From: Candidatus Micrarchaeota archaeon | GTDB taxonomy: Archaea > Micrarchaeota > Micrarchaeia > Anstonellales > Bilamarchaeaceae | Assembly: GCA_964552755.1 (NCBI GenBank) | Contig: CAZKHX010000002.1 | Coordinates: 4,775 to 68,774, forward strand | Length of the DNA stretch: 64,000 bases | Direction: 5' to 3' | The notes under the pieces: generated by a model | Seen by the model: the letters and a program-made list of their open reading frames with translations, nothing else | What the model was told of the DNA's origin: nothing | Database searches by the model: none | Position numbers and translations under genes: made by a program | Shown here: in pieces, positions 1 to 64,000 of the stretch | Position numbering within the stretch: the first letter of the stretch is position 1 | How the letters are laid out: each line of letters begins with the position of its first letter

Positions 1-1
1 C

Positions 2-217
2 GGCGAGGAAAACACCACAATCAGCGGCAAGTTCCTGAGCAAGGTTTATGAGGGGCCTTACAAGGACACCGGCAAATGGTGCGGGGATTTCGAGGAATAT
101 GCAAAGAAAAAGAAGCTCAAGATGGGGAAGATGTACATGTGGTACACCACCTGCCCCAAGTGCGCGAAAAAATACGGGAAGAATTACGTGGCAATAATAT
201 CTGAAGTAAAAAGATGA
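2..217 (+). CDS. Conserved hypothetical protein, C-terminal fragment (5' end outside the window)
   Basis: Frame is open from the window edge. Translates ...GKFLSKVYEGPYKDTGKWCGDFEEYAKKKKLKMGKMYMWYTTCPKCAKKYGKNYVAIISEVKR*, with a CPxC motif. Stop TGA 215-217 overlaps the next ATG (ATGA). Absent from the ORF track because no start lies in the window. Confidence 0.5.
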   Translation, partial: GEENTTISGKFLSKVYEGPYKDTGKWCGDFEEYAKKKKLKMGKMYMWYTTCPKCAKKYGKNYVAIISEVKR

Positions 218-408
218 AAACGCATTCATGGCGGGTTGTTACTATGGGAAAAGTCATGACGAAAAAGGAAAGGGAAATGTCTAAGCGGCTGGACAGGATT
301 TATGACCGCCATGACGCAATCATGAAGAACATGGATAAGCTGACCAAGGAGTGGCTTGCCCTGAGGAAGGAGCAGGAAAAAATACTGAAAAAGCTCGGCT
401 GGTGGTAG
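214..408 (+). CDS. Small hypothetical protein (64 aa), charged and helical
   Basis: ORF-track entry. ATG overlaps the upstream stop (ATGA coupling). K/E/R-rich heptad-like sequence. No recognisable family. Confidence 0.35.
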   Translation: MKTHSWRVVTMGKVMTKKEREMSKRLDRIYDRHDAIMKNMDKLTKEWLALRKEQEKILKKLGWW

Positions 409-440
409 CTCAGGCCGCCTTGGATGCGCTAAATGAGATT

Positions 441-510
441 AATATCAGACCGCACGTCAATCTTCATCGAAGCCGAAGCCTCTCAGCGATCACCTTAGTC
501 ATCACGTAAT
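441..510 (-). ncRNA. Candidate box C/D sRNA
   Basis: Minus strand: GUGAUGA (505-499), 12-nt spacer, CUGA (486-483). Then a 15-nt linker with a GAGGC/GCUUC stem and UUCG loop, AUGAAGA (467-461), a 12-nt spacer and CUGA (448-445). Intergenic location. Confidence 0.55.
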
Positions 511-597
511 GAAATTGCTCATCCGAGCTTAAAAACGCTTTCGGTAGCCGCCGCAGCCCACGTCGGAGCCACCGAAGCTTTAAATTCCTTCCCGAAT

Positions 598-605
598 CTA
601 TATAC
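598..605 (+). promoter_or_regulatory. TATA-like box (ctatatac) for rpe, predicting a leaderless transcript
   Basis: Box centre lies about 27 nt upstream of ATG 629. The same spacing recurs at about ten operon-first genes here. A second tttaaatt box sits at 579-586. Confidence 0.4.
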
Positions 606-628
606 ACAATAGGGTTTAGGGGTAGGGA

Positions 629-1282
629 ATGGAAATCGAAATAGTTCCAGCGGTGCTAGTAAAAGAAAGGGAGCAACTGCTCAGGCACATAGAGCTTTCC
701 ATGCCCCACGCAAAGACTATTCATATAGACGTTATGGACAACGAATTCGTCCCGAACGAGACCGTAGGCCCGGAGGACTTCAAAGGCCTGCCCGAAGGCC
801 CTGATTACTGGTTCCACTGGATGGTGGACAACCCTGCGGAGTGGATAAAGAGAGTGGAAGGCCCTCACCTCCACATTGTCCACCTCGAAGCCGAGGGCTC
901 GATGGAGGAAGCCGCCTACGAAGCCGAGAAGAAGGGCGGCAGGTTCGGCGTCTCAATCAACCCGCCAACCCCGTTCGAGCAGCTGGAGCCCTACACAAAA
1001 GTAGTAAACCATTTCCTCATTATGGCCGTGAACCCCGGGTTCGGAGGCCAGAAGTACATGCCGGAAGTGGAGGGAAAGATAAGGAAGCTCCGGGAACTCA
1101 GGCCGGATGCGGACATAGAAGTCGATGGTGGCATAAACATGGAAACCATAGGCCGCGCAGCATCAGCCGGGGCGAACAAGCTGGCCGCAAACAGCGCAAT
1201 ATTCAAGCAGCCGGACATCGGGAAGGCGATAGGGGAGTTGGAGGAAGAGGCACAGCGGGGTTGGGCAAATGCCAAGGAATAA
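629..1282 (+). CDS. rpe: Ribulose-phosphate 3-epimerase
   Basis: HIDVMDNEFVPN and IMAVNPGFGGQKYMPEVEGKIRKLRE...EVDGGIN motifs typical of Rpe. 217 aa. Confidence 0.9.
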   Translation: MEIEIVPAVLVKEREQLLRHIELSMPHAKTIHIDVMDNEFVPNETVGPEDFKGLPEGPDYWFHWMVDNPAEWIKRVEGPHLHIVHLEAEGSMEEAAYEAEKKGGRFGVSINPPTPFEQLEPYTKVVNHFLIMAVNPGFGGQKYMPEVEGKIRKLRELRPDADIEVDGGINMETIGRAASAGANKLAANSAIFKQPDIGKAIGELEEEAQRGWANAKE

Positions 1283-2129
1283 AATCTCGGACAGCAAGCA
1301 ATTGAAGCTCATCGCGAACATGATACGCGAGGACGTAGTGAGGATGCTCACGGAGGCAAAGTCCGGGCATTCCGCAGGCTCCATAGGCCTTGCGGACATT
1401 TTTACCGCCCTGTATTTCAATGTTCTCTACCATGACCCCAAGGACCCTGAATGGGAGGACAGGGACCGCCTCGTGCTGTCCAATGGCCATGTTTGCCCGG
1501 TGATGTATGCGGCAATGGCAAATGCCGGCTATTTCCCGAAGGAGGAGCTCCTCACGCTGAGGAAGCTCGGCACCCGCCTGCAGGGGCACCCCCACAGGGG
1601 CACCCTGCCCGGCATAGAGAATTCCTCCGGCCCGCTCGGCCAGGGCCTTTCGATTGCGGTTGGCATGGCATTGGTATCCAAGCGCGCAAGAAAGAAGTGG
1701 CGCGTGTATTGCGTCACCTCCGACGGAGAGCACAACGAAGGCCAAATATGGGAAGCGGTGCTCCTCGCGGCGAAATACAGGCTCGGCAACCTCACCGCAA
1801 TCATGGACCGCAACAACATCCAGATTGACGGCTTCACGGAGGAAATCCTCCCGCTTGAGCCGCTCACGGAAAAGTATCGTGCATTTGGCTGGCACGTGAT
1901 AGAAGTGGACGGCCACAACATAAAGAAAATCATAGACGCCTGCGAAGAGAGCAAGGCAATCTACGGCAAGCCCACCATGATAATCGCGCACACCATCCCG
2001 GGCAAGGGAATCCCGTTCATGGAATTCCTTACCGAATGGCATGGCAAGCCGCCCAAGAAGGAGGAGGCTGAGGAGGCGATCAAGATGCTGGGGCTGGAAA
2101 GGAGCCTGATAGAGGAGGAGAGGTACTGA
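1269..2129 (+). CDS. tkt: Transketolase, N-terminal (TPP-binding) subunit
   Basis: SGHSAGSIGLADIFTALYF, LSNGHVCPVMYA, GHPHRGTLPGIENSSGPLGQGL, SDGEHNEGQIWEA. Split-type tkt followed by its C-terminal subunit. Confidence 0.9.
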   Translation: MPRNKISDSKQLKLIANMIREDVVRMLTEAKSGHSAGSIGLADIFTALYFNVLYHDPKDPEWEDRDRLVLSNGHVCPVMYAAMANAGYFPKEELLTLRKLGTRLQGHPHRGTLPGIENSSGPLGQGLSIAVGMALVSKRARKKWRVYCVTSDGEHNEGQIWEAVLLAAKYRLGNLTAIMDRNNIQIDGFTEEILPLEPLTEKYRAFGWHVIEVDGHNIKKIIDACEESKAIYGKPTMIIAHTIPGKGIPFMEFLTEWHGKPPKKEEAEEAIKMLGLERSLIEEERY

Positions 2130-2133
2130 TACC

Positions 2134-3114
2134 ATGGCAAGCATGAACCTTGCAGAGCCGCTCTTTGAAATCGAGAACAGGAAGGCCAGCAGGGACGGCT
2201 TCGGCCGCGCAATCGTGGAGATAGGCGAAAAGGACGAGGATGTGTGGGCAATCACCGCGGACGTTGCGGAATCCGCCCGCACTCATTGGTTTGCCGAGAA
2301 GTTCCCCAAGCGATTCATACAGGCAGGCGTTGCCGAGCAGAACATGGCGGGCGTTGCCGCGGGCATCGCCACCTGCGGAAAAGTGGCATTCGTTTCCGCG
2401 TATGGCGTATTTTCCCCCGGCAGGAACTGGGACCAGATACGCGTTTCCATCTGCTATAACGATGTGCCGGTAATACTGCACGGCTCCCACACGGGAATAA
2501 CTGTGGGCCCGGACGGCGCATCCCACCAGGCACTGGAAGACATCGCAATTACGCGCGTAATCCCCAATATAACAGTGCTGGCCCCATCTGACATGGAACA
2601 GGCGAAGAAGGCGACCTGGGCCGCCTATGGGCAGAGGAAGCCCGCCTACATCCGCACCTCGAGGCAGAGCTTCCCGGTGTTCACTACTCCCGAAACGCCG
2701 TTCGAAATCGGCAAGGCCAACGTTTACCGGGAAGGCGACGACGCAGCAATATTCGCAGTTGGCCCGACAGTGCACGAGTCCCTCAAGGCCGCAGAAGAGC
2801 TCAAGAAGGAGAAAATCTCCTGCGCCGTGGTGGACTGCCACACAATCAAGCCCATGGACAGGAAGGCAGTTGCCGAGTGGGCAAAGAGGGCCGGCCTCAT
2901 AGTAACCGTAGAAGAGCACCAGGTGAGCGGCGGCATGGGCAGCGCCGTAGCAGAAGCGGCATCGGAAGAATACCCAGCCCCGGTAGCAAGGCACGGGATT
3001 TACGACCAGTTCTGCCAGTCCGGAGGGGCGGTGGAGCTCATGGGGCACTACAAGCTCGATGCCGCGGGCATCGCCCAGAAAGTGAAGGATTCAATGAAGA
3101 TGAAGAAAAGGTGA
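2134..3114 (+). CDS. tkt: Transketolase, C-terminal (pyrimidine-binding) subunit
   Basis: [54 protein letters not shown]. 326 aa. Confidence 0.9.
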
Positions 3115-3116
3115 GC

Positions 3117-3764
3117 ATGATGAAATTTTTCATGGACACGGCAAGCGTTGAAGGGATAAGGAAGGCGGCGGAGCTCGGCATGGTTGATGGCGTGACCACG
3201 AATCCCAGCATAATCGCGAAAGAGGGCCGCAACCATGAGGAAGTGGTGAAGGAAATCGCCTCAATCGTGAAAGGTCCCATAAGCGTTGAGGGCATAGGCG
3301 ATACCGCGGAAGAAATAATCACAGAGGCCGATGCATTCATGCGCTGGGCGCCCAACGTGGTAATCAAGGTCCCCATGACCGAGGAGGGCCTCAAGGCGGT
3401 CCGCATCCTCGAGAAGAGGGGAATAAAAACGAACGTTACGCTCGTTTTCTCGGCTTCCCAGGCGCTGCTCGCCGCAAAGGCCGGAGCATCCTACGTCTCC
3501 CCCTTCGTAGGCAGGCTGGACGACATCGGCCAGGACGGGATGCAGGTTGTGCGCGACATAATGGAAATCTTCAGGAACTACGGCTACAAGACCGAAGTCA
3601 TCGTCGCCTCAATCCGCTCGGTCAAGCACGCGGAGGAATCCGCAAAGTGCGGGGCGCACATCGCCACCCTCCCCGTAAAGGTATATGGGGAGATGTGGAA
3701 GCACGGCCTTACCGACAAGGGGATTGCGAAATTCAGGGAAGACTATTCGAAAACGAAACAGTAG
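3117..3764 (+). CDS. tal: Transaldolase / fructose-6-phosphate aldolase family (short TalC/Fsa type)
   Basis: [54 protein letters not shown]. Start moved to ATG 3117 (GGTGA just upstream). The ORF-track start 2877 is an out-of-context extension overlapping tkt. Confidence 0.85.
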
Positions 3765-3817
3765 GAAGCTTTAATATCCCATCCATAGCATAATGCCAAG
3801 CAACAAGAGGTGATTGC

Positions 3818-3985
3818 GTGCGCAATTTCAATTGTGCCGTATGCAAGGTTCCTGTCGATGCCGACAGGTGCGTCCGCCGCGTAGACATGGATGGCATGAC
3901 ACTCTTCTTCTGCAAGCCATGTGCTGCAAGGAAAGAGCTCGTGCAGGAGAAGCTCCGCGGCAGGGACTGGCATAGGCGGGACTAG
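3818..3985 (+). CDS. Small zinc-ribbon protein (55 aa), paralog 1
   Basis: GTG start 5 nt after GAGGTGA. VRNFNCAVCKVPVDADRCVRRVDMDGMTLFFCKPCAARKELVQEKLRGRDWHRRD* with CxxC...CxxC. Below the ORF-track size cutoff. Paralogous to 4036-4206. Confidence 0.5.
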   Translation: MRNFNCAVCKVPVDADRCVRRVDMDGMTLFFCKPCAARKELVQEKLRGRDWHRRD

Positions 3986-4035
3986 GCCCCATAACCCTTA
4001 TTAATTATTTTTTCCCATTTCCCCCAGGTGTAGCC

Positions 4036-4206
4036 ATGGAAGAATACTATTGCTCCGTATGCAAGGCCAGGGTGGAATGGGAAGAATCCAGCAGGAGGAC
4101 CGATATGGACGGCATGACCGTGATACTGTGCAACGCATGCTCCGCGCACCCGGAGCTCGTCGAGGAAGTGCTGAGGGGCAAGCCGAAGCCGGAGATACCT
4201 TCTTAG
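4036..4206 (+). CDS. Small zinc-ribbon protein (56 aa), paralog 2
   Basis: ATG 5 nt after AGGTG. MEEYYCSVCKARVEWEESSRRTDMDGMTVILCNACSAHPELVEEVLRGKPKPEIPS*. Shares C-VCK, RR-DMDGMT, C--C, ELV-E-LRG with paralog 1. Confidence 0.55.
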   Translation: MEEYYCSVCKARVEWEESSRRTDMDGMTVILCNACSAHPELVEEVLRGKPKPEIPS

Positions 4207-4234
4207 CCTCACCGGCAATCCCCCAGCCTCACTT

Positions 4235-4242
4235 TTTTATAT
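4235..4242 (+). promoter_or_regulatory. TATA-like box (ttttatat) for rad50, leaderless spacing
   Basis: Box centre about 26.5 nt upstream of ATG 4265. No SD between box and start. Confidence 0.4.
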
Positions 4243-4264
4243 TCAATCCTGCTAATACCATCCA

Positions 4265-6562
4265 ATGATCTCTTCTCTCGAACTCGCCAACTGGCGCTCA
4301 CATTCCAATACGAAGGTAGAGTTCGGGAAAGGCACCAACCTGATAATCGGGATAATGGGCAGCGGCAAGAGCGCAATCCTGGATGGGATAAGCTTCGCGC
4401 TCTACGGTACGTTCCCCGCATTGAAGAGGCGCTCCCTCACCTCCGCGGACCTAATCCGCCATGGGGAAAAGGAGCTCTCCGTTGCGCTGGACTTCGAGCA
4501 TAATGGCAAGAAGTACCGTATTGAGAGGAGGCTGAGGAAAGGCAAGAGCGCGGTGGAGGCCGCCGCGAAGTTCTACGAAGGCGGCGAACTAAAAGAGAAG
4601 GGCCAGAGCCGCGCAACCTCAATGGTCGAGGAAACCCTCGGGATGGGCTTTGACCTGTTCAACCGCGCAATCTACTCCGAGCAGAACAACATCGGCTATT
4701 TCCTCCAGCTGGATCCGGGCAGGAGGAAGAAGGAAATGGACCTCCTCCTCGGGCTGGACAAGTTCGAGTCCGCCCGCGAAAGCGCGGTGCGCATAATCAA
4801 CCGCGTTGAATCCGAAAGGAAAGCCCTTGAAAAGGACTATGACGCTTCGGAGTACAGGAAGCTGGAGGCCGAGCTTGGCGCGAAAAAGGAAAGCGCGGCA
4901 TTGCTCGAAAAGAGGGCAAAGGGGCTTTCGGAATCTTTGGCTTCCACGGAAAAGAAGCTCGCGGAAGCTGAGAAAGTGCATGCAGAACTGAAGGCATCCG
5001 CGGAAAAGAAGCGCAGGCTTTTGCTCGGGGCCGAGCGCACCAAGGCGCTAATCGGCTCGCTGGAAGCCGACCTTTCAAAAGGCAGATATTCCGAGGAATG
5101 GCTTGCAAAAATGGAAAAGGAATTCTCTGCGCTGAAGGAAAAGCTCTCTTCCATGCAGGATTCGCTGAATGCGGCTGAAAAAGGGCTTGCCCTCCTGGAA
5201 AGGAAAGCCGGCGCTGCGGAATCCGGGATAAAAAGCGCGGAAAAAGCCACTGCGGAAAAGAAGAAAGCCAAAGCGGAGCTAGCATCCCTTCTGGGCGAAG
5301 CCGGGGAAGCTGCGCTCAAGGAAGGCATTGCCTCCCTTGAAAGGAAGGTGCTGTCATTCACCGAATCGATAAGCGGGAAGAAGGCGGAAATCAAGTCGCT
5401 TGAGGAATCCGCGGAGGGGCTTTCGAAAGTCGATGGCAAATGCCCGCTGTGCGGCACCGGGCTTTCAAGGGAAACCGCCAGCCACCTGAAGGAGGAAAGG
5501 GAGAAGCTAATTGCTGAAAAGAAAAAGGAAAATGAAAAACTGGAGGGCGAACTGCTTCAAATCAAAAGGCAATTCGCAGAGGAAGGCAGAAAGCTGAAAG
5601 CCGCGGAGGCGCTTCAGGCGAGGATTTCCGCCCTGAAGGAAGGGGATGCGGATGCCCTGCGCAAGGAGTTTGCCTCATTGCAGGAAGAAGCCTCAAAAAA
5701 GAAGGAAGCGCGCAAAGGGCTTTCCACCGAGAAAGACGCACTGGACAGGCAGGCGCGCGAGCTCCAGTTCTCAGTGCGCGCAATGAAGGACCTCAGGGAA
5801 AAGGTAGCCCTGCTTTCAAAGGAAAGGGAAAAGCTCGCCGCGGCTGAAAAGGAGCTCGCAGGCATAAAGTTCGATGAGAGGGAATTCGACGAACTGTCAA
5901 CAGGGCTGAGGAAGCTCTCTTCCGAAAAGGAGCGAATCACGGGCGAGCTCAGCTCGGCGAAAAAAGAGCTCAAGGCAGCGGGGGAATACATGAAGCTCCT
6001 CATTTCCAGAATGGAAAGCCTGGAAAAAATGAAGAAGCGCGCAGAGGAAACCGCGAAGCTTTCCGGGGAACTTATGGTTTACAGGAATGCGCTGGTGGAA
6101 ACGCAGGCAGCCCTGCGCACCGAATTAGTCGAAGCAATCACTTCCGCAATGAACAGCATTTGGCCCATACTGTACCCGTATGCGGACTACAAGTCCCTGA
6201 GGGTGGTTGCGGACGAAAAGGACTACGTATTCCAATTGCATAATGGGGAAGAGTGGCTGGGCATAGAGTCGGTGGCAAGCGGCGGGGAAAAGGCATGCCT
6301 CTCCCTCACGCTGAGGATTGCAATGGCCACCGTGCTTGCCCCGGAGGTGGGCTGGTTAATGCTGGACGAGCCCACGCACAACCTGGACAGCAGCGCGGTG
6401 CGCGCACTCTCAGAGGCATTTGAAACAAAAGTCCCCCAGCTAATCGACCAGGCGCTGGTAATCACGCATGAGGAGAACCTCATGAATTCCGAATTCGCGA
6501 ACAGCTACAGGTTCGAAAGGGAAAAGGAAACCGGCGGCCCCACAAAGTGCGAGCAGCTCTAG
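4265..6562 (+). CDS. rad50: Rad50/SMC-family DNA double-strand-break repair ATPase
   Basis: N-terminal Walker A (GIMGSGKSAILDGISFALYG). Long coiled coil with a central CPLC zinc hook (nt 5441-5452). C-terminal signature SGGE and Walker B LMLDEPTHNLD. 765 aa. Confidence 0.85.
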   Translation: MISSLELANWRSHSNTKVEFGKGTNLIIGIMGSGKSAILDGISFALYGTFPALKRRSLTSADLIRHGEKELSVALDFEHNGKKYRIERRLRKGKSAVEAAAKFYEGGELKEKGQSRATSMVEETLGMGFDLFNRAIYSEQNNIGYFLQLDPGRRKKEMDLLLGLDKFESARESAVRIINRVESERKALEKDYDASEYRKLEAELGAKKESAALLEKRAKGLSESLASTEKKLAEAEKVHAELKASAEKKRRLLLGAERTKALIGSLEADLSKGRYSEEWLAKMEKEFSALKEKLSSMQDSLNAAEKGLALLERKAGAAESGIKSAEKATAEKKKAKAELASLLGEAGEAALKEGIASLERKVLSFTESISGKKAEIKSLEESAEGLSKVDGKCPLCGTGLSRETASHLKEEREKLIAEKKKENEKLEGELLQIKRQFAEEGRKLKAAEALQARISALKEGDADALRKEFASLQEEASKKKEARKGLSTEKDALDRQARELQFSVRAMKDLREKVALLSKEREKLAAAEKELAGIKFDEREFDELSTGLRKLSSEKERITGELSSAKKELKAAGEYMKLLISRMESLEKMKKRAEETAKLSGELMVYRNALVETQAALRTELVEAITSAMNSIWPILYPYADYKSLRVVADEKDYVFQLHNGEEWLGIESVASGGEKACLSLTLRIAMATVLAPEVGWLMLDEPTHNLDSSAVRALSEAFETKVPQLIDQALVITHEENLMNSEFANSYRFEREKETGGPTKCEQL

Positions 6563-6578
6563 GCGCAAAGCGCCCTAG
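6559..6578. terminator. Near-palindrome spanning the convergent rad50 and polB stop codons
   Basis: CTAGGCGC aaa GCGCCCTAG. Both TAG stops (6560-6562 plus strand, 6575-6577 minus strand) lie inside the inverted repeat. Functional role is inferred only. Confidence 0.3.
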
Positions 6579-8947
6579 AAGAAGGAATTCAGGTCCTGCT
6601 GCCGCCCGCCGTGCTTGAGCGCATACTCATCGTATCCGAGCTCCTTCAGTATCTTCAGCACCGCGGGGAGCACCTGGTTGTTCACGTAGTAGTCCGGGTC
6701 GTAGTCCTTCGCATACTCAAGCATCTCAGCCTTTTCGGATATGCTCTTCCCGTTCCGCGTAATCACGTAATTGATTATGCTGCCCTTCCCCACGCGCTTG
6801 CCTTTCTTGCGCGCCTTCTCCGCCGCGAAGAGCTCGGGGCTCTTCACCTCATACTGCTCGGGCGCCTTCTTCAATTGCGTATATATCGCAAGTTCCCTGA
6901 GCGGCACATTCCCCCCTTTTAAATCGGAAATAACGTCGCGCACAATCGCCGCGGCCTTCTCCCTGCTCCCCTCTTTCAGTATGGTTTCAAGCACGCGCCT
7001 CTGCGTGTCCTTCGCGATGCTTGACCAGTCGCGCCTCACGAGCTCGAAGCCCTTTATCTTTATGCGGCCGTCTTCCCCGAGCAGGGCGTACTTCTTCTTC
7101 GCGCCGAGCTCGGCGCTCTTCTTTGAGACAAAGACCCCGCGGGCATAGAACCCCTCGAGCTCAAGCTCCATCTTCTCAGGCAATTCCCTGTTTATCCCGT
7201 CAAGGAACGCAAGCGCATCTTCCCGGCTCTTCTCCCCGAGCACGAGGAAGAGCGAATCCGTGTCCATGTACAGCACCTTGAAACCGGCTTCCTCAGCCTT
7301 CTTCTCAGCCTCGCGGATGTGCTGCCTGCCCCACGCGGTTACGCTCTCAGCGCATTTGCGGTTGTACCAGCGCGAGCGCGCATACCCCAAATAACCATAG
7401 AACGAGTTCGCAAGGATTTTCAGCGCATGCGAGCGCGCGGAAAGCAGCGCATGCTCCTTCCCCTTGGGCTCCATCTTCTTCAGCTCGCGCTTGATTTTCA
7501 CGCGCCTGTCTATGAGCCCTTCGAGCACTTCCGGGATGAGCCCACGCGGCTTCTTCAGGAAGCGCGCGCCGGTGGGCGACTCGCTGCTTTCTCCCTCCCG
7601 GTCAAGCCGGTCCGGGTCTATGTTATAGGAGCAGATTATGGAGGGGTACAGCCCCCTGAAGTCGAACACCACGATATTCTCATACACCCCCGGGGCGGGC
7701 AGTTTCACATACGCTCCCTTGATGGGATTGGAAATGCGCGCGTTCACCGCAGAGCCGCTGGGCCGCGGGGGGATTATCATCCCCCTCTGCGCCGCCTCAT
7801 ACATGAGAAGGCTCTCCACCAACTGCCCCGAAGTCGCATATGCGGCATCGAAAAGCGGGAGCCGCGCAATCTGGCTAAGCTCGGACAGTATCGGGTAGGC
7901 GAGCTCCCCCAGCTCATAGGTCGCCCGTGCATCCTCCATGGAATACTGCGCAAGCTCCCCCAGCTCCTCCTCATCCCACATTTTCCATATGTCCAGCCGC
8001 TCCACCATCTTCTTTTTTTTCCCCGTGGACGCGGCATAAACATTTGCCAGGGTATAGTCATCCGTGCGTATGAGCCCGGTAAAGCCGAAGAACTTCATCA
8101 CCGGGTATAGGTCAATGTTCACCCTGCCCCTCATCTTGTAGGCGGTCAGGAGCCCCTTCTTGGCCTCCCTGAAGCCCTTCCCGTCCCGGCCGAAAGCCGG
8201 CAGAACTCCCAGCCGCTTCGCCCTCTCTTCTATGTAAGGGAGGTCAAAATTGTTCGAATTGTAGCCCAGCAGCACATCCGCGTCCGCCTCGGAAAGCACC
8301 GAGAAGAACCGCTCCAGGAGCGCCTTCTCCCCCTCGACCTCTTCCACGAACTCGCCTTCTGCGGCCTTCCAGCTGAGCACGCCTTCCTTCCCCGCGGAAT
8401 CGCGGTAGCTCAACATGATTATCGGGTCCCTCGAGGGCCGCGGCGCCCCCTCCGGGTTGTATGTCTCTATGTCGAACGCAAGCCTGCTGAGGGAATACGG
8501 GTCCCCTTCTGAGGAATCAAGGAATTTCTTTATTATGCGGCCCTGCCTCTCGTAGCGCACCACAGATAGCGGCACAAGGCCGAAATCCATCATGAACCTC
8601 CTCCCATACGGGATTTTGTATTCATAGCAGGGGTCGCCCATCGCCTCCTCGAGGATGGGCACGTGCCGGGGCTCGCTGCAGAACACCTTCAGCAGCTTCT
8701 TCTTCTCCCCGCCGAGCTCTTTTTCTTCGGTTTCCACCTTCTTGGGCGAAACAACCGCCCCGTCCTTTGCCTTCACCACGGTATCATAAATTGCCTGCGC
8801 CCTGCCTTCCTCGGCATCTACGTAAAAATAGGGGTCATAAGGGTAATACAGTGTGGATGCTTTTTTGCCTTTTACGAAAAGGCGCGCATACGTCTGCCCA
8901 TTGCGCACTACGTAATCTGCATTGACAAGAAGCGCCTTCCTCCTCAT
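6575..8947 (-). CDS. polB: Family B DNA polymerase
   Basis: Exo motifs (FDIETY, YNSNNFDLPYI). Polymerase motifs DFRGLYPSII, SFYGYLGY, YMDTDS. 790 aa, no intein-sized insertion. Confidence 0.9.
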   Translation of the reverse strand: MRRKALLVNADYVVRNGQTYARLFVKGKKASTLYYPYDPYFYVDAEEGRAQAIYDTVVKAKDGAVVSPKKVETEEKELGGEKKKLLKVFCSEPRHVPILEEAMGDPCYEYKIPYGRRFMMDFGLVPLSVVRYERQGRIIKKFLDSSEGDPYSLSRLAFDIETYNPEGAPRPSRDPIIMLSYRDSAGKEGVLSWKAAEGEFVEEVEGEKALLERFFSVLSEADADVLLGYNSNNFDLPYIEERAKRLGVLPAFGRDGKGFREAKKGLLTAYKMRGRVNIDLYPVMKFFGFTGLIRTDDYTLANVYAASTGKKKKMVERLDIWKMWDEEELGELAQYSMEDARATYELGELAYPILSELSQIARLPLFDAAYATSGQLVESLLMYEAAQRGMIIPPRPSGSAVNARISNPIKGAYVKLPAPGVYENIVVFDFRGLYPSIICSYNIDPDRLDREGESSESPTGARFLKKPRGLIPEVLEGLIDRRVKIKRELKKMEPKGKEHALLSARSHALKILANSFYGYLGYARSRWYNRKCAESVTAWGRQHIREAEKKAEEAGFKVLYMDTDSLFLVLGEKSREDALAFLDGINRELPEKMELELEGFYARGVFVSKKSAELGAKKKYALLGEDGRIKIKGFELVRRDWSSIAKDTQRRVLETILKEGSREKAAAIVRDVISDLKGGNVPLRELAIYTQLKKAPEQYEVKSPELFAAEKARKKGKRVGKGSIINYVITRNGKSISEKAEMLEYAKDYDPDYYVNNQVLPAVLKILKELGYDEYALKHGGRQQDLNSFF

Positions 8948-8969
8948 TGGGGGAATATAGGAAACAAAC

Positions 8970-8977
8970 CTTATTAG
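8970..8977 (-). promoter_or_regulatory. TATA-like box (ctaataag on minus strand) for polB, leaderless spacing
   Basis: Box centre about 26.5 nt upstream of ATG at 8947. Confidence 0.35.
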
Positions 8978-8979
8978 GC

Positions 8980-9714
8980 TTATTTCTTCCTGATGCTGAG
9001 CTCCTTCTCCACAAGCTCTGAAAGCACGTCCCTGGGGATGAACCTCCTCCCGCCGATTTTCACATGGGGTATGCGGTTCCTGTCCAGGCGCCTCTCGAAA
9101 GCGTTCCTCTTGATGTCAACGCCTTTCTTGTGGAGCTCGCCGATTGCCTCGCTCACCGAGTAATATTTCCTCGCGAGGTGGCTGAAGCCCTCAATCGCCT
9201 TCTTCGGGATTAGCCTTTTCGTGCCTATCTTGACCGAGGGGATGGAGTTCTTCTCTATCCTCCCGATGAAGGCACGGTAGTTGATGGAGGTATTGTATTT
9301 CCTGTAGGAGTTGTATGCCTGCTTGACCGTATAGTACTCCTTGCTCACCTCGAGCATGTCCTCGAGCGATTGCGACGGGATGTACCTCTTCTTGCCGATT
9401 TTGACGGACGGGATGCTCCTCCTTTCAATGCGGCCGCCGAAAGCCCTGAAGGAGATGTCCATTCCTTTGCCGCGCAGGTGTTCGTAGGCATCCTGGATGG
9501 ACAGCAGGCCGTTCTTCCTCAGCGCCTCGTCCTCTACCCTCTTCTTCTCGTAGAGCTTCTGGGCGCCGTTCATAACGGCGGATATGGATGAGGTAAGGCC
9601 CTTCTCGACGCGGTCCCTATTTTTCTTGACTTCGCCGATGTCCATATCCATCAATTCATCTACTTTATCGTCAGCAATCTTCTTGTTTATCACGATCCTG
9701 CGTCCTCTCGGCAT
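8980..9714 (-). CDS. DNA-binding protein with three tandem excisionase/MerR-like HTH repeats
   Basis: Three repeats of about 57 aa (nt 9001-9507). They end in RRSIPSVKIGKKRYIPS, KNSIPSVKIGTKRLIPK and RNRIPHVKIGGRRFIPR, the IP-vKiG-r--Ip signature of excisionase-type HTH domains. Confidence 0.6.
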   Translation of the reverse strand: MPRGRRIVINKKIADDKVDELMDMDIGEVKKNRDRVEKGLTSSISAVMNGAQKLYEKKRVEDEALRKNGLLSIQDAYEHLRGKGMDISFRAFGGRIERRSIPSVKIGKKRYIPSQSLEDMLEVSKEYYTVKQAYNSYRKYNTSINYRAFIGRIEKNSIPSVKIGTKRLIPKKAIEGFSHLARKYYSVSEAIGELHKKGVDIKRNAFERRLDRNRIPHVKIGGRRFIPRDVLSELVEKELSIRKK

Positions 9715-9722
9715 TTTACCAC

Positions 9723-9750
9723 CAACTACTACAACTTATATACGTAGTTG
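9723..9750. promoter_or_regulatory. Inverted repeat CAACTAC(N14)GTAGTTG enclosing the TATA box of the triple-HTH gene (candidate operator)
   Basis: CAACTAC 9723-9729 and GTAGTTG 9744-9750. TATA gtatataa (minus strand) at 9736-9743, 25.5 nt from ATG 9714. A third GTAGTTG lies at 9796-9802. Confidence 0.35.
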
Positions 9751-9774
9751 TCCTTTTTAAACCTTCCTTTTTCC

Positions 9775-11016
9775 TCACGAAACTATCCCTTTTACGTAGT
9801 TGTATACCAGCCACAGCAGCACAAGCCCGACAATTGCCGCAACCCCCAGCAGGAGCGGGTCTCCGGGCACTATCGGCTCCGGCTCTTCCCCGCCAGGGAC
9901 AGCCCCGCCGTTCCCGGGCTCCTCCTCGGGGGTCACGAGGTATTCCCCTTCCACGGTCTTCATGTTGCCTTCCTTGTCCTTTGCCACTATGGTGAACCTG
10001 ACCAGCGAGTTCTCGGGGGGCTGGATTATCTCAGCCACATACTTCCCCCCTTCCACGTAGGGCGTTGCCTTGTAGGTGGAGCCGCCTATGCTGTAGCTCA
10101 CCTCGGTGTCCTCGAGCGAGGGGCCGCTGGCCATCGCATTGGGGTCGTTCACATTGAAAGTTATCTTCAGGTTCCCATCTTTGGTCATTTCCGCCTGCAC
10201 ATTGGTTATGTCAGGGGGGGTGAGGTCGAATACGATGGTGTATTCCTCCTTCTGCGAAAGGTCCACTTCCACATTCTTCTCGAGCGAGCCATACACTGCG
10301 GTTACTGCGGGCCTTGCGAGCGCCATGTCCTCCACTTCGAACCCGGAGCCCACAAACGTCTCGTTCTCCACGGTGACCTCGGCCACGAGCGGGTTCCCGC
10401 TGTCGTCCACCACTGAAACTCGCATGCTGTAGAGCAGCGCCTGGAACGTGTATGACATGTCCCCCTCTACTGAAATGGTGCCGCTCACCACGCTGTTTTT
10501 ATAGGGGATTGCGATTTCCACTTCGTCTGCCGCATTCACCTGGAAGGTCGCATACCCGCTGCCGTCCGTGGCCTTCCACATCTCATTTACCCTTATCGGG
10601 TTGTTCGTGATGGGCTTGCCGAGCTTGTCCACCGCCCTTACCCTCAGCTGATAGGCGTCGAAGAGCATGTGCAGCTCGTTGGAATGGTGCTGTGCGGTTA
10701 CCTCCCTCTCGAGCGCAACCCCGTCATAGTATACATTTATCGTGATGTCGCAGTCCACGTGCCTCGGGTTCTTCTCGGAATTCCTGAGTGAGGTCTCCAC
10801 GGTGCCCGTTGAATCCGTGAGGAAATCCTTGGTAGTGATGTAGCCTTTTCCAGTAGTATAGTCTTTTTGGTAGGTAAAGTTCACAGTTGCGTTCGCAATC
10901 GGCCTGTAATTGGCATCAAAAATGCGGACCTTTATCGGGTCCAGCCACTCAGTGTCGCATTCCGCTGCGTAAAACATCCCTGCGAGCAGGACGAGCATGA
11001 ACATCTTTTTCCACAT
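9775..11016 (-). CDS. Secreted/membrane-anchored hypothetical protein (signal peptide, beta-rich domains, C-terminal TM helix)
   Basis: MWKKMFMLVLLAGMFYAAEC signal-like N-terminus. Acidic P/E/G linker then LLLGVAAIVGLVLLWLV near the C-terminus. Start set to ATG 11016 (GAGGGGT upstream). ORF-track GTG 11028 is the alternative. Confidence 0.5.
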   Translation of the reverse strand: MWKKMFMLVLLAGMFYAAECDTEWLDPIKVRIFDANYRPIANATVNFTYQKDYTTGKGYITTKDFLTDSTGTVETSLRNSEKNPRHVDCDITINVYYDGVALEREVTAQHHSNELHMLFDAYQLRVRAVDKLGKPITNNPIRVNEMWKATDGSGYATFQVNAADEVEIAIPYKNSVVSGTISVEGDMSYTFQALLYSMRVSVVDDSGNPLVAEVTVENETFVGSGFEVEDMALARPAVTAVYGSLEKNVEVDLSQKEEYTIVFDLTPPDITNVQAEMTKDGNLKITFNVNDPNAMASGPSLEDTEVSYSIGGSTYKATPYVEGGKYVAEIIQPPENSLVRFTIVAKDKEGNMKTVEGEYLVTPEEEPGNGGAVPGGEEPEPIVPGDPLLLGVAAIVGLVLLWLVYNYVKGIVS

Positions 11017-11050
11017 ACTACCCCTCACAACCTTACTTCATGCAGAACAA

Positions 11051-13660
11051 TTAAATACCTATCCTTGGGCTTCCCCCCCCTCCTTCCGGCTTTTCTTCGC
11101 CAGCGGGCTCCTCCCCTGCTTCGGGAGCTTCGCCACTTTCTTCAGAGGATTCCGCTTCATCTGCCTCTTCTTCCGGCTCCGCGGGCGCCTTCCCCCCGTG
11201 CTCCCCTCCAGTAACCTTTGCCTCACCAGCTTCCGCTTCACCCTCTTCTCCTTCAGCCGCGGCCGCACCTTCCCCCTCAGATGCATCTATGGTAGTAAAA
11301 GAGGCAACCTTCTCACCTTCCTTCATCCTTATCACGCGCACGCCCATCGTGTTTCGCCCTACTGTGGAGATGCCGGAAACGCTCACGCGTATTACCATGC
11401 CCCTGTTGGTTGCGATTACCGCCTCGTCATCATCCACAGCGCGCACGCCCACAACATCCCCGTTGCGGCCGCCGGCCTTAATGTTGATTATGCCGCTTCC
11501 GCCCCTGCTCTGCAGGCGGTATTCCTCAATCTTCGTCTTCTTGCCGTAGCCGTTCTCGGTTATGGTGAGCACGTGCGGCTTGTTGCATATCGCCATGCCC
11601 ACCACTTCGTCACCCTTCCTCAGCCTTATGCCGCGCACCCCTTCCGCAGTGCGGCCCATGCAGCGGACGTCCGTTTCCTTGAACCGGATGGACTGGCCCT
11701 TCTTCGTCCCAAGAACCACGGCCTGCTCACCATCGGTCTTTCTCACGTTTATGAGCTCGTCGCCCTCCTTCAGCCCGATTGCGATGATGCCTCCGGCCCG
11801 GGGCCTGCTGAAGCTGGCGCTTTCCACGCGCTTCACGGTGCCCTTTTTCGTGGCCATGAAGAAGTACTCATTCTCCTTGAATTCCTCAACCGAGATGTAC
11901 GCGGTAATCCTCTGGTCCGGTGCCTGCAGCAGGTTCACGATGGGCTTGCCCTTCGCATACCTGCCCGCCTCTGGGACGAGATATGCCTTCAGCCAGTGCA
12001 CCTTGCCCGTGTCCGTGAAGAAGAGAATATACTTGTGGTTCGTGGTCACTATTACGTCTTCAATGAAATCCTCCTCGACGGTTGCCGCGCCGATGCGGCC
12101 TTTCCCGCCGCGCTTCTGCGTGCGGTATTCCTCGAGCGGCACCCTCTTCACGTATCCCTTCTTGGAGATGGTGACAACCACCGGCTCGTCCGGTATGAGG
12201 TCCTCAATCCCCTCCTCCATCGCGGCCTCTATTATGCCTGTCCTGCGCGGCTCGCCGTACTTGTCCCTTATCTCAACCGTTTCGAGCTTTATTACCTCGA
12301 GTATCTTCCTCTCATCCGCAAGGAGCGCCTCAAGTACCCTTATCTCATCCATTTTTTCGCGGGCCTCATTCCCAATGCCCTCGCGCTCAAGCCCGGTGAG
12401 CTTCTGCAGCTTCATGTCCAGTATCGCGGCCGCCTGCGTGTCGCTGAGCTTGTACATCTCCATGAGCCCGGCCTTTGCATCGGGCCCGCTCTTTGCCGCG
12501 CGTATCAGCTTCACGACATCGTCAATGTTCTTCAGCGCTATGAGCAGCCCCTCAAGTATGTGCAGCCTGTCCTTCGCCTTCTCAAGCTCGAATTCGCTCC
12601 GCCTCCGGATTATCTCCTTCCTGAATTCAATGAATTCCGTAATCATGCTGAATAGCGGCAGTAGCTTGGGCTTGCCGCCAACAAGCGCAAGGTTCATTAT
12701 CCCGAAGCTCTTCTGCAGGTCGCTGTATGCATACAATTTCCTAAGCACGATTTCCGGGTCCTCGCCCTTCTTCAGTGTAATCGTAAGAGCCATCCCCTTC
12801 CTGTCCGAGCGGTCGTTTATCCCGCCTATGCCGTCTATCCTCTTGTCCTTCACCGCGGCGACAATCTGCTCTATGAGGCTGGTCTTGTTCACCTGGTAGG
12901 GGATTTCCGTAATCACTATCTCCTTCCCGTCCGCTGCAACCTCCGCCTTGCCGCGCACCGTGATTATGCCGCGCCCGGTCTTGTATGCGCCGAGTATCGC
13001 GGCCCGGCCCACTATGTCCCCCCCGGTGGGGAAGTCCGGCCCGGTGACTATTCGGAGCACTTCCTCCTCATCCGCCCCTTCGATGACGGAAACAATCGCG
13101 TCGCAGATTTCCACGAGGTTGTGCGGAGGCACATTGGTTGCCATGCCGACTGCAATTCCGGAAGAGCCGTTGAGCAGCAGGTTCGGCACCCTGCTCGGGA
13201 GCACCTGCGGCTCCTTCAAGGTGCCGTCAAAGTTGTCATCCCATTCAACCGTTTCCTTCTCTATGTCGCGGAGCATCTCCTCCGCAAGCTGCTTCATGCG
13301 CACTTCGGTGTAACGCATGGCCGCCGCGGAATCTCCGTCCACGCTCCCGAAGTTCCCCTGCCCGTCCACCAGCACCGCGCGGAGGGAGAAGTCCTGTGCC
13401 ATGCGCACCAGCGCATCGTAAATCGCGCTGTCCCCGTGCGGGTGGTACTTGCCGAGCACTTCCCCCACAATCCTCGCGCTCTTCTTGTAAGGCTTTGAAT
13501 GGGTGTTGCCTATCTCGTACATTGAGTAGAGTATCCTCCTCTGCACGGGCTTCAGCCCGTCCCGCACATCGGGCAGGGCCCTGCTGATGATTACGCTCAT
13601 CGCGTAGTCAAGGTAGGAGTCCTTCATGTCCTTCTCAATCGGGATGTTCGTCACTGCCAT
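11051..13660 (-). CDS. gyrA: DNA gyrase subunit A with about 75-aa acidic C-terminal tail
   Basis: [30 protein letters not shown], and the AAMRYTE active-site Tyr region. Tail [19 protein letters not shown]...[12 protein letters not shown] at nt 11051-11278. Confidence 0.95.
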
Positions 13661-13670
13661 GTTAACCGCC

Positions 13671-17865
<4,195 letters not shown>

Positions 17866-17887
17866 GTCCTAAAATTGCAAGGTTCAG

Positions 17888-17895
17888 CTTATAAA
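17888..17895 (-). promoter_or_regulatory. TATA-like box (tttataag on minus strand) for the membrane-protein/gyrBA operon
   Basis: Box centre 26.5 nt upstream of ATG 17865. Confidence 0.4.
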
Positions 17896-17947
17896 CCTTT
17901 CTCCCCTCCCTGCCGTCGTAAAATTGGCCATTTTTCGCCCCCCCAAA

Positions 17948-17955
17948 ATTTATTA
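17948..17955 (+). promoter_or_regulatory. TATA-like box (atttatta) for cca
   Basis: Box centre 26.5 nt upstream of ATG 17978. Confidence 0.4.
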
Positions 17956-17977
17956 ACACCTGTTGAGAATAGGCAGC

Positions 17978-19306
17978 ATGAAAAAAGCGCTCAGGAGGGC
18001 CGCTTTGAGGCTTGTTACGCCCACCAAAAGGGATGAGAAGGAAGTGCTCGGGCTGCTCGATTTGCTCCAGCCCAGGCTCTCCTCCAAGCTGCCCCGCGGG
18101 GTTTCCGTTACCCCTGCAGGCTCCGTGGTGAAGGGCACGTTCCTCCGCGGCGCGGGAGACATTGACCTGTTCGCCCTGTTCCCGCCTTCCTACAGCAAGG
18201 AGAAGATGTTCCGCGTGCTGAAGAAGGCGGTTTCCCAGGCATTCCCCCGCGGGAAGAGGGAGATATCGTATGCGGAGCACCCCTACGTGCGCCTGCACCT
18301 CAAGGGCCGCAGGATAGACATAGTCCCGGCTTACCTCATGCTGGAGGGCGAGCGCATCCGCAGCGCGGTGGACCGCTCCCAGCTCCATGCAAAATATGTG
18401 CTCAGGAACATGAGCGAAGAGCAGAAAGCCGATGTGCGCCTGCTGAAGCGCTTCCTGCGCGTGAACGGCCTCTACGGCGCGGAAATCCGCGTGCTCGGCC
18501 TTTCCGGCTACCTCTGCGAGCTGCTCGTGCTCCACTACGGGGATTTCGAATCCGCAATCAATGCGGCCGCGGAATGGCAGCCCCCCGTCTCAATCGACCC
18601 GCTGAACCACTACATGAGCAGGGAGGATGTGCTCAGGTATTTCAATTCGCCCCCCATAGTCGTGGTGGACCCTGTGGACCGGGAGCGCAACGTCGCCGCC
18701 GCGCTTACAAAAGAAAACCTCGCGCGCTTCATCCTCCTTGCGCGCGGCTTCAGCGAAAAGCCCTCGATTGAGTATTTCAGGGAGAAGAACGAGCTCCGCA
18801 GGAACGTGCTCAACAACAAGCTGCGCGCGCGCAGCGTTTACGCACTGGAATTCCCCGTCCCGAAAGTGGTGGAGGACATACTCTGGGGCCAGCTGAGGCG
18901 CTTTGCCCATATGCTGAAATCCCACCTGGAGAAGGAGGGCTTCACTGTGATCGGCTCCACCCCGCACATGGAGAAGGGGAAGGCGGTAATCGTGTTCGAG
19001 GTGCTGGAGGATGAGCTCCCAAGGAAGCGCCTCGTCCCCGGCCCGTATGCGCACATGGCTTCGGACTGCAGGAAGTTCATCGCGGCGCACAGGCGCGCGC
19101 CCATCCTTGCAAGGGACTCCCGCATCTGCGCACTCGTGCGCAGGGAAGTGAGCACCCCCAAGGAGGCGGTAAACTCCTTTAAGGGCAAGCTCGGGAAATC
19201 CTTCCCCTCGCGCATAAGGGCAAGGGCCAAAAAGGCGAAATTCATTTCCGGGAAAGAGCTGCTGAGCCACCCGAAGGCGCTCAGCGGCCATTTCCAGTCT
19301 TTTTGA
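17978..19306 (+). CDS. cca: CCA-adding enzyme (archaeal class I tRNA nucleotidyltransferase)
   Basis: GSVVKGTFLRGAGDIDLFALFP nucleotidyltransferase signature of archaeal CCA enzymes. Start set to the leaderless ATG 17978. ORF-track TTG 17963 is less likely. Confidence 0.85.
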   Translation: MKKALRRAALRLVTPTKRDEKEVLGLLDLLQPRLSSKLPRGVSVTPAGSVVKGTFLRGAGDIDLFALFPPSYSKEKMFRVLKKAVSQAFPRGKREISYAEHPYVRLHLKGRRIDIVPAYLMLEGERIRSAVDRSQLHAKYVLRNMSEEQKADVRLLKRFLRVNGLYGAEIRVLGLSGYLCELLVLHYGDFESAINAAAEWQPPVSIDPLNHYMSREDVLRYFNSPPIVVVDPVDRERNVAAALTKENLARFILLARGFSEKPSIEYFREKNELRRNVLNNKLRARSVYALEFPVPKVVEDILWGQLRRFAHMLKSHLEKEGFTVIGSTPHMEKGKAVIVFEVLEDELPRKRLVPGPYAHMASDCRKFIAAHRRAPILARDSRICALVRREVSTPKEAVNSFKGKLGKSFPSRIRARAKKAKFISGKELLSHPKALSGHFQSF

Positions 19307-19319
19307 AAAATAAAAAAAT
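19307..19319 (-). terminator. Oligo-T terminator for the 19320-19613 gene
   Basis: Minus strand reads atttttttatttt immediately after the stop. Archaeal terminators are oligo-T runs. Confidence 0.45.
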
Positions 19320-19613
19320 TCAGGGCAGCTCCGGGAGGGGCAGGTCCTCGTCCAGCTCCACGTCCATCCCGTCAACCGCGAGGTCCTCCATCGTGATGTC
19401 TATCACCACGTCCGGCTTCTCAAGGCTCTGGGGAGCGCCGCCCTCCGGGGACGCGGGGCTTTCCGCTGCCGAAGCGCTTCCGGCGGCCGGCTCCTCAGAA
19501 ACCGCGGGCGCCGAGGCCTGCGGCGCGGTGCCCTGCCCGGAAGCGCATCCCATCAGCAGGAACCCCGCTGACATGAGCACTGCGAGCGCCAGCATCGCAA
19601 AAAGCGGCCTCAT
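19320..19613 (-). CDS. Small secreted lipoprotein-like protein, acidic C-terminus
   Basis: MRPLFAMLALAVLMSAGFLLMGCAS (lipobox-like LMGC). ATGA overlap with the upstream gene. Confidence 0.5.
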   Translation of the reverse strand: MRPLFAMLALAVLMSAGFLLMGCASGQGTAPQASAPAVSEEPAAGSASAAESPASPEGGAPQSLEKPDVVIDITMEDLAVDGMDVELDEDLPLPELP

Positions 19614-20524
19614 CCGCTGCCACCCTGTATCTCGCCGACTATCTCGCGGAGCTTGGCCGCTGCCTCGTTCACGAGCTCCTTGGACTCCCTCGCCTCTTCA
19701 AGGTCGTAGACTTCATCGTCCCCGAGGGAAGCCGCCTCGCCGAGCAGCGCGGTCACTTCCGCGAGCCCAGAATCGTACTCGTCCGTAGCCCCGGAAATCC
19801 TGTCAACGAACAGCCCGAACTTCTCCTGCTGGAATTCCGCCCACAGGTAGAACTGGTGGCCCCAGACCTCTTTCCTGAGCTCTTCCAGCTCGAGCGCGTC
19901 CATTTCGCTGTCCACCGCGTCTTCGAGCTGCTCCACGTTCTCTTCCGCCTCTGCGAGTATCGCGTCAAGGCCGCTGGCATCGTACCCTCTGTCTGAGAGC
20001 CTGCCGCCGGTTTCCTTCCCCTTTTCCATCCACTCGGCGTCCAGCTTGATTTCAGCCCTTATCTTCTCCCTTGCGGCATTGCCCACGCACTCGGAGAACT
20101 CCGCATGCTCTTCGGCATAGTCTTCGTCCATCTGCGTCCTAACGCGGTTCCTCTCCTGGTTCTGGGAGCCGGCTTCCCCCTGGCTCTCCAGCGCGTTGTG
20201 CAGCGCGGTGCGTATGCCCGCCACCGCGTCCGCGAATGCGGGGCGCGCTTCGGAAAGGTATAGGTTGAACCCGGCAGTGTCGCCGCCCTCAACATATCTC
20301 CCGAGCGTTTCCATCTCTTCCTCGACCGCATCGGTTTCCGCGGAAAGGTCCGCGCTTTCATCGTATCCCTCTGCGTGGCCCGCCATGGCGTATATGAATT
20401 CCGCCCGGCACTGCACCATCGCGTACCTCTTCTCCATTATGCTCTCCCGCACATCGGCAGCCTCGCCCGCTCCAACCGCGAACATGGTGCCGACCAGCAG
20501 CAGCGCAAACATCCAGTTCTTCAT
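19610..20524 (-). CDS. Secreted acidic alpha-helical hypothetical protein
   Basis: MKNWMFALLLVGTMFAVGAGEA signal. Start set to ATG 20524 (GGTGAT 4 nt upstream). ORF-track GTG 20533 is the alternative. Confidence 0.5.
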   Translation of the reverse strand: MKNWMFALLLVGTMFAVGAGEAADVRESIMEKRYAMVQCRAEFIYAMAGHAEGYDESADLSAETDAVEEEMETLGRYVEGGDTAGFNLYLSEARPAFADAVAGIRTALHNALESQGEAGSQNQERNRVRTQMDEDYAEEHAEFSECVGNAAREKIRAEIKLDAEWMEKGKETGGRLSDRGYDASGLDAILAEAEENVEQLEDAVDSEMDALELEELRKEVWGHQFYLWAEFQQEKFGLFVDRISGATDEYDSGLAEVTALLGEAASLGDDEVYDLEEARESKELVNEAAAKLREIVGEIQGGSG

Positions 20525-20554
20525 GCGAATCACCGCACACCTCTCATTCCGGCC

Positions 20555-20562
20555 TTTTAAAT
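20555..20562. promoter_or_regulatory. Shared TATA-like box (ttttaaat) in a divergent promoter region
   Basis: Only A/T box in the spacer between divergent starts 20524 (minus) and 20610 (plus). Confidence 0.3.
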
Positions 20563-20563
20563 A

Positions 20564-20583
20564 GAAACTTTCCGAAAGCTTTC
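20564..20583. promoter_or_regulatory. Overlapping palindromes GAAACTTTC / GAAAGCTTTC (candidate operator)
   Basis: GAAAGCTTTC (20574-20583) is a perfect 10-bp palindrome, preceded by the related GAAACTTTC. It sits between the TATA box and the ATG of the membrane wHTH regulator. Confidence 0.3.
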
Positions 20584-20609
20584 AAAAGGTTTTCTGCCGA
20601 AGGGGAAGC

Positions 20610-21314
20610 ATGCGCCCCCTCCTGCTGGCATTGCTCGCGGTTTCGCTCTGCTCAGCCGTGCTGGTGGAGGGCGAGATAATAAGCGCGAATACTTTCGACC
20701 TCGTCCAGGATGCGGTGGTGAAGCTCAGCGGCCCCACGACCGTGCAGCAGGTCGCGGAGAACGGCACCTTTTCCTTCGACGTACCCCAGGGCGACTACGA
20801 GCTCTCGGCATACCAGTATTCCGGGGGCGCGGTCTCCCTGTTCGCGAAGGAGCCCCTGCGCGTTGGCGCCGAGAAAATCTGGTTCGTGGCGGTGCTGTTC
20901 CCGCCTTCCGAATTCGAGGAGGAACTGCTCCCCCTGATGGAAGAGCCCGAGCTCGTGGAGGTTCCTGAGCCGCAGGATTCGCTGCTCCTGTATATCGTAA
21001 TATCCCTCCTGCTGGTAATCATCGCGCTGCTCGCGTTCCTTTTCCTGCGCAGCGGAAAGCCGAAGGAATATCCCAAAGGGCCGTTCCCCGGGGCGGAAGA
21101 AATCCAGAAGCCGCCCGCGTTGGAGCTGGACGGGGAGGAGAAGCGCGTGCTGCAGGTGCTGGGCGAAAGCGAGGGCATGCGCACGCAGAAGGAGCTCCGC
21201 GAAATACTCAACTGCACCGATGCGAAGATGAGCCTGCTCCTGTCCTCTCTGGAGGCGCGCGGCCTTGTTAAAAGGATAAAAAGGGGGAGGGAGAATATAG
21301 TGAAATTAAGGTGA
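20610..21314 (+). CDS. Membrane-tethered winged-helix regulator (signal peptide, CarboxypepD_reg-like ectodomain, TM, cytoplasmic wHTH)
   Basis: MRPLLLALLAVSLCSA. GTFSFDVPQGDYELSAYQY beta-sandwich-like segment. TM LLLYIVISLLLVIIALLAFLFL. C-terminal EEKRVLQVLGESEGMRTQKELREILNCTDAKMSLLLSSLEARGLVKRI (MarR/ArsR-like). Confidence 0.55.
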   Translation: MRPLLLALLAVSLCSAVLVEGEIISANTFDLVQDAVVKLSGPTTVQQVAENGTFSFDVPQGDYELSAYQYSGGAVSLFAKEPLRVGAEKIWFVAVLFPPSEFEEELLPLMEEPELVEVPEPQDSLLLYIVISLLLVIIALLAFLFLRSGKPKEYPKGPFPGAEEIQKPPALELDGEEKRVLQVLGESEGMRTQKELREILNCTDAKMSLLLSSLEARGLVKRIKRGRENIVKLR

Positions 21315-21320
21315 TGCTGC

Positions 21321-22403
21321 ATGGCAACTGTTTCAACACTGGGGAGCCACTCGGCACTGGACGTGTGCGAGGGCGCGAAGAAGGAAGGCCTGAAGAATCT
21401 CGTTGTGTGCAAAAAGGGGAGGGAGAAAACCTATTCCCAGCATTACAAGGCGAGGAAGCGCAGCGACGGCCGCGAGGTCGGCGTCGTGGACGAAGTGCTC
21501 CTGCTCGATGATTTCAGGGAAATTGTGGGCGAAGAGGCACAGGGCAAGCTCGAAGGCTCGGTGTTCGTGCCCAACCGCTCGTTTTCCGTTTACGTCGGCT
21601 ATGACAACATAGAGAAGGAATTCCAGGTGCCCATTTTCGGGAACAAGCACCTGCTCCGCGCGGAGGAGCGCGACGTGCCGAAGAACCAGTACCTGCTCCT
21701 TGAAGACGCAAAAGTGAACATCGCAAGGACGTTTGCCCCTGGCAACATAGACGCGCTTGCGCTTGTGAAGGTGCAAGAGGCGGAAAGGAGCTACGAGCGC
21801 GCATTCTTCTTTGCATCTTCGCCCGAGGAATACGAAGCGAAAAGCAAGGAACTAATCGAAAAGGGCGTGATAAAGGAAGGCGACCTCAGGAACGCGAGAA
21901 TCGAGGAATTCATACTGGGCGCGCAGTTCAACTTCAATTTCTTCATGTCCCCGCTCACAGGGGAGCTTGAGCTCCTTGGGATAGACACCCGCAGGCAGAC
22001 CAATCTTGACGGGATTCTGCGGCTGCCCGCGCCCCAGCAGACCGAAGTGCTGAAGCACGCCCGCTTGACCACTATTGAAACGGGCCACATCGCATGCACC
22101 CTTCGCGAATCCCTCCTCGAAAAGGTGTTCGAAGCAGGCGAGCGCTTCGTGAAAACTGTAAAGAAGCATTATCCGGACGGCCTCATAGGGCCATTTGCCC
22201 TCCAGTCCGCAATGGAAGAGCGCGATGGCAAGGAGCGCGTGGTGGTGTTCGACGTGAGCTTCCGCATGCCCGGCTCGCCCGGCACGCGCTACACGCCGTA
22301 TTCCTCCTATCTGTACGGGGAAAGCGTAAGCTTCGGGAGGAGGGTTGCGATGGAAATCAGGGAAGCTGAAAAGGAGAACAGGATGGAGGAAATAACCACC
22401 TAG
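21321..22403 (+). CDS. purP: FAICAR synthetase PurP (ATP-grasp, archaeal purine biosynthesis), paralog 1
   Basis: VSTLGSHSALDVCEGAKKEGL N-terminus typical of PurP. AGGTGA 6 nt upstream of the ATG. 360 aa. Confidence 0.85.
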   Translation: MATVSTLGSHSALDVCEGAKKEGLKNLVVCKKGREKTYSQHYKARKRSDGREVGVVDEVLLLDDFREIVGEEAQGKLEGSVFVPNRSFSVYVGYDNIEKEFQVPIFGNKHLLRAEERDVPKNQYLLLEDAKVNIARTFAPGNIDALALVKVQEAERSYERAFFFASSPEEYEAKSKELIEKGVIKEGDLRNARIEEFILGAQFNFNFFMSPLTGELELLGIDTRRQTNLDGILRLPAPQQTEVLKHARLTTIETGHIACTLRESLLEKVFEAGERFVKTVKKHYPDGLIGPFALQSAMEERDGKERVVVFDVSFRMPGSPGTRYTPYSSYLYGESVSFGRRVAMEIREAEKENRMEEITT

Positions 22404-23656
22404 CGCTTGCTTCCGTTCCTTACCGGGCTCGGCATCCCGGACAGCGTAGTGACCCTCAGGTCCCTGCCATGCCGCGCCCTCTCCTGCTTTGCCTGCGCGG
22501 CCACTTGTTTCATGAGCGCACCGGGCTTCATCGGCCCCTGCCTCGGGAGGCCGAATTCCTGCTTGGGCATCCACTTTTCCTTAAGGAGCTTCTGAGCATA
22601 TCTCCGGTTCTCGTCGCTCAGGCCGCTGCTCTGGAAAAGCCGCTCCATCGCGTCCCGCGCCTTTTCCGTGCCTATCCTGTGGAGCTGGCCAAGCGCATTC
22701 CGTATCATCACGGGATTGTCAGTGTCCCTCCTGCAGAAGTTCTCAAGGAAATTAACGTGCACGGAGCCGTGGTTCCCGAAAATCCGCAATGCGTTTATGC
22801 GTATGAGCGGCTGGCTCTCTTCCATAGCCACTTTCTGCAGAATCCCAAACAGCTCTTTCTTGAGTATGTTCATCTCAACGAGCCTTTCGGCCACTTCCAC
22901 GACTGCGGCCCGCCTGCGCGGGTCGGAATCATTGCAGTAGTTGCCCTTCTCATCAATCAATACCTTCCCAAGCTCCCTCACCGCATGTGAGTTGCACCTG
23001 CCTGCCATCTCGCCCATGAGGTAGATGCCTATCTCGGCCCGCTTTTCATCCGGGTCGTCCACAAGCGTTTTTATCTCATCAAATGCCAGGAAGTCGTTTC
23101 TCTGCGCAAGCGCGCGCAGGGCCCGGAAGCTGAGCATTTCCCAGTCGCTCCGCGCTGCATTCCTGAGCACTGCGGCAACCTCAGGCCGTTCGTCCTTTGC
23201 CATCTCGTTTATGGCGTCCTTGGCCATCCTTTCCGCGAGCATGCCAAGCCTCCCTTTCCCCCCGGCTTCTTCAGGGCCTTCCGCTTCACCTATGCTTTCG
23301 TTGTATTTTTCCATGGCGACCCAGAGTATGCGCGCCCATTCGTTCCCATTGGGCCGCGGCAGCCTTTCCAGGAGCCCCGCAAGCTTCCCACCCAGCGCAT
23401 TCTCCTTCTTTGAAAGCACCCAGAAATAGACGACATCGCGTCTCTTGAGCAGGGCCCTGAGCACCATCGCCTTTACATTCTTTTCCGCAACGTTGTCCTC
23501 GCCCATGCTCTCATATACGAAATAGAGCGCCTTGGTCGCGGCCTCCCCCTCCATCTCCTGCATTTTGAGGATGGAGGGCTTGAGCTCCCCGAATTTGAGC
23601 GTGATGACATTCTCCATCAGTTCGTGCAGTTCTCCCGGAAACTCGCCCTTCCCCAT
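22400..23656 (-). CDS. HEAT-like repeat protein (hypothetical)
   Basis: Repeats such as DSDPRRRAAVVEVAERL, ESQPLIRINALRIFGNHG, DTDNPVMIRNALGQLHRIG. Start set to ATG 23656, which has a TATA box 28 nt upstream. ORF-track start is 23716. Confidence 0.45.
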   Translation of the reverse strand: MGKGEFPGELHELMENVITLKFGELKPSILKMQEMEGEAATKALYFVYESMGEDNVAEKNVKAMVLRALLKRRDVVYFWVLSKKENALGGKLAGLLERLPRPNGNEWARILWVAMEKYNESIGEAEGPEEAGGKGRLGMLAERMAKDAINEMAKDERPEVAAVLRNAARSDWEMLSFRALRALAQRNDFLAFDEIKTLVDDPDEKRAEIGIYLMGEMAGRCNSHAVRELGKVLIDEKGNYCNDSDPRRRAAVVEVAERLVEMNILKKELFGILQKVAMEESQPLIRINALRIFGNHGSVHVNFLENFCRRDTDNPVMIRNALGQLHRIGTEKARDAMERLFQSSGLSDENRRYAQKLLKEKWMPKQEFGLPRQGPMKPGALMKQVAAQAKQERARHGRDLRVTTLSGMPSPVRNGSKR

Positions 23657-23680
23657 GACTAGATTATGTGCACGGAAGCA

Positions 23681-23688
23681 TTTAATAA
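23681..23688 (-). promoter_or_regulatory. TATA-like box (ttattaaa on minus strand) for the HEAT-like gene
   Basis: Box centre 28.5 nt upstream of ATG 23656. Confidence 0.35.
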
Positions 23689-23720
23689 GATAACTTCCAA
23701 CCACCAAGGCACACACTTGC

Positions 23721-25544
23721 CTATCTGCCCATCCCGAAGAAGAATTCCTTCAGCACAAGCCCGTAGCCGATGCCAAGAGTGTTATCCACCACTTTGCCCG
23801 CAGGAGTATCCAGCGTGCCAACATAGCCGCCCCTGTCCCACATCTGCGCCTTGAACGTGTGCACCTTGTTGTGCCTCCCGTACATCGCGAGCGCCTTCAC
23901 TATCGAATGCCCGTTTATCCTGTACCCGTCCCCGTAGTCAATCAGGTAAGTCGAGCCCTTGGGCATCGCGCCGGTTATCACGTGCGCGCCTCCGGGCGCG
24001 TTCACTGAAACTGCCACCGCGGGGATGCCATTGTAGCTGAGGAACATCATCCCGAGCGAATGTATTCCCGCACATACCGCTATGCCTTCGTAGAACTGCT
24101 CCCTCAGCTCATCGGGTATGTTGCTGAATGAGCCGTACAGGTCAATTAGGCCTAAGTAATCGTGCAGGTATGCATAGATGTCCTGATGGCCCCTGCCCGC
24201 CATCCGCTTCACCGCGTCGTCGAAGAACCTCAGGCTCATCATGGCGGTCATCGCCTCGAAATTGTAGCCAATCTGCTCGACGGTCTTCGCCAGCCACCTC
24301 GTGGTGAGGATGAGCTGCTCCTCGGAAGCGCCCTCGAATGATTCGGAGTATTCCTGGAAATTCTCATAATCCAGCACGCGCTCGCTCGCCTCTGCTTCGT
24401 AGTCGATTTCGTCGGGCGTGAGCGGCACGTGCGGCGGATTGCGTATGTCCGGGAACATCGGTACCCCCCCGGGCCCCATGCGTTCGTGCGTGAACGCCCA
24501 AGAAGTGTTGAAGGGTGCACCGAAAGTGACCAGCCGCACGCCGCCCATTAGCATTGGCTCTGCCTCCCCGCCCAGCAACTCATTGAATATGCTCACCCCG
24601 CCCCCTACAAACGCTATTATGCCCACCCTGTCGGTTATTTCGAAATTCACGCCCGCAGTTGCGCCTATTTCGCTCTGCACCGAATCGTATTTCCCGTAAA
24701 CAAGCGCATTCGCCCATTTCAGCCTGCTCAGGATGCCGGCTTCGATAGACTGGAACTGCATGTTGTATTTCCCGACATAAGCGCTGCCCATCGCAGTGTC
24801 CGCGGCAAAGTAGGATTCCCAGATTACATACGGCTGGAGCATGAAGCCATTCCCCCAGTCCCACTGCATGGATGCGCCGCCCATTGCCTTGAAGAATATG
24901 TTGTCGTACTTGGGCGCGGAAAGCGCACCGCCGCCGACAGTTCCAACCCAGAGTGTAAGGTCTTTGTTGATCCTCTTCTCAAACCCGAGCCCGCCCATTG
25001 CGTAGATGTACCCTATTGAATTGATATTGGTGAGCGCGCCGGTGACCCCGAACTTGAAGAGCATCTTTGTGGGATTTTCGCCCCGCCCGAGCTTCAGTTT
25101 CCATTGCGGAAGCAGCGCAACTGCAACGAACGGGTACATCTGGTCGCCTATGAAGCTTATGCCGCCGGCCTTAACGCCCCCGTGCTCCCCGTAGTTGAGG
25201 GAAAGCGCGACAGAGGAACCTGCCTCGTTGCTGAAAATATCGCCACCGAGCGCAAGGTTCGACTTGAACGGCTTCCCCTGCCCCTCAAACTCAAACAGCT
25301 TCGGGGGCGTGTCCTCCGCAACCGCATCTCTTGAAGGCTGGAACGGGTTCAAATCAGATTCTATTGCGGGAGATGCCGCAAGGGAAAGCGCAAGCAGGGG
25401 CGCGGTTGCCCTGAAAGCAGTGCTTTTCGCCGCCCTTTCCGCAGCCTTTGCGGCTTTCTTTGCGGCGCGCGACGTAGCCCTGCCCGCTTCCCTGATGAAT
25501 TCCTTTGCGCGCGCGAGCCTCGGCCGCCCCTGCATCCTATGCAT
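23721..25544 (-). CDS. Hypothetical protein: basic N-terminus with hydrophobic segment, Gly/aromatic beta-rich middle, C-terminal transglutaminase-like (Cys-His-Asp) domain
   Basis: C-terminal GIAVCAGIHSLGMMFLSYNGIPAVAVSVNAPGGAHVITGAMPKGSTYLIDYGDG fits the transglutaminase-like core order C...H...D. By-eye assignment only. Confidence 0.4.
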   Translation of the reverse strand: MHRMQGRPRLARAKEFIREAGRATSRAAKKAAKAAERAAKSTAFRATAPLLALSLAASPAIESDLNPFQPSRDAVAEDTPPKLFEFEGQGKPFKSNLALGGDIFSNEAGSSVALSLNYGEHGGVKAGGISFIGDQMYPFVAVALLPQWKLKLGRGENPTKMLFKFGVTGALTNINSIGYIYAMGGLGFEKRINKDLTLWVGTVGGGALSAPKYDNIFFKAMGGASMQWDWGNGFMLQPYVIWESYFAADTAMGSAYVGKYNMQFQSIEAGILSRLKWANALVYGKYDSVQSEIGATAGVNFEITDRVGIIAFVGGGVSIFNELLGGEAEPMLMGGVRLVTFGAPFNTSWAFTHERMGPGGVPMFPDIRNPPHVPLTPDEIDYEAEASERVLDYENFQEYSESFEGASEEQLILTTRWLAKTVEQIGYNFEAMTAMMSLRFFDDAVKRMAGRGHQDIYAYLHDYLGLIDLYGSFSNIPDELREQFYEGIAVCAGIHSLGMMFLSYNGIPAVAVSVNAPGGAHVITGAMPKGSTYLIDYGDGYRINGHSIVKALAMYGRHNKVHTFKAQMWDRGGYVGTLDTPAGKVVDNTLGIGYGLVLKEFFFGMGR

Positions 25545-25610
25545 TGCCCCACCACGATTATTATGCCGCCTGCCCTATAAAACTCTTTCTAATTAGTGGA
25601 AAAACATGTG

Positions 25611-26591
25611 CTAGGCAATCCTCTTTGGCCACCGCGCCTTTTTCCTGCCGAGCAGCACTATGCGCGACTTTTCGCACTCGTCAATCTTTTCATAATCCGG
25701 AAGCAATCCAAGCAGCTTCCCGCACAGCCCCCCCACGTATTCGTGCGTGGGCATGTTGCCCTCCTCAAGCCTCTGCCTTGAATATCCGAGGAACATGTAT
25801 GCCTTCACTTCTATGAAATCCGGCTTGGATTCGGAAAACAATTTTGCGTATTGCGCAATGTGCCCCTCCATGTCGTTTATCCCCCTTATTACCGTAAGCC
25901 GCACAACGGTCCTGCAGGGAAGCTCCCCAAGCAGGGAAAGCGAGTGCACAAGCCTCGCCCACGCATCCCCATGCACCGGCCTGCACACCTTCTTCAGCAT
26001 CTCTTCATTGGAAGCCGCAACGGAGATATACAGCTGCGTGGGCAGCGCATCCCCATCGCGCAGCCTTTCAAGCATTTCCGGCTCCTGCCCGTTGCTCACA
26101 AGGAAAACGGTCTTCACCTCCGGCCGCGCCTTCAGCTCCCGTATCAACTCAGGCAGTTTAGGATAGAGCGTCGGCTCGCCTGAAAGCGAAATCGCCCAGT
26201 GCGAAGGGAATTCGGAGAAGGAAACGTCAAACTTGCCCCGTTCGGAGCCAATCCCGCCGATGCCGCTCAGCAGCCTCTTCCTCTGCGCAACCACCCCTTC
26301 GATTATCTGCGCGGGCCCCTCCGCCTGCTCCTCCGGGACCGGCCCCGGGCCCATCCATTCCATCGGCCTCCAGCAGAACATGCAGTTTTCGGAGCACCAT
26401 GCGGCGCACGGGCTCATCTGCGCGCAGCGGTAAGTGTCCACCCCGTAAAATTTGTCCTTGTAGCAGGTCCCCTGCCCCCTCAGCGCCTTCCGAGTCCAGG
26501 AGCAGATTTGCACTGCGGAGTGCCTCCCCGCAAGCCCGTATTTCTTCTTTTCGAACTCTTCCTTTGCGCCCGAAGAAAAAGAAAAATCCAT
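25611..26591 (-). CDS. taw1: tRNA 4-demethylwyosine synthase (radical SAM, Taw1/TYW1)
   Basis: HSAVQICSWTRKALRGQGTCYKDKFYG and radical-SAM CSENCMFC (CX3CX2C). 326 aa. Confidence 0.85.
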   Translation of the reverse strand: MDFSFSSGAKEEFEKKKYGLAGRHSAVQICSWTRKALRGQGTCYKDKFYGVDTYRCAQMSPCAAWCSENCMFCWRPMEWMGPGPVPEEQAEGPAQIIEGVVAQRKRLLSGIGGIGSERGKFDVSFSEFPSHWAISLSGEPTLYPKLPELIRELKARPEVKTVFLVSNGQEPEMLERLRDGDALPTQLYISVAASNEEMLKKVCRPVHGDAWARLVHSLSLLGELPCRTVVRLTVIRGINDMEGHIAQYAKLFSESKPDFIEVKAYMFLGYSRQRLEEGNMPTHEYVGGLCGKLLGLLPDYEKIDECEKSRIVLLGRKKARWPKRIA

Positions 26592-26600
26592 TTGCCCCTC

Positions 26601-27236
26601 TCACTTCTTTTTTGCGGCCTTCTTTTCCGTTTTCTTGGCCGGCTTCTTCGCAGGGGCCTTTGCCTTTTCGAGCTTCGCCACGCCCTTTGCAAGCTGCCTG
26701 AGGTCCTTCTCAAGGATGTCGCATGCGCGCAGCAGCATCTCGCTCGGGCCCATCGAGAGGAAGCTCTCGGCCTTTATCGTGACCGTGCCGTCCTCATTGG
26801 GCACGCATGCGCCCATTCCTGCCTGGTGCTTTGCATGCGTCCTGCCGTCCCCGAGGACTGCCTTGCCCTCCAGCCGCAGGCTCTGCCCCTCGAACAGGGT
26901 AATGATGGGTATCTTCGGCTCCGCAACGCTGATTGCCGCGTCGTTGCTCGTGAGGTCGCCGCTGTACACCCTCTTCGGCCCGGCCGCATCGAGCGTGAAG
27001 GTCACCTCGACGCTTTCGGGAAGGCCCTTCGGCGTCTTTATGGGCAGCAGGCCCATGCGGTGCGCAATGTACTCGTCGAATACCGAGCTCGTGTTGTCGT
27101 AGAGCGTAATGGTGTCAATAGCGAGCACAGGCACCCTGCTCATCGCATAGCGCCTTATCGCGTTCGCGACCGGAAGCGAAATCCCCTTCGCTTCTACTAC
27201 AACCCTTCCCTTGTCTTCTTTCGCGGAAAGCTGCAT
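26601..27236 (-). CDS. rpoD: DNA-directed RNA polymerase subunit D (Rpo3) with Lys-rich C-terminal tail
   Basis: ISLPVANAIRRYAMSRVPVLAIDTITLYDNTSSVFDEYIAHRMGLLPIK. Only 2 Cys, so no Fe-S domain. Tail AKLEKAKAPAKKPAKKTEKKAAKKK. Confidence 0.85.
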   Translation of the reverse strand: MQLSAKEDKGRVVVEAKGISLPVANAIRRYAMSRVPVLAIDTITLYDNTSSVFDEYIAHRMGLLPIKTPKGLPESVEVTFTLDAAGPKRVYSGDLTSNDAAISVAEPKIPIITLFEGQSLRLEGKAVLGDGRTHAKHQAGMGACVPNEDGTVTIKAESFLSMGPSEMLLRACDILEKDLRQLAKGVAKLEKAKAPAKKPAKKTEKKAAKKK

Positions 27237-27809
27237 TCAGACCCTCCTTCCCCTTCTCCCCCCCTTCCTCTTCATGGAATCGGTAGGCACCGGGGTTACG
27301 TCCTCTATCTTGCCCACCCGCATCCTCGCCCTTGCGACGGTCCTCACGACCGCCTGTGCGCCGCCTCCCGGGGTCTTTGACCTGTTGCCCCCGGGCGCGC
27401 GTATGCGTATGTGCACTGTGTCGACCCCCTTTTCCCTGAGGTCGTTCACAACCTTGAGCGCGGCCTGCATCGCCGCGTATGGCTTCCCTTCCTCGCGGGA
27501 GCTCTTCACCATCGCGCCGCCGCTTGCCCATGAAAGGGTCTCTGCGCCGCTGACATCGGTTGCGGTGATGATGGTGTCGTTCTTTGAAGAATATACGTGC
27601 ACGACTGCGATTTTGCCCTTCTTCTTTGGCTTCTTCTCCTCCGCGGCAGGCGCTTCCGCCCCCTCCTTCTTTTCAGGGGGCGTCCCTTCGGCTTTCGCCG
27701 CGGGCTTCTCCCCTGTTTTTGGGGCCGGCTCCTCTTTTGCCCCAGCCGCGGGCTTCTCCTTCACTTCAGCCGCCTTCTCTTCCTTTTCGGGTTTCTCTTC
27801 CTTTGCCAT
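27237..27809 (-). CDS. rps11: 30S ribosomal protein S11 (uS11) with about 60-aa K/E/A/P-rich N-terminal extension
   Basis: Core [32 protein letters not shown]...[18 protein letters not shown]...[10 protein letters not shown]. Extension [31 protein letters not shown]... Confidence 0.9.
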
Positions 27810-27817
27810 GTTCCCAC

Positions 27818-28552
27818 CTATGCGGCCTCCGCCTTGGCTCCTTCCTTCTTCTCCTCAGGAGGCTTCTCCGCCTTCTCGCCTTTTGGCCCTTCGGCCGGCT
27901 TTTCCTCCTTCTTTTCAGCAGGTTTCTCCTGCCCCTCTTTCTTCTCTTCCTTGGGAGCCCCCTTCCCGCCTTCAGCAGGCGCCTCCCCCTTTGCCTCCGC
28001 AGGCGCGGCCTCGGCAGGCTTTGCCCCTGCCGGGGCTTCCGCCTCTTCTTCCTCTTCCTTCTCGGAGATTGCGAGGTCTATCGGCTTGTAGTATGCAATC
28101 AGTGCATCCTCTGCAGCGGTGACAAGGTAACTTGGGGTGGAAACTTTCCTGTCCCCTACTGCAATGAACCCGTGGGTGATGAGCTGCCTTGCCTGCTTCA
28201 TGCTCTTCGAAAGTCCCTTCCTGTAGACGCGGCTCTGCAGCCTCCTCTCAAGCACGTCGCGCGCGGTAAGCGAAAGCACGTCTTCCACTTTCGAGCCCTG
28301 CTTGAGGATGTCGAGGCGCGCAAGCTTTGCCATGAGCGTTTCCTCATCGCCCCTCCGTTCCTCCTCGGTAAGCGAGAGCAGCCTCCTGGCCTCGCGCCTC
28401 ACCTTCTTGAGCTCCTGCACCATGACCCAGAGCTCCCTCATGCTCTTGAGGCCAAACTCGGTCTTGAGAGCGCCTTCCTCCTTGATGCGCTCCTTGGTCC
28501 AGAGCTTCTTGGGGTTTTCATACTTGTTGGTGAACTTCCGCGGGTCTCCCAT
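27818..28552 (-). CDS. rps4: 30S ribosomal protein S4 (uS4) with about 80-aa E/K/A/P-rich C-terminal extension
   Basis: [18 protein letters not shown]..., and S4 domain [25 protein letters not shown]. Tail [25 protein letters not shown]...[11 protein letters not shown]. Confidence 0.9.
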
Positions 28553-28560
28553 TCAAACAC

Positions 28561-29175
28561 CTATTTCTTCTCCTTCTTCTCCGCGGGCTTGGATTCTGCG
28601 CCCCCTGCGGACTTGGCCGCCGCGGCCTGCTGCTGCAGGGACTTCCTGAGGACACCGAGGGCCATGCCCTTCCTGCCCGTATTCTTTGTCCTCTGGCCCC
28701 TCACCTTCTGGCCGTATGCGTGCCTGTAACCCTTCCAGGTGTAGAGCTTCTTCTCCTTTTCGATGTCCTGGCGGATTGCGAAAATGAGGTCGTTCATGAT
28801 AACGTGCACATCCTCCCCCGAGTCGAAGTCCTTCTGCCTGTTTAGCAGGAATTTCGGCACATCGCGCTTGTGGATGGAAGTGAGTATGGCATCAATCTTC
28901 TCAATCTGCTCGTCCGAGAAGCTGCCGGACTTCGTATCCGGGCCGATTCCCAGCTCCTGGGAAATGACTTCAGAGGCCACCTTTGCAGTGGTGTGGCCGA
29001 AGCCGCGCACCCTGAGGAGCGCCCTCTTGAGCGGCACGTGGCCCTTTATGTCCTTGCCTGCAATCCTGACTATCCCCCTGAGGCTCTCGTCAATCTCCTC
29101 TCCCTTCCTGGGCTTTCCCTTGGGGGCGCCCTTCACGGGCTCTTCCTTCTTTGGAGCTTTTGCTTTCTTTGCCAA
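28561..29175 (-). CDS. rps13: 30S ribosomal protein S13 (uS13) with basic N- and C-terminal extensions
   Basis: IVRIAGKDIKGHVPLKRALLRVRGFG..., YRHAYGQKVRGQRTKNTGR. TTG start 4 nt after GGTGAT. Confidence 0.9.
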   Translation of the reverse strand: MAKKAKAPKKEEPVKGAPKGKPRKGEEIDESLRGIVRIAGKDIKGHVPLKRALLRVRGFGHTTAKVASEVISQELGIGPDTKSGSFSDEQIEKIDAILTSIHKRDVPKFLLNRQKDFDSGEDVHVIMNDLIFAIRQDIEKEKKLYTWKGYRHAYGQKVRGQRTKNTGRKGMALGVLRKSLQQQAAAAKSAGGAESKPAEKKEKK

Positions 29176-29357
29176 TTAATCACCGAGTGAACACTATCTT
29201 TCAAAGATTACACGGTAAAGAACGTGTGAACTCTATTTACCTTGGTAACGTTTAAATTCCTTGCCCCTCCCTTCTCTCGGTTTGCCGACGTGGGGCAATT
29301 GTGTCAAAATAAGTAATAATGGTAAGCTTTTAATCTCCAACGGGACAATATGCCATC

Positions 29358-30521
29358 ATGGAGAGGATAGCCCGGGGCGCATGCAATGGTTCCGAGAAGG
29401 GTGCGCGCCCTGAGAACCGGGGCAGGATGAGGGCGCAGGCCGGCATGGAAAAGCCTGAGCCCGAAAAATCCCCATTCAGCGCAAAGCAGCTGCTTGCAAT
29501 GGCCGCGATAGTGCTTGCGGCAGTTTCATTTTCAAAATGCGGGGGTTCAGAAAAATTCAGGGCAGATTCATCAGAAGACACACGGCAGGACATGCCTGCG
29601 GAAGTGGCGGATGCGCCGGTCGAAACGCCGGACCTCCCGCCCGAGGTTGAGGATGCGCCGGACCTTGACGCCCTCCCGGACCTGACAGATATGGTTGAAG
29701 AGGATGTGGGGGAGGATGAGGGCCCGCCCCCCGAGCCCACCTATGACCGGCTTTCGCTTGACCGGGAAAGCCGTACAATGTTTACGTTCACCGATGGTTC
29801 CGGGGAAGTATGCTACACTGAAACCGAAGGCCTTTACCTGCTTGAGACCCGGGACAGCGAGTTCACGCTGAGCGGCGGGTATGCGGGCGCAGGCACCCGG
29901 TCCGGCAGCAGGGCATTCATAATCTATGAATTCTCTTCGCCCGCCACCAGCTGCACCGGCCTCGAGCCGGTAAACGGCTCCGCGGTGCTGGAGACGCCCG
30001 GCGGCACGATGTATTTCTACCAGTATCCGGAAACAGGCCCGCTCGAGATTTCCTACCCGTGGGCAGGCGAGAACAGCCATATACTAATATACAACCGGGC
30101 GGACGCACCGCATGGCGATGAGGCACACAAAGGGAAAGTGCAGGTCTATCTTGTCGGCCCGGTTGGGCAATATGAAATCGAAGAGGGCGTATTCGCCAAC
30201 ATCGTTGAGGCGCTCGGCGTGAAAATCAACGAGTCCGGGCATCTCCTCTCAATCTTCGAGGACATGGAGGGCAAGGCCGGGCTTTTCGTCATGGATGAGT
30301 GGCATGCCACCGATGCAGGCACAACCATCGCCTTTGATTTCCACGGCTATGCGAGCGGGGAAGATTACGAACAGGGCTTCATTTCCCCGCGCGGCACCGA
30401 GCTCAGCGCCAGGTCGGTTAGCACCGCAGTGCTCTTCGTGCCGGACTATTCCCAGTGGTGGAAAGTCGTTGGCCTGGACCTGTGCTGGGATGAGATGTCC
30501 CACCGGCTCGACCCCTGCTGA
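29358..30521 (+). CDS. Hypothetical secreted/lipoprotein-like protein
   Basis: Hydrophobic LLAMAAIVLAAVSFSKCGG followed by an acidic Pro-rich linker. Start is uncertain (in-frame ATGs also at about 29424 and 29445). Confidence 0.45.
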   Translation: MERIARGACNGSEKGARPENRGRMRAQAGMEKPEPEKSPFSAKQLLAMAAIVLAAVSFSKCGGSEKFRADSSEDTRQDMPAEVADAPVETPDLPPEVEDAPDLDALPDLTDMVEEDVGEDEGPPPEPTYDRLSLDRESRTMFTFTDGSGEVCYTETEGLYLLETRDSEFTLSGGYAGAGTRSGSRAFIIYEFSSPATSCTGLEPVNGSAVLETPGGTMYFYQYPETGPLEISYPWAGENSHILIYNRADAPHGDEAHKGKVQVYLVGPVGQYEIEEGVFANIVEALGVKINESGHLLSIFEDMEGKAGLFVMDEWHATDAGTTIAFDFHGYASGEDYEQGFISPRGTELSARSVSTAVLFVPDYSQWWKVVGLDLCWDEMSHRLDPC

Positions 30522-30545
30522 TGAGAAAAAGCGAGGTAGGCCTAA

Positions 30546-30566
30546 GGGTTTTTCATGAAAGTTTTT
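30546..30566 (+). terminator. Oligo-T runs downstream of the 29358-30521 gene
   Basis: gggttttt and agttttt within 45 nt after the stop. Confidence 0.35.
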
Positions 30567-30615
30567 CAGTCGCTCCGCTTCAACCCGACAACAAGTTGTC
30601 AGTGCCCTAGGTACG
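30566..30615. repeat. Family-A short structured repeat, copy A1 (noncoding)
   Basis: TCAGTCGCTCC core (30566-30576), CAAC, hairpin GACAAC-aa-GTTGTC (30587-30600), AGTGCCC. Bracketed by the 11-nt direct repeat CTAAGGGTTTT at 30542-30552 and 30618-30628. Confidence 0.6.
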
Positions 30616-30618
30616 TCT

Positions 30619-30670
30619 AAGGGTTTTGCGCTGCTGCTTTTGCCCGCAGAAGACAGCGGGACAAAAGCGG
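30619..30670. repeat. Family-B structured repeat, copy B1 (abuts the tRNA-Ser 3' end)
   Basis: AAGGGTTTTGCGC, then hairpin GCTTTTGCCCGC (30636-30647) / GCGGGaCAAAAGC (30656-30668). About 79 percent identical to the reverse complement of 46118-46170 by hand alignment. Confidence 0.6.
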
Positions 30671-30672
30671 CA

Positions 30673-30756
30673 CGCCGGGGGAGAGATTTGAACTCCCAAG
30701 CCCTTGCGGACACGCGCTTTCCAGGCGCGCGCACTACCAGATTATGCGACCCCGGC
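30673..30756 (-). tRNA. tRNA-Ser (anticodon GGA)
   Basis: Hand-folded 84-nt cloverleaf. Acceptor GCCGGGG/CCCCGGC and D stem GCAT/GTGC with a GG loop. Anticodon stem CGCGC/GCGCG with loop CUGGAAA. Long variable arm (GTCC-GCAA-GGGC) and T arm GGGAG-TTCAAAT-CTCTC. Discriminator G; no encoded CCA. Confidence 0.9.
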
Positions 30757-30760
30757 TCGA

Positions 30761-30786
30761 GAAGCGGGGGAAGGGTCCCCCTCTTC
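30761..30786 (-). other. 10-bp hairpin between the cbf5 stop and the tRNA-Ser 5' end
   Basis: GAAGCGGGGG-aagggt-CCCCCTCTTC, 9 of 10 positions paired. Lies 4 nt upstream of the tRNA. Confidence 0.4.
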
Positions 30787-30846
30787 TACGTTACATCACC
30801 CCCTCTACAATAGGGAGTTAGAACATTATTCCGTCCGCTTTTCCTT

Positions 30847-31719
30847 TTATTCCTTTCGTTCGGGGTGGATTCTCTCGGTCTGCACAACTATGCCGCGCGC
30901 CTTCCCCTTTATTTCCGCGGCAGGGCAGAGCGCCCTCCCAACACCGATGAACTTCCCGTCCTCGGAATAAATCGCAACGGTTTCATCCGCCCTAATCTTT
31001 TCATCAACCGAAGCAACCCCCGGAGCGGCAAGCTGCGCGCCTGAAAGCAAATTCTCTTCAGCCTTCTTTTTCACCACTATTTTCCTGAAGCCAAGCAGTT
31101 CCCAGGGCCGGATTAGCATGCTGCGCAAATATTTCTCCTCCCCCCTCTCCTTCCATGCCCACACCGCATCGGAAAAGTCCTGCAGGGTAACCGCCTTGTC
31201 CTCGCCAATGCGCCCGACCGCCACGCGCCGGAGCTCCTCCATCCTCCCTCCGCCGACCTGCTTCCCAAGGCTTACGCAGAGGGTGCGGATGTACGTCCCT
31301 GCCTCAACGTCCGCGCGGAAGAGCACGAGCTTCCCCTCAACCTCGAGCGGCTCAAGGGAGTAGATGCGCCGCTCCCTCCACCTGCGCTTCACGGCGGACA
31401 TCTTGGGCGGGAGCTGCCTTATCTTCCCGGCAAATTTCGCAAAAAGCTCCTTTGCCTCATCAAGCGTGAGCTCTTTCCTGAACCGCGCAATTCCCATGTA
31501 CACTTTGCGCCTGCCCGCAACGTACTTCAGCATCTTGGTTGCGCGGCCAAGCGCAATGGGCAAAACGCCGGAAACGTTCGGGTCCAGGGTGCCGGCGTGG
31601 CCGCTGCGGGAGGCGCCGGAAATCCTGCGCACCCAGGCGCTCACCTCATGCGAAGTGGGCCCCTGGGGCTTGTCTATTATTATGAAAGAATCAGAAAGAA
31701 GCTCTTCCAGGCCGGTCAC
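30847..31719 (-). CDS. cbf5: tRNA/rRNA pseudouridine synthase Cbf5 (H/ACA RNP catalytic subunit)
   Basis: IIIDKPQGPTSHEV, GHAGTLDPNVSGVLPIALGRATK (TruB catalytic Asp), C-terminal PUA-like region. GTG start overlaps the rpl14e stop (GTGA). Confidence 0.9.
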   Translation of the reverse strand: MTGLEELLSDSFIIIDKPQGPTSHEVSAWVRRISGASRSGHAGTLDPNVSGVLPIALGRATKMLKYVAGRRKVYMGIARFRKELTLDEAKELFAKFAGKIRQLPPKMSAVKRRWRERRIYSLEPLEVEGKLVLFRADVEAGTYIRTLCVSLGKQVGGGRMEELRRVAVGRIGEDKAVTLQDFSDAVWAWKERGEEKYLRSMLIRPWELLGFRKIVVKKKAEENLLSGAQLAAPGVASVDEKIRADETVAIYSEDGKFIGVGRALCPAAEIKGKARGIVVQTERIHPERKE

Positions 31720-31883
31720 TTGCTCACTGGCTCGAGGTGCCTGATGTTCGCGCGCTTTTCCTTGCCCTTCTCGCCTTTCACCATCACGAAATTCCCGTCA
31801 AGCACCTTGGTAATGGTAACCTTCTCGCCCGAACCCTTGCCGAACTTCAATATGCAGACCCTGCCTTCCTCAATTGCCGCCAT
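31716..31883 (-). CDS. rpl14e: 50S ribosomal protein L14e (eL14), short form (55 aa)
   Basis: MAAIEEGRVCILKFGKGSGEKVTITKVLDGNFVMVKGEKGKEKRANIRHLEPVSK*. KOW-like GRVC...NFV...RHLEP pattern. GGTGA 6 nt upstream. Canonical cmk-rpl14e-cbf5 position. Missed by the ORF track. Confidence 0.75.
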   Translation of the reverse strand: MAAIEEGRVCILKFGKGSGEKVTITKVLDGNFVMVKGEKGKEKRANIRHLEPVSK

Positions 31884-31889
31884 GGTAAT

Positions 31890-32405
31890 TCACCTTTTCT
31901 TATGCTCTATCGCATGCATCGCAATGTCGACCATCTGCTCGGGCTTGTAGGAAGCCGAGCTCAATGCAATGTCGAAATTGCTCGTGTCATGAATGTCAAT
32001 CCCGTACACTTTCCTGTACCTCTCTCGGTTCTGCGCATCCCTCTCCCGGATGTGCTGTGCCGCCTCCTCAACGGATTTCCCGTCGCGGGCCGCAAGCCTC
32101 TCTGCGCGCACCTTCTGCGGCGCGAATACGAGCACCTTCACGTCCGCATCTACCATCCACGGGCCGAGCCACGTGGTGACAACGCAGTCGCCGCCCTTTG
32201 CCTGCCCCTTCAGCTCCTCATCGAACTTCTTGTCGATCTCCGGGTCCTTTGCGGCCTTCTCCTGGAATTCCATCAGCGAAACCCCCTCCTTTTCCGCAAG
32301 GTCCTTGAAGGTGGGGCACACCACGCGGTAGCCCAGCTTCTCCGCAAGGGCTTTCCCGAACGTGTTCTTCCCGCTGCCCGCAAGGCCGGAGACCGCGATT
32401 ATCAT
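31890..32405 (-). CDS. cmk: Cytidylate kinase, archaeal type
   Basis: MIIAVSGLAGSGKNTFGKALAEKLGY P-loop start. ATG 32405 overlaps the rpl34e stop. The ORF-track start 32609 is an extension through rpl34e. Confidence 0.85.
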   Translation of the reverse strand: MIIAVSGLAGSGKNTFGKALAEKLGYRVVCPTFKDLAEKEGVSLMEFQEKAAKDPEIDKKFDEELKGQAKGGDCVVTTWLGPWMVDADVKVLVFAPQKVRAERLAARDGKSVEEAAQHIRERDAQNRERYRKVYGIDIHDTSNFDIALSSASYKPEQMVDIAMHAIEHKKR

Positions 32406-32719
32406 CAGAGGATGCCCTCCACGTGCTTGCGCAGGATGATGTCGACCTCTTCCATGCTCTTTGTCTTTTCGCGAACGCGCTGCGCCTCCTTCATCACGCG
32501 GGCGCCGCACTTTGCGCAGAGGTTGCCGCCGAACTTGCGGGTCGGCTTCTTCGCGCTCTTTGCGCCTTTCTGCTGCACTGCCTGCAGCTTTGCGCCGCAA
32601 ATCGCGCACTTGGTGGCCGAGGTCCTGGTCCTTCTCTTGTACCGGATCCTGCTCGTTCCTGAAGGAACCCTCCTCTTGAGCTTCCTTACCGAGCTTGACC
32701 TGTTCTTCCGTGTCGTCAT
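32405..32719 (-). CDS. rpl34e: 50S ribosomal protein L34e (eL34)
   Basis: MTTRKNRSSSVRKLKRRVPSGTSRIRYKRR...CAICGAKL...CAKCG zinc-ribbon pattern of eL34. Start trimmed from ORF-track 32800. Confidence 0.85.
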   Translation of the reverse strand: MTTRKNRSSSVRKLKRRVPSGTSRIRYKRRTRTSATKCAICGAKLQAVQQKGAKSAKKPTRKFGGNLCAKCGARVMKEAQRVREKTKSMEEVDIILRKHVEGIL

Positions 32720-32724
32720 TGGAA

Positions 32725-33501
32725 TCAACCTTTTTTCATTACCTTCCCGTATATGAGACTGATTGCCAGGGAAGATATTATAGATATGAGTATGAACCAC
32801 CAGTATGGCTCGTGTATCACGGTCACGTTGAATATCGGGATGGTAAATGGCAATTCAACCATGAACCACGTGCCCGAGTTCGCGGTGCCCACCACGCGGT
32901 CAACGCCCGCGGGCGCGCTTGCGCAGACAGTTGCGGCTTCGCCCTCCTGGTAAACTTCCTTGCCTGCCCAGACTGGGAATGCCTCGCCCTTGGGCATGGT
33001 GTAGGGCCTCAGCCCAGCCTTTTCTCCCAAATAGAATATGGTTCCGTTCTGGCCCTTTTCCCCGCCCCCGGAGAAAGATTTGACGGTCATCATCCAAGGC
33101 CCCGGGTTGCCGGAAGCGGTGAAGTCGCCGCACCAGGTCCCGCCCCCGGAATCTGCGAACTCAACGGTGATGTCGTCTGCGGTGTTCGGGTCCAGCGCGC
33201 CCACGGCCCACATGAATATCAGGAACACCCCGATGATTACTGCCATGGTCTTGAACTGGCCCATTAGGAGCGGGTTGAATTCCTTCATCAGCTCCTGCTG
33301 GCGCTTGGAAACCTCTTCAATGCGTTTCTCGTTGCGGGACTTCATCGCCTCCATGTACTCCTTGTTAACCGCGTTCATCTGCTTCTGGAGGGCCTTCATC
33401 TTCTTCTGGTTGCCCACCCTGAACTGGATGAAGCGCGTGATGAGCGCGTATATGATGGCAAGCCCTGCCACAATCAATATGAATTCCGTGGATATGTTCA
33501 T
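32725..33501 (-). CDS. DUF106/EMC3-like (archaeal Oxa1/YidC-superfamily) membrane protein with about 110-aa extracytoplasmic insert
   Basis: TM1 then coiled KKMKALQKQMNAVNKEYMEAMKSRNEKRIEEVSKRQQELMKEF then TM2, as in DUF106. Canonical position between adk and rpl34e. Confidence 0.6.
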   Translation of the reverse strand: MNISTEFILIVAGLAIIYALITRFIQFRVGNQKKMKALQKQMNAVNKEYMEAMKSRNEKRIEEVSKRQQELMKEFNPLLMGQFKTMAVIIGVFLIFMWAVGALDPNTADDITVEFADSGGGTWCGDFTASGNPGPWMMTVKSFSGGGEKGQNGTIFYLGEKAGLRPYTMPKGEAFPVWAGKEVYQEGEAATVCASAPAGVDRVVGTANSGTWFMVELPFTIPIFNVTVIHEPYWWFILISIISSLAISLIYGKVMKKG

Positions 33502-33505
33502 CGGT

Positions 33506-34039
33506 TCACTCCAATACGGACCGCAGCTCCGCGGCCGCTTCCTCTATTTTCCCGTCCCTGTTGTAGATTATTTTCGCGGGCACCCCGCGGTGCGCGGCAT
33601 ATGCCGCAAGGAAGGCCTTGTTCATGAAGTCATGCTCCTTTATGCCCTCAATGTCCGCCTTGCGCACCCGGCTGGGGTCGCCCTCCCTCCTCGCCTTTAT
33701 CTCGTCCGGGGCTGCGGTGATGAGCACGACTGCCTCCACCGTGAGCTTCTCGAGCAGCGAGAACGGGAGCCCGGGCAGGTACCCCTTCGGGGTTTCAACC
33801 GAACAGTGCGTGTCCAGTATCACTTTCCCCTGCATTTCGGAAAGCTTTTTCGCGACCTCTTCCTGCACCGCCTTCTGGTCCGCAACCGGCAGGTTGCGCA
33901 TCTGGTCGCGGTTCTCCAGCCCGAATTTGCCCTGCGCAATCCCGAACATCAGCGTGCCGTAGTTAACTACTTCATAGCTTCCTGCCTTCGCAAGGACGGT
34001 GCTTTTCCCGGCCCCGGGAAGCCCCATCACTATTATCAT
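33506..34039 (-). CDS. adkA: Adenylate kinase, archaeal type
   Basis: MIIVMGLPGAGKSTVL P-loop. Canonical position after secY. ATGA overlap with the secY stop. Confidence 0.85.
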   Translation of the reverse strand: MIIVMGLPGAGKSTVLAKAGSYEVVNYGTLMFGIAQGKFGLENRDQMRNLPVADQKAVQEEVAKKLSEMQGKVILDTHCSVETPKGYLPGLPFSLLEKLTVEAVVLITAAPDEIKARREGDPSRVRKADIEGIKEHDFMNKAFLAAYAAHRGVPAKIIYNRDGKIEEAAAELRSVLE

Positions 34040-35457
34040 TCCATCAGCCTCCCGAGGAGCGGCGCCGCCTCGAGCATCCTCTGCTGCTTGAGCTGCTGGT
34101 AGGTCCTGTTGAAGATGCCCACGCTGAGCAGTATGCCCGTGCCGGTCCCGAGCGCTCCCGTAAGGTCCGCAAGCCCGGCAAGCATCCCCACAAGGAAGCT
34201 GCCCAGTATGATCAGCGGCGGTATGTACTTGTTCAGTATCTTTTCAAGCATGCGCGGGTCCCTCCTCCAGCCAGGTATCTGCATGCCGCTTTTCAGCAGC
34301 TGGTCGGTCATGCCCTTTGTGTCCATGTTGGATGTCTCTGCCCAGAAAATGCCGAACAGAACCGAAACGACGGACAGGAACAGTATATATGTAATGGCAT
34401 GCACCCATTCAGGGATGCCGAATATGGGCGTGACGCCGTTCGCGAGGAAGTTTATCTGCGCCATCACGTTCGTCCCGCCGTAAATCGGGGTGAAGAAGTA
34501 AAGCAGGCCGTCCCTGAGCTGGTTGGTGGAGTCCACATACCCTATGAGGTCCACTATGTTGAAGTCGCCGACCATGAGGGTCTGCCCCGCGAGCCCCGCA
34601 GAGAACAATTGTATGTTCAATAGCAGCGCGCTCGCGAAAATCACCGGTATGTTCGAAAGGTAGAACAGCGGGGGCGAGAACTTCGGCACCACGCCCCTGG
34701 CCATCTGGTAGGAAATGGGGATGTCCACCTTCATGCCTTCCCCGTAGGCGACCGCAAGGAAAACAAGTATTGTGAAGATGAGCGGCAGCAGCACGAGCAG
34801 CGCATTCGGTATCGCTTCCGCGCCTCCCCCTGCCATCACGCCGGCCACTCCGGTCTCGCCGAACAGCAGGCCCATCGCGCCCCCGACTATGGAGAACGAG
34901 ACGCCCGCGGCAATGAAGAGCGAAATGCCGCTCCCAATCCCGTACTTGGTTACGGTTTCGTCAAGGTACAATACTATTATGGAACCGAGCGTAATCTGGA
35001 TTATCACGAGCGCGGACGCAAGCCCCGGGTCAAGCCCGCCTGCGAGCAGCACCCTGCCGGTGAAAACGAATATCGACGCCTCAACAAGCGCAATCACGAT
35101 TGCAAGGACCTTCTGCACTTCCTGGAATTTTTTCTTCTGGGAAGGGTCTTTCGGGTCCAGCCCGAGCAGGCCGGCGCCAGCGAAAAGCTGAAGGAATATG
35201 CTCGCCAACACGATGGGCCCGATGGAAGTCGTAAGCAGGCTGCCGATGCGTGAAGCGGTAATCATCTGGAGGAAGTCGAACTGGCCCCCTCCCGAATCCA
35301 CCGCGCCGAAACACGTGATGTTGTACATCACGAAGAAAATCAGCAGCGCGGCTCCGGTCCAGATGAACTTTTCCTTCACGCTCGGGATTCTGTCAGGCGC
35401 CTTTATCTCTGGAAGCTGTGCTGATATGCCTGAAATAAAGTCAATTATCGCACCCAT
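34036..35457 (-). CDS. secY: Preprotein translocase subunit SecY
   Basis: Ten-TM profile, LPEIKAPDRIPSVKEKFIWT, GIGSGISLFIAAG. ATG 35457 preferred; ORF-track GTG 35466 is the alternative. Confidence 0.93.
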   Translation of the reverse strand: MGAIIDFISGISAQLPEIKAPDRIPSVKEKFIWTGAALLIFFVMYNITCFGAVDSGGGQFDFLQMITASRIGSLLTTSIGPIVLASIFLQLFAGAGLLGLDPKDPSQKKKFQEVQKVLAIVIALVEASIFVFTGRVLLAGGLDPGLASALVIIQITLGSIIVLYLDETVTKYGIGSGISLFIAAGVSFSIVGGAMGLLFGETGVAGVMAGGGAEAIPNALLVLLPLIFTILVFLAVAYGEGMKVDIPISYQMARGVVPKFSPPLFYLSNIPVIFASALLLNIQLFSAGLAGQTLMVGDFNIVDLIGYVDSTNQLRDGLLYFFTPIYGGTNVMAQINFLANGVTPIFGIPEWVHAITYILFLSVVSVLFGIFWAETSNMDTKGMTDQLLKSGMQIPGWRRDPRMLEKILNKYIPPLIILGSFLVGMLAGLADLTGALGTGTGILLSVGIFNRTYQQLKQQRMLEAAPLLGRLME

Positions 35458-35462
35458 AAGCC

Positions 35463-35876
35463 TCACTCTAGTTTCGCAATCTCGCCCCCAGCCTTCTTAA
35501 TCTTTTCCTCGGCCTTTTTGCTCCAGGCAAATGCCTTGAGCGAGAGGGCGTGCCTGAGCTCTCCTGTGCCCAGCACCTTGCCCCTGAACTCAAATGCATA
35601 CCTTTCCCCGCTTGCCTTGAGCTTCCCCTTTTCCGCCATGGAATTCAATTCGTAGAGGTTGATTGCCGGCGCGCGCTTTGCGTTCCTGCGGGCAAAGCCC
35701 GGCACCCCGAAATGGCCCGGGTCGTATCTTGTAATCCAGGTGAACTTGTGCTTGCTTAGGCCGGCACCGCCTACGCCTCCCTTGCAGCCCGCGCCCCTCT
35801 TGTTCTTGACGTTCCCGTAGCCGCAGCGCCTTGTCCCCCTCTTGGAATGAATCTTTTTCCTGGTCCTGCCCGGCAT
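35463..35876 (-). CDS. rpl15: 50S ribosomal protein L15 (uL15)
   Basis: KRGTRRCGYGNVKNKRGAGCKGGVGGAG. Operon position. Confidence 0.9.
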   Translation of the reverse strand: MPGRTRKKIHSKRGTRRCGYGNVKNKRGAGCKGGVGGAGLSKHKFTWITRYDPGHFGVPGFARRNAKRAPAINLYELNSMAEKGKLKASGERYAFEFRGKVLGTGELRHALSLKAFAWSKKAEEKIKKAGGEIAKLE

Positions 35877-36311
35877 CTACATCATCCTCCTTATGAGGGA
35901 ATCCATCTCATCCCTTTTCCCGAGCTCGCCGCCGTCCCCAAAGGGCTTCTTTATGTCCCTGTAGCCCTTGCGGGGCGGGTGCAGCCTGAACACAGGGTCG
36001 GCGAAGTTCTTCACGCTCTCCCCGTGCATTATCTTGTTCGCGGCCTCCTTTATCTCCGCACCCTCCATCACGTCGCGAAGCATCTTCCCGCCGCGCTCCC
36101 CCCTCTTCTTAAGGAGCCCCTCCACGGTGGCGCCATCCACCGCGCCGTATGCAACGTAGTCCTTGCATTTCTGGAGCATCCCGAGGTTCTGGGGAGTGTC
36201 CTCAACGAGCACGCAGTGGTTCGCCCTGTTGAGGTTCATCATATTCATCGTGTCCGTTATGTCCGGGGCAAGCTTCCGCCTCCCCCTTATCCTTACTGCT
36301 GCAATCTTCAT
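35877..36311 (-). CDS. rpl30: 50S ribosomal protein L30 (uL30)
   Basis: MKIAAVRIRGRRKLAPDITDTMNMMNLNRANH. Operon position. Confidence 0.9.
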   Translation of the reverse strand: MKIAAVRIRGRRKLAPDITDTMNMMNLNRANHCVLVEDTPQNLGMLQKCKDYVAYGAVDGATVEGLLKKRGERGGKMLRDVMEGAEIKEAANKIMHGESVKNFADPVFRLHPPRKGYRDIKKPFGDGGELGKRDEMDSLIRRMM

Positions 36312-36976
36312 GCCTTCTCACCCGGCTGCGGCTTCTTGGTATTCAGCGAATCCAGCGCCGCTATCGTGGCCATTGCCATGTTGTAGATGTTGGAGGTCCC
36401 GCCCGTGGTCGTGCTCCACACGTCCTTCACCCCCGCCATGCCGAGGACCTTCTTCACCACGTCGTTCGCGGCGAGGCCAAGGCCCTTTGGCGCGGGCTTT
36501 ATCGTTATGCTGGTGCTCCCGTACTTCCCTTCAACCCTTTGGGGGAGGGAGTGCTGCTGGCTGCACTTGCATTCCCAGCTGCCGCACCCCATGACCGCGG
36601 AAACCATGCGCTTGCGCGCGTCCAGCAATGAAGCATCTATGGCAGGCTTAACCTCTTCGCTCTTGCCCACCCCGATTCCCACGTGGCCCTTCCTGTCCCC
36701 TAGGACGGTGATTACGCGGAAGGAGATTTTCCTTCCGGAGTCCGTTGTCCTCTGGGTTGGGCTGATTGAGAGCGTCTCCGCCTCAAGCTCAGGGAGCAGG
36801 GCATCGATTATCTCCGGCTCCAGTATGGGCTTTCCCAGGTCCTTTATCTGCTCAAGGGTGGTGATTTCCTTGTTCTTCACCATCCTTCCCAATGCTGTTT
36901 TTGGGGTCCAGGCCTCAATCTCGAGCGGCTTTATCTTTTCAGCCCCTCTCTGCCTGCCCCGCATTCTCCTTCCCAT
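36308..36976 (-). CDS. rps5: 30S ribosomal protein S5 (uS5)
   Basis: FRVITVLGDRKGHVGIGVGKSEEVKPAI, GLGLAANDVVKKVLGMAGVKDVW. Confidence 0.92.
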   Translation of the reverse strand: MGRRMRGRQRGAEKIKPLEIEAWTPKTALGRMVKNKEITTLEQIKDLGKPILEPEIIDALLPELEAETLSISPTQRTTDSGRKISFRVITVLGDRKGHVGIGVGKSEEVKPAIDASLLDARKRMVSAVMGCGSWECKCSQQHSLPQRVEGKYGSTSITIKPAPKGLGLAANDVVKKVLGMAGVKDVWSTTTGGTSNIYNMAMATIAALDSLNTKKPQPGEKA

Positions 36977-36980
36977 AGCA

Positions 36981-37556
36981 TCATGCCTCCTTCAGGATTG
37001 CCTCCTTGGCCTTGCCGAAGAGCTTTATGAACTCCTTCGGGTCAAATCCCTCCTTTTCATACGATGAAAACTTCTTCTTGAAATCTTCCGCGCTCAGGGA
37101 CTTTGCATATTCCTCGATGTGCGCGCCAGTGATGCGGCCCTCGTCAACCATGCCCTTGCCCTGCGGGCTCTCCAGCCCGCCGTCAATCGCGCCCTTCTGC
37201 GCCGCGAACGGCAGCGCGTTCCTGACAGGCGCCTTGAGCCCCATGTCCAGCACGAAGCCCTTCACGCCCTTCTTCTTCGCGAGCGCTGCGGCGTACATCC
37301 CAGTGAGGTATGCAGTAGGCACGTTTGCGCGCGGCGCCCAGCCGAATTTCTTCAGCGCCCCTGAGCTTGCTGCGGCAAGCGTCCTGTCGCCCGTGTCGCT
37401 GTACTCCACGAACTGCACGATTACTTCCTTCCCGTAGCGCACAACCATGCGCGGGAGGCCGCCCTTCACGAGCCTGAGCCTCTTCTCGTAGTCCGTCCTG
37501 TTTTCCCGCCTCCTGCGGAAAGCAACCCTGTATGTCGGGCCTGTTGCCTTTGCCAT
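36981..37556 (-). CDS. rpl18: 50S ribosomal protein L18 (uL18)
   Basis: MAKATGPTYRVAFRRRRENRTDYEKRL. ATG 37556 lies 4 nt after GAAGTGAT. ORF-track GTG 37565 overlaps the rpl19e stop. Confidence 0.9.
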   Translation of the reverse strand: MAKATGPTYRVAFRRRRENRTDYEKRLRLVKGGLPRMVVRYGKEVIVQFVEYSDTGDRTLAAASSGALKKFGWAPRANVPTAYLTGMYAAALAKKKGVKGFVLDMGLKAPVRNALPFAAQKGAIDGGLESPQGKGMVDEGRITGAHIEEYAKSLSAEDFKKKFSSYEKEGFDPKEFIKLFGKAKEAILKEA

Positions 37557-37561
37557 TATAA

Positions 37562-38110
37562 TCACTTCTCCTTCTTCACTCGCCCTTTGGGCTCAGCCGC
37601 CTTCAGTCGCTCCCGCCCCAACAGGACAGCTTCGCTGTCCTTCGGCTCCAACGCGCCAGGCCGCTGTCGCTCAGCTGCCTTCCCCTCCACTTCCCTGAGC
37701 ATTCCGTTGTCCTCAAGGTAGGTGTGGAGGGCCTTCTTCCCCCTGAAGGAGCCGCCTTTCACCTTCAGGTACATGAACCTCCTGTCCTCAGGGCCGATTT
37801 CGCCCTTCTTCGCGAGATCTTCGAGGTACTTCCTCTGCGCGCGCACCTTCTCCATCCAGGCCTCCTTCTTTGGCTTCCTGGAATGCTTGGTGCCCTTCCT
37901 GCTCCCGCGGGAGCGCTTCCTCCCCGCCGGCTTCTTGCGGGGGCCCTTCTTCGGCAGCGCGTAGACCGCGCCGTCCGCAATCAGCCCGCGCACGTCCTCG
38001 CGCGTGAGCGCTTCCTCTGCGCGGCCGAGCTCCCCTTCCTTTATGCGCACCCTGCTCTCGCCAATCCCGAGCAGGTCCGCTGCAAGCCTTTTCACCGTCT
38101 TGGCGGTCAT
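37562..38110 (-). CDS. rpl19e: 50S ribosomal protein L19e (eL19) whose C-terminal tail includes repeat copy A2
   Basis: KRLAADLLGIGESRVRI..., RKGTKHSRKPKKEAWMEKVRAQRKYL. Tail ...AERQRPGALEPKDSEAVLLGRERLKAAEPKGRVKKEK. Confidence 0.9.
   Translation of the reverse strand: MTAKTVKRLAADLLGIGESRVRIKEGELGRAEEALTREDVRGLIADGAVYALPKKGPRKKPAGRKRSRGSRKGTKHSRKPKKEAWMEKVRAQRKYLEDLAKKGEIGPEDRRFMYLKVKGGSFRGKKALHTYLEDNGMLREVEGKAAERQRPGALEPKDSEAVLLGRERLKAAEPKGRVKKEK
37591..37703. repeat. Family-A repeat, copy A2 (in frame inside rpl19e)
   Basis: 37598-37675 matches 43163-43240 at 75 of 78 positions without gaps. Core TCAGTCGCTCC at 37603-37613. Hairpin GGACAGC-ttc-GCTGTCC at 37624-37640. Confidence 0.8.
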
Positions 38111-38580
38111 GCTGTCACCTTTTGCTTCTCCTCAGGGGGAGCCGACTTCTCCTTCGGCTCTTCCGCCTTCTTTGGCCCCTCATCTTTGGGCTTTTCCTTG
38201 GGCACCTTCATTTTTTTCTCCTCGACCTCCGCGCCCCTTTTATTAGTAACCTTGAGCTTGAGCTCCGCGGCCTTCTTCTCGATTTCCGCGCGCTTCTTCT
38301 TCCCCACCCCTCCGGCAATCCTCACCAGCTTGCCGGCCGCGGCTTCGAGCTCCGCGAGGTTGTTCACGAGCGCCTCCTCGAGCCCGGTGGGGTGCTTCCC
38401 GCGCAGCGCCTTGGGGTTCCCGTAGCCCACGCGCGGGCATGCGCCGTGCGAGGCCTTCCTTATCCTCTTCTTGTTGTCGACCCCGCGCGGCCTGCGCCAC
38501 CTCTTCTTCACCTTCCCCTTGCCTTTTTTGCCCCCTGAATTCGGGACATTGAATTTCGGGTGCGATTTCCTTTCAGCCAT
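38107..38580 (-). CDS. rpl32e: 50S ribosomal protein L32e (eL32) with K/E/P-rich C-terminal tail
   Basis: MAERKSHPKFNVPNSGGKKGKGKVKKRWRRPRGVDNKKR. ATG 38580 lies 6 nt after GAGGTG. ORF-track start 38691 runs through rpl6. Confidence 0.88.
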   Translation of the reverse strand: MAERKSHPKFNVPNSGGKKGKGKVKKRWRRPRGVDNKKRIRKASHGACPRVGYGNPKALRGKHPTGLEEALVNNLAELEAAAGKLVRIAGGVGKKKRAEIEKKAAELKLKVTNKRGAEVEEKKMKVPKEKPKDEGPKKAEEPKEKSAPPEEKQKVTA

Positions 38581-38585
38581 GAGCA

Positions 38586-39089
38586 TCACCTCTCCATATA
38601 TATGCCGTCCTGGAATATCCTGACGTCCTTCTTGCGCACCTTGGTCGCCTCGCGGATGTTCGCCGCGGTCTGTCCGACGTCTTCCTTGCACATCCCGGTG
38701 ACAGAGACGTCCTGCCCCTTCACCTGCACCTTGCAGCTGCCCTGCACCGAAGCCCTCCGCGGGTTCTTCTCGCCGAGGAAGTTCTTGATGAGCACCTCAT
38801 CGCCCTTCACCTCGAGGGTTATCGGAAAGTGCGCGTACTTTATCACGAGCTTTTTCTCAAAGCCATCGGTGACTCCCTTTGCCATGAGCTTCACGTGCGC
38901 GCGCACGGTCCCTTCCATCGCCCTGCTCTTCGCGCTCACGGCAAGCTTGTTCCCCTCGAGCCTGAGTTCCACGGGCGTGCCCCTGAACTCCCTTTCCACC
39001 TCGCCCTGCTTGCCCTTGAGCCTGAGGGTGTTCCCGGAAAGGGACGCTTCGATTCCTTCTGGGATTTCAACAGTTATCATGCTTACCAC
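38586..39089 (-). CDS. rpl6: 50S ribosomal protein L6 (uL6)
   Basis: VEIPEGIEASLSGNTLRLKGKQGEVEREF... Two-domain uL6 pattern. Operon position. Confidence 0.9.
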   Translation of the reverse strand: MVSMITVEIPEGIEASLSGNTLRLKGKQGEVEREFRGTPVELRLEGNKLAVSAKSRAMEGTVRAHVKLMAKGVTDGFEKKLVIKYAHFPITLEVKGDEVLIKNFLGEKNPRRASVQGSCKVQVKGQDVSVTGMCKEDVGQTAANIREATKVRKKDVRIFQDGIYMER

Positions 39090-39479
39090 TCAGTACACGA
39101 ACGCGAGCAGCCTTCCGCCTATCTGCTTCTTGGCCGCATCCACGTTCGTCATCACGCCCTCCGGCGTTGTCACCATGAGCATCCCCACATCGTATCCGGG
39201 GACATACCTCTCTTCCATCCTCGCCCAGTCCGCCTTCTTCACCGGGAACCTGGGCTTGATTACCCCGCAGTCATTGATGTTGCCGCTGAGGGTGACCCTG
39301 AAAAAGCCCCCCCTGTCTTCGTCAACATACTCGTACGAGGCGATGTATCCGCCTTCGTGCAGGAGGCGCAGCACCTCCCTCACCAGCTTGGAGGCCTTCA
39401 CCTCGCATGTTTTCTCTCCCTTGATTTCGTGCGTCTTCAGCGTGTTGAGCGCGTCTGCCAGCAGGTCTTTTGACATCAT
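39090..39479 (-). CDS. rps8: 30S ribosomal protein S8 (uS8)
   Basis: DLLADALNTLKTHEIKGEKTCEV...GGRLLAFVY. Confidence 0.9.
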   Translation of the reverse strand: MMSKDLLADALNTLKTHEIKGEKTCEVKASKLVREVLRLLHEGGYIASYEYVDEDRGGFFRVTLSGNINDCGVIKPRFPVKKADWARMEERYVPGYDVGMLMVTTPEGVMTNVDAAKKQIGGRLLAFVY

Positions 39480-39485
39480 TTCACC

Positions 39486-39641
39486 TCAATATTTACGGAA
39501 CCCTATCCCCTCTCCGGCTTCGCGGAAGCACCTCCTGCAAATGTAGAGGCCGTACTTCCTTATCAGCCCGCGGGCTGTTCCGCATATCCTGCACTTCCGG
39601 TTTCCCTTCCCCTTGTACCTTTCATCAGCGGGAACTTTCAT
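39486..39641 (-). CDS. rps14: 30S ribosomal protein S14 (uS14, zinc-binding type Z, 51 aa)
   Basis: [51 protein letters not shown]. Sits between rpl5 and rps8. Missed by the ORF track (<60 aa). Confidence 0.88.
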
Positions 39642-39645
39642 CGAA

Positions 39646-40170
39646 TCACTCCACCTTGGCGCCGAGGCCCTTTGCGAACCCGATGCCCTCTTCCTTTGTA
39701 ATCATGTGGCCTTTGCCAACCCTCGACTTCCCCAGCCGCCTCTTCGCGACCGAGTAGCCCCTCCTCCCAAGCGTTACGCACACGTCAAACCCGAGCATGC
39801 CGATTTTCGGGTCGTACTTCGCGCCCGGGAAGTCGATGTATTCCGCAATCCCGAATGCGAAATTGCCGTTCTTGTCGAAGTTGCGCGCGCTCAGCAGGTT
39901 CTTCTTCGCCTGCAGCGCCTTGAGCAGGAACTCCCTCGCCATTTCGCCGCGGAGCGTGGTCTTCACCCCGATTTCCATCCCTTCGCGGAGCTTGAACGTG
40001 GGGTTGCGCCTCTTCGCGCGGGTGAGCACAACCTCTTTCCCCGCGAGCCTCCCGAGGAGCTCCTTTGCGTTGTCCAGCCCTTCTCCCGGCTGGCCGATGC
40101 CCATGTTCACGGTTACCTTCTCTATGAGTATTTCCCTCATCGGGTTTTCCTTGCCTTTCCCCTCTGCCAT
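39646..40170 (-). CDS. rpl5: 50S ribosomal protein L5 (uL5)
   Basis: [25 protein letters not shown] 40170 lies 6 nt after GGTGA. ORF-track ATG 40176 is the alternative. Confidence 0.9.
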
Positions 40171-40172
40171 GC

Positions 40173-40868
40173 TCATTCACCCGTTACAAAGAGGTACTGC
40201 GCGAGCGTCCTGAACTCGCCGCCCCCGGTTTTCACAAGGGCTTCCGCAGGCCTCTCTCCCTTTGAGGGGAACAGCTTCATTATCTCCGCCTCCAGCCCGG
40301 CGTGCTTGCCGTCCGTGATGAGGCATTTCGCATTGACCCCAAACTTCATAAGCTGGGCTATCTTGCCTTCCCTGAGCGAGAACTTCACCGAGTCGCCCAC
40401 GCGCACGTTGTTGTCCGCCAGCACATTTCTGCCGTCGTGGAAGGTGACCGCGACCCTGCCCTTCCCGTTCACGTCCTTGCGCGTCACCTTGAGCAGCTTC
40501 TCCCCCGCATCCGCGGAGGTCGCCTCAACGGGCTTCAGCCGCCCCTTCGCGGTAATCGTAATGCGGTAGTAGAGCTCCGCCTCCGGGAGCGAAACCACGT
40601 CCTGGAAGCCCACTGGGTACTTTTCGTCGGTGCGCACCTTGCCGTCGACCTGCACCTTCCTCGCGGAAAGCAGGAGCCTTGACTCCCTTTTTGTTTCCAC
40701 GATGCCGAGCACGTCCCTGAGCAGCGCGCCTAGCGCTATGCTCCTCCTCTGCGGATGCGTGCCCGCGCCCGGCCTGATTATCCAGGTCCTTTCCTTCTTG
40801 TCATGCACGGGCACGGACTTTGAAACCGCGGCCCTCTTGAGCGTTGTTCTTTTGCCCCTTTTTCCCAT
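40173..40868 (-). CDS. rps4e: 30S ribosomal protein S4e (eS4)
   Basis: MGKRGKRTTLKRAAVSKSVPVHDKK...KOW-containing eS4 layout. ATG 40868 lies 5 nt after AGGGTGA. Confidence 0.9.
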   Translation of the reverse strand: MGKRGKRTTLKRAAVSKSVPVHDKKERTWIIRPGAGTHPQRRSIALGALLRDVLGIVETKRESRLLLSARKVQVDGKVRTDEKYPVGFQDVVSLPEAELYYRITITAKGRLKPVEATSADAGEKLLKVTRKDVNGKGRVAVTFHDGRNVLADNNVRVGDSVKFSLREGKIAQLMKFGVNAKCLITDGKHAGLEAEIMKLFPSKGERPAEALVKTGGGEFRTLAQYLFVTGE

Positions 40869-40873
40869 ACAGT

Positions 40874-41200
40874 TCACCCTTTAGGCTTCTTCCTCTCCTT
40901 CAGCGCAGTGATCATGAGGTTTGACGGTTCGAACGGCACGAGCGCTTCCACGCCGCGGGCGTTCCTCTGGCTTATCCCCTCGAGGTACACCATCCTCTTG
41001 AGGTGGCTCACGCGCATTACTTTCGCGCCCTTGCCCTTGTGGTCGCCGCGCAATACCTTCACGCTGTCGCCCTTGCCTATGAGCGCTGAGCGCATTTTCT
41101 TTTCGCCCCTCGCCTCCTTCGCGACGTGCACGCGCATGTGCGCCTTCTTCTGGTGCAGCTTTGCGCCGTACCTCTTCCGCCTTTCCCGTTTCCTCTTCAT
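40874..41200 (-). CDS. rpl24: 50S ribosomal protein L24 (uL24)
   Basis: KOW motif GDSVKVLRGDHKGKGAKVMRV. Confidence 0.9.
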   Translation of the reverse strand: MKRKRERRKRYGAKLHQKKAHMRVHVAKEARGEKKMRSALIGKGDSVKVLRGDHKGKGAKVMRVSHLKRMVYLEGISQRNARGVEALVPFEPSNLMITALKERKKPKG

Positions 41201-41202
41201 GA

Positions 41203-41601
41203 TTATACGACCCCCGGCGCGATTGCCGCTACCTTTGGGAACTTTTCCGCGACCTCCTTTGCAATCACTCCCTTGATTTCGGTTGCGACCGGGAGGTTCT
41301 CCTCGTTTATCAGTATCGCCGCGTTGTCCTCGAAGGAAATCCTGAGGCCGTTTGCCCTGCGGAATTCCTTCTTCTGCCTTATCACGACCGCGCGGACCTT
41401 CTTCTTCACCATGTCCGGATTGCCCTTCTTCACCGCGCCGATGAATATTGTGGAAATGCCTGCCGCGGGGTTCCTCCCGCGAGTGCCCTTGTACCCGATT
41501 ACACCGATTATCTCAACCTCCCTTGCGCCGCTGTTGTCGTGGCAGAGCAGCCTGCTGCCGAGCGTGAGCCCCTTGGTTAGCTTGCTTGCTACGCCCTTCA
41601 T
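41203..41601 (-). CDS. rpl14: 50S ribosomal protein L14 (uL14)
   Basis: LLCHDNSGAREVEIIGVIGYKG...KKKVRAVVIRQKKEFRR. Confidence 0.92.
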   Translation of the reverse strand: MKGVASKLTKGLTLGSRLLCHDNSGAREVEIIGVIGYKGTRGRNPAAGISTIFIGAVKKGNPDMVKKKVRAVVIRQKKEFRRANGLRISFEDNAAILINEENLPVATEIKGVIAKEVAEKFPKVAAIAPGVV

Positions 41602-41900
41602 TCCCCCTCACCTTTCTTCAGCACGTCCGTGACGGCCCAGGCCTTTGTCCTGCTTATCTTCCTGCACTCGCGGATGCGCACGGTGTCGCCTACCTCCACG
41701 CCCATGCATTCCGGGCAGTGTGCCTGCACCTTGGACCTGCTCTTCGCGTACCTCTTGTACTTCGTGATCTTCTTCATCATGGGCCGCTCCACCACTATGG
41801 TGTGCTTTGCCTTTGCGCTCACCACCTTGCCGGTGATGGACGCCCCCCGGATGGAAAGGGTCCCATGAACATGACAGTTCTTGTCATTGCATTCCGCCAT
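41598..41900 (-). CDS. rps17: 30S ribosomal protein S17 (uS17)
   Basis: MAECNDKNCHVHGTLSIRGASITGKVVSAKAKHTIVVERP. ATG 41900 lies 5 nt after AGGTG. ORF-track TTG 41924 overlaps the SUI1 gene. Confidence 0.88.
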   Translation of the reverse strand: MAECNDKNCHVHGTLSIRGASITGKVVSAKAKHTIVVERPMMKKITKYKRYAKSRSKVQAHCPECMGVEVGDTVRIRECRKISRTKAWAVTDVLKKGEGE

Positions 41901-41916
41901 ACAAACACCTATTTTC

Positions 41917-42222
41917 TCATTCAACCTCGATGTGCTCAGCCGGGTAGCCGAGCTTTGTGAGTATGCCCCTTATCTTCTTCTTGTGGTCTCCCTGCAGCAC
42001 GACGAGCCCGTCCTTGGCGCTCCCGCCGCACGCGAGGCTCTGCTTCAGCTGCTTCGCGGTGTCATCCACGTTGTTCTTGTCAATGCCTTCCACAATCGTC
42101 ACCAGCTTCCTGAACTTCTTTTTCGTGGTATACACCCGTATCTTCCTTACCTCTTCCTTGTCAAGGATCTCGCATACGCAAAGGTCCTTGATCATTCCGC
42201 ATTTCTTGCATATCTCAGCCAA
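41917..42222 (-). CDS. Translation initiation factor aSUI1 (eIF1 homolog)
   Basis: CGMIKDLCVC N-terminal Zn-knuckle-like segment, then KIRVYTTKKKFRKLVTIVEGID...ACGGSAKDGLVVLQGDH, typical of the SUI1 fold. Confidence 0.85.
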   Translation of the reverse strand: MAEICKKCGMIKDLCVCEILDKEEVRKIRVYTTKKKFRKLVTIVEGIDKNNVDDTAKQLKQSLACGGSAKDGLVVLQGDHKKKIRGILTKLGYPAEHIEVE

Positions 42223-42406
42223 CCTTCTTCACCTCATTTCTTTCGTTGAGCACTGTCTTTATGCGGGCGATTGCCTTCCTTATGTTGCCCGCCTTCTTCG
42301 GGTTGTTCTCGACGCCGACGAGCATTTCCGACTTCAGCTCCTCCAGCTTCTTCCGGAGCTCCTCATCGGAAAGCGCCCTAACGTCCTTTGCCTTCAGTAC
42401 CGCCAT
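42215..42406 (-). CDS. rpl29: 50S ribosomal protein L29 (uL29)
   Basis: MAVLKAKDVRALSDEELRKKLEELKSEM. Confidence 0.9.
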   Translation of the reverse strand: MAVLKAKDVRALSDEELRKKLEELKSEMLVGVENNPKKAGNIRKAIARIKTVLNERNEVKKVG

Positions 42407-42410
42407 GTCC

Positions 42411-43031
42411 TCACCTCAGCTTGGTGGGCATCACCACTGCCTCCACCTGCGGCTTGTCCGGGAACTGCGTGCCCGGCGGGGCGATCCTCACCAGTATGCC
42501 GATGATGCCCGACTTGGTGTTCGCCGCCACGTGCGATTCGCGCACAAGCCTCGCGGGCTCGCCCGCCTTGGGGACGTAGCCGACGGAGACCCTCAGCGTC
42601 CTCGCCTTCGCGCCCTTTGCGCCCAGCTTGCCGGAGGCGACGATTTCCGCGCCGATTGCGCCGTTGCGGATGATGTCCCTGAGCAGGAAGTGCAGCACGG
42701 AGCGCACCTTCTTGCCCATCTCGATGTACTTTGCCGCCTTCTTCGCTACGAGGCGCGGCTCGAGCGTCGGGTTCCTGGACTCCACCACGCTTATCTGCGG
42801 GTTCTCCAGCCCGAACTTGTTCTTCAGAAGCTCGGTGAGCCGGTTGATGGTCTTCCCCTTCTTCCCGATAACCCTGCCGGGGTTGAGCACCTCTATGGAG
42901 ATCCTCGTCACAACTGGGGTCCTCTGTATCTCTATGTTCGCAACCCCTGCGCGGTCGAGCTCCTGCTCCAGGAATTTCATTATCTTGTACTTTTCAATCG
43001 GGTTCTGGATGAACTTTTTCTCAATTGCCAT
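42411..43031 (-). CDS. rps3: 30S ribosomal protein S3 (uS3)
   Basis: KH domain KFLEQELDRAGVANIEIQRTPVVTRISIEVLNPGRVIGKKGKTI. Confidence 0.92.
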   Translation of the reverse strand: MAIEKKFIQNPIEKYKIMKFLEQELDRAGVANIEIQRTPVVTRISIEVLNPGRVIGKKGKTINRLTELLKNKFGLENPQISVVESRNPTLEPRLVAKKAAKYIEMGKKVRSVLHFLLRDIIRNGAIGAEIVASGKLGAKGAKARTLRVSVGYVPKAGEPARLVRESHVAANTKSGIIGILVRIAPPGTQFPDKPQVEAVVMPTKLR

Positions 43032-43039
43032 CGCAACAC

Positions 43040-43906
43040 CTACATCTTCTTGGGCGGGTCCCTCCTCTTCGGCCTCTCCCTTGGCTTCGGCGCCCTCACG
43101 GGCTTCTGTGCCTTGCCCTTCTTCGCGTCCTTCTTTTCCTCCTCTTCCTTCCCCGCTTCAGTCGCCTTCAGTCGCTCCCGCTCCAACAGGACAGCTTCGC
43201 TGTCCTTCGGCTCCAACGCGCCAGGCTCCTGTCGCTCAGCCGGCTCCTCCCCCTTCACTTCCGCCTTCGGAACCTTTTTTGGAGCTTCAGGTGCCTTTGC
43301 CTCAGCCGGCTTCTCGGCCTTTGGCGCTTCCGGCGCCTTCTTCACCTCAGGTGCAGGCGCTTTCACTTCAGGTTTCGCCGCTTCCTTTGGTTTCTCTGCC
43401 GAGGCCTTAACCTCAGGCTTCTTCACTTCCGCCCTTGGCTTTATCGCCGGCCTTTTCGCGCCCTCCTTCTCCTTGAGCACGATTTCCACGCGCGCGGTCT
43501 CGAACCTCTGCGCCGAGCGCCTCCCCTTTGCCGCAAGCCGTGGGTAGGAGTTCTTCTTGTTCGCGCACGCATGCTCCACGACCAGCTCCTCGCTGAGCCC
43601 CTTCGCCTGCGCGTTCGCGAGCGCGCTCTTCAGCACCTTGAGCACGATGCGGGAGCACTTCTTCGGCCAGCGGCCCTTCCTGCCGCCGAGCTCCCTGCGG
43701 TGCGCCATGCGCTTGTTGTGCCCCCTGAACCTGAGGGGGATTTCACCCTTCTCGGCTTTCTCCAGCAGGTCAACCGCCCAGTTCGCATTCCGGCTGCGGA
43801 TGTTGCCGCAGACCTCCGCAAGGTCCTTGAAGGATGCGTTGACGTTCTCTGCACGCGCAAACGCGAAATCCGCTTCCTTCCCTTTTGGTATGTCGTAGGA
43901 GTACAT
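43040..43906 (-). CDS. rpl22: 50S ribosomal protein L22 (uL22) with about 130-aa K/E/A/P-rich C-terminal extension containing repeat copy A3
   Basis: Core ARAENVNASFKDLAEVCGNIRSRNANWAVDLLEK...VVEHACANKKNSYPR. Extension ...KKPEVKASAEKPKEAAKPEVKAPAPEVKK...AERQEPGALEPKDSEAVLLERERLKA... Confidence 0.9.
   Translation of the reverse strand: MYSYDIPKGKEADFAFARAENVNASFKDLAEVCGNIRSRNANWAVDLLEKAEKGEIPLRFRGHNKRMAHRRELGGRKGRWPKKCSRIVLKVLKSALANAQAKGLSEELVVEHACANKKNSYPRLAAKGRRSAQRFETARVEIVLKEKEGAKRPAIKPRAEVKKPEVKASAEKPKEAAKPEVKAPAPEVKKAPEAPKAEKPAEAKAPEAPKKVPKAEVKGEEPAERQEPGALEPKDSEAVLLERERLKATEAGKEEEEKKDAKKGKAQKPVRAPKPRERPKRRDPPKKM
43155..43265. repeat. Family-A repeat, copy A3 (in frame inside rpl22)
   Basis: Perfect 10-nt tandem CTTCAGTCGC x2 (43156-43175). 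Core at 43168-43178. Hairpin at 43189-43205. 75 of 78 identity to copy A2. Confidence 0.8.
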
Positions 43907-43915
43907 TTTCCAACC

Positions 43916-44317
43916 TCACTTGAGGGGCACGAACTTGGAACCCCTTGTAGCCCCTACGCCGGGGCCGGAGTGCAGCACCCTCCCGGTGCTGTGGGCGAAA
44001 TCGCCCAGCCGCCTTCCGAGCATCCTCACCGTTATCTCTATTTCCTTGAACTGCTTGCCGTTGTAGACCGCGAACTTCATGCCGAGCCATTCGGGCAGGA
44101 TTACCGCCTCGCGCGCATGCGTGCGTATCACTTTGCCGCTGGCCCCCGCCTCCTTCAGCTTGCGCACCTTGTCCACGAGCTTCTTGAAGGTGGGGTTCTG
44201 CTTTATGCGCAGCATGGTCCTTCTTTCCCTGGAGGTGAGCATGGGCAGGAACTCCTCTATCCCCACACCCTTCATCTCTTCTTCGGTTTTTCCCCTGAAA
44301 GTTTCCTTCCTGACCAT
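43916..44317 (-). CDS. rps19: 30S ribosomal protein S19 (uS19)
   Basis: FAVYNGKQFKEIEITVRMLGRRLGDFAHST. Confidence 0.92.
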   Translation of the reverse strand: MVRKETFRGKTEEEMKGVGIEEFLPMLTSRERRTMLRIKQNPTFKKLVDKVRKLKEAGASGKVIRTHAREAVILPEWLGMKFAVYNGKQFKEIEITVRMLGRRLGDFAHSTGRVLHSGPGVGATRGSKFVPLK

Positions 44318-44323
44318 TCAAAT

Positions 44324-45058
44324 TCACCCTTTGGATTTCTTCCTCCCGGTCCTCTTCGAGGCTATGTGCCCGACCTTCCTCCCGGGCGGGGCGCCCCTCG
44401 CCACGGAGCTGGACCTGCCCTTGTGGTGCTGCTTGCCTCCGTACGGGTGGTCATATGCGCTCATCGCGACCCCCCTCACCTTCGGCCATGAGCTCCTGCT
44501 CTTCGCCTTGTGCTTGTGGAACGCCTTGCCTGCCTTGAGCAGCGGCTTGTCCGTCTTCCCGCCTCCGTTGATTATGCCCACCTGGGCGCGGCCTTCGGAA
44601 GAAACGGTAATCACCTTCCTGCTCGGGAGCTTCACGTATGCAACCCCCCTCTCCTTGGAAACGAGTATCCCGAAGGAGCCCGGCGCCTTCACCATCTTGC
44701 CTCCGTCCCCGGGCCTCTTCTCTATATTGTAAATATAAGTGCCGTCCGGTATCCTGTAGATTGGGAGCACGTTGCCGATTGCAACCTTTGCCTGCACGCC
44801 CTGCTCAACGCAGTCGCCCTTCGCGATGCCCTCGGGCGCGAGCAGGTAGCCTTCCTCCTCGTTGTCGTACTTCACCTTCATGAGCAGCGCCTCGCGCGCC
44901 GGGTCGTCGACAAAGCCGGTGACCTGTGCCCTGAGCATCCCCGCCTGCTCGATGTCGTCGTAGCCCCTGTACGCAAGCCTGACCTTGTACCTCTTTTTCG
45001 GTGAGCGGTACTTCGGCCTTCCGCCGCCCCTTCTCTGAGATTTGAGCCTCTTTCCCAT
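44324..45058 (-). CDS. rpl2: 50S ribosomal protein L2 (uL2)
   Basis: GRPKYRSPKKRY..., WPKVRGVAMSAYDHPYGGKQHH. Confidence 0.93.
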   Translation of the reverse strand: MGKRLKSQRRGGGRPKYRSPKKRYKVRLAYRGYDDIEQAGMLRAQVTGFVDDPAREALLMKVKYDNEEEGYLLAPEGIAKGDCVEQGVQAKVAIGNVLPIYRIPDGTYIYNIEKRPGDGGKMVKAPGSFGILVSKERGVAYVKLPSRKVITVSSEGRAQVGIINGGGKTDKPLLKAGKAFHKHKAKSRSSWPKVRGVAMSAYDHPYGGKQHHKGRSSSVARGAPPGRKVGHIASKRTGRKKSKG

Positions 45059-45067
45059 TCAGAACAC

Positions 45068-45316
45068 CTATGCCATCTTAAGTTTTGAGGAAATGTCCTC
45101 GGCCTTGTGGCCCTCAGCAAGCTTCACTACCGCGCGCTTCTGCCCCGTTGCGGTGATGTATGTCTTCACTGATGCGACCTTCACCCCGAAAGCCTTCTCC
45201 ACCGCCTCGCGGATCTGGCTCTTGGTCGCCCTGTTCTCCACCCTGAAGGTGATTTTGTTCTCGAACTCTATCTTGCCGATTGCCTTCTCGGTCTTTATCG
45301 GTTCCATGAGCGCCAT
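45068..45316 (-). CDS. rpl23: 50S ribosomal protein L23 (uL23)
   Basis: IKTEKAIGKIEFENKITFRVENRATKSQIREAVEKAFGVKV. Confidence 0.9.
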   Translation of the reverse strand: MALMEPIKTEKAIGKIEFENKITFRVENRATKSQIREAVEKAFGVKVASVKTYITATGQKRAVVKLAEGHKAEDISSKLKMA

Positions 45317-46099
45317 TCACCACACCTCCGCAACGCGCTTCAGCGCGCTCTCCGTGTATACCGTAAGCCTCCCCGCATGCGTCCCCGGGGCGAGCATCTT
45401 CACCTTGAGGTCCTCGGCCTTCACCACGTTGACTCCGGCCAGGTTCCTCGCTGACTTCAGCGCGCCGCCTCCCGCAACAACCACGAGCACGGACTTCGCG
45501 CACTTTGTGCCCGCCTTCCTGCAGCGGGTGCCGCTCCTGCTCTTCCTGCTCGACTTGGCCCTCTCGAGGTCCTTGCCGACAAGCTTCGCAAGCGCCGCAA
45601 GCATCTCCTTTGTCTTTGAAATCTTCTCAAGGCCGTCTTCGACCACGAGCGGGAGTGCGCCTTCGTATGAGTGGCCCCTTGAGGAAACGAGCTCCGGCCT
45701 TGCGGTAGCCGCAATTGCGCTCCTCATGGCCTTCCTGTATTCCTTCCTGTTCATCCTCTCCACTAGCTTCTTCTCCACCTTCGGGGGGTGCGCCCTGCGG
45801 CCCTTCACCGCGGAGGGGATCCTCTTCACTTTCCCCCACCCGCCTTCGGGGCGGACTTCGCGGGGCAGCATCGCCTGGCCGCGGTTCTTCAGGGAGCCGT
45901 ATGCCTCCTTCCTCCCGCGGTATTTCGCGGAGGTCTCAAGGCCCGCGTACTTGAACGCACCCTGCGGCTGGTATTCCCTGCTTTCGTCCGAAAGCACGGC
46001 GCGGCGGATTAGCTCCTCGCGCACATCCTCGTTGAATGCGGAAGGCAGCTCAACCTTGCCCTTTGCCTTCCCGTCCAGAGAGTAAACGTCAGCGTCCAT
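45317..46099 (-). CDS. rpl4: 50S ribosomal protein L4 (uL4)
   Basis: MDADVYSLDGKAKGKVELPSAF...YRGRKEAYGSLKNRGQAMLPR. AGGTG upstream of the ATG. Confidence 0.9.
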   Translation of the reverse strand: MDADVYSLDGKAKGKVELPSAFNEDVREELIRRAVLSDESREYQPQGAFKYAGLETSAKYRGRKEAYGSLKNRGQAMLPREVRPEGGWGKVKRIPSAVKGRRAHPPKVEKKLVERMNRKEYRKAMRSAIAATARPELVSSRGHSYEGALPLVVEDGLEKISKTKEMLAALAKLVGKDLERAKSSRKSRSGTRCRKAGTKCAKSVLVVVAGGGALKSARNLAGVNVVKAEDLKVKMLAPGTHAGRLTVYTESALKRVAEVW

Positions 46100-46102
46100 T
46101 CA

Positions 46103-46195
46103 TCACACCTTCGATTGCCCGCTTTTGTCTTTCGTCCTGCTTCGGGCAAAAGCAGGCGCGCAAAACCCTGAGGAACAACAATTCTTCCCGTCCAT
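46103..46195 (-). CDS. Possible 30-aa micro-ORF created by the junction duplication
   Basis: MDGKNCCSSGFCAPAFARSRTKDKSGQSKV*. It uses the duplicated rpl4 SD and ATG and ends at the duplicated rpl3 stop. Coding status is doubtful. Confidence 0.2.
   Translation of the reverse strand: MDGKNCCSSGFCAPAFARSRTKDKSGQSKV
46118..46170. repeat. Family-B structured repeat, copy B2 (inside the rpl3-rpl4 insert, opposite orientation to B1)
   Basis: Minus strand reads CAGGGTTTTGCGCGCCTGCTTTTGCCCGAAGCAGG...GACAAAAGCGGGC. CCTGCTT/AAGCAGG stem. Confidence 0.6.
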
Positions 46196-46198
46196 CCG

Positions 46199-47146
46199 TC
46201 ACACCTTCGATTCCAGAGATACGCCGGTCAGCTTCGGTTCTCCCGCAGCGCCCTTGCGCACGCCGAGCCTGAAGCGCACAAGTCTCTTCACCGGCCCCGG
46301 GACTGAGCCCCGTATCAGCACGTATTCGTTCTTCACGAACCCGTAGCGCGGGAATCCGCCCTTCGGGTTGACTTCGTCAATGTTGCCGCTTATCTTCATG
46401 ATGCGCTTGTTCAGCTCGGTGCGCTTGTGGTACCCGGTCTGGCCGGGCCTCGGTATCGTGTAGAAGATGTATCCGGGCTTGAACTGGCCCATGCACCCGA
46501 TGTGCCTCCTCTTGCCCGTTGCCTTGGGCCTCTGCAGGCCGGTGCCGAATCTTTTCACGGTCCCCTGCCAGCCCTTGCCCTTGGTAACCGAAATCACGTC
46601 AACGAACTCGCCGGGCCTGAACACTTCCGAAGCCCTGAGCTCCTTGCCGAGCATGCCCTTTGCGAATTCGATTTTTGCGGCCGCGTCCGCGCCGCCCACG
46701 CGGAGCTCCATCCTCTCTGCGTGCTTCTTGCCTATGCCGGTCTTCTCCGGCTGGGCATAAACGAGCAGCGCGACTTCCTCGCACCCGTCCGCCTTCGCCT
46801 CCTTGGCGGTTTTCTTCTTGCGGACGCCAATCCTCTTGAGCACGTCCTCCTTTTCTATGAGCACTTCGCCGCTGCACTTCCTCCCCGAGTACGTCCTTAT
46901 CCCGTAAACCATGAGGGGCGGCACTTCTATCACTGTCACCGCGGTGGAAATCTCCTGCCCCTTCGCAGGGCCCTCGATGTCCTCCACGTAGTGGATGTGC
47001 GTCATCCCCGCCTTGTAACCTGCGAGGCCGAGCACCCTTCCTTCACCTGAGGGCGCCCAGTAATTGATGGTGGGCATCTGCTTCCGTGCCCGCTTCCTTG
47101 GCCTGTATGCTAGAGAACCCTTTCTGGGTTTCAGTATGTCCGTCAT
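46199..47146 (-). CDS. rpl3: 50S ribosomal protein L3 (uL3)
   Basis: MTDILKPRKGSLAYRPRKRA...WQGTVKRFG. ATG 47146 lies 5 nt after AGGTG. ORF-track GTG 47173 lacks an SD. Confidence 0.9.
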   Translation of the reverse strand: MTDILKPRKGSLAYRPRKRARKQMPTINYWAPSGEGRVLGLAGYKAGMTHIHYVEDIEGPAKGQEISTAVTVIEVPPLMVYGIRTYSGRKCSGEVLIEKEDVLKRIGVRKKKTAKEAKADGCEEVALLVYAQPEKTGIGKKHAERMELRVGGADAAAKIEFAKGMLGKELRASEVFRPGEFVDVISVTKGKGWQGTVKRFGTGLQRPKATGKRRHIGCMGQFKPGYIFYTIPRPGQTGYHKRTELNKRIMKISGNIDEVNPKGGFPRYGFVKNEYVLIRGSVPGPVKRLVRFRLGVRKGAAGEPKLTGVSLESKV

Positions 47147-47286
47147 GTAGACACCTATTGTGTTGCCCTCCACCGCGGAGGGGCACTTTTTTCACGCCTT
47201 CCTCTCGGAAAGCATAACACTTTTCCCACGTTGCACGCCAGCCCAAAGGGCGCGCGCAGTGTGTGGCGTGGCAAAAAGGTAAAGCT

Positions 47287-47312
47287 TATTTTATGGAGGA
47301 AGGGTTTAAATA
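47287..47312 (-). promoter_or_regulatory. Two tandem TATA-like boxes upstream of the ribosomal superoperon
   Basis: Minus strand ataaaata (47287-47294) and tatttaaa (47305-47312). They imply a leader of about 120-135 nt before the rpl3 ATG. Confidence 0.35.
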
Positions 47313-47318
47313 GCTTCC

Positions 47319-47378
47319 TCAGTCGCTCCGTTGAGCTCCAACTCGCCAGCAAAGTTGGCGATCAAGTGCCCGAACGCG
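47319..47378. repeat. Family-A repeat, copy A4 (noncoding)
   Basis: Core TCAGTCGCTCC at 47319-47329, CCAAC, hairpin CGCCAGC-aaa-GTTGGCG (47344-47360), AGTGCCC at 47365-47371. Immediately 3' of the 47384-48397 gene. Confidence 0.55.
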
Positions 47379-47383
47379 AAAGG

Positions 47384-48397
47384 TCATGCCGCAGCAGCCA
47401 TTGCGCCCCTTATGCTCTCCTGCGAGCCGAGCATCTCCTGCAGCTTCGGATTCTTCTTCCCCGCTTCCTTCTCAAGCGCGGCAGTGAGCTTCTCCAGCGT
47501 CCTGAGCCGCCATTCCCTCGGAACGGAAGAAAGGTATTCTCCTATTTCCCCCAGACTGCAGGTGATGATGCAGCAGTGCTCTCCCGCCTTGGAGGCGCAC
47601 CCGGCAAGCGTTTCGAGCGCGGGAAGGCGGTCCTCCTCCCTCATGCGCTCAAGCACCATGGGCAGGCCCTTCCCAAGCCCGTTGAGCACGAAATCAATGA
47701 GGTATTCCTTGCGGCCCTTCAGGCCCCTGAGCATCTCCTCCACCTGCTTCCCGCCATAGTAATATGTGTTAATCATGTACGGGTCGTAGAAGATTGAGCG
47801 GTCGCGCGCAGCGCTTACGTAAAGCACGTCCATGCCCTGCCCGAGCTCCTTCTCGGTTACCTTGTTCACCACTTCCATGAACATGCCGGCCTTCAGCTCC
47901 ATGTGCTCCTTGTCCAGCACGAGCTCCTTCAGCAGGCGGGAAAACGAGTATTCGCCCTTCTGGCGCATCTTTTCCCATACGCGGCCCGCATCCTTTTTCG
48001 CATAGGGCGGCAGGGCCTTCATGAATGACTTCACCTTCGGCTCTTCCCTCTTTATTATGTCAATCGGGCCCTCGCTCTGCGCCGCACCCATTGCGCGCAC
48101 CGGCCGCCTCCTCTGCGGTGGAAGCTTCGCATGCCTCACGTCCCTGGCCTCTGTGTGCTCTGCGGCCGCTGAAACAACAAGGGAGTCAATCTTCTCCTTG
48201 AGCTCGCGCTCCCCTTTCCTGCGGGCGTTCAGCTTTTCAGACGCGTCAGCCAGCGTGAGCAGCGTTGCGGTGCGCGAAAAGGAGAAATCATGCACGTGCA
48301 CGAGCTCCGCGAGTATCTCGTCCACTTCTGCCGCGTGCTCTGCCTCAAGCGCGCTCAGCTTCACCCTCTTCAGGTCCGCGGCCGGGATTCCCTTCAT
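47384..48397 (-). CDS. Hypothetical protein (337 aa), no recognisable family
   Basis: ORF-track entry. Leaderless ATG 27.5 nt from a TATA box. Coding-like composition. No motifs recognised. Confidence 0.55.
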   Translation of the reverse strand: MKGIPAADLKRVKLSALEAEHAAEVDEILAELVHVHDFSFSRTATLLTLADASEKLNARRKGERELKEKIDSLVVSAAAEHTEARDVRHAKLPPQRRRPVRAMGAAQSEGPIDIIKREEPKVKSFMKALPPYAKKDAGRVWEKMRQKGEYSFSRLLKELVLDKEHMELKAGMFMEVVNKVTEKELGQGMDVLYVSAARDRSIFYDPYMINTYYYGGKQVEEMLRGLKGRKEYLIDFVLNGLGKGLPMVLERMREEDRLPALETLAGCASKAGEHCCIITCSLGEIGEYLSSVPREWRLRTLEKLTAALEKEAGKKNPKLQEMLGSQESIRGAMAAAA

Positions 48398-48420
48398 GGT
48401 TAAACAGGTGTTGCATCCGT

Positions 48421-48428
48421 TTTATAAA
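48421..48428 (-). promoter_or_regulatory. TATA-like box (tttataaa) for the 47384-48397 gene
   Basis: Box centre 27.5 nt from ATG 48397. A second box aataaata at 48448-48455 faces the plus-strand gene. Confidence 0.4.
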
Positions 48429-48485
48429 AACGCTGTCCGCCGGAAACAATAAATATCATCTAGGCGCCATTCTATTGGTGCATCC

Positions 48486-49490
48486 ATGGTAGGTCCGGTA
48501 ACGAAAGCAAAGCCAACGTCCGCAACCATTGCAAAGGAAGCCGCGGGGATAGCCGCGAAGCTCAACATAGTGAATGGGGAGGTGAAGAATGCGGGCGCAG
48601 TCGGAGAGGAGGCATTCAAGTTCCTGCAGAAATACCCGAAGAACGCAAAGGAAGCTTCGGACACGCTCGCAAAGGAGCTCATCAAGGGGATGCAGGAAGG
48701 CGGCGTGAAATCCATAAGCGGTGCCATGCAGTCGCTCATGGCCACACCTGTCTTCAAGAACCTGAACCTAATGCGCGAGGCGGTGCTGGCGCAGCTGCTG
48801 GATGATTTCAAGGACATAGAGGGGAAATGGAAAGAGGGCAAATACGGAGTATTCCCGAATTCCATGAGCAAGTCCGAAATACAGAATGAGGCAAAGAAGT
48901 TTGCCAAGGACGTCGAGCTGCTGAGCGAAGCCGAAAAGAAGGCATACACAAACAGGGTGAATGGGGTTTTTGTGGAGGCAGGGGAGCTCCTGAAGCAGGG
49001 GAAGACCATGCCGGATGTGCTCAAGTACATAAGCGTGAAAATCGCAGAGATACGCAGTGAGATGAAGGGCCTCCTGCTGGAAAGGACGCTCAAAACCCTG
49101 GAGGGGTTCGCAAAAAAGAGCAAACTGCTGGAAACGGCCTTCAAGGCATCGCTGGAAGGTGTTGGCGCCCATAAGCTCCCAGAGCCCTCATTCGGAGAAC
49201 TTCCAAAGTTCGTGGAAGAGCTTTCAAAATACAAGGTGCCCAAAAAGGCCGCCCCCCCGGTTATGCCCACCGCACTTGCAACGAAGGAAGCAATGTCCTA
49301 TTCGCCCAAGCACTGGGGCGAACAGCGGGTGATTATCAAGGGGACGGAGGCCAAGGCGCTCCAAGCGCAAGTGGCAGAGGCCAAGAACCTTAAGGAACTC
49401 GAAAAGTTGGGGAAGGCCGGGCTGCTGGTGGCAGGGATGCTGGCACTCGCCGCGCTTGGCTACATCGCATACGAAGCCACCAAAGAATAG
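48486..49490 (+). CDS. Hypothetical alpha-helical, tail-anchored membrane protein (334 aa)
   Basis: K/E/A-rich helical sequence with a single C-terminal TM AGLLVAGMLALAALGYIAY followed by EATKE*. Confidence 0.55.
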   Translation: MVGPVTKAKPTSATIAKEAAGIAAKLNIVNGEVKNAGAVGEEAFKFLQKYPKNAKEASDTLAKELIKGMQEGGVKSISGAMQSLMATPVFKNLNLMREAVLAQLLDDFKDIEGKWKEGKYGVFPNSMSKSEIQNEAKKFAKDVELLSEAEKKAYTNRVNGVFVEAGELLKQGKTMPDVLKYISVKIAEIRSEMKGLLLERTLKTLEGFAKKSKLLETAFKASLEGVGAHKLPEPSFGELPKFVEELSKYKVPKKAAPPVMPTALATKEAMSYSPKHWGEQRVIIKGTEAKALQAQVAEAKNLKELEKLGKAGLLVAGMLALAALGYIAYEATKE

Positions 49491-49503
49491 CGCGCTTCTA
49501 AAC

Positions 49504-49511
49504 ATTTATAA
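49504..49511 (+). promoter_or_regulatory. TATA-like box (atttataa) for the beta-helix protein gene
   Basis: Box centre 28 nt upstream of the in-frame GTG 49536. Confidence 0.35.
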
Positions 49512-49535
49512 TCCTACCCAGCAATACTCCTCCGG

Positions 49536-51095
49536 GTGGGCAATGTGCGCTCTATGGTATTGCTATTGTTATTGGGAAGCATCGCGTTCTCCACGACCTA
49601 CATAGATACGTGCGGGCATGTGCTGGACGAAGCGGGGAAATACGTAATTGACGACGACCTGAACATGTACACTTCTGAAAGCAAGTGCATCCGGGTGAGC
49701 GCCAACAACGTGGAAATAGATTGCGGCGGCCATTCTTTCCAGGGCGGCTCTAAGGGCACCGGCATATATGTGGAGCCCGGGATGCGCAACACGGTGATAA
49801 GCAACTGCGATTTCGGCTACCTGCAGTACGGCATCCAGACCGGCGGCACGGACGGGGAGATATCCAGCTGCAATTTCGACGCGAACCAGGTGGGCGTTTA
49901 TGCGATGGAAGCGGCCCGCCTCACAGTCACGGACTGCGGGTTCACCAACAACCGCGTGGGCGTGAGCATAGCCGATTCCTATGCAGTGGACGTGCACGAC
50001 TCCAGCTTTTCCCTCAACAAGGACTATGGGGTGGAGTCGAAAAGCTCTTCGGAATCCGTGATTTCGCACAATTCCTTTGACAAGAGCGCAACCGCAATCT
50101 ACCTTGACGGGCTTTCGCAGGACAGCACGGTCACCTACAATACAGTGGCCAATTCCGCGGACGGCATTTCAATAAGGGGCGGCGGCTCCACATTTGCCGG
50201 AAATACCTTCAGCGGGAACAGCGGCTATGCATTCCTGGTCGCAAGGGGCATGAACACCTTCACCGGCAATATGATATACGGGCAGCCCAACTACATAAGC
50301 ATACAGAGCGTGCCGGTCACTTTCGTGAACCTCTCAATCGGCGAGCCGGGCAAGGCGGGCTCGGTAAGGTTCGATTCCTTCAAGTTCACCAAGCCCACCA
50401 CCTCCGCGGCGTGGTACAATTTCAATTCCGAGAACATGCTCTTCTTCCCGGAGTTCGTCGCATTCAACGCGGTGGGCACCCCGAATGCGGAAACCGGGCC
50501 GGCAACCTTCTGGCTCAGCACCACCGCATGCGATGGCATTTCCGTTTACACGAAGGCAGGGTTCCCGCGCTCTTCCGGCGAAATCGTTTCCACCGGCCAC
50601 GCGGACTCTGATGCGGAAATATCCTCCTGCGGGGACGGGGTTGCGGAGATAGCCGTGAACTATTTCTCTGCGTATGCGCTCGGCGCATCCCCGGAAGCCG
50701 AGCCGGAGCCTGAGCCCGAGCCGGAAGAAAGCACAGTTACCTCAATCAGCATAAGCGCTCCCTCCACCGTCTACACGGACGAGGTGCCCATACTCGAGGT
50801 AATTGACCAGGGCGGCAGCCCGGTGAAGGATGCCTCTATATACTATTATACGGACCCCTCCGATGTCATCTCCCTTGGCGAGACCAGCTCGCAGGGCCGC
50901 CTGCCCTTCAACATAAAGGAGGAGGGCTCCTACGTGCTGAGGGCGGAATACGAAGGCCTCACCACCGACCGCGCAATCAGCGTGCAGGAGAGGCCTCCGG
51001 CGGAGGAGCCGGAACCCGGGGAGCCCCAGCCCATCTGCCCGGCAGCTTTCGCATTTGCGCTCCTTGCCTTTGCGGGGCTCGCCCTCAGGCGCTAG
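49536..51095 (+). CDS. Secreted right-handed parallel beta-helix (PbH1/NosD-like) protein with C-terminal sorting-signal-like tail
   Basis: Signal-like MGNVRSMVLLLLLGSIAFS. Cap motif CIRVSANNVEIDCGGHSFQG, then repeats of the type ISNCDF.../ISSCNF.../VTDCGF... C-terminal PPAEEPEPGEPQP + ICPAAFAFALLAFAGLAL + RR. Confidence 0.7.
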   Translation: MGNVRSMVLLLLLGSIAFSTTYIDTCGHVLDEAGKYVIDDDLNMYTSESKCIRVSANNVEIDCGGHSFQGGSKGTGIYVEPGMRNTVISNCDFGYLQYGIQTGGTDGEISSCNFDANQVGVYAMEAARLTVTDCGFTNNRVGVSIADSYAVDVHDSSFSLNKDYGVESKSSSESVISHNSFDKSATAIYLDGLSQDSTVTYNTVANSADGISIRGGGSTFAGNTFSGNSGYAFLVARGMNTFTGNMIYGQPNYISIQSVPVTFVNLSIGEPGKAGSVRFDSFKFTKPTTSAAWYNFNSENMLFFPEFVAFNAVGTPNAETGPATFWLSTTACDGISVYTKAGFPRSSGEIVSTGHADSDAEISSCGDGVAEIAVNYFSAYALGASPEAEPEPEPEPEESTVTSISISAPSTVYTDEVPILEVIDQGGSPVKDASIYYYTDPSDVISLGETSSQGRLPFNIKEEGSYVLRAEYEGLTTDRAISVQERPPAEEPEPGEPQPICPAAFAFALLAFAGLALRR

Positions 51096-51245
51096 CTGCT
51101 CTCCGCGGGCTTTGTGCCCTTCGGCCGCCAGCAGCATCCGCCCCGTGCGTTGCCCCACCCGGGGTTTCGCGCCATCTGCCCGCGCCTGCCCCATTCGGCA
51201 CAGGTGGCTTTGCCGGGGGCCCGCGCTCTGCCGCCAAGCGTTAGC

Positions 51246-51253
51246 ATTTAAAA
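51246..51253 (+). promoter_or_regulatory. TATA-like box (atttaaaa) for purP paralog 2
   Basis: Box centre 26.5 nt upstream of ATG 51276. Confidence 0.4.
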
Positions 51254-51275
51254 GGGCGGGATGCTATTATTAGCA

Positions 51276-52313
51276 ATGGTATCAAGGGAAAAAATATCCG
51301 AAATCGTCTCTTCCTACGGCTCATTCAAGATAGCGACTATTTGCTCGCATTCCGCACTGCAGATTTTCCATGGAGCAAAGCTGGAAAAGGTGCCCACAAT
51401 CGGCATCTGCACCGAGGAGAGGAAGGAGTTCTACGAGGCCTTCCCGGCGGCGAAGCCAGACGAGTTCATAATAGTGGACGACTATTCCGAAATCCCGGTG
51501 CAGGAGCTCGTGGAAAAGGAAGCAATCATCGTCCCGCACGGCACCTTCGTGGAGTACGCCGGGAAGAAGATGGACGATGTAGGTGTGCCCATTTTCGGCA
51601 ACCGCGGCTCGCTGAAGTTCGAGCGCGACAGGGAGCGCATGTTCGAATGGATGCACAAGGCAGGGCTCCGCACCCCCCGCATCCTCAAGCCCGAAGAGAT
51701 AGACGGCCCGGCAATAGTGAAGTTCCCGGGCGCAAAGGGCGGCAGGGGCTACCCCGTAGTGAACTCCTACGAAGAATACAAGGAGAAGATAGGCGACAGG
51801 AAGGACGTCATGATACAGGAATTTCTCATAGGCGTGCGCGCCTACCCGCACTTTTTCCATTCCTCGTTCGGCGAGGCAGGGTACAGGACCTCCTATGGGA
51901 AGGTTGAGCTGCTGGGCACCGACCGCAGATTGGAAACCAATGCGGACGAGATTGCGCGCCAGCTCTCGGTGGGCGCAAAAGTCGACATCTCCTTCCACGT
52001 GATGGGCAACGAGCCCATGGTGCTGCGCGAGTCATTGCTCCCCAAGCTCATGGAGATGGGCAGGGACGTGTGCAACTCCTCACAGGGCCTTTTCGGGGGG
52101 ATACACGGGCCGTTCTGCGTGGAGACGATAATCACCGAAGACCTCGACGTTTATGCTTTCGAGATTTCCGCGCGCATCGTGGCAGGCACGAACCTGCTGC
52201 TTTCTCCCTATGAATTGTTCTCTTATGGGGAGCGGGTGAGCACCGGCCAGAGGATTGCGCGCGAGCTCAAGGATGCTTTTGCAAAGAAGAAGCTGCCGGA
52301 GATAGTCTACTGA
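51276..52313 (+). CDS. purP: FAICAR synthetase PurP, paralog 2
   Basis: KIATICSHSALQIFHGAKLEKVPTIGIC. ATP-grasp layout parallel to 21321-22403. Leaderless ATG 51276 preferred over ORF-track 51261. Confidence 0.85.
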   Translation: MVSREKISEIVSSYGSFKIATICSHSALQIFHGAKLEKVPTIGICTEERKEFYEAFPAAKPDEFIIVDDYSEIPVQELVEKEAIIVPHGTFVEYAGKKMDDVGVPIFGNRGSLKFERDRERMFEWMHKAGLRTPRILKPEEIDGPAIVKFPGAKGGRGYPVVNSYEEYKEKIGDRKDVMIQEFLIGVRAYPHFFHSSFGEAGYRTSYGKVELLGTDRRLETNADEIARQLSVGAKVDISFHVMGNEPMVLRESLLPKLMEMGRDVCNSSQGLFGGIHGPFCVETIITEDLDVYAFEISARIVAGTNLLLSPYELFSYGERVSTGQRIARELKDAFAKKKLPEIVY

Positions 52314-52388
52314 TTACTGCTGGGCAGACTCCCGGTGGGAAAACTCCAGAGCATGAAGCCCTAATCCAGCTCTACCCAGCCAGCGCAC

Positions 52389-55300
52389 CTAATCCAATTC
52401 CACCCAGAACTCCACCACTCCGCTCACGCCTTTGTAGGTGCTCAGGTTCGCGGGCACCCTTATCTCGTAATCATAGGGTGCACTAGTGTTCACCGCGGTA
52501 ATGAAGGCAACGTCCTGGTTTGCAGTTGTATTGAACTGCGGCCAGCCCTGCGAGGCGTCCCATGTTATGCCGGTGTCGAAGGTGCTGTTCTGCGTCGTGG
52601 AATTCGCCTCGGGAACCCACGGGACGAAGTGCCTGAACAGGGTCATGTTTTCCGTGCGCTTCGGCGTGCTTCCATCGGTAGAGTAGGTAATGTTTATGTT
52701 GTCCGGCTCCGCGCTGTAGCCCAGCAAAGTATCAAGCTCAACAAAGTCATTGTTCGAAGGAGCCCCTGCATCGGTGCGGCCCAGCGCGGTGAGGTTTATC
52801 CACTGCACGTTCGCGTCGCCGTTTATCACGTACACGTTGCCTTCATTGCCGTTCCACAGCCATGAATAAAAGATGTCCACGCTATTGGGCGCAAGGAGCA
52901 GCGAGCCGTTTACGTCCCCGTAGAAGTAATGCCATATCTCGGTGCAGCGATAGGTGCACCCCCCGTGGCCGCTTTCGCTCCAGGAGCTCCAGGAGTCGCA
53001 GGAGTCCTGCGCGCCCGCGTTGGAGGGCCCGAGGTTGTCCACGTCGAAGCCGTTGAAGCACACCTGGTTGGAATACAGGCCTGCCCCGCCGCTGTCCGCG
53101 CTGAACCGGATTCCGCCGATTGTATTGTTGGTGATGTTGGAGAACACAAAGATGCTGTCGTCCGAATCCGAAAGGTAGAGGCCATGGTCGCTGTTGCCGG
53201 ACACCCTTGAGAGATTGAGCGTGGTGTTTTGCGCGTCGTCAAACTGCACGCCGTGGCCGTCGTTTCCGCACATGTCCGAATCGTTTATGTAGATGTATTC
53301 CGTGTGGTGCAGCCGTATCCCGTACTGGTGGTTGTAGCAGAACGTGGAGCCGGTTATGTTGACCCTGTCGGAATTCACGATGTGCAGGCCGTGGCCATTG
53401 TTGCCGCTTGCATTGATATTCTCGAACACTGCATCATGGCAGTTGTTCAGGTTGACGCCGTTCCCGTTGTTGTTCTTGAAATTGGAGGGGTCTATGAACA
53501 GATTTGAAGAGTAATCTCCCGTAAATCCGTCCACGGAGTTGTTATATGCACTCACGTTGATGAAATCGTTGTCCGGAGAATTATCTATGTAGAAACCCGA
53601 CTGGCTGTTGTTATGCGAGAAGCTGTCCATTATGGTATTGTTGTAGGAATTCGAAAGGTAAACTCCCGAATCGGAATTGTTGTATGCGAGCAATCCGGAT
53701 ATGTTGTTGTAATCCGAATTATCCAGGTGCAGGCCGTCTATGGAATTGTTGTGGGCCAGGTCGCCCCCCATCGAATTATTGTCTGAATAAATGAGGTATA
53801 TCCCGAAATAGGAGTTGTTGTATGCGCTGTTGTTCCCCAGCGCATTCCCAGAGCTCGTGTTTATGAAGAAGCCGGGCGCGGGGTTGTCCCGGGCGGAGTT
53901 GCCCCAGAGGATGTTGTAGTCGCTCAGCACCAATACGAATCCGGGCGAGGCCGGGCTGCCGTATTCCGTGTTGGCCGTGAGATTGTTGAAATCGCTGGCT
54001 GCGAGCGTGAACCCTGGCGAGCTGGTGTTGTGCGCAGTGTTGAGGGCGAGGGTGTTGTTGTGGCTCGAGTCCACGTAGAACCCGTTTTGCACGTTGTATG
54101 CGCTGTTGTTCGTAAGGTTGTTCCAGTTCGATTTCGAGAACAGGGCGAAGCCGTCCTGGGAGCAGTTGAATGCGATATTGTTGGCAAGCGCGTTGTGCGT
54201 CGCATTCGCGCCGAGCCGGAATCCATAGTTGTTGCGGTATGCCGTGTTGTCCTCCAGCACGTTGCCGTGCGAGTCCTGCAGTAAGAAGCCGTTCAGCGAA
54301 TTGTTGTATGCCTGGTTCCCTGTGAAGCGGTTGCCGCTTGCGTTGGCCTGCAGGAAGAAGCCGAAGAGGGAATTGTTGTAGGCCCCATTCCCGGTGAAGT
54401 TGTTGAGCGCGCAATCCTCGCCTATCTGGAGGCCCGCCGCCCCGTTGCCGTGCAAGCTGTTGTTGGTGAGGGAATTGCCGCTGGAGCGGTTGAACAGGTA
54501 GATGCCGCTGCCCGTGTTCCCGGATACGGAATTGTTTGTGATCATGTTGCCCGAGCTCAGCTCGAAATAGCAGCCGAAGTAGCTGCCGGAAATACTGTTG
54601 TTCCTGAGCGTAGTGCCGTTGCTCGAGCTGGAGTAGAAGCCCACGGTCGGATTGCCGTACGCAACGTTGTCGGCGAAAGTGTTGCTGGCGCTTCCCTCGG
54701 TTACGGCGAAGCCGAACTGGTTTCCGGACACCCTATTGCCGCCCAAGTAGTTGCCGCTGCTGCCCTGCACTACGATGAAGCCGAACTGGGCATTGCCGCT
54801 GGCGGTGTTATTGGTGAAGTTGTTGCCGTGGCCCTGCGCGATGCCGAAGCCCATGGAGTTATTCCTGGCAGTATTGTTGTAGAGCATGCTTCCGTTGCTG
54901 GCGAACACTCCGATGCCGAGGGTGTAGTTGGAAATGCCCGGGCAGTTCCTCACCGTCACGTTCGTGAGCGAGCCATTGAGCAGGACGCCCGCCGAGCCAA
55001 CGCTTGCGGTTCCGTTATCGGTTATGTTGTATCCGTTGCAGTCGAAAACAACGTTTGATACAGTGATTTTCACGCACGTGTAGTTCACCGGGTCCGGCGA
55101 GAGGGGCGCCGCGTCATTGGGCGCGCCCACGTAATTCTGCGGCTGCAGGTATGTGCCGGGCGAGGATATCACCGGGCAGTTGTCCAATCCGCCCTGCAGT
55201 ATCCCGTAATCGGACGCAGGATTCATATTCGTAAGGGACAATTCATTTGCGGCTATGTTCGGAGTGCTGTTCAGCATCGCCCAGCTTCCATTCCATCTCC

Positions 55301-58300
55301 AAAGCTCGAATTCCGTTTCATCATATCCCGGCAGTTCTGAGTCCAGCCAGTGCCATGTTATGGAATCGATGCTTACCGCCCCCGACCGGTTAGTTATATT
55401 CACCCATTTTTCCCTGAATGATATGCGGCCCGTTGGAAGTCCTGAAGAATTGGCCGTCCAGTTGATTGAATATGCGGTGTTTGCTTCTATGCTATCCTCA
55501 ATTGAAAGAGAGGTGTAGTTCTGGAAACCGCCCAATGGGTTGTCTATTGTCATATTGTAGAGATAAACGGGTCTGGCTGCTGCGTCGGTGGCAACATAGA
55601 AATCGCCCAGGTTATTGCCATAGAAATGCATATTTGTAACATTCGTCCTGTTTGCCCGGTCGATGTACAGGCCATACTGGATATTGTTGTATGCGGTGTT
55701 GTCGGTAAGGTTGTTGTAATCAGAGCTGGCAATTATGTTAAAACCATGCTGGAGGTTATCGCGGGCCGTGTTGTCGATAAAATTATTGTCGGAGCTTCCG
55801 GACAGATAGAATCCGTAAAGGTTTGCGTATCCTGTGTTATTGGTAAGATTATTGTTGTTGCTGTATTGCAGGAAGAACCCGTCCCCATTGCCGTATGCGA
55901 TATTATCCGCCAGAGTGCTCCTGTTGCTTGAACTCAGGTAAAAGCCGTTTTGTATATTGCCATATACGGTATTATTCACAAAAGCATTGAAATTGGCGGA
56001 AATAACCGCGAATCCGTGCTGGGAATTGTTCGAAACATTGTTGTAGGAAAAATTGTTCGCAGGGCCGCTTAGGTGAATGCCCGTATTCGTATTGTTGTAA
56101 ACGCTATTGTTTTCGAAGATGCTGTCCGAAACCGGATTGAGATACAATCCATATGTATTGTTGTAAACGGTATTGTTCACGAGGCGCAGGTTTTTGGAGG
56201 AGCCTATCAGGTAGAATCCGTAAGTCATATTGTAAATCCTGTTGTTGCTCATGTTGCTGTAGGCGATGTCCGCGCTTCCCACGCCCAGTATCGCGTCGTC
56301 CATTATGTTGTCTTCGATAGTCACGTTCCTGCAGTAGTCGCACCGCACCCCCAAGTCCACCATACTTATGTTGTTTCCTATCACCCTCGCCATGGTATTG
56401 TTGGGCATGTCTATGCCGTCGTTTGCAAATGCGTCCAGCATTCCGGTAGTTACGCCCTCCCCTATGTTGTTGTATGCGATATAGCTCCCGAAAGAAACGT
56501 AGTTGAATATCGCGTCATCATCACCGTTCAGCAGCGAATTATATGATATGTTCACATAATCCGAATCCCTTCCGGTTATGGTGTCCCCCATGTTCCAGTC
56601 CATGGTGTTGTTGTATATCGTAGTGTAGTCGCTGTCATAATGCGCTATTCCGTATCCCGTGTTGTTGGAAATATTGTTGCTTGAAATGAAGCTGTCCGAG
56701 GATTCGTTTACGAAGAACCCGTTTGTATTCCCGCATACCGTGTTTCCCGTGAAATTGTTTCTGCTTGCATTTACATGGAGGTAGAATCCGTAACCGCCCG
56801 CTCCCATGAACTCGGTTATGTTGCAGGCATTGTTATTGATGAACGAGTTGTGCATCGATTGGTTGTAAATCCTGAACCCGTAGTTCGTGCTGTTCGTAAC
56901 GCTGTTGTTCCTGTATATGTTGTAAGAGCTGTTGTGGAAAAGCTGGTATCCCGGGAAGCATGATGCGGCCATGTTGTCGCTGACATTGTTGTAGGAACTG
57001 CCCCATATCCTCAGCCCCCGCGCAGTGTTGTCGTGCATGTAATTCCCGGTTATGGTGCTGAAATGGCTTGAGAGCAGCATGATGGCGTCAAAAGTTATGT
57101 TCGTAAGGGTGTTGTTGGCTATGTTCGTGTAATTCGATTCATAGACATATACTCCGAATACGTAATCCGCTATCCTACCGCAGTTTTTCACCGTAACGTT
57201 GGTAAGGGAGCCGTTGAGCAGCACCCCGTAAGTCATCCCTGCGGTCCCGTTGTCCGTTATGTTGTAGCCGCCGCAGTCCAATACGACGTCCGATGCGGCT
57301 ATCTTGATGCATGCCGAATCGGCAAGCGGGGATGCATTTATCGGCGCCCCTTCCAGGTCCGCATTGAGGGAATAGCTTCCTGATGAATTTATTATGCCGC
57401 ATACCGATGTTTCATTCCCGAGTATCGTATAATCGCTTGCAGGGTTCATGTTTCTCAGGCCTAATGTATTTGCTGCTATGTCCGGAGTGCTGTTCAGCAC
57501 CGTCCAACCGCTTGCATTATGCTTCCACAATGACAGCCGGCTTTCGTCATGCCCCGCAACCTCAGAATCCAGCCAGTGCCAGGTTATGGCATCTACTGCT
57601 ACCAGCCCGCTCAGGTTTGCTATCTCTACGAATTTCTGGTTGAATGAGGAATGGAGCGGAGGCAGGGCGCTTGAGTTTGAGGTCCAGTTTATGAAATACG
57701 ACGAAGGCGAAACAGCATCGTAAATGTCCAGAACGGTATAATTCTCCAGGGTTCCGGACGGATTGGCGAATGTCATGTTTGTCGCATTGCAGACAATGTT
57801 CCCTGCAAGAAGGTTGCTTACGTGGAAGTCGTATCCATTGTTGTAAAGCATGATGTTCTCATAGTTAGTGTTGTTGGTATCGGACAATCTTATGCCGTAT
57901 GCATTGCCGTATGAACTGCTGTTGGCTATATTCACACCATCCGAACTTTCCAGGATGTAGAAGCCCGCAACATCATTATCATAGGTGGTTACGTTCGCTA
58001 CGTTGGTAAATGTGCTCCCGCTGTCGATTCTTATTCCGGAATCGCTGTTGTTGTAGGTAACCATGCTCCTTATCGTGGTACTGCCGGAATCCTGCACTCT
58101 CACTCCGCGCAGGTTGTCATGGCTGAGCGCATCGATTATGCTGTTGTTGCCGGACAGCCTTATCCTGAACCCTGCAACACTGGAGCCCGCTGAATACGCG
58201 CTGCAGCTTATCATCCTGTTGTTGTCCGAGCCGGAATTCATATAGAATCCCTGGCTGTTCATGTATGCGGTGTTATTGTAGAATAAGTTGCCCGAGCTGC

Positions 58301-61300
58301 CTGCAGAATAGAATCCCTGTGCAGCATTGTCGTATGCAAAATTTTGGGTGAAATTGTTGTTGTCCGAGCCCGCCAGGATTTCAAAGCCCCTTGCACTGCT
58401 GTCATGCACGCTGTTATTGTAGAAAGTGCTGTTGTCCACGTTGTTAAGGCCTACCGCATCCGTGAAATTGGATATGTTGCAGTGCTTAAGCGTAATGTTG
58501 TTTGCGCCGTAGGTATAAACTCCGAATCCGGTGGCATTTCCCATTATCCTGTACCCGCCGCAGTCCAGCACCAGGTTGTCAACACCCATCTGGAAGCAGG
58601 TTCCATTCGAATAAACGTCGTTAACCAGCGTTGCATTCTTTATGAGGTTTCCGCAGGTGTATGGGACGGTGTAATCGACAGTGCTGGTATTGGAGCCGTT
58701 TGCGTTTTCAACATAGCAGGTTATGCTCACGATTCCGAAATCGTAATCCATGTCCGCAGTTACGTTTTCAACGTTCGTTTCATAATCCACGTACCTGTAT
58801 CCGTCCGAATGCGTTATGTTGAGGTATTTGCTTAACGGCGCCTCGCCGCTGCTGTAGCTCCAGTTCACCCACTGCGTATCCCCGAAATTAACCGGGTCGA
58901 GATAATCGTCAATGCTGCACGAAGGGGCCTCAACGTAAATCTCCCATTCCGATTCGTTTATCGTGTTGTTTGCATATCCTGGCTTGGAACAGCTGTAGTT
59001 CATGTAATACGTCCCGCTCCTGAACCCGTATGCAATCGGCCTTCCCGAGCTGTAAAGCCCGGTTGTTGAATTGTAGCTCATGTTTACCGGATAGCCCTTT
59101 GCCTCGAGCCTTACGAGGTCCTGCCCTTCCGTGGTAACCGCGCTCCAGTTTCTCTTGCCTGCAGAAGAATTCAGTGAAACATAATTGGCAGTATAATCCG
59201 CATCAATGTCCTTCGCTATCTTCCAGACGTCCTGGTTGACGTTTTCCACGATTTCTTCTCCGGTAAGCGCCCTGTCAAGTATCCTTACTTCATCTACTGA
59301 ACCGTCGAAAAGGTTTCCTATCCCCGCGTCGTTCGCACCTATGACAAGCGGGGCAGTGCCGTTGTAAATCGTAGAGCCGTTCATCCCGGTCCCCGATGCC
59401 TGGAGGTCCCCGTCCATGTAAAGCTTCATGTATTCCCCGTCGAAAGTTCCCGCGACGTGCACCCATTCCCCTACGGGAACGCTGTCAAGCGATACTATGG
59501 TATATCCCCCTCCGGCGGTTCCGTCGTTGTTCAGGTAGAATGCAAGCTGGTTGCCGGCGGTTATCGCCATTGCCCAGCTCCTCTGGTTCGTGCATGTGCC
59601 TGAAAAAGCAGGCCCGCAGTTCGCTCCGGTTGCCCCGAATTTGCTTATGAAAACCCTCAGCGTTCCCGTATCCGCGGGCTGGTAGACAAGCGCCTCCACC
59701 GTAAGGTTGTCAGGGGTGTCCAAAACGCCGGAGCCGTCATCCGCAGCCCTGAGGCTCGCATTGGTCCCCGTGAAATTCATCGAGTTGTTTATCCAGCCCG
59801 GTGAAACGGTTACGTTCCTCGTTGAATTGACATCATCCACGAATTCGCTCATGTTCAGGCCGTTTGCCGATTCGTCAATGGTGTAATTCGTTCCCCATAT
59901 GTCCGTGAAGTTGTCGAGATGATACAATGCAACGAGATTGGCAGAATACTGGCCGGGGCCGTAGGGTGTTTTCCTTATCGTGAAATTGCAGTCCGGGCAG
60001 CTGTAAGCGAACTGCATATTGACTATGAACGGATTTCCCAGGGAAGCGAGAAGGTTGTTGTATGCAGTTATGTTCACGTCCATGCGCATCCATTCGAAAT
60101 CGTCCTGCACCCCGAAATAGGCATCCGCATCAGAACAGCTGGTCTGGCCCAGGAAAATGCAGTAGGTGCTCTCATTGGTAAGGTTCAGGTTGCTGTTGTC
60201 CGCGCCCGCACTGGTGTTCAGGTAGTTAAGGCAGAAATCAACCGTTATGTTATTGCTCGTTCCCGGATAGCATTTCATTTTGCCGTAGCCCTTTATGGTC
60301 TGCATTCCCGAGTATACGTTGTCAAACGAGTAAAGGTGCTGCCTCGGCCCCGCTATCGTGACATCGGTATCCACAGCATCGTTTCCGTAATAGTAAACCG
60401 GAATGGGGATGCTGTCGGCATATGTGCACGTCCCGTCGGAATTTATCGGGCTCCCCGTTGAATTGGTGTAATTGCAGAAATACATCTGGTAGTCCCCGAC
60501 CTTCACCCTGTTCGGCATCTCCCAGCATGTAAGGTTGGTGGTGCTGTTGGAGTTTCCGAATATTCCGTAGTCGGATGCAGGGTTGAGATTGCTGAGCCCG
60601 AGGGTATGCAATGAAGTGTCCGGAGAATCGTTCATCAAAGCCCAGGATGAATTGTATCTCCATAGTTCAAGCTCGGACTCTATATAGCCCTCGAGTTCCG
60701 GAACGGTCCAGTGCCAGTTTATGCGGTCTATGCTCACCGTTCCGCCCAAAGCAGTTATGTTGATATTCTTGCCCCTGAAGGAAATCTTTCCCGGAGGAAC
60801 GCCCAAGGAGGGGGTCCAGTTTATTGAATATGCGCTTGAAGCGGAAACGTAATCTGATATGGAAAGATTTGTGTAGTATGAGCGGTCCCCTTCCGGCCTG
60901 TCGAATATAAGCGAATCCATGTCGAGAAGGGCGGGCATCCCAAGCGTGTTGTTCACAGCGAAATCGATTGAATTGCTGTGCGTGCTCGAATTCGTTATCA
61001 GCGTATTGTTTGAATTATAAATGTAAATTCCGTAAAGCGAATTATTGCAGGCCACCGAATCGTTTATCACCGTTCCGTTGGAGCCGGAGACGTTTATCCC
61101 GATTGTGTTGCCGCAGAAATAGGACGGGTCTATGTCCGCATCATCCGAATCTAGGACGATTATCCCGCTCCCGGTGTTTGAATTGGAAGCGGCATTTGTT
61201 ATTTTCACGGAGCTTGACCCGTTTATGAATATTCCCGAGTAATTGGCACCGGTAATTGCATCCGAATCGGAGAGGTGGCTTCCCCCTCCGGAGATTTCAA

Positions 61301-64000
61301 TTCCGTAGCCGCATCCGCTTATTGTGTTGCGGCCGGTTTTCACTCCGTAGGCATTTTCCAGCATTATGCCGCTTCCGGACAGGCGTATGCTATTGTTTGA
61401 GATATTCGTCCCGTATGCGCCTTTGGCAGTGTATACTCCCGAAGTGTATATCCCGGATATGCTGATGTTCTCTATCGTATTGTTGTAGATTGACGCGGTG
61501 GAATTGCCCGCCCCGTAAATCCCGTAGCTGTAATTGTAAATCCCGCAGTTCCTTATCTCCGCCGATTTTATTCCGCCGAGGAGAAGGCCGTAAGTGCTGT
61601 CCGAGCCGTTTCCGGTTATGCTGTGCCCGTTGCAGTCTATCACGACGTTCATCGCATCAACGGTTATGCACGCCTTGTCGCCCTTGTTCCCTGCCAAATC
61701 GGAACCGAGCGCATACACGGTATCCTCCGAACTGGCGTAGAAGCATTCCGTGGGCGGAGTGATGTTGAACTGCCTTGTCTGCGAATATGACGAATTCTCA
61801 TTTTCAATATAGCACGTTATGTTTCCAATCCCCGTTGCGTGGTTTATGAATGCGCTCGCGTTTTCGGTATGGATTATGTAATCGCTGTAAACGGCGCCGT
61901 CTTCATGGGTCATGTTCAGGTAGAGCCTGACCGGAGGCACGTTTGAATTGTATGACCAGTTGACGTACTGGTAACCCCCGAGTTCCACGCTTGCAAGGAA
62001 ATCATCTACACTGCAGTTCGGGGCGCCCGCTTCCACGGTCCATGGGGATGAATAATCCTGGCTTTCAGCGCCGCTTCCTGAGCAGGTATAGTTTATTCCG
62101 TAAGTTCCGGTTTCGAACCCGTATCTTATCCCCCTCCTGCTGTTGTAGGTATCGGTCGTTGAATTGAACGGCATGGAAGTGGCATTCCCGAGAATCTCAA
62201 GCCTTACGAAATCCTCTCCAAGCTCGGGGGATATGACGGTGAAATTCCTTTTCCCGCCTGATATTTCATCGGATACGTACCCGTTTCCCGAGCCAGGCCT
62301 TGCCTGCGCATTTATCAGCCAGAAATCAGCATTCATGTGGCTTACTACCTCGGGGTCGGTCAGGCTCTTGTTGAGGACCCTGGCTTCATCCACAAGCACG
62401 TATTCGCCGAACAGGTTTCCTTCTTCAGAGCCGATGACGAAAGGGGCATTGCTGTTGAATATCTTTCTTCCTGAAAAGCCATCGCTCTTGGAAACCACCA
62501 CCCCGTTCCTGTATAACTTGATTATGTTCCCGTCATAGAAAAACGCCACATGGACCCATTCTCCCTCCGGGAACGGCATGTCGTCCCTCACTTCAAATTC
62601 GCTCGATTTCGTTCCATGGCTTGAAAGGGCAACTGTAAGCCGGTTCTCCTTGTCAAGATAAATCCTGTACCCTCTCTGGTTTATGCAGGGCTCGTCCATG
62701 CCCGGGCCGCAGAAATCCACCGATTCGTAGCCGTATTTCGAGATAATCGCTCTTTCCCTGGGCACGTGCTGGTCCACCTTAATATATGCCTCGATGAATA
62801 TGTCCGTCTGTATGTCAAATTCGTCATTGTCCGCTATCGCCAGATATCCGTGGTCGTTTGAGAAATTGGTGCAGTTGTCTACCTGCCCAGGGGATATGCC
62901 TACCGTCCCGTATCTGGTAAGATTGTTCCTTCCCGTAGCATCGGCCGCAAGGTAATCGCTTCCGTTGTACGTATAATTGTCAAGATGGTAAAGCGCAATA
63001 AGGTTGGCCGAATACTGGCTTTCATTGTACGGGGTTGTGAAAAGGCTGAAGTTGCAGTCCGGGCACCAGTAGGTGAACTGCATGTCAATTATAAAAGGAT
63101 ACCCGATTGCAGCGCGCGTCTGCGCATATTGGCTCATGTTCACATCCATGTAAACCCATGAGAACTGCCCTTCGGTATTTCCGGGCATTCCGGCAAACTG
63201 GCCGCAGCTCATCTGCCCCAGGAAAAAGCAGTTCTGGCTTTCGTTGCTCTGATTGACGTTGCTGTTGTCCGCGCCCGCACTGGTGTTCATGTAGTTAAGG
63301 CAGAAATCAACGCTCATGTTCCCCTGCGTCTCATTGTAGCAGGTTACTTTTCCCCATCCCCGTATGCTCTGCAGGTCGTACCATATTCCTCCGAAGCTGT
63401 ATGCCCTCTGGATTTCGTTGTGGAACGCATGCTCCCTAAGGTTGAAATCCTCGCTTCCGTAGAAATAATACGAAACGGTGTTGTTGTCCGTCCAGTTGCA
63501 CGCCGCGCCTTCGACAGCGCTCCCGTTTGAGGCATAGCTGTAATTGCAGTAGAGATACGACCTGCTCCAGGTATTGGGGTAAGGGGCGGAAATCGGGTCA
63601 GGAATCTCCCAGCAGGTGAGGTTTGTCAGCTCGTCCGCGGTTATTACGTACCTGTCCGAGTCCTGCACCGGTATGAAGCTGCCGTCCTTTGCGCACGTGA
63701 CGAAAAACGTTGAATCGACCGCGGCCGGGAATGCCTGGGCATGAACGTAAAGCCCGAGCGTGCTGTTGTAATCCATGCTGTATGTCTCATTGGTGGTGAT
63801 GTTGCACACGCCCGCGCCGTTCGTAATCGGGGTTCCGTTCAGGTACGTGTAATTCGCATAAAAATAGTTTGTTTCGCCTACTTCAACTGTTTTCGCATCG
63901 GAATCGTCCCATGCCGTTACTCTGTAGCTTACGTTCGGGTCGCCTGTTATTTTTACGTCGTCAACGAACCATCCGCGGTCGTTCACCGAATTGTCCGCGG
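52389..64000 (-). CDS. Giant modular surface protein (>3865 aa; N-terminus outside the window): Cys-rich + LamG-like + Ig-like + four parallel beta-helix blocks
   Basis: The frame stays open to the window edge (codons above the ORF-track GTG 63986 read ...ADNSV with no stop). LamG-like regions at about 62995-62345 and 59950-59245. Beta-helix blocks at about 61675-60945, 58610-57790, 57315-55590 and 55085-53040. Very dense N-x-S/T sequons. No C-terminal TM. Confidence 0.85.
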   Translation of the reverse strand, partial: ADNSVNDRGWFVDDVKITGDPNVSYRVTAWDDSDAKTVEVGETNYFYANYTYLNGTPITNGAGVCNITTNETYSMDYNSTLGLYVHAQAFPAAVDSTFFVTCAKDGSFIPVQDSDRYVITADELTNLTCWEIPDPISAPYPNTWSRSYLYCNYSYASNGSAVEGAACNWTDNNTVSYYFYGSEDFNLREHAFHNEIQRAYSFGGIWYDLQSIRGWGKVTCYNETQGNMSVDFCLNYMNTSAGADNSNVNQSNESQNCFFLGQMSCGQFAGMPGNTEGQFSWVYMDVNMSQYAQTRAAIGYPFIIDMQFTYWCPDCNFSLFTTPYNESQYSANLIALYHLDNYTYNGSDYLAADATGRNNLTRYGTVGISPGQVDNCTNFSNDHGYLAIADNDEFDIQTDIFIEAYIKVDQHVPRERAIISKYGYESVDFCGPGMDEPCINQRGYRIYLDKENRLTVALSSHGTKSSEFEVRDDMPFPEGEWVHVAFFYDGNIIKLYRNGVVVSKSDGFSGRKIFNSNAPFVIGSEEGNLFGEYVLVDEARVLNKSLTDPEVVSHMNADFWLINAQARPGSGNGYVSDEISGGKRNFTVISPELGEDFVRLEILGNATSMPFNSTTDTYNSRRGIRYGFETGTYGINYTCSGSGAESQDYSSPWTVEAGAPNCSVDDFLASVELGGYQYVNWSYNSNVPPVRLYLNMTHEDGAVYSDYIIHTENASAFINHATGIGNITCYIENENSSYSQTRQFNITPPTECFYASSEDTVYALGSDLAGNKGDKACITVDAMNVVIDCNGHSITGNGSDSTYGLLLGGIKSAEIRNCGIYNYSYGIYGAGNSTASIYNNTIENISISGIYTSGVYTAKGAYGTNISNNSIRLSGSGIMLENAYGVKTGRNTISGCGYGIEISGGGSHLSDSDAITGANYSGIFINGSSSVKITNAASNSNTGSGIIVLDSDDADIDPSYFCGNTIGINVSGSNGTVINDSVACNNSLYGIYIYNSNNTLITNSSTHSNSIDFAVNNTLGMPALLDMDSLIFDRPEGDRSYYTNLSISDYVSASSAYSINWTPSLGVPPGKISFRGKNINITALGGTVSIDRINWHWTVPELEGYIESELELWRYNSSWALMNDSPDTSLHTLGLSNLNPASDYGIFGNSNSTTNLTCWEMPNRVKVGDYQMYFCNYTNSTGSPINSDGTCTYADSIPIPVYYYGNDAVDTDVTIAGPRQHLYSFDNVYSGMQTIKGYGKMKCYPGTSNNITVDFCLNYLNTSAGADNSNLNLTNESTYCIFLGQTSCSDADAYFGVQDDFEWMRMDVNITAYNNLLASLGNPFIVNMQFAYSCPDCNFTIRKTPYGPGQYSANLVALYHLDNFTDIWGTNYTIDESANGLNMSEFVDDVNSTRNVTVSPGWINNSMNFTGTNASLRAADDGSGVLDTPDNLTVEALVYQPADTGTLRVFISKFGATGANCGPAFSGTCTNQRSWAMAITAGNQLAFYLNNDGTAGGGYTIVSLDSVPVGEWVHVAGTFDGEYMKLYMDGDLQASGTGMNGSTIYNGTAPLVIGANDAGIGNLFDGSVDEVRILDRALTGEEIVENVNQDVWKIAKDIDADYTANYVSLNSSAGKRNWSAVTTEGQDLVRLEAKGYPVNMSYNSTTGLYSSGRPIAYGFRSGTYYMNYSCSKPGYANNTINESEWEIYVEAPSCSIDDYLDPVNFGDTQWVNWSYSSGEAPLSKYLNITHSDGYRYVDYETNVENVTADMDYDFGIVSITCYVENANGSNTSTVDYTVPYTCGNLIKNATLVNDVYSNGTCFQMGVDNLVLDCGGYRIMGNATGFGVYTYGANNITLKHCNISNFTDAVGLNNVDNSTFYNNSVHDSSARGFEILAGSDNNNFTQNFAYDNAAQGFYSAGSSGNLFYNNTAYMNSQGFYMNSGSDNNRMISCSAYSAGSSVAGFRIRLSGNNSIIDALSHDNLRGVRVQDSGSTTIRSMVTYNNSDSGIRIDSGSTFTNVANVTTYDNDVAGFYILESSDGVNIANSSSYGNAYGIRLSDTNNTNYENIMLYNNGYDFHVSNLLAGNIVCNATNMTFANPSGTLENYTVLDIYDAVSPSSYFINWTSNSSALPPLHSSFNQKFVEIANLSGLVAVDAITWHWLDSEVAGHDESRLSLWKHNASGWTVLNSTPDIAANTLGLRNMNPASDYTILGNETSVCGIINSSGSYSLNADLEGAPINASPLADSACIKIAASDVVLDCGGYNITDNGTAGMTYGVLLNGSLTNVTVKNCGRIADYVFGVYVYESNYTNIANNTLTNITFDAIMLLSSHFSTITGNYMHDNTARGLRIWGSSYNNVSDNMAASCFPGYQLFHNSSYNIYRNNSVTNSTNYGFRIYNQSMHNSFINNNACNITEFMGAGGYGFYLHVNASRNNFTGNTVCGNTNGFFVNESSDSFISSNNISNNTGYGIAHYDSDYTTIYNNTMDWNMGDTITGRDSDYVNISYNSLLNGDDDAIFNYVSFGSYIAYNNIGEGVTTGMLDAFANDGIDMPNNTMARVIGNNISMVDLGVRCDYCRNVTIEDNIMDDAILGVGSADIAYSNMSNNRIYNMTYGFYLIGSSKNLRLVNNTVYNNTYGLYLNPVSDSIFENNSVYNNTNTGIHLSGPANNFSYNNVSNNSQHGFAVISANFNAFVNNTVYGNIQNGFYLSSSNRSTLADNIAYGNGDGFFLQYSNNNNLTNNTGYANLYGFYLSGSSDNNFIDNTARDNLQHGFNIIASSDYNNLTDNTAYNNIQYGLYIDRANRTNVTNMHFYGNNLGDFYVATDAAARPVYLYNMTIDNPLGGFQNYTSLSIEDSIEANTAYSINWTANSSGLPTGRISFREKWVNITNRSGAVSIDSITWHWLDSELPGYDETEFELWRWNGSWAMLNSTPNIAANELSLTNMNPASDYGILQGGLDNCPVISSPGTYLQPQNYVGAPNDAAPLSPDPVNYTCVKITVSNVVFDCNGYNITDNGTASVGSAGVLLNGSLTNVTVRNCPGISNYTLGIGVFASNGSMLYNNTARNNSMGFGIAQGHGNNFTNNTASGNAQFGFIVVQGSSGNYLGGNRVSGNQFGFAVTEGSASNTFADNVAYGNPTVGFYSSSSNGTTLRNNSISGSYFGCYFELSSGNMITNNSVSGNTGSGIYLFNRSSGNSLTNNSLHGNGAAGLQIGEDCALNNFTGNGAYNNSLFGFFLQANASGNRFTGNQAYNNSLNGFLLQDSHGNVLEDNTAYRNNYGFRLGANATHNALANNIAFNCSQDGFALFSKSNWNNLTNNSAYNVQNGFYVDSSHNNTLALNTAHNTSSPGFTLAASDFNNLTANTEYGSPASPGFVLVLSDYNILWGNSARDNPAPGFFINTSSGNALGNNSAYNNSYFGIYLIYSDNNSMGGDLAHNNSIDGLHLDNSDYNNISGLLAYNNSDSGVYLSNSYNNTIMDSFSHNNSQSGFYIDNSPDNDFINVSAYNNSVDGFTGDYSSNLFIDPSNFKNNNGNGVNLNNCHDAVFENINASGNNGHGLHIVNSDRVNITGSTFCYNHQYGIRLHHTEYIYINDSDMCGNDGHGVQFDDAQNTTLNLSRVSGNSDHGLYLSDSDDSIFVFSNITNNTIGGIRFSADSGGAGLYSNQVCFNGFDVDNLGPSNAGAQDSCDSWSSWSESGHGGCTYRCTEIWHYFYGDVNGSLLLAPNSVDIFYSWLWNGNEGNVYVINGDANVQWINLTALGRTDAGAPSNNDFVELDTLLGYSAEPDNINITYSTDGSTPKRTENMTLFRHFVPWVPEANSTTQNSTFDTGITWDASQGWPQFNTTANQDVAFITAVNTSAPYDYEIRVPANLSTYKGVSGVVEFWVELD
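52392..55187 (-). repeat. Giant-gene module 4 (beta-helix 4 + unique C-terminal domain of about 215 aa)
   Basis: Begins LDNCPVISSPGTY...TCVKITVSNVVFDCNGYNITDNG. The C-terminal domain at 52392-53040 is Trp/Cys-rich and ends EFWVELD*. Confidence 0.65.
55188..57404 (-). repeat. Giant-gene module 3 (beta-helix 3 + post-helix domain)
   Basis: Begins VCGIINSSGSY...ACIKIAASDVVLDCGGYNITDNG and ends NPASDYGILQGG. Confidence 0.65.
57405..60535 (-). repeat. Giant-gene module 2 (same architecture as module 1)
   Basis: Begins NLTCWEMP and ends NPASDYTILGNETS. Shares blocks such as DFCLNY-NTSAGADNSN, CPDCNF, QYSANL-ALYHLDN, GEWVHVA. Confidence 0.7.
60536..63625 (-). repeat. Giant-gene module 1 (Cys-rich LTCWE domain, LamG-like, Ig-like, beta-helix 1, post-helix domain)
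   Basis: Begins NLTCWEIP and ends NPASDYGIFGNSNSTT. Collinear with module 2 over about 1030 aa. Confidence 0.7.

Follow-up and report, generated by a model that had tools for sequence, protein, structure and literature searches.

Small palindromic repeats are well known from bacteria and, to our knowledge, barely described from archaea. The BOX elements of Streptococcus pneumoniae are modular, built of short hairpin boxes that are present in variable number and follow a fixed order (boxA, repeated boxB, boxC); they have no enzyme of their own and are found only between genes, and they are not known to nest in one another's loops or to be linked to tRNA genes. The PATEs, which derive from IS200/IS605, lack terminal inverted repeats, carry subterminal hairpins and have a short conserved word at their left junction that may belong to the target. 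REP sequences are defined by a GTAG or CGTC tetranucleotide tag (PMC3733652). PMC10969869, which summarises Ogata 2000/2002, describes the Rickettsia palindromic elements (RPEs) as palindromic repeats lying in frame in unrelated, even essential, protein genes, with a conserved peptide at tolerant surface positions.

Here we describe a family of about 40 tiny two-hairpin DNA repeats, which we call U, in the 1.09-Mb, 14-contig genome of a Candidatus Micrarchaeota archaeon. The analysis started from a window of 64,000 nt on contig C2, in which a first-pass annotation had noted four similar segments, A1 to A4, and had taken them for a structured repeat family with compensatory hairpin changes. They are indeed members of a real family, A1 and A4 in non-coding and A2 and A3 in coding DNA. 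Our main reading, to which we give a probability of about 0.5, is that U consists of species-specific, tiny, non-autonomous DNA repeats that are copied by template switching without an enzyme of their own. The parts of this reading differ in strength: it is very probable that U is selfish DNA that has been inserted, and not a functional RNA under conservation; that the copying would be enzyme-free copy-choice rather than the work of some nuclease is, judged from sequence, an even call.

The U unit is about 48 nt long and consists of TCAGTCG, a first hairpin (4 bp), CTCCAAC and a second hairpin (8 bp), usually followed by TC(A)G or TC(G/A). In the stem of hairpin 1, the closing pair is formed between the final G of TCAGTCG and the initial C of CTCCAAC, and the loops of both hairpins have 3-4 nt. 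The family was first traced by short-word BLAST and the pattern CAGTCG, 3-30 nt, CTCCAAC; a covariance model (R1), seeded with 16 clean copies that included A4 and left A1, A2 and A3 outside, then gave 41 matches in this genome and recovered the three non-seed copies with E values of 8e-6, 7e-9 and 2e-10 respectively. Both linkers are invariant across the 16-copy alignment, in which both-sided change is seen in 10 of the 12 pairs and 97.3% of the cells pair, a somewhat flattering figure given that the seed copies were picked for clear hairpins. The covariation values were reached by none of 500 shuffles, and a shift of the 3' partners by 1-3 columns abolishes the signal. A lack of further copies, with a likeness at chance level, had been named at the outset as grounds for abandoning the family; further copies exist and the pattern is far above chance.

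By its behaviour U resembles several of the systems named above. Like BOX elements, it is modular and hairpin-built, with no sign of an enzyme of its own. With MITEs, to which the first-pass annotation had likened it, it shares being short, multicopy, non-autonomous and devoid of an ORF (about 48 nt, 41 copies), but it lacks terminal inverted repeats (TCAGTCG at one end does not complement the end of hairpin 2), a target duplication of fixed length and, for the families searched in the ~85%-complete genome, a match to the transposase of a parent IS; what holds of 'MITE-like' is that the copies are inserted DNA, as empty sites in relatives demonstrate, while the formal definition of a MITE does not apply. 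From PATEs it differs in that no TnpA/TnpB was found and in that the similarity between target and element exceeds four bases and varies by site. The likeness to REP/BIME sequences (PMC3733652) extends to short GC-rich palindromes with conserved non-palindromic linkers, to an arrangement of single copies or alternating-orientation clusters, to a place at gene ends and sometimes within genes, to lineage-specific abundance and to the use of existing copies as targets for further insertions; imperfect palindromes of 20-40 nt in alternating clusters are likewise present. In contrast to REPs, however, U carries no GTAG/CGTC tag, its invariant words being TCAGTCG and CTCCAAC, has two hairpins per unit with widely varying stems, nests its units in loops, occurs without a detectable RAYT (Y1 transposase) and has a DPANN archaeon as its host. 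Like the RPEs, U inserts in frame into protein genes and gives a shared peptide there, a likeness of behaviour and not of shared descent; RPEs are about 100-150 bp long, against ~48 nt for U, and show no sequence similarity to it, and the majority of U copies lie outside coding sequence and are joined to tRNA trailers. U works like REP/BIME, RPEs and BOX elements, yet departs from each in the defining features for which we tested. We regard it as an archaeal counterpart, so far undescribed, of bacterial REP/BIME and of the Rickettsia elements, and full-text literature searches returned no description of such repeats in Micrarchaeota or DPANN lineages.

Several other systems were considered and set aside. 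No 18-mer recurs at least three times at 40-100 nt spacing on any contig, and no Cas1 was found in the ~85%-complete genome; CRISPR was rejected on the lack of arrays and of Cas1, and casposon-like long duplications on the latter. The attC sites of integrons have paired RYYYAAC / GTTRRRY boxes that bound cassettes beside an IntI integrase. CTCCAAC/GTTGGAG fits only six of the seven positions of this consensus, and there are no cassette arrays. A K-turn or C/D box on the reverse strand (GUUGGAG...CGACUGA) was rejected as well, by inspection: the strand contains CUGA and could form tandem GA pairs on either side of hairpin 1, but it has neither a C box nor a C stem.

The features of the window are listed in Table 1. 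The four starting copies share the exact 11-mer TCAGTCGCTCC (starts 30566, 37603, 43168 and 47319), each on the + strand, as had been reported, and the whole genome holds these four occurrences only; the exact-11-mer sub-family is limited to 17 kb and a single orientation. The stems also read as first described, with GACAAC/GTTGTC in A1, GGACAGC/GCTGTCC in A2 and A3, and CGCCAGC/GTTGGCG in A4, where one pair is G-T on the + strand. The two hairpin types are freely recombined between copies: one 5' part, TCAGTCGCTCCG, precedes a different second hairpin in each of A1, A2/A3 and A4, and every second-hairpin type is found with several first-hairpin types.

Table 1. Positions of the repeat copies, their neighbours and associated repeats (window coordinates unless a contig is given).
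Feature	Position	Strand	Evidence and remarks
Direct repeat beside A1, copy 1	30534..30552	-	minus strand reads AAAACCCTTAGGCCTACCT, the T-module end motif
A1, decayed U unit	30563..30605	+	R1 match C2:35337-35379, E = 7.8e-6, non-seed
Direct repeat beside A1, copy 2	30609..30627	-	AAAACCCTTAGACGTACCT, 17/19 against copy 1; T-module end after tRNA-Ser
T-module hairpin directly after tRNA-Ser	30628..30672	-	GCCGCTTTTGTCCCGC, loop, GCGGGCAAAAGCAGCAGCGC; missing after the orthologous tRNA-Ser in L014
tRNA-Ser(GGA)	30673..30756	-	ARAGORN; Rfam tRNA, 53.6 bits
A2, 99-nt composite in L19e C-terminal tail	37575..37673	+	empty site in L011; R1 E = 7.4e-9
A3, composite in uL22 C-terminal tail	43158..43239	+	empty site in L012; R1 E = 2.2e-10
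T module between rpl3 and rpl4	46100..46198	+	antisense to the operon; flanked by a 24-nt stop/start-junction duplication; not U
A4, intact U unit	47316..47364	+	R1 E = 3.3e-12 (A4 in seed); fold z = -2.5
A4 stretch missing from L012, 43 nt	47327..47369	+	alignment; flanks ~98% identical, no other change
GTAACCATGGTTAC sites	C2:88094; C3:20826; C4:37483, 37547; C9:4441, 7046; C10:19410; C12:23387, 24360		

A1 is a decayed member of the family. It reads TCAGTCG, CTCCG (hairpin 1 being lost), CTTCAAC and a hairpin CCGACAAC-AA-GTTGTCAG, lies 68 nt past the 3' end of the tRNA-Ser gene and antisense to it, and its own fold does not surpass that of shuffled sequence (z = +0.3); the folds of A4 (z = -2.5) and A2 (z = -2.1) are good. 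The direct repeat CTAAGGGTTTT that had been seen on either side of A1 is real, but its second copy lies at 30617-30627 and not at 30618-30628, and the repeat extends over 19 nt (30534-30552 and 30609-30627, 17 of 19 positions identical) and not 11. It is no clean proof of a target-site duplication, since its other strand, AAAACCCTNAGG, terminates a second repeat module (T, see below) and occurs 29 times in the genome, mostly in tRNA trailers. In its 19-nt form (AAAACCCTTAG.C.TACCT) this end motif flanks A1 on both sides with 17/19 identity, and the two flanking copies may be either a duplication made by insertion or two T ends.

The remaining copies of the window lie in or beside an archaeal ribosomal-protein super-operon on the minus strand. 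A2 adds 33 codons in frame to the L19e gene (37562-38110, minus strand), and its best-scoring unit (37600-37644) is nested in the hairpin-1 loop of a degenerate host unit. A3, which is 95% identical to A2 across 83 nt and lies in the uL22 gene (43040-43906, minus strand), has a host unit of the form TCAGTCG-CC-T^TC-GG-CTCCAAC-GCGCCAGG..CTGTCGC-TCAG, with a second unit (43168-43206) nested at the position marked ^. It is one of several composites in which U units nest in the hairpin-1 or hairpin-2 loops of other units. A4 has the stop codon of an unnamed 337-aa gene on one side and the TATA region of the rpl3 operon on the other. There, the insertion and a TAA-to-TGA change have together produced an ATGA stop/start overlap (window 47319-47387, minus strand). 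The resulting 22-codon ORF (MTFRVRALDRQLCWRVGAQRSD) crosses the A4 unit, stops at the TGA in CGACTGA, has no equivalent in L012 and is probably meaningless.

Relatives preserve several of these loci without the repeat. In L011, a related metagenome contig of 90-93% DNA identity, the L19e gene lacks exactly the 99 nt of A2, and in L012, a second such contig that is 94% identical on the side of A3, uL22 lacks 75 nt; the filled A3 site is bracketed by a duplicated GCT(T)CAG and its target, GCTTCAGCCGG, resembles the 5' end of U. The empty A4 site in L012 reads CCTCAGTCGC|CCGAACG, so that the target already had TCAGTCGC, eight bases resembling the start of a unit, where the insert enters, and GCCC where it leaves. 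The end of the A4 insert (...AGTGC before CCGAACG) matches the ...(A)GTGCCCTNAGG found 3' of hairpin 2 in A1 and in the C2:220292 copy. The tail of L31e, on contig C4, contains a fourth copy, likewise coding, that L028 does not have; here 57 nt have replaced 3 nt, and the insert starts and ends with TTTCAG. In a metagenome scan with L31e as the query, low-complexity Lys/Glu words dominated and only distant relatives were found. The empty sites at A2, A3, A4 and L31e identify the copies as inserted DNA. Two U-free relatives come from the ENA samples ERZ27256772 and ERZ23498361, of a soda-lake sediment series. Protein alignments show that more distant homologues of L19e and uL22 are also without the segment, which marks A2 and A3 as gains rather than losses; at A4 the direction rests on one relative, and a precise deletion there may have occurred instead. 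Eighteen contigs, which stem from two data sources and several samples, carry the insertions at 99.8-100% identity, so that these are fixed and no assembly artefact. The tRNA-Ser flank of L014 is non-syntenic and offers no definable empty site for A1.

A related 75-kb contig (L012/L014) was observed to be a mosaic, with 94% identity to the window from 51094 to 43236 and 72-74% from 43169 to 30673. The change in identity coincides exactly with the A3 insertion in uL22, and might mark either recombination at the repeat or the seam of a chimeric metagenome contig.

The same search for relatives delimits the family. R1 found no match in 40 genomes of the same family or order, nor in 400 genomes from across the phylum, and a 21-base pattern run against 185,579 species genomes gave three hits, all in unrelated bacteria and at about chance expectation. 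The U family appears to be specific to this species, judging from these searches, and its spread through this small, symbiotic archaeon was recent. Rfam was scanned over 22 kb of the window and over the 29 kb that surround ten other copies (51 kb and 14 copies in total, E up to 1 and 0.1), with matches to tRNA and 5S rRNA only. These distributions weigh on the possibility that U is a functional structured RNA kept for its fold, for example a signal for transcript ends, processing or stability at tRNA and operon boundaries, as the term 'RNA-element' in the first-pass annotation had implied. Such a role would suit the very strong covariation and the invariant linkers, the copies at tRNA 3' ends and between genes, and the position of A4 just upstream of the rpl3 promoter, and selection at the RNA level could have left the few G-U pairs of the U strand. 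The absence from all 440 relatives searched and from the orthologous sites of 90-94% identical genomes makes it improbable, however, as do the lack of any match to an Rfam family, the occurrence of both orientations behind tRNA genes and relative to transcription, and the copies that lie within coding sequence or inside one another. Neither do the wobble pairs name an RNA strand: several G-U pairs occur on the U strand, but G-T pairs occur on either strand, and while A4 has its G-T pair on the + strand, the C-A mismatch in the A1 stem would become a G-U pair only on the minus strand. U is thus better described as selfish inserted DNA, with A1 to A4 as four of its copies.

In the genome as a whole, U loci are concentrated beside tRNA genes. 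A distance of no more than 300 nt separates 15 of the 27 loci from such a gene, against an expectation of 0.78 and a maximum of five over 5000 random placements, and both orientations occur behind tRNA genes. Many tRNA genes (~15) are trailed by the T module, which has the form CCGCTTTTGTCC, loop, GGGCAAAAGCRG...GCAAAACCCTNAGG, also written CCGCTTTTGTCC, loop, GGGCAAAAGC...AAAACCCTNAGG (examples at C1:55129-55280, C2:166160-166315 and C3:99493-99644). Insertion of U units, in either orientation, into these tRNA-trailing T modules accounts for the clustering, and the CCTNAGGG...CCCTNAGG that closes some U composites is T-module sequence. The T module between rpl3 and rpl4 is also present in L012, from which it is older than the U insertions, and the two versions show compensatory stem differences. 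U units further form alternating-orientation clusters with conserved linkers (C13:17179-17395, C7:25246-25389 and C3:39349-39457).

The junctions bear on the manner of insertion. An enzyme-driven single-stranded DNA transposon, of the IS200/IS605 (PATE) or REP/RAYT kind, would have an HUH-type or other nuclease, possibly encoded off the chromosome, that recognises both hairpins, cleaves at TCAG and inserts 3' of a target TCAG. TCAG does stand directly 5' of the insert at the two cleanest sites, A3 and A4, whose inserts end, as does that of L31e, in TCAG or TCAAG, and the L31e insert is bounded at both ends by TTTCAG; yet TCAG is wanting at the L19e empty site and in the targets of the pseudo-T-loop copies (described below), whose junctions share only TC (2 nt), and the L31e event is a replacement and no clean insertion. 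A hairpin with an invariant single-stranded motif and no terminal inverted repeats is typical of HUH substrates, but the similarity between target and unit end runs from 2 to at least 8 nt and at two sites is well over four bases (8 nt at A4, 6-7 nt at A3). The alternating-orientation clusters look like BIMEs, and CGTC-tagged REPs are likewise without a known transposase (PMC3733652). Against this, no Y1 transposase or TnpB was found in the genome, and the repeats flanking the junctions vary between 2 and 19 nt (2, 6-7, about 9 and 19), so that the check for target-site duplications at other copies, called for in the first-pass annotation, yielded no fixed length. We consider a transposon of this kind unlikely, at something like one chance among several.

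The search for a partner enzyme covered four transposase families, tyrosine recombinase and reverse transcriptase. In the ~85%-complete genome there was no match above cut-off to Y1 transposase (PF01797), for which control genomes were positive, nor to TnpB (PF07282) or DDE_Tnp_1 (PF01609), and Cas1 was absent as well; an enzyme for U that is unrecognised or extrachromosomal could exist. The genome encodes two tyrosine recombinases, one in an island at tRNA-Val and one on C12, and one reverse transcriptase. The island (C9:16017-22120; L033 1517-7650) is 6.1 kb long, has ~40% GC against a genome average of 57%, has integrated at tRNA-Val (3' end), shows an att repeat of 14 nt (TCCCTTCGGGCCCA), and carries genes for a tyrosine integrase, the reverse transcriptase and an Avd-like (PF05635) protein. 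This gene content makes it a probable diversity-generating retroelement, borne by an integrated virus or plasmid and unrelated to U.

To return to enzyme-free copying, U would spread by replication template switching (copy-choice), in which the invariant single-stranded linkers would serve as microhomology handles by which synthesis moves onto a donor copy and leaves it again, while the hairpins would stall the polymerase or release the nascent strand, and only units with intact hairpins and intact linkers would continue to be copied. This restriction to intact units is a conjecture, and it would explain both the covariation of stems between constant linkers and the free recombination of hairpin types; the effect would be equal if one arm of a hairpin were corrected to match its partner. 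Copy-choice alone leaves the compensatory stem changes unexplained, and needs the assumption of either stability selection or arm correction. The variable junction repeats (2, 7, 9 and 19 nt) are not what a fixed-stagger transposase would give, and the junctions, the shuffling of hairpins and the local 11-mer sub-family seem to fit template switching better than such an enzyme, the switching being inferred from four junctions of which two lie in low-complexity coding DNA with ambiguous alignment. More tentatively, and with the odds rather against it, U could be an enzyme-free 'selfish hairpin' replicator, with the host replisome switching templates at the linkers and hairpin stability as the selected trait.

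Some U copies occupy the T-loop position of what we call pseudo-T-loops, partial duplicates of tRNA 3' ends (C2:220372-220596, C13:5755-5870 and C6:56000-56125). These duplicates comprise ~23-25 nt of the T-arm and the 3' strand of the acceptor, and lie just downstream of an intact adjacent tRNA gene. Together with T-like sequence inside three intron-containing tRNA genes predicted by ARAGORN, and with the one reverse transcriptase gene, they bring to mind mobility at the RNA level, whether the units derived from archaeal BHB tRNA introns or were copied by the reverse transcriptase of the genome. We regard this as very improbable indeed. By inspection, the unit boundaries lack the 4-bp helix with 3-nt bulges, on which ground an archaeal BHB intron was rejected for the C2 and C13 copies; the units in T-loop position are antisense to the tRNA fragments, which are no functional tRNAs; and there are neither 3' tails nor a pattern of 5' truncation. 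Retro-mobility was rejected too, the sole reverse transcriptase adjoining the Avd-like gene in the 40%-GC tRNA-Val island, with the look of a diversity-generating retroelement and unrelated to U. Contig C2 ends inside a pseudo-T-loop cluster, and C6 and C9 carry repeat modules near a contig end. Repeat modules such as these probably break assemblies and may be mistaken for structured RNAs or fragments of tRNA.

Plausible genes contain six copies of U, namely those of L19e, uL22, L31e and a Toprim-domain protein and two unnamed ORFs. All six are antisense to the mRNA and are read in a single shared frame, which runs through the linker as xTTGGAG to give Leu-Glu (..(A/R)L(E/G)...) and yields related peptides such as ERQRPGALEPK and GRLEPEGRLK. 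They all lie in tails or linkers rich in Lys, Glu, Pro and Ala; inside genes U survives only in disordered Lys/Glu-rich tails, in one orientation and one frame.

U gives an unusually clean view of a small repeat family, with filled sites set against empty ones, covarying hairpins between invariant linkers, and insertions into loops, and with in-frame insertions surviving in three ribosomal proteins of a genome of ~1.1 Mb. If it does spread without an enzyme, this would bear on how repeats invade reduced genomes that lack transposases, and on the origin of the long charged tails of DPANN ribosomal proteins and of structured tRNA flanks. Should the selfish-replicator version hold, U and the T module together would be one DPANN route to tRNA-flank structures, to tRNA-intron-like inserts and to ribosomal-protein tails.

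The most frequent 12-mers of the genome belong to a different sequence, the perfect palindrome GTAACCATGGTTAC, which occurs nine times on six contigs, all outside the window (Table 1), and which from its sequence looks like an unrelated repeat or a binding site.

Follow-up and report, generated by a model that had tools for sequence, protein, structure and literature searches.

Rickettsia is the textbook case of an oddity in which palindromic repeats colonise essential genes in frame. Palindrome-associated elements derived from IS200/IS605, and the elements of the REP/RAYT type, have a conserved hairpin and a fixed short target and leave no regular duplication; REPs are normally extragenic. 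The Rickettsia palindromic elements (RPEs) are repeats that are found either between genes or in frame within unrelated genes (Ogata et al., 2000; summary in PMC10969869). In the literature searched we found no report of colonisation by palindromic repeats in archaea or in ribosomal proteins.

The DNA analysed here is a stretch of 64,000 nt, referred to as the window, which together with 9.4 kb of upstream sequence amounts to 74 kb. Its genes for the ribosomal proteins eL19 and uL22 share a segment that is probably, though with a good deal of doubt, a recent lineage-specific in-frame insertion. It would derive from a small family of repeats that is defined at the nucleotide level and works in the manner of RPEs or in-frame MITEs. 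According to the sequence-only reading, the two proteins had recruited as coding sequence either a structured repeat or the product of a recent gene conversion. As far as lineage specificity, the presence of a hairpin and the existence of noncoding relatives are concerned, this proposal is supported by the data described below.

Genomic setting and host proteins

The closest homologues of uL22 and eL19 were annotated as Candidatus Micrarchaeota, and the window is chromosomal DNA of an archaeon of the Micrarchaeota (DPANN). It carries a classical archaeal ribosomal protein operon on the minus strand, which extends from uL3 (46199-47173) to uL15 and SecY in the canonical order. The other genes have housekeeping functions (PolB, gyrase, Rad50, CCA-adding enzyme, transketolase), apart from one encoding a beta-helix protein of 3865 aa. 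This giant ORF (52389-63986, minus strand) comprises 14 right-handed beta-helix/NosD stretches and two LamG domains, and most of the other direct repeats of the window fall within it. It probably encodes one of the surface proteins that are typical of DPANN archaea.

The two host proteins, eL19 and uL22, are unrelated. Pfam assigned them to their respective families with scores above the gathering score in every case (57.8 bits for PF01280 and 73.2 bits for PF25476 in eL19, 59.2 bits for PF00237 in uL22; Table 1). The eL19 fold ends at about aa 135-140 and leaves a tail of aa 141-182; the AlphaFold2 pLDDT was above 90 up to about aa 140 and about 50 beyond. The fold of uL22 extends to about aa 150 and is followed by a tail of about 140 aa rich in Lys, Glu, Pro and Ala, for which pLDDT values of 44-73 and a single low-confidence helix at 236-262 were obtained. 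Both insertions lie in these Lys/Glu-rich, low-confidence tails, beyond the Pfam domains (ending at aa 135 and aa 144, respectively), and according to the models the tails are likely to be disordered. Among the homologues found, the length of uL22 varied from 158 to 313 aa and that of eL19 from 140 to 231 aa. Long extensions rich in Lys, Glu, Ala and Pro occur in uS11, uS4, uS13, eL32 and uL22 (27237-29175, 38107-38691, 43040-43500). The uL22 tail showed about 67-76% nucleotide identity to the sister populations introduced below; for their gene bodies the value was above 93%.

Table 1. Positions of host genes, shared blocks, hairpins and members of the repeat family (window coordinates unless a contig is named)
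Feature	Position	Strand	Basis
eL19 gene, 182 aa	37562..38110	-	ORF list; Pfam PF01280 + PF25476 over aa 4-135
Long-form block in eL19, 75 nt homologous to the uL22 insertion	37593..37667	-	D7, 75/78 identity, translation
99-nt stretch of eL19 absent from sister population L011	37575..37673	-	Alignment A6
Perfect hairpin in the eL19 copy (stem of 7 bp, loop of 3 nt)	37624..37640		Sequence, fold, covariance-model alignment
uL22 gene, 288 aa	43040..43906	-	ORF list; Pfam PF00237 over aa 17-144
Long-form block in uL22, clean 75-nt in-frame insertion	43158..43232	-	Three-way alignment A2 with L001 and L002; D7
Hairpin of the uL22 copy, perfect	43189..43205		Sequence, fold, covariance-model alignment
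Perfect tandem duplication of 10 nt, GCGACTGAAG twice in the coding sense	43156..43175		TRF; alignment A2
Noncoding short-form member (47.3-kb copy)	47317..47367	-	Covariance model, 59 bits
Noncoding short-form member (30.5-kb copy)	30565..30616	-	Held-out covariance model, 23.5 bits, E=1.4e-4
Short coding member in L002 uL22	L002:2516-2564	sense	Other site, near tail start

The segment shared by eL19 and uL22

The ungapped match from which the analysis departs, 75 identical positions out of 78 between 37598-37675 and 43163-43240, was reproduced exactly. The ungapped repeat reaches 96 nt at 91% identity (37593-37688 against 43158-43253; repeat family D7), and 42 nt are the same in both copies without exception (37619-37660 and 43184-43225), where none would be expected in shuffled sequence. 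As had also been stated, both copies use one and the same reading frame, and the encoded sequence AERQ(R/E)PGALEPKDSEAVLL(G/E)RERLKA corresponds to aa 146-171 of eL19 and aa 223-248 of uL22. This peptide of 26 aa, including GALEPKDSEAVLL(G/E)R, is presumably translated. The eL19 block encodes most of AERQRPGALEPKDSEAVLLGRERLKA. The longer stretch of 99 nt in eL19 consists of the 75-nt block and about 21-24 nt (PKGRVKK) that have no counterpart in uL22; the shared block supplies 26 of the approximately 47 residues of the eL19 tail and no more.

Each copy contains the perfect hairpin GGACAGC-TTC-GCTGTCC noted earlier. The 10-nt tandem repeat (CTTCAGTCGC twice) fared less uniformly, being perfect in the uL22 copy and degenerate in the eL19 copy. 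The second copy of GCGACTGAAG in uL22 corresponds to GCAACTGAAG or CGGCTGAAG, which are native to the relatives (alignment A2). Weaker similarity over about 110 nt is indeed present, upstream in the coding sense. This flank is not clearly part of the repeat because it resembles the native tails of relatives about as much as it resembles the other copy.

Only one of the three frames on the sense strand of the block is free of TGA, since CTGA motifs occupy two phases; on the antisense strand all three are open. Three of the 26 shared codons differ (four nucleotides), each of them nonsynonymously. These differences are too few for a selection test, but they give no hint that the peptide is under purifying selection.

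The core which had been seen to recur outside the two genes, the 11-mer TCAGTCGCTCC, occurs four times in the window (30566, 37603, 43168 and 47319) against 0.05 occurrences expected. Those at 30566 and 47319 lie between genes.

Assembly support and empty sites in sister populations

The exact eL19 protein of 182 aa was present on 17 contigs, eight of which were retrieved (four JGI, four ENA). All eight contained the identical eL19 repeat, and three of them also spanned the uL22 copy. Both copies are thus borne by independent JGI and ENA assemblies, each with its own copy-specific bases. This effectively disposes of the suspicion of a chimera: the repeat pair is not an assembly artefact. In Logan and in another JGI project the neighbouring region was unchanged in further samples. 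Look-ups with the exact proteins revealed filled sites in all assemblies and no presence/absence polymorphism within the species.

Empty sites were found in two sister populations. Over 42.5-51.7 kb one of them (L001/L196, ENA ERZ27256772) has 95-98% identity to the window; for the other (L002/L011, SAMN12687858) the identity is 90-96%. The uL22 genes of L001 and L002 lack exactly the 75 nt of the block, with a boundary ambiguity of 4 nt (CTGA), and the flanking gene body is 93-98% identical. The eL19 protein of L011 has 149 aa, ends in ...MLKEVKEKKAEEK and is without the 99 nt. The eL19 proteins P0121 and P0200 end in ...NGMLKEVKEKKAEEK.

The peptide also proved not to be ancestral: among 200 uL22 and eL19 homologues the motif LEP...RLK was confined to the window proteins and P0003 (L002). 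A full HMMER search of 1.84 billion representative proteins with the 34-aa peptide gave no match, so that a piece of some known domain can be discounted as its origin. The representatives of the 50% clusters may be free of the insert and so hide other carriers of the peptide. A 56-aa tandem of both peptide versions matched nothing in an index of 5.8 billion proteins, the source proteins included, as the word index is too coarse. From these alignments we conclude that the block is a recent lineage-specific insertion in both genes.

Two features of the L001/L196 contig (k141_1699942) are worth recording. It is a mosaic, with 95-98% identity to the window over 42.5-51.7 kb and about 74% over 33-42.4 kb, the switch lying inside uS3/uL29. 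Either lineages of Micrarchaeota have recombined within the ribosomal operon, or the metagenome contig is chimeric. The uL3 leader (47174-47316, 140 nt) is 100% identical between the window and L001 and contains a TTTAAA box, although differences of 2-5% are seen in the genes on either side. Its conservation may reflect a promoter or leader function, or an RNA that regulates the operon.

A family of small hairpin-bearing units

The family unit is smaller than the 78-mer of the sequence-only reading, consisting of a hairpin and the box GTTGRRGC located beside GCGACTGA. In the sense direction a stem of 6-7 bp with a loop of 2-3 nt is followed by 1-2 nt, GTTGRRGC, 3-8 nt and then GCGACTGA. The roughly 95 kb available from three related populations contain five members: two long coding, one short coding and two noncoding copies. 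Each of the five is on the transcribed strand and is situated at, or close to, the 3' end of a gene.

The 47.3-kb copy begins 17 nt past the stop codon of ORF 47384-48397, upstream of uL3. It is composed of GCACTTGAT, the hairpin CGCCAAC-TTT-GCTGGCG, A, GTTGGAGC, TCAACGGA and GCGACTGA, in this order, and was also found at 12 further loci (L003, L004, L204-L213). From L001 43 nt of this region (47325-47367) are absent. The intergenic flanks are otherwise identical, and L001 keeps CGG joined to GCGACTGAGG, including GCGACTGA. The difference is either an insertion in the window lineage or a deletion in L001.

The 30.5-kb copy lies downstream of tRNA-Ser and has the order GGGCACT, hairpin GACAAC-TT-GTTGTC, GG, GTTGAAGC, GGA and GCGACTGA. 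It is bracketed by two copies of the 11-mer CTAAGGGTTTT (30542-30552 and 30617-30627), which are exactly 75 nt apart, a spacing equal to the length of the coding insertion. The pair might represent a target-site duplication, or else coincide by chance with the point at which a neighbouring hairpin family ends. A second hairpin repeat family is in fact represented at 30617-30670 and 46119-46172 and reads AGGGTTTTGCG...CTTTTGCCCG-loop-CGGGACAAAAGCGG. One of its copies abuts the 3' end of tRNA-Ser and the other is situated in the uL3-uL4 spacer in the opposite orientation; in the same spacer of L001 (L001:6590-6660) there is a homologous hairpin with an altered stem.

The short coding member occupies a different site in the uL22 gene of L002. 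It is read in the same frame as the long copies, as TASKAGRLEPEGRLKAEV. The pattern GTTGRRGC-N0-14-GSGACTGA matched only the four window copies and L002:2539, always on the sense strand.

The stems of the family are GCCAGC/GCTGGC, GACAGC/GCTGTC, GACAAC/GTTGTC and GCCAAC/GCTGGC, the last with one mismatch. In an alignment of four sequences 96% of the hairpin cells were paired, compared with 21-46% for slid partners, and two of the seven pairs change on both sides. That the hairpins seem to vary in sequence yet remain paired is suggestive, but with four sequences it is not proof. Perfect hairpins of 6 bp start at 0.12% of the window positions.

The relationship of the noncoding copies to the coding ones, which had been proposed on the basis of the common core, has statistical support both from the TCAGTCGCTCC counts and from a covariance model. 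Built without the 30.5-kb copy, the model recovered this copy with the score given in Table 1, the background reaching at most 13.5 bits. The stricter pattern GTTGRRGC-N0-6-GGAGCGACTGAR, which leaves out the L002-type member (GGGCGACTGA), had 64 matches in 596 Gb of genomes; all were in unrelated bacteria and correspond to chance level, the source genome being outside the collection. At 64 matches per 596 Gb, the four in one 64-kb window are not due to chance even when the post hoc design of the pattern is allowed for. Among the matches listed for metagenome contigs (at least 118 loci) none matched the window by BLAST, and scans of viral contigs (IMG/VR) gave nothing relevant. Four of the listed matches, from metagenomes of the same sampling project (L118, L132/L183 and L175; Ga0180432, Ga0180438), fall in a pentapeptide-repeat-like gene of another organism (...GTCGTTGGGGCAGGAGCGACTGAACCTGCGCGGAGCGGACCTG...); we judged them to be due to chance.

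Junctions, ends and proposed nesting

GCGACTGA behaves as flank or target rather than as part of the indel, because L001 keeps it without the 43 nt. A junction directly 5' of GCGACTGA was seen three times: in the 47.3-kb copy compared with the empty site of L001, in the nested inner unit of the long block, and in ENA contig L203. This contig (1280-1345, approximately window 30565-30620) follows the 30.5-kb copy as far as ...GTTGAAGCGGA (...GGGTTGAAGCGGA) and then continues with the unrelated TACGTTGGCCCCATAGC. The JGI contig L005 begins one base before the junction of the 47.3-kb copy with GCGACTGA (L005:1 = window 47327). Taken together, these cases point to a recurrent breakpoint between GGA and GCGACTGA. 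Contig ends at element junctions suggest a structural variant or further repeat copies at these places.

On our reading of the alignment the long block seems to be made up of two units, one nested in the other. The outer unit is a short unit of the L002 type, ...GTTGGAGCC-GAAGG followed by GCGACTGAAGG, with a decayed hairpin. The inner unit consists of the intact hairpin-CT-GTTGGAGC-GGGA and lies directly 5' of GCGACTGA.

The long copies are flanked by direct repeats of CTGA or GCTGAG (4-6 nt) and the 30.5-kb copy by direct repeats of 11 nt; the 47.3-kb copy has none. A target-site duplication of fixed length, as expected of MITEs, was thus not found across the window copies. The long block folds as an imperfect extended hairpin; judged by eye, its ends match as inverted repeats at 7/8 positions in eL19 and 6/8 in uL22. 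The short units had no terminal inverted repeats, and in this small sample the left ends of the family members are not conserved.

Origin of the insertions and alternative explanations

How might the same block have entered two unrelated genes? The composite would have been made up of an outer unit with a decayed hairpin, like the short copy in L002 uL22, and an inner unit nested directly 5' of GCGACTGA. It would have formed once, and a copy would then have reached the second gene across 5.5 kb of the operon that contains both. A single origin is indicated by the architecture, which is identical in both genes including three 10-mers of GCGACNGNAG. The copying could have taken place either by transposition of the composite or by ectopic conversion between natively similar tracts coding for Lys and Glu. 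Homology-assisted conversion is as plausible as transposition, because the native tails at the two sites are already similar (...EVKEEKATE/AEKEEEE in uL22 and ...EVKEKKAE/EK in eL19). By eye, the upstream flank of eL19 shows 5/24 differences to its own orthologue and 4/24 differences plus an indel of 3 nt to uL22. Being no closer to uL22 than to the orthologue, this flank was rejected as proof of a conversion from uL22 to eL19.

It might be asked how an essential gene can tolerate such an event. The explanation may lie in the position and the composition of the insert: the low-confidence tails are outside the ribosome-binding folds, the length is a multiple of three and the sense strand has a single frame free of TGA. 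An in-frame insert of this kind in a low-confidence tail would be just what selection on an essential gene lets through, and we infer that it is nearly neutral. Mobility was presumably provided in trans by an unseen enzyme; there was no gene for a transposase, TnpA, RAYT or integrase and no cas gene in the 74 kb (window plus 9.4 kb upstream). Our best guess is an IS200/IS605-type or RAYT-type transposase that acts on single strands and recognises hairpins. A bolder version of this proposal is possible but doubtful. It assumes that a class of ultra-small mobile units (about 28-45 nt) with a single hairpin, not described before, exists in DPANN, and that these units insert site-specifically directly 5' of GCGACTGA, become nested and actively feed the expanding Lys/Glu-rich ribosomal tails with new coding sequence.

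The strongest competitor, although we consider it unlikely, is a local event. A one-off mutation in one tail would have been followed by ectopic conversion or template switching; there would be no mobile family, and the noncoding look-alikes would be unrelated. For the long copies homology-driven copying alone would suffice, as they share frame, orientation and native flanks. Their genes are 5.5 kb apart on one strand, the native tails of relatives are already alike (GAAGTGAAGGAGAAG... in both) and no further long-form copy is present elsewhere in the 74 kb. Such an event leaves the origin of the first copy unexplained, however, and it does not account for the members outside the two blocks. 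The covariance model from which the 30.5-kb copy had been left out still found it, a near-identical relative differs from the window by an indel at the 47.3-kb copy, and a sister population bears a member of different size at another site in uL22. Paired hairpins of differing sequence are likewise not a product of recent local copying.

A selected cis-element is less probable still. The hairpin and box could act as RNA in the processing or stability of the operon mRNA or serve as a binding site, or the peptide motif itself could be under selection. The location of every member on the transcribed strand at or near gene 3' ends would fit such a function, as would the maintenance of the hairpin by compensatory change, but close relatives do without the element at those sites and their operons are intact. 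The folding energies are divided: compared with shuffled sequence, folding is somewhat more stable for the long blocks (z about -2) but not for the short copies (z -0.5 and -0.9). Rfam searches, at the gathering score and then at E<=10, returned only tRNA and noise. As for a selected peptide, the exclusively nonsynonymous codon differences in the 26-codon core and the lack of a match among the 1.84 billion representative proteins argue against it. A C/D-box sRNA was considered separately and ruled out because there is no C box.

Haloarchaeal type I-B CRISPR repeats end in GGGTTGAAGC. The units of 31-37 nt with the order GGGCACT...hairpin...GTTGRAGC bring to mind class 1 repeats with their hairpin and 8-nt handle. 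It is nevertheless very improbable that they are solitary CRISPR-like repeat units, scattered by the adaptation machinery or acting as crRNA-like regulators: the window has no array or regular spacing, the 74 kb contain no cas genes, the CRISPR-DR families of Rfam were unmatched even at E<=10, and units lie inside coding sequence. Hardly credible is a chimeric assembly, or an intron of the bulge-helix-bulge type whose splicing would prevent the peptide from being made; the segment is structured, its length is a multiple of three and some contigs break near family members, but eight contigs reproduce the eL19 copy, three of them also the uL22 copy, with copy-specific bases kept, and an exhaustive geometric search around the four window copies found no hBHBh' motif (both splice sites in 3-nt bulges, 4 bp apart) with flanking helices for excision of 75, 78, 96, 99 or 102 nt.

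Significance and comparison with known systems

If the shared block is an in-frame insertion from a small repeat family, as we prefer to think, repeat DNA can supply new peptide to essential archaeal proteins, much as in Rickettsia. The event would have been caught early, since empty sites persist in sister populations and a third insertion is present elsewhere in the uL22 gene of a neighbouring population. Should the family be widespread in the genome, it would offer a concrete mutational mechanism for the fast growth of ribosomal tails in DPANN and a tractable system in which to study how ribosomes tolerate additions or come to use them. Were the proposal of ultra-small mobile units true, repeat DNA would directly build ribosomal protein extensions in a reduced genome.

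The insertions resemble the lineage-specific Lys/Glu-rich extensions of ribosomal proteins in that they occurred in tails already variable in length among Micrarchaeota through indels. Unlike the products of ordinary tail drift, they consist of a discrete block that is not of low complexity and is common to two unrelated proteins at 96% nucleotide identity.

With the IS200/IS605-derived elements and REP/RAYT the family may share the retention of the hairpin, an insertion point beside a fixed short sequence (three junctions 5' of GCGACTGA) with no regular duplication, and the occurrence of five out of five copies on one strand, which is a small sample. It differs from IS200/IS605 in having one hairpin per unit instead of separate left-end and right-end hairpins, and no TnpA or RAYT gene is encoded in the 74 kb.

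Like MITEs (ERIC, BOX and Correia-type; PMC10969869), the units are small, non-autonomous and multicopy, contain a hairpin or palindrome and vary in presence between close relatives. In contrast to MITEs they lack clear terminal inverted repeats and a consistent target-site duplication, and there is no parent IS in the 74 kb. Because target-site duplication is not regular and terminal inverted repeats are weak, we classify the family as working like RPEs or in-frame MITEs and not as a member of a named family.

The RPEs remain the closest parallel. The Micrarchaeota elements differ from them in size (43-75 nt compared with about 100-150 bp), in being archaeal, in their location in probably disordered ribosomal-protein tails, in a junction that may be site-specific and in their number of five copies. 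Two members are noncoding and three are coding, the latter all in one frame, as would be expected of an RPE-like class. As with RPEs, copies occur both between genes and in frame within unrelated essential genes, where the host protein would gain a conserved peptide and stay intact, and the host is a host-associated organism with a reduced genome. This likeness concerns the way of working and not membership, as sequence homology across domains is not to be expected.

Follow-up and report, generated by a model that had tools for sequence, protein, structure and literature searches.

In this Micrarchaeota genome the spacer between rpl3 and rpl4 is 99 nt long; judged from its sequence and from that of related genomes, 96 nt has been inserted at the rpl3–rpl4 junction in this lineage, and a 24-mer that now occurs twice there is a duplication of the junction itself. 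The insertion left a predicted 30-codon micro-ORF between the two genes, through which translation may be relayed from L3 to L4 by termination and reinitiation; taken together, the insertion with its duplication and this relay amount, in our estimate, to an evenly balanced proposition. Few gene boundaries of archaea are as conserved and as closely packed as that between rpl3 and rpl4, where the SD of L4 lies within the last L3 codons, and the case described here shows a small repeat entering such a boundary with both genes surviving, the duplication being long enough to carry stop, SD and start. The features of the junction, numbered within the window (the whole stretch of 64,000 nt that was analysed), are as follows.

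46199..47173, minus strand: rpl3 (uL3), an ORF of 324 amino acids with the C-terminus SLESKV followed by TGA; Pfam Ribosomal_L3 in the genes called on identical contigs
45317..46099, minus strand: rpl4 (uL4), an ORF of 260 amino acids; Pfam PF00573, with homologues named Micrarchaeota or Bilamarchaeaceae L4
46189..46212, minus strand: upstream copy of the junction, comprising the last four codons of L3, TGA, a CGG spacer and the ATGGACG that starts the micro-ORF; 22 of 24 positions identical to the downstream copy
46093..46116, minus strand: downstream copy of the junction, which keeps the ancestral TGA-TGA-ATG, gives rpl4 its SD, spacing and start, and matches the junction of relatives L011 and L012
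46103..46195, minus strand: predicted 30-codon micro-ORF, MDGKNCCSSGFCAPAFARSRTKDKSGQSKV, beginning 3 nt past the L3 stop and ending 3 nt before the L4 ATG

Read on the coding strand, AATCGAAGGTGTGA-nnn-ATGGACG is present twice at an offset of 96 nt, the upstream copy (46212–46189) reading CTGGAATCGAAGGTGTGAcggATGGACGggaag and the downstream copy (46116–46093) reading GGGCAATCGAAGGTGTGAtgaATGGACGctgac. The earlier note on this DNA had described the same repeat with 21 of 24 positions identical; the repeat and its 96-nt offset are real, but the correct count is 22 of 24, as the middle base of the spacer also matches. Both mismatches are transitions and are confined to the 3-nt spacer (CGG versus TGA). 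The rpl3 stop is the TGA at 46201–46199 and rpl4 starts at 46099; that the duplicated 24-mer carries the L3 stop, the GGTG SD and the L4 start, as had been claimed, is borne out by both copies as read on the coding strand and by the matching junction of the relatives. The likelihood of such a repeat arising by chance was assessed by local alignment of the 150-nt left flank with the 150-nt right flank of the insert, with 3000 random positions in the organism's own sequence as the null. The score of 19 at the rpl3–rpl4 insert was reached by none of the 3000 (99.9th percentile, 16), and within the 52 kb of the window that is not repetitive, no near-exact local direct repeat is longer than that of the junction.

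The four closest relatives (L4 identity 71–76%) have an rpl3–rpl4 gap of 2–3 nt, and because of this the 96 nt is taken to be a derived, lineage-specific insertion. In L011 and L012 the junction reads GGAATCAAAGGTGTGA-TGA-ATGAA, which is essentially the ancestral junction that the earlier note had predicted; in L013 the gap is 2 nt, and in L105 (76% L4 identity) the junction is GGTGTAA-TA-ATGAAGG. The SLESKV C-terminus of L3 and its stop are common to all four. More widely, the gap is no longer than 11 nt at 39 of 53 Micrarchaeota loci, and the other 22 gaps of the operon in this genome range from -8 to +16 nt, with a GGTG SD 5–10 nt 5' of the ATG in nearly all of its genes. The empty site can be reconstructed as GGTGTGATGAATGGAC.

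The 72 nt between the two copies consists of a 16-nt filler and a 56-nt copy of a hairpin repeat, family B. That the insert carries this repeat was confirmed by a further copy within the window and three more in metagenome contigs of the same sample series, giving five distinct copies of about 55 nt.

46173..46188, minus strand: filler of 16 nt, GGAAGAATTGTTGTTC, absent from the other family-B copies; the five copies have unrelated 5' flanks
46117..46172, minus strand: family-B copy E1; the five-copy alignment gives it a conserved 5' leader, CTCAGGGTTTTGCGC, and a stem of 11 bp around a variable 19-nt loop
30617..30672, plus strand: family-B copy E2, a strong hairpin (z = -3.6) that abuts the 3' end of tRNA-Ser(GGA) (30673–30756, minus strand)

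The 5' 29 nt of family B is 93–100% identical across the five copies, and the loops of all five are completely different. An 11-bp stem can be drawn in every copy (98% of cells paired, with an invariant U.G), and two adjacent stem pairs covary, probably as one event; the stem is thermodynamically favoured in only two of the five. In E1, where 46157–46147 pairs with 46127–46117, it is not the MFE fold; this copy scores 82 bits with covariance model R1. By inspection there are no terminal inverted repeats, either at the ends of the 72-nt insert (GGAAGAATT.../...AAGCGGGC) or at those of the 56-nt core (CTCAGGG.../...GCGGGC). The TGGACGGGAAG of the filler recurs at 46077–46067. The family-B motif is absent from Rfam: 46000–46300 had no match at E values up to 10, and 30480–30780 returned only the tRNA and noise. 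Model R1 gave no additional copies in the rest of the window, in the 9.4 kb to the left of it (contig L102), at the rpl4 loci of 20 relatives or in L105, and a scan of IMG/VR for family B gave no match. Of ten metagenome matches, five were dismissed as chance similarities without the hairpin. A literature search for hairpin repeats in Micrarchaeota found none.

The 30-codon ORF that the earlier note had described at 46195–46103 is present and runs from the duplicated rpl4 start to the duplicated rpl3 stop; it is an automatic by-product of the duplication. An AAGGTG SD precedes both ATGs, in each case inside the upstream ORF, and agrees with the operon's GGTG consensus. Because they were duplicated, the SD and the first two codons of the micro-ORF are those of rpl4, and the distance from stop to start is 3 nt both between L3 and the micro-ORF and between the micro-ORF and L4. 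From this arrangement the micro-ORF is likely to be translated; its importance for L4 expression is uncertain.

We propose the following course of events. After the split from the nearest sampled relatives, 72 nt of filler and family B would have entered a junction with a 3-nt gap (GGTGTGA-TGA-ATG), duplicating at least 24 nt of the target, as would a widely staggered break or a template switch. The upstream copy would then complete L3, and the downstream copy would provide L4 with its native SD, spacing and ATG; the insertion was probably retained because the long duplication spared these signals, one of which would otherwise have been destroyed. The SD and ATG of the upstream copy would open the 30-codon ORF through the repeat as far as the TGA of the downstream copy. 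Ribosomes ending L3 would reinitiate 3 nt on at the micro-ORF, melt in translating it the repeat structure, which could otherwise pair with the L4 SD, terminate at its stop and reinitiate 3 nt further at L4. Coupling would in this way be relayed over a 99-nt gap that would otherwise abolish it. In the MFE fold of the spacer, CGCGCCU of the repeat does pair with AGGUGUG, the L4 SD; this SD-masking fold is no more stable than that of shuffled sequence (z = -1.3). Such a relay is plausible in that it would fit both the geometry and the published distance dependence of termination–reinitiation (PMC10666635, PMC6728339), a gap of about 20 nt almost abolishing reinitiation in Haloferax volcanii and E. 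coli (PMC10666635).

If the relay is real, it constitutes a natural experiment on how strictly distance limits archaeal termination–reinitiation. In synthetic bicistronic designs, the SD of the gene of interest lies within a short leader cistron whose end falls at that gene's start codon. The micro-ORF has the same layout, ending 3 nt from the L4 ATG with the L4 SD in its last codons, and ribosomes on it would be expected to keep the L4 initiation region unfolded. Unlike the synthetic leader, it arose naturally by duplication of the junction, which yielded the design at no extra cost, and it would form a putative second relay step between native cistrons. Recoding of UGA to give an L3–micro-ORF–L4 fusion was considered and rejected, as TGA also terminates other genes of the operon, whose length is normal. 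No TATA-like A/T-rich box for an internal rpl4 promoter was seen by inspection within the 99-nt spacer. Separately, with its good SD, L4 could be initiated on its own, in which case a relay would be unnecessary.

It is possible, if on the unlikely side, that the same insertion and duplication left a micro-ORF without any role, translated wastefully or hardly at all, while L4 is started by independent SD-led initiation. L4 keeps a consensus GGTG SD at its native spacing; moreover, none of the three sense frames is closed by the insert, and for two of the three phases that are possible a stop would come no more than 10 nt from the L4 start. Both an open frame and a stop near the L4 start are expected by chance, and for this reason the open 30-codon frame is not evidence of selection. 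The spacer is a single haplotype across all assemblies, which offers no sequence variation from which constraint could be inferred, and in this one haplotype no evidence of selection on the micro-ORF was found. It is hard to picture, however, how the micro-ORF would escape translation when it lies 3 nt past the L3 stop and shares its SD, spacer length, ATG and second codon with a highly expressed ribosomal-protein gene. That the upstream ATGGACG is intact, with both substitutions falling in the adjacent 3-nt spacer, is also a weak hint of constraint.

The origin of the duplication bears on a second explanation, which keeps the insertion but dispenses with transposition: by template switching, about 70 nt would have been copied from another family-B locus at a stalled fork, with synthesis resuming 24–50 nt behind, or the region would have been duplicated in tandem. 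The absence of terminal inverted repeats from family B is consistent with this, as is the unrelated and variable filler on its 5' side. The first five nt of the filler (GGAAG), directly after the upstream copy, equals nt 29–33 of L4, which suggests an original duplication of about 50 nt that was trimmed by slippage between two TGGACG repeats. The other family-B copies are informative here, as the earlier note had suggested that they might be flanked by similarly long duplications. This holds for one clear case, L093, in which 28 nt of the 3' end of a tRNA-Leu stands on both sides of family B; the flank score, after removal of a nested second element, is 23, which no random position reached. 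A third case, L096, did not reach significance (p about 0.065; possibly 19 nt), and flank alignment against random positions revealed no flanking duplication at E2 or L099, so that significant duplications are present at two of the five copies (24 nt at E1 and 28 nt at L093). Duplication lengths thus vary (24, 28 and possibly 19 nt) and the trailer of L093 holds a degenerate second B-like end, both in keeping with template switching; an alternative reading of L093 is a tandem duplication or the remnant of an integrase att site. On the other hand, no donor locus with the same filler and loop was found, and the five loops are completely different. We regard this explanation as unlikely, though one to be taken seriously.

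A more far-reaching version of the proposal would make family B, and perhaps the second repeat family A, undescribed small archaeal mobile elements with target duplications of 24–50 nt, inserted by a Cas1- or casposase-like integrase or by target-primed copying of a transcript 3' end, with the mini-cistron required for coupling L4 and the downstream operon to L3; this we consider improbable. Cas1-family integration (CRISPR spacer acquisition, casposons) and the att duplications of integrases at tRNA genes place a short insert between target duplications of 24–30 nt. Family B likewise lies between duplications of this size, one of the two clear cases being at a tRNA 3' end, and the 24-nt (E1) and 28-nt (L093) duplications fall within the range of about 24–37 nt of Cas1-type integration. 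It differs in being a specific repeat rather than a random spacer, with no leader and no terminal inverted repeat; nor is there a cas1, casposase or integrase gene in about 73 kb, and among the Pfam-annotated genes of these 73 kb of reachable sequence no transposase, integrase, Cas1 or reverse transcriptase was found. With MITEs (Correia of Neisseria, and those of Sulfolobus and haloarchaea) family B has in common that it is small, non-coding, mobile-looking and dispersed, with significant direct repeats of the target around two of its five copies, and MITEs can land inside operons and alter expression. Unlike MITEs, family B has no terminal inverted repeats and is accompanied by a variable 5' filler, and its duplication is 24–28 nt (possibly about 50) and variable, as against the usual 2–10 nt. 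If long duplications prove general for family B, they would suggest that integration in DPANN archaea can proceed by an unusual mechanism, and elements of this kind, if they exist, could colonise the junctions of essential coupled genes, since the duplication regenerates stop, SD and start.

Family B might instead act at the RNA level as a 3'-end module, whether as a partial oligo-U terminator, as a hairpin that stabilises the mRNA or as a site of processing; the rpl3–rpl4 copy would then attenuate the 22 genes downstream and so uncouple them from L3, or would give differential stability, as REP does in malE–malF. All five copies are in the sense orientation, 26–148 nt past the stop of a protein gene, the conserved U.G pair favours the sense strand, and E1 brings two of only five runs of at least four T on the coding strand of the 11.9-kb operon. 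In antisense, family B stands directly 3' of two tRNA genes as T-GCCGCTTTTG. These T4 tracts, however, are short for archaeal terminators: no oligo-T terminator of at least five T on the sense strand is found in E1, where only two T4 runs occur. This copy forms a weak hairpin (z about 0), attenuation of 22 essential genes would be costly, and the duplications that flank family B at two sites argue for insertion and against the evolution of a local signal, all of which leaves a role of this kind doubtful at best. REPs are short dispersed imperfect hairpins whose stem and flank are conserved and whose loop is free, found in mRNA 3' of ORFs and sometimes between the cistrons of an operon, and they are not known to be flanked by long target duplications. 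Family B resembles REP/BIME elements such as that of malE–malF in being short and dispersed, with a conserved flank and a free loop, in its position 3' of ORFs and, in E1, between cistrons, where it would be transcribed within the mRNA, and in the imperfect hairpin that can be drawn in all five copies and is the favoured fold in two. It differs in its archaeal (DPANN) host, its unrelated sequence, its apparently low copy number (2 per 73 kb) and its long flanking duplications at some sites, with no RAYT transposase seen in about 73 kb.

Removal of the 96 nt from the mRNA as a BHB intron has very little to commend it: excision of exactly 96 nt at equivalent positions of the repeat would recreate GGTGTGA-TGA-ATGGAC, but an explicit motif scan (4-bp central helix, 3-nt bulges) gave no candidate spaced by 96 nt inside the repeats and no acceptable motif restoring the junction, the sole 96-nt candidate lacking an outer helix and removing part of rpl4, and the TCGA/TCGA pairing within the repeats lacking both flanking helices. 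An assembly artefact is more remote still, for although Logan contig L009 begins inside the repeat, as a repeated k-mer would cause, the L3–L4 spacer is identical base for base in nine contigs, assembled from several different samples by three pipelines (those of ENA, JGI and Logan), which excludes the local misassembly that the earlier note had named as a possible refutation.

The 33-aa peptide that family A encodes matched nothing in a protein search, the query being artificially doubled and the result uninformative. The palindromic RPE of Rickettsia, which are inserted in frame in essential genes, offer a further parallel as small structured repeats that are tolerated in conserved translation genes with the frame kept open; the rpl3–rpl4 copy of family B differs from them in that it is fused to neither protein and forms a mini-cistron of its own, and there is no sequence relation. 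Family A, the second repeat family of this genome, is inserted in frame in the tails of rpl22 and rpl19e.

The minus strand of the window carries an archaeal ribosomal-protein operon whose rpl3-rpl4 junction is present in two 24-nt copies, 96 nt apart on the coding strand. The features of this junction are as follows.

46199-47173, minus strand: rpl3
46212-46189, minus strand: upstream junction copy, AATCGAAGGTGTGA-CGG-ATGGACG, with the last four rpl3 codons and TGA
46195-46103, minus strand: micro-ORF of 30 codons, from the upstream ATG to the TGA of the downstream copy
46172-46117, minus strand: 56-nt element of family B, a short dispersed hairpin repeat (copy E1)
46116-46093, minus strand: downstream junction copy, AATCGAAGGTGTGA-TGA-ATGGACG, with the GGTG Shine-Dalgarno (SD) sequence, spacer and ATG of rpl4
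45317-46099, minus strand: rpl4
After rpl4, minus strand: rpl23, rpl2, rps19 and onward to secY

The two copies are identical at 22 of 24 positions (not 21, as first reported), and both mismatches are transitions confined to the 3-nt spacer. When 150 nt on each side of the 56-nt gap were aligned and compared with 3000 random positions in sequence from the same organism, the flank-to-flank score of 19 at rpl3-rpl4 was equalled at none of them (99.9th percentile, 16); across the 52 kb of the window that are non-repetitive, no other near-exact local direct repeat is as long.

Homologues of L4 place the organism in Micrarchaeota, some of them being named Bilamarchaeaceae or Anstonellales. We compared rpl3-rpl4 junctions in 53 GTDB genomes and in L105, the closest relative in the protein database (76% L4 identity). 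Of the 53 loci, 39 have a gap no longer than 11 nt, and the closest relatives match the ancestral junction that the earlier note had predicted:

L011 and L012: GGAATCAAAGGTGTGA-TGA-ATGAA
L013: AAGGTGTGA-AT-ATGAAGG
L105: AAAGGTGTAA-TA-ATGAAGG

In these four relatives the C-terminus of L3 is SLESKV, as it is in the upstream copy here. The remaining 22 intergenic distances of this operon run from -8 to +16 nt, with GGTG 5-10 nt ahead of the ATG in almost all of its genes. Given the short gaps of relatives and this tight spacing, the 99-nt gap is, on sequence comparison, a derived insertion specific to this lineage, and the 24-mer arose by duplication of the junction; the structural reading of the earlier note was correct and the finding is real. 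The five nucleotides following the upstream copy, GGAAG, equal L4 nt 29-33, which come after a second TGGACG in rpl4; because of this match the original duplication may, on a post hoc reading, have been about 50 nt, subsequently trimmed by a 21-nt slippage deletion.

Misassembly, which the earlier note had named as a refuting outcome for the duplication, is excluded, as nine contigs assembled from several samples and drawn from ENA, JGI and Logan have the same spacer base for base. Two of these are 100% identical across 15.4 kb, and the source of the nine is one clonal population. The Logan contig L009 begins within the 3' arm of family B (AAGCGGGCAATCG...), as would be expected where a k-mer recurs elsewhere in the genome. 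Long rpl3-rpl4 spacers also occur in two distant relatives, Micrarchaeota CG1_02_47_40 (L038 2797-3000, 204 nt) and a Norongarragalinales MAG (L056 2898-3000, 103 nt), which have GCAAATGCAAATTGGAA and small ORFs in common. These spacers are unrelated to family B, so that extra small cistrons, judged by sequence, arose at this junction more than once.

The micro-ORF opens at the duplicated rpl4 start, 3 nt past the L3 stop, and closes at the duplicated rpl3 stop, 3 nt ahead of the rpl4 start, with the coordinates originally proposed. Because the last L3 codons contain the L4 SD and the two genes are separated by just 3 nt, an insertion would destroy one signal or another unless a duplication covered the entire junction; a long-duplication event probably survived for this reason. 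Translation of the micro-ORF seems hard to avoid, since its SD and ATG, 3 nt past the L3 stop, exactly reproduce those of a highly expressed gene. In reporter assays, termination-reinitiation is nearly abolished by an untranslated spacer of ~20 nt, both in Haloferax volcanii and in E. coli (PMC10666635). With 3-nt junctions at both ends, the micro-ORF would pass reinitiating ribosomes over the 99 nt, and its translation would hold the family-B repeat unfolded; in the minimum free energy fold, which is not significant, CGCGCCU of the repeat pairs with the L4 SD. This geometry agrees with coupling by termination-reinitiation and is akin to the synthetic bicistronic design, and a relay function is plausible. 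One rival is that the spacer is a neutral scar, with L4 initiating independently. Arguing against a selected function of the micro-ORF, the insert has no stop in any of its three sense frames, a stop within 10 nt of the L4 start would arise in two of the three possible phases, and the spacer is without population variation bearing on constraint.

The 72-nt insert comprises a 16-nt filler (GGAAGAATTGTTGTTC) and the 56-nt element which, as noted earlier, is the family-B hairpin repeat; it recurs at 30617-30672 (plus strand; copy E2), adjoining the 3' end of tRNA-Ser. A 20-base pattern search of JGI metagenomes gave three further genuine copies from the same sample series, L093 (= L100), L094 (= L096) and L099, the remaining matches being chance. 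The five copies share a 5' part, CTCAGGGTTTTGCGC(GC/TG)CTGCTTTTGCCC (93-100% identity), and a 3' arm, ACAAAAGCGG(G)C, around a wholly variable loop of 15-19 nt. All five allow an 11-bp stem, with pairing in 98% of cells and two adjacent compensatory pairs that probably go back to one event by which two subtypes diverged. An invariant U.G pair favours the sense strand, and every copy lies in sense orientation 26-148 nt 3' of a protein-gene stop. A less likely rival is that family B is an RNA-level 3'-end module with an attenuating or stabilising role; in the 11.9-kb operon, the coding strand has only five runs of T4 or longer, and the element brings two of them. Thermodynamically, the stem is favoured over other folds only in E2 (z = -3.6) and L099 (z = -2.7); in E1 alternative pairings compete with it and the fold is no better than that of shuffled sequence. 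No Rfam family matches the element, and a covariance model based on the five copies revealed no others in the rest of the window, the 9.4 kb to its left or the rpl4 surroundings of 21 relatives.

The insert behaves as a small dispersed repeat of the REP/MITE kind, but unlike MITEs it is without terminal inverted repeats, and the duplication is much longer than usual. A rival origin, template switching in place of transposition, is suggested by the absence of such repeats, the variation in the filler and the unequal lengths of the duplications. No transposase, integrase, Cas1 or RT gene is annotated in the reachable sequence, a small fraction of the genome. A BHB intron was ruled out by motif scan.

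Long flanking duplications, for which the earlier note had proposed examining other copies, were found at two of the five sites. In L093, the element lies next to an intron-containing tRNA-Leu(UAG), read by eye and missed by ARAGORN, and 28 nt of the tRNA 3' end (CAGGGGGCAGGATTTGAACCTGCGTAG in the orientation of the element) are repeated on its other side, interrupted by a hairpin element of 44 nt that belongs to a different family. Once this nested element is taken out, the flank-to-flank score is 23, reached at no random position; a tandem duplication or an att remnant left by an integrase are alternative readings of the site. The 19-nt gapped repeat flanking L096 was not significant (p ~0.065), and E2 and L099 have no long flanking duplication. 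In L099 (1-2470), the copy marks the boundary between a normal-GC (~59%) glutamine amidotransferase gene and a low-GC (38-48%) stretch. This stretch codes for an HFX_2341/CARF-like protein as well as a DNA methyltransferase-like one (DPPF motif), and resembles a defence island.

A second repeat family of this genome, family A (102-105 nt, ~91% identity), has a GGACAGC-GAAG-GCTGTCC hairpin and the motifs GTTGGAGC and GAGCGACTG. The trailers of tRNA-Ser(GGA) (30480-30700) and of the L093 tRNA-Leu(UAG) (13725-13960) have one larger architecture joining both families, in the order tRNA, T, family B (antisense), short linker, family A, AAAAA... and AAACCCTnAG, with a short copy of the family-B 5' end (CTMAGGGTTT) 76-124 nt off. 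A C/D-box sRNA match at 30484-30547 (plus strand; sR19, 14.6 bits, E = 0.27, well under gathering) overlaps the end of ORF 29358-30521 and is probably noise. Family-A copies in the window include:

43158-43253, in rpl22 (43040-43906, minus strand)
37593-37688, in rpl19e (37562-38110, minus strand)
47319-47361, TCGCCAACTTTGCTGGCGA-GTTGGAGCTCAACGGAGCGACTG on the coding strand

The first two lie in frame within the C-terminal tails, and both proteins therefore have in common a 33-aa peptide, ..AERQ(E/R)PGALEPKDSEAVLL(E/G)RERLKA(T/A)E, which is absent from the rpl22 tails of L011, L012, L015 and L017; such in-frame copies in ribosomal proteins resemble Rickettsia palindromic elements. The third falls past the stop of the gene upstream (47384-48397) and ahead of a TATTTAAA box, the probable promoter of the operon. 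Most internal direct-repeat families in the window come from part of a gene for a 4680-aa protein with Laminin_G_3, Beta_helix and NosD repeats (~52389 to past 64000, minus strand). Finally, a called 541-aa gene adjoining rps11/rps4/rps13 (25611-27236, minus strand) matches both RNA polymerase subunit D-like (RNA_pol_A_bac, RNA_pol_L) and Radical_SAM and Wyosine_form Pfam families, and may be a fusion.

Follow-up and report, generated by a model that had tools for sequence, protein, structure and literature searches.

Micrarchaeota and other DPANN archaea rely on physical contact with host cells, and to our knowledge essentially none of the molecules behind this contact is known. The stretch of DNA analysed here (the window, 64,000 nucleotides) runs out within a giant open reading frame (ORF), and the question raised by the locus is what kind of protein this gene encodes and how the product is held at the cell. 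The gene is real and intact and encodes a single modular protein. We favor the interpretation, with a probability of roughly 55%, that the product is a secreted N-glycosylated adhesin-like fiber, held on the cell via its C-terminal domain (CT) by a conserved apparatus. The actual novelty is the four-gene cluster to which the gene belongs, not the size of the giant.

The giant gene and its integrity

The original prediction of a single ORF continuing to the window edge is borne out; it is on the minus strand and has 3869 codons within the window, starting ADNSVNDRGWFVDDVKITG (Table 1). Extension of the sequence to the N-terminus had been proposed, and the missing 811 residues, including a signal peptide, were recovered from other assemblies, such that the full-length protein (P0001) is 4680 aa long, or 4690 aa if an upstream ATG is used (computed mass ~506 kDa, pI 4.2). 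At least four independent assemblies give a length of 4680–4690 aa (five cluster variants have 4680 aa, and there is one 4690-aa call). Length and reading frame agree across at least four contigs of 34–220 kb from different samples and assemblers, and over 11,612 nt the window shows only 4–5 nt differences and no indels relative to two other assemblies. There is also an intact orthologue, 4378 aa long and 82% identical. Collapse or expansion of repeats during assembly had been raised at the outset as a concern, and the modules, at only ~40% identity to one another, are too divergent for this.

The gene is situated in the context of an archaeal ribosomal-protein operon and purP. Ribosomal protein L3 is 61–65% identical to that of named Micrarchaeota MAGs, in keeping with the small-genome archaeal host suggested earlier. 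Horizontal transfer was considered as the source of a dip in GC content and rejected, as GC falls mainly at the first codon position (0.44 vs. ~0.58) and GC3 is only slightly lower; the dip thus reflects amino-acid composition.

Table 1. Positions of the giant gene, its domains and a neighboring gene. Coordinates are those of the window; residues are those of full-length P0001.
Feature	Residues	Coordinates	Strand	Basis or remark
519-aa beta-helix protein		49536..51095	+	Pfam Beta_helix and NosD; outside the CT family
Giant-gene ORF		52389..63998	-	stop codon 52389-52391; open at window edge
Stop codon of giant gene		52389..52391	-	
CT domain	4466-4680 (~215 aa)	52392..53036	-	ends ...EFWVELD, then stop
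Module D		53037..55181	-	715-aa beta-helix, without post-helix domain
Module C		55182..57401	-	605-aa beta-helix (55587-57401) and 135-aa post-helix domain (55182-55586)
Module B	1961-3010 (1050 aa)	57402..60551	-	same five parts as module A
Module B post-helix domain		57402-57791	-	
Module B beta-helix		57792-58661	-	
Module B beta-rich domain		58662-59141	-	
Module B LamG domain		59142-59906	-	
Module B Cys-rich domain		59907-60551	-	
Module A	932-1960 (1029 aa)		-	self-comparison
Module A post-helix beta-sandwich domain	1836-1960	60552..60926	-	SINWT...INWHW...NPASDYGI
Module A right-handed parallel beta-helix	1561-1835	60927..61751	-	Pfam Beta_helix and NosD
Module A beta-rich domain	1396-1560	61752..62246	-	initially described as Ig-like
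Module A LamG/concanavalin-A-like domain	1151-1395	62247..62981	-	Pfam Laminin_G_3
Module A Cys-rich domain	932-1150	62982..63638	-	LTCWE...CPDCNF; no Pfam match
N-terminal region, last 120 aa	812-931	63639..64000	-	translation and full-length P0001

Domain organization

Residues 1–811, beyond the window, contain two conserved regions in addition to the signal peptide and five acidic EFVDVDEYLNxT repeats. The N-terminal region is 61–89% conserved in P0002 and P0003 and has no significant Pfam match (best CBM_3, E=0.006). The remainder was mapped by masked sliding-window comparison of the protein with itself; a BLAST self-comparison of the whole protein gave the trivial match only. The map reproduces the predicted layout of two modules of about a thousand residues, two modules with long helices, and a C-terminal domain. 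Modules A and B share 36–42% identity along their whole length, and the internal repeats of the giant overall are 28–57% identical at the protein level.

The Pfam families foreseen in the original prediction are all found. Beta_helix (PF13229; 443 bits, cut-off 25.9) and NosD (393 bits) each match 14 stretches of the giant, the NCBIfam repeat model para_beta_helix (TIGR03804) matches 16 (215 bits, cut-off 19.45), and Laminin_G_3 (PF13385) is present in two copies (155 bits, gathering threshold 27.6), with the best stretch in module B. Seven non-helix segments, excised and searched against Pfam with E-values up to 1 allowed, gave nothing significant. The module D beta-helix is the sole region of the giant that matches the sequence of a solved structure, the beta-helix of the AlgG C5-epimerase (E=8e-6).

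Of the parts lacking Pfam matches, the Cys-rich domain has nine cysteines that are invariant in five module copies from three proteins. The beta-rich domain is conserved across modules and orthologues and has no Pfam match; the AlphaFold2 (AF2) prediction is below pLDDT 50 here. The post-helix domain occurs three times in the giant at 48–57% identity and four times in P0004, and is all-beta in the AF2 model (pLDDT about 60–78). The AF2 model of module A, built from a five-sequence alignment, has a mean pLDDT of 44.9, too poor for assigning a fold to the Cys-rich domain or for confirming the Ig-like label initially given to the beta-rich domain.

Predicted export and glycosylation

The only hydrophobic segment of the giant is at its N-terminus, outside the window, with none past residue 20, and use of the upstream ATG adds a charged n-region. 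SecY is encoded within the window, and the protein is predicted to be exported by Sec, with its signal peptide probably cleaved. There is no C-terminal transmembrane (TM) segment and no NCBIfam CTERM match of the archaeosortase/PGF-CTERM type. The earlier statement that there is no TM anchor therefore stands for the C-terminus, but it overlooked a likely anchoring route via the CT domain and the partner genes described below.

A 519-aa protein encoded nearby was first described as a smaller anchored paralog. It is indeed anchored, by a C-terminal TM segment (residues 498–518), and also has a signal peptide and a PE-rich linker; paralogy fares less well, as only the beta-helix cap and rungs are shared with the giant, at 23–36% identity. 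It has one sequon, against 4.7 expected.

The giant was also predicted to be saturated with N-x-S/T sequons, and it has 257 of these in 4680 aa against 94.6±8.3 in shuffled sequences (2.7-fold enriched), whereas all other checked window proteins have at most 0.8 per 100 aa. The enrichment had been placed in the helix rungs, yet it is stronger outside them: the non-helix domains have 139 sequons against 40.2 expected (3.5-fold; e.g. 13 against 3.4 in the module A Cys-rich domain), and the beta-helices are enriched 1.7- to 2.3-fold (e.g. 41 against 17.9 in the module C helix). The helix excess may be due in part to the NN[ST] consensus of beta-helix repeats, without selection for glycosylation. 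A 59%-identical orthologue retains 75% of the sequons, compared to 48% of other asparagines. This density and positional conservation argue for heavy N-glycosylation, and the giant is probably modified at many of its sequons. Expression of an N-glycosylation system is documented for Micrarchaeota, as is glycosylation of their S-layer protein (bioRxiv 10.1101/2021.04.28.441871). The scanned ORFs of the 64-kb window did not include an AglB gene.

A Micrarchaeota family of CT domains

The C-terminal domain was initially described as unique and Trp/Cys-rich. It is rich in Trp (10 residues) but has only 3 Cys, and it is far from unique: the family that it defines comprises at least 1640 clusters, nearly all of them labelled as Micrarchaeota. 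Three forms are found: a stand-alone secreted protein of ~220 aa, the N-terminus of a ~700-aa membrane protein (F700), and the extreme C-terminus of large secreted proteins, mostly with beta-helix and lectin-like parts. In 56 of 56 large proteins examined the CT lies at most 5 aa from the C-terminus; none has a C-terminal TM segment, and the N-terminus is hydrophobic in 37 of 47.

The window's CT domain is the first sequence of the CT profile. Residues 4469–4680 of the giant match profile positions 25–221, ending in an aromatic-x-E/N-L motif, and the profile also matches all F700 proteins at their N-terminus (E 1e-15 to 5e-26) as well as the small protein over its full length. Independently of the profile, BLASTP relates the CT of the giant to the neighboring 225-aa protein (P0138; E=4e-10).

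Neither Pfam nor NCBIfam contains a match for CT, and 66 small CT proteins searched against Pfam gave only noise. An AF2 monomer model was obtained with good confidence (pLDDT 84.6, pTM 0.80); it is a complete fold, so the model demands no partner. With this model, Foldseek found nothing below E=0.02 in PDB and BFVD (TM at most 0.26), and the best PDB match was at E=0.23 (TM at most 0.22). The CT may represent a new protein fold.

The passenger regions that precede CT in related genomes vary from 400 to 5626 aa and differ in their domains. Beta_helix was found in 22 and Laminin_G_3 in 9 of 33 such regions, and F5/8-C, FBA, Pentaxin, Sialidase-N and FG-GAP are also represented; the syntenic relative in locus L005 has Peptidase_S8 together with beta-helix repeats. 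Lectin-like passengers dominate the family, which fits a role in attachment, as put forward for the giant at the outset.

A conserved four-gene cluster

The genes for F700 and for the small CT protein adjoin the giant gene just outside the window. F700 has a signal peptide, CT, an Ig-like and Cys-rich stalk, and 2–3 TM helices. The small CT protein has an additional conserved N-terminal segment (IQPAExW..GKY) that is absent from F700 and the giant. A fourth protein, F550 (~550 aa), combines three CWB2-like repeats with CARDB-like domains and has a signal peptide and, at its C-terminus, a TM helix. Matches of F550 to CWB2 (PF04122) are seen in 4 of 16 members (best E=3.1e-4); hhalign links repeat 1 to repeat 2 (83.5% probability, E=8e-6), and repeat 3 was recognized by eye only. 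The F550 profile has no match among PDB sequences, and NCBIfam searches with the three partner proteins gave nothing but a sub-threshold match to ArlF (E=0.004).

The genes for the small protein, F550, F700 and the giant are syntenic in six independent genomes, and synteny of the cluster is seen in loci L001, L003, L005, L006 and L036 and in most of 29 GTDB loci. In L036 the same cluster has different flanking genes. One MAG has the core cluster on one scaffold and two further CT-terminated giants on another (L009 and L030), an arrangement that fits one apparatus serving several cargoes. No earlier description of the CT family or of the four-gene cluster was found in the literature.

Proposed function and alternatives

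In the favored interpretation the signal peptide would direct export of the giant and probably then be removed, and the chain would be N-glycosylated at many of its sequons. The mature protein would form an elongated fiber in which four parallel beta-helix shafts alternate with LamG, Cys-rich and beta-sandwich domains; the shafts have about 84 rungs, which would correspond to about 40 nm of helix alone. As the giant has no membrane anchor of its own, CT would hold it at the cell surface, docking or co-assembling with the CT at the outer end of F700 and with the ~220-aa small secreted protein, and F550 would be a fourth member of the same apparatus. The N-terminal and lectin-like parts would project outwards, where their targets would be glycans of a host cell or substrate. 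If the N-terminal segment instead stays uncleaved and acts as an anchor, the orientation could be reversed and CT would form the distal tip.

A pilus-like variant of this interpretation, with the small CT protein as the polymerized shaft, F700 as the membrane anchor subunit and the giant as a tip adhesin, as in the archaeal strand-donation filaments of the TasA superfamily (Tafi, Abp and threads), is unlikely in our view. One domain is common to the three proteins, and the topology suits a polar stack, as CT follows the passenger in the giant and precedes the membrane part in F700; the small protein alone has the IQPAExW..GKY segment. Tafi and AbpX loci likewise encode a pilin, a tip protein and an anchor (PMC12337348; bioRxiv 10.64898/2026.01.04.697558). 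AbpX is the top match of the CT profile among PDB sequences, but it is not significant (E=0.16 over 86 positions), and the NCBIfam model of the tip protein TafC (NF052521) matches the LamG region (E=2e-7), but only there and at 30.5 bits against an equivalog cut-off of 410. Moreover, with the confident CT model no TasA, AbpA, thread, Tafi, AbpX or other TasA-superfamily protein is among the 50 best PDB matches listed by Foldseek, no dedicated signal peptidase (SipW/TafD) or DUF5305 gene is present in the five loci named above, and the CT monomer folds fully in the model without a donated strand.

That the giant is mainly an enzyme, such as a tailspike-like polysaccharide depolymerase, lyase or epimerase that remodels or digests host or biofilm glycans, with binding secondary, is less probable still. 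Pectate lyases, tailspike depolymerases and AlgG are typically built on a parallel beta-helix, and the only solved-structure match is to AlgG, a mannuronan C5-epimerase; Peptidase_S8 in the syntenic relative indicates that passenger regions can be catalytic, and a link with cell-wall degradation is reported for giant genes in predatory bacteria (bioRxiv 10.1101/2023.11.21.568195). However, the AlgG match spans about 150 aa of repeat rungs, and the helices match generic repeat models only (Beta_helix, NosD and para_beta_helix); Pfam and NCBIfam gave no catalytic family, be it glycoside hydrolase, pectate lyase or another. Four separate helices among lectin-like domains resemble a stalk more than an active site.

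We regard it as highly improbable that the giant is a building block of an S-layer or sheath covering the whole cell rather than a sparse fiber. It is acidic, sequon-laden and secreted, as are S-layer glycoproteins, and some archaeal surface-layer proteins have beta-helix domains (cited in PMC5498576). The Micrarchaeota S-layer protein, however, is a different ~100 kDa protein with PF05123 that is the most abundant in culture (bioRxiv 10.1101/2021.04.28.441871), the giant has no S-layer domain in Pfam or NCBIfam searches (PF05123 S_layer_N, TIGR01564/01567), and the great variation in passenger length and domains between related genomes is unlike a lattice-forming protein. An assembly artefact or pseudogene is scarcely credible: long genes with internal repeats are easily mis-assembled and the assemblies all appear to be short-read, but the agreement between contigs, the absence of indels, the divergence of the repeats and the intact orthologue noted above speak against it.

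Returning to the favored interpretation of an anchored adhesin-like fiber, the locus supplies candidates for the molecules of host contact: a three-gene core (small CT protein, F550 and F700), a ~200-aa domain without known relative, and hundreds of variable sequon-rich lectin/beta-helix cargo proteins, all terminated by CT. As a tentative proposal beyond this, CT, the small CT protein, F550 and F700 could constitute an undescribed, Micrarchaeota-specific appendage or cargo-anchoring system, built on a fold without detectable relative and displaying interchangeable giant glycan-coated lectin/beta-helix fibers for host-cell capture, functionally like a pilus tip-shaft-anchor or CTD-based sorting and evolved independently. 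If CT is an anchoring or assembly module, it would provide a sequence tag for the surface 'adhesome' of any Micrarchaeota genome and serve as a handle in pull-downs and in the assignment of cryo-ET densities.

Comparison with known systems

The micrarchaeon Mia14 has large strain-specific surface proteins and expanded LamG-like proteins that were proposed to act in host contact (Golyshina et al. 2017, PMC5498576). These are described with PKD, beta-propeller and CARDB domains, and that paper describes no common C-terminal domain, no small/F550/F700 cluster and no sequon saturation. Mia14 and the window share a phylum, and in both, large secreted proteins of the jelly-roll LamG-like or adhesion type make up a notable share of a tiny genome.

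Giant 'SPEARE' surface proteins, in which serine protease and restriction-endonuclease domains accompany adhesion domains, are reported from Nanohaloarchaeota (Hamm et al. 2019, PNAS). Giant proteins of nanohaloarchaea are also discussed elsewhere (PMC10266531). Like the giant, these are secreted DPANN proteins of several thousand residues thought to mediate attachment to a host, and the syntenic L005 relative even pairs a serine protease with beta-helix repeats. P0001, in contrast, has no protease or nuclease domain in Pfam or NCBIfam, belongs to another phylum, and is defined by its CT domain and partner genes.

TasA-superfamily filaments (Tafi TafA/E-TafC-TafF, AbpA, AbpX and Sulfolobus threads) similarly comprise a small secreted beta-sandwich subunit of ~200 aa, a tip and a membrane anchor, with glycosylated, Sec-exported subunits, and TafC weakly resembles the LamG region of the giant. 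CT shows no significant sequence or fold similarity to them, the cluster lacks signal peptidase and DUF5305 genes, and the giant would be a tip 10- to 20-fold larger.

Bacteria use C-terminal sorting or anchoring domains such as the T9SS CTD, SLH and CWB2 modules. As with CT, one conserved terminal module is found on many otherwise unrelated large secreted proteins with dedicated partner genes, and F550 has its weak CWB2-like repeats. However, CT at ~200 aa is roughly twice the size of a T9SS CTD and shows no sequence or fold match; CT is also an abundant stand-alone protein and part of a membrane protein; and it is found in an archaeon with an S-layer and without an outer membrane or wall polymer.

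The giant shares with NosD the parallel beta-helix repeat (PF05048), but scores 106 bits against a cut-off of 300 for TIGR04247, is 4680 rather than about 400 aa long, and has as neighbors purP, ribosomal proteins and the surface-protein cluster rather than nos genes. Matches to 'nosD' in DPANN genomes have been taken to indicate a role in denitrification (PMC7906910). Proteins like the giant could yield such matches, and generic 'NosD' matches in DPANN genomes need not mean nitrogen metabolism.

Phage tailspikes resemble the giant in their elongated beta-helix stalk, carbohydrate-binding modules, and rapid modular turnover of distal parts. The same is true of bacterial fibrillar adhesins (PMC9210967). 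Unlike either, the giant has no recognized trimerization or virion-attachment domain; it is encoded on the chromosome beside a ribosomal-protein operon, and its sites for N-glycosylation are far denser.

An intact gene for a modular giant protein

Minus-strand translation gives a single ORF that fills the end of the window and is still open at its edge, the readable part starting ADNSVNDRGWFVDDVKITG, just as the original prediction had it. The module map proposed there is reproduced by masked sliding-window self-comparison, which sets the boundaries used here: modules A (1029 aa) and B (1050 aa) each contain Cys-rich, LamG, beta-rich, beta-helix and post-helix parts and are 36–42% identical over their whole length, module C consists of a 605-aa beta-helix and a third post-helix domain, module D is a 715-aa beta-helix, and a domain of ~215 aa (CT) ends the protein. 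Pfam confirms the beta-helix and LamG parts, with 14 stretches matching Beta_helix, 14 matching NosD, and two Laminin_G_3 domains. The modules represent ancient duplications rather than collapsed repeats.

A protein search identified the complete product (P0001, 4680 aa), which is 100% identical over the window part and supplies the N-terminus and putative signal peptide that the original prediction had proposed to look for. The 811 residues outside the window include five acidic EFVDVDEYLNxT repeats and two regions conserved in orthologues, and the sole hydrophobic segment of the whole protein is N-terminal and signal-peptide-like, which bears out the predicted lack of a TM anchor. Five variants of 4680 aa and one gene call of 4690 aa make up the 90% cluster of P0001; they derive from JGI, ENA, NCBI and GEM contigs of 34–220 kb. 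Aligned with two other assemblies over the 11,612 bases in common, the window shows 4 and 5 substitutions, respectively, and no indels. Orthologues of 4378 aa (82% identical) and 3818 aa (roughly 55% identical) are likewise intact. The same-length variants, the few substitutions without indels and the intact orthologues thus argue against the ORF being either an assembly artefact of several genes or a pseudogene.

The 4690-aa call (P0258) uses an in-frame ATG 10 codons upstream, which adds MGKPSASGGL and thereby a charged n-region to the signal peptide. The giant gene and that of a neighbouring membrane protein, F700, diverge from a shared 210-bp intergenic region, where a TATATAAAGG motif is located ~40–50 nt upstream of both possible start codons. 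No fold can be assigned to the Cys-rich, beta-rich and N-terminal domains, because the alignment is shallow and the AlphaFold2 model covering the Cys-rich and beta-rich domains is poor.

Coordinates of the features in the window and in related loci (L001 is an extended contig that reaches beyond the right edge of the window; L005 and L036 are loci in other genomes)
Feature	Coordinates	Strand	Length	Remarks
Giant ORF	52389–64000	−	3869 codons	Stop codon at 52389–52391
Beta-helix protein	49536–51095	+	519 aa	1.3 kb from giant; signal peptide, PEPEPEPEPE linker, C-terminal TM after a Cys (PICPAAFAF...LRR)
Two family-less ORFs	47384–49490		334 aa; 337 aa	Between L3 operon and surface genes; 334-aa product Lys/Glu/Ala-rich, single C-terminal TM (308–331), looks tail-anchored; 337-aa product soluble
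Antisense ORF overlapping the previous	48422–49270			Ser-rich, low complexity, probably spurious
Protein directly downstream of gyrB-like gene	15562–17865	−	767 aa	No family in Pfam or NCBIfam; lipobox-like N-terminus (LLMFGC), several central TM segments at about 350–490
Two adjacent genes	11051–15557	−		Presumed DNA gyrase subunits A and B, from N-terminal resemblance judged by reading only
Secreted protein	9775–11028	−	417 aa	Weak Big_1 and macroglobulin MG4 matches; candidate surface protein; normal sequon density (0.7 per 100 aa)
Right edge of window	L001 12432
In-frame ATG upstream of giant	L001 9968–10000		10 codons
Genes for small CT protein, F550 and F700	L001 5325–9790		225, 549 and 679 aa	None with a Pfam family; small CT protein secreted; F550 with signal peptide and C-terminal TM; F700 with signal peptide, 26 Cys and 2–3 C-terminal TM helices
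Syntenic giant	L005 10717–18783			GCA_038886115.1, Bilamarchaeaceae MAG
RtcB RNA ligase gene split by intein	L036 26111–28918			Pfam Intein_splicing; genome of the 82%-identical orthologue

The CT domain and a conserved gene cluster

Three genes lie beside the giant gene just past the right edge of the window, and two of their products contain the CT domain. Residues 60 onward of the small CT protein align, through to its end, with the last 190 residues of the giant (E = 4e-10); in both, FW[LV]ELD is the last stretch before the stop codon. The N-terminal domain of F700 is related to the small protein (E = 4e-5). A CT profile HMM matches all small proteins along their entire length, the N-terminus of every F700 protein (E 1e-15 to 5e-26) and, in L001 and L005, the C-terminus of the giant. 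The C-terminal domain, originally described as unique, therefore has homologues in small CT proteins, F700 and other giants. One profile search returned 150 clusters, nearly all ~220-aa proteins of Micrarchaeota MAGs annotated only as 'hypothetical protein' and none with a Pfam domain; an exhaustive search of 1.84 billion representatives returned 1640 clusters at E≤1e-3, of which 250 reach E≤1e-30. The sequences retrieved comprise 205 small and 56 long members (400–5626 aa, median 1138 aa); CT lies within 5 residues of the C-terminus in 56/56 long members, and a C-terminal TM is present in 0/56. AlphaFold2 models CT confidently as all-beta (118-sequence alignment, pLDDT 84.6, pTM 0.80), and Foldseek found no similar fold in the PDB (best E = 0.23, TM at most 0.22) or BFVD (best E = 0.04).

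Neighbourhoods of small-protein homologues in four other loci, L003 (GCA_043812915.1), L005, L006 (JGI 3300018080) and L036 (the genome of P0002, the 82%-identical orthologue), share one gene order: small (~220 aa), ~550 aa, ~700 aa and, last, a large protein of the NosD/beta-helix type. Order and orientation in L036 are those found beside the window, with different flanking genes; the L005 giant also abuts the L3 operon, so that the ribosomal-operon position recurs. HMM annotation of all loci finds F550 adjoining the small gene at some 20 separate loci, usually with F700 next, and large CT-ending ORFs are adjacent in 13, with 4.0–7.0 N-x-S/T sequons per 100 aa versus 0–0.9 in F550. F550 and F700 are 39–58% identical between genomes and are thus better conserved than the giants. 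In one MAG the core cluster is on one scaffold and two more CT-terminated giants are on another (L009 and L030).

Among GTDB representative genomes, a scan returned 29 loci, 26 of them labelled Micrarchaeota, Anstonellales, Bilamarchaeaceae or Micrarchaeales, two 'Methanosarcinales' (co-assembly MAGs) and one Woesearchaeota. The last three (L033–L035) have CT-family small proteins on short contigs, with an F550-like gene in L033, and may reflect mis-binning or true spread beyond the phylum.

Partners and cargoes

F700 comprises a signal peptide, CT, a CARDB/NPCBM_assoc-like Ig domain, four Dickkopf/DUF7107-like Cys-rich repeats, CarboxypepD_reg-like domains and TM helices with a strongly conserved ICFMSN segment, all domain names resting on sub-threshold Pfam scores; we read it as a membrane-rooted stalk with CT at the outward end. 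F550 carries three ~90-aa repeats in tandem, the first two related to each other (hhalign probability 83.5%), then CARDB-like domains and the TM. We tentatively regard the repeats as CWB2-like, PF04122 matching weakly in 4/16 members (best E = 3e-4).

Among 33 long CT-terminated proteins, Pfam finds Beta_helix in 22, NosD in 20, Laminin_G_3 in nine, F5/8 type C in two, and FG-GAP, FBA, Pentaxin and Sialidase N-terminal lectin in one each. The syntenic giant of L005 combines Peptidase_S8 with beta-helix repeats and CT, so passenger domains can be catalytic. For the giant itself an enzymatic role is a weaker proposal, its sole basis being a repeat-level AlgG match. The median sequon density of the passenger regions is 4.4 per 100 aa, ~1.9 times shuffle expectation. 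By these sequence measures the giant ranks near the top in both size and sequon density within a broad family of secreted, carbohydrate-binding or beta-helix and probably glycosylated cargoes that share one C-terminal module. It is not a NosD protein despite a strong match to that Pfam model (393 bits); 'nosD' counts such as those in 11 DPANN genomes, taken as a marker of an accessory role in denitrification (PMC7906910), may therefore be inflated.

Selection for sequons

The predicted sequon saturation is evident: the giant's N-x-S/T sites number 257 (5.5 per 100 aa), compared with 94.6±8.3 in same-composition shuffles, and 20 other window proteins have 0–0.8 per 100 aa. Since the consensus of beta-helix repeats is itself NN[ST]-like, enrichment was assessed region by region. 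The sites had been placed on the helix rungs, and the helices are indeed enriched (1.7- to 2.3-fold), but the non-helix domains are more so (3.5-fold; 139 versus 40.2 expected). Three quarters (75%) of the giant's sequons are still sequons in a 59%-identical orthologue, where sequon Asn is 80% conserved versus 48% for other Asn, and the 519-aa beta-helix neighbour has one sequon versus 4.7 expected. Enrichment outside the helices, conservation of the sites and depletion in the neighbour together indicate selection for the sites themselves. As for glycosylation, the genome appears to handle its two beta-helix surface proteins in different ways. Occupancy of the sites in the giant is what we infer; in Micrarchaeota, N-glycosylation genes are reported to be expressed and the S-layer protein to be glycosylated (bioRxiv 10.1101/2021.04.28.441871). 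No aglB gene was seen within the 64-kb window.

Source organism and base composition

The giant gene neighbours purP and an archaeal ribosomal-protein operon (L3-L4-L23-L2-S19-L22-S3-L29). L3 is 61–65% identical to proteins labelled, by their depositors, Candidatus Micrarchaeota, Micrarchaeia, Bilamarchaeaceae and Anstonellaceae, with 73% for the closest non-self match. These relatives and the operon context place the source among DPANN archaea of the phylum Micrarchaeota. GC of the giant gene is 0.51 (local range 0.48–0.55) versus about 0.58, the drop sitting at codon position 1 (0.436 versus about 0.58), and GC3 is 0.68 versus about 0.75. Foreign origin by horizontal transfer was considered and rejected, as an Asn/Ser/Thr/Tyr-rich composition explains the low GC.

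A putative surface-display system and its relation to known systems

The gene, its domains, the statistics, the shared CT domain and the synteny are accommodated by a model in which the giant would be exported by Sec and its signal peptide cleaved; most CT-family members have classical, cleavable-looking signal peptides. The chain would be N-glycosylated and elongated, its 1885 helix residues forming ~84 rungs over ~40 nm, with ~13 globular domains in addition. It may be kept on the cell through CT–CT docking to F700 and/or the small CT protein, while lectin-like domains would face outward and bind host or substrate glycans. CT is the natural anchor candidate: the N-terminus is probably cleaved, there is no TM, CT invariably lies at the C-terminus, and a membrane protein carries this domain too.

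An attractive, more specific version of this model is a pilus-like arrangement with the small CT protein as shaft, F700 as anchor and the giant as tip. Loci of the archaeal TasA superfamily of strand-donation filaments have exactly this composition (PMC12337348; bioRxiv 10.64898/2026.01.04.697558), but fold and sequence tests of CT against that superfamily are negative or non-significant, and the signal peptidase gene typical of its loci is absent from the clusters inspected. A role for the giant as an S-layer component is weaker, conflicting with the known Micrarchaeota S-layer protein (bioRxiv 10.1101/2021.04.28.441871). We regard the whole as a putative surface-display or appendage system, and give a probability of about 0.35 to its being an independent system on a new fold.

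The CT family, its distribution and the small/F550/F700 core have no description that we could find in Pfam, NCBIfam, the PDB, BFVD or the searchable literature. Other DPANN archaea are known to have giant surface proteins. Large, LamG-rich surface proteins with adhesion domains have already been noted in the Micrarchaeon Mia14 (PMC5498576), so the giant alone belongs to a known kind. What appears new relative to known systems is the CT family, its three-way distribution (stand-alone, at the N-terminus of a membrane stalk, and at the C-terminus of cargoes) and the conserved small/F550/F700 core.
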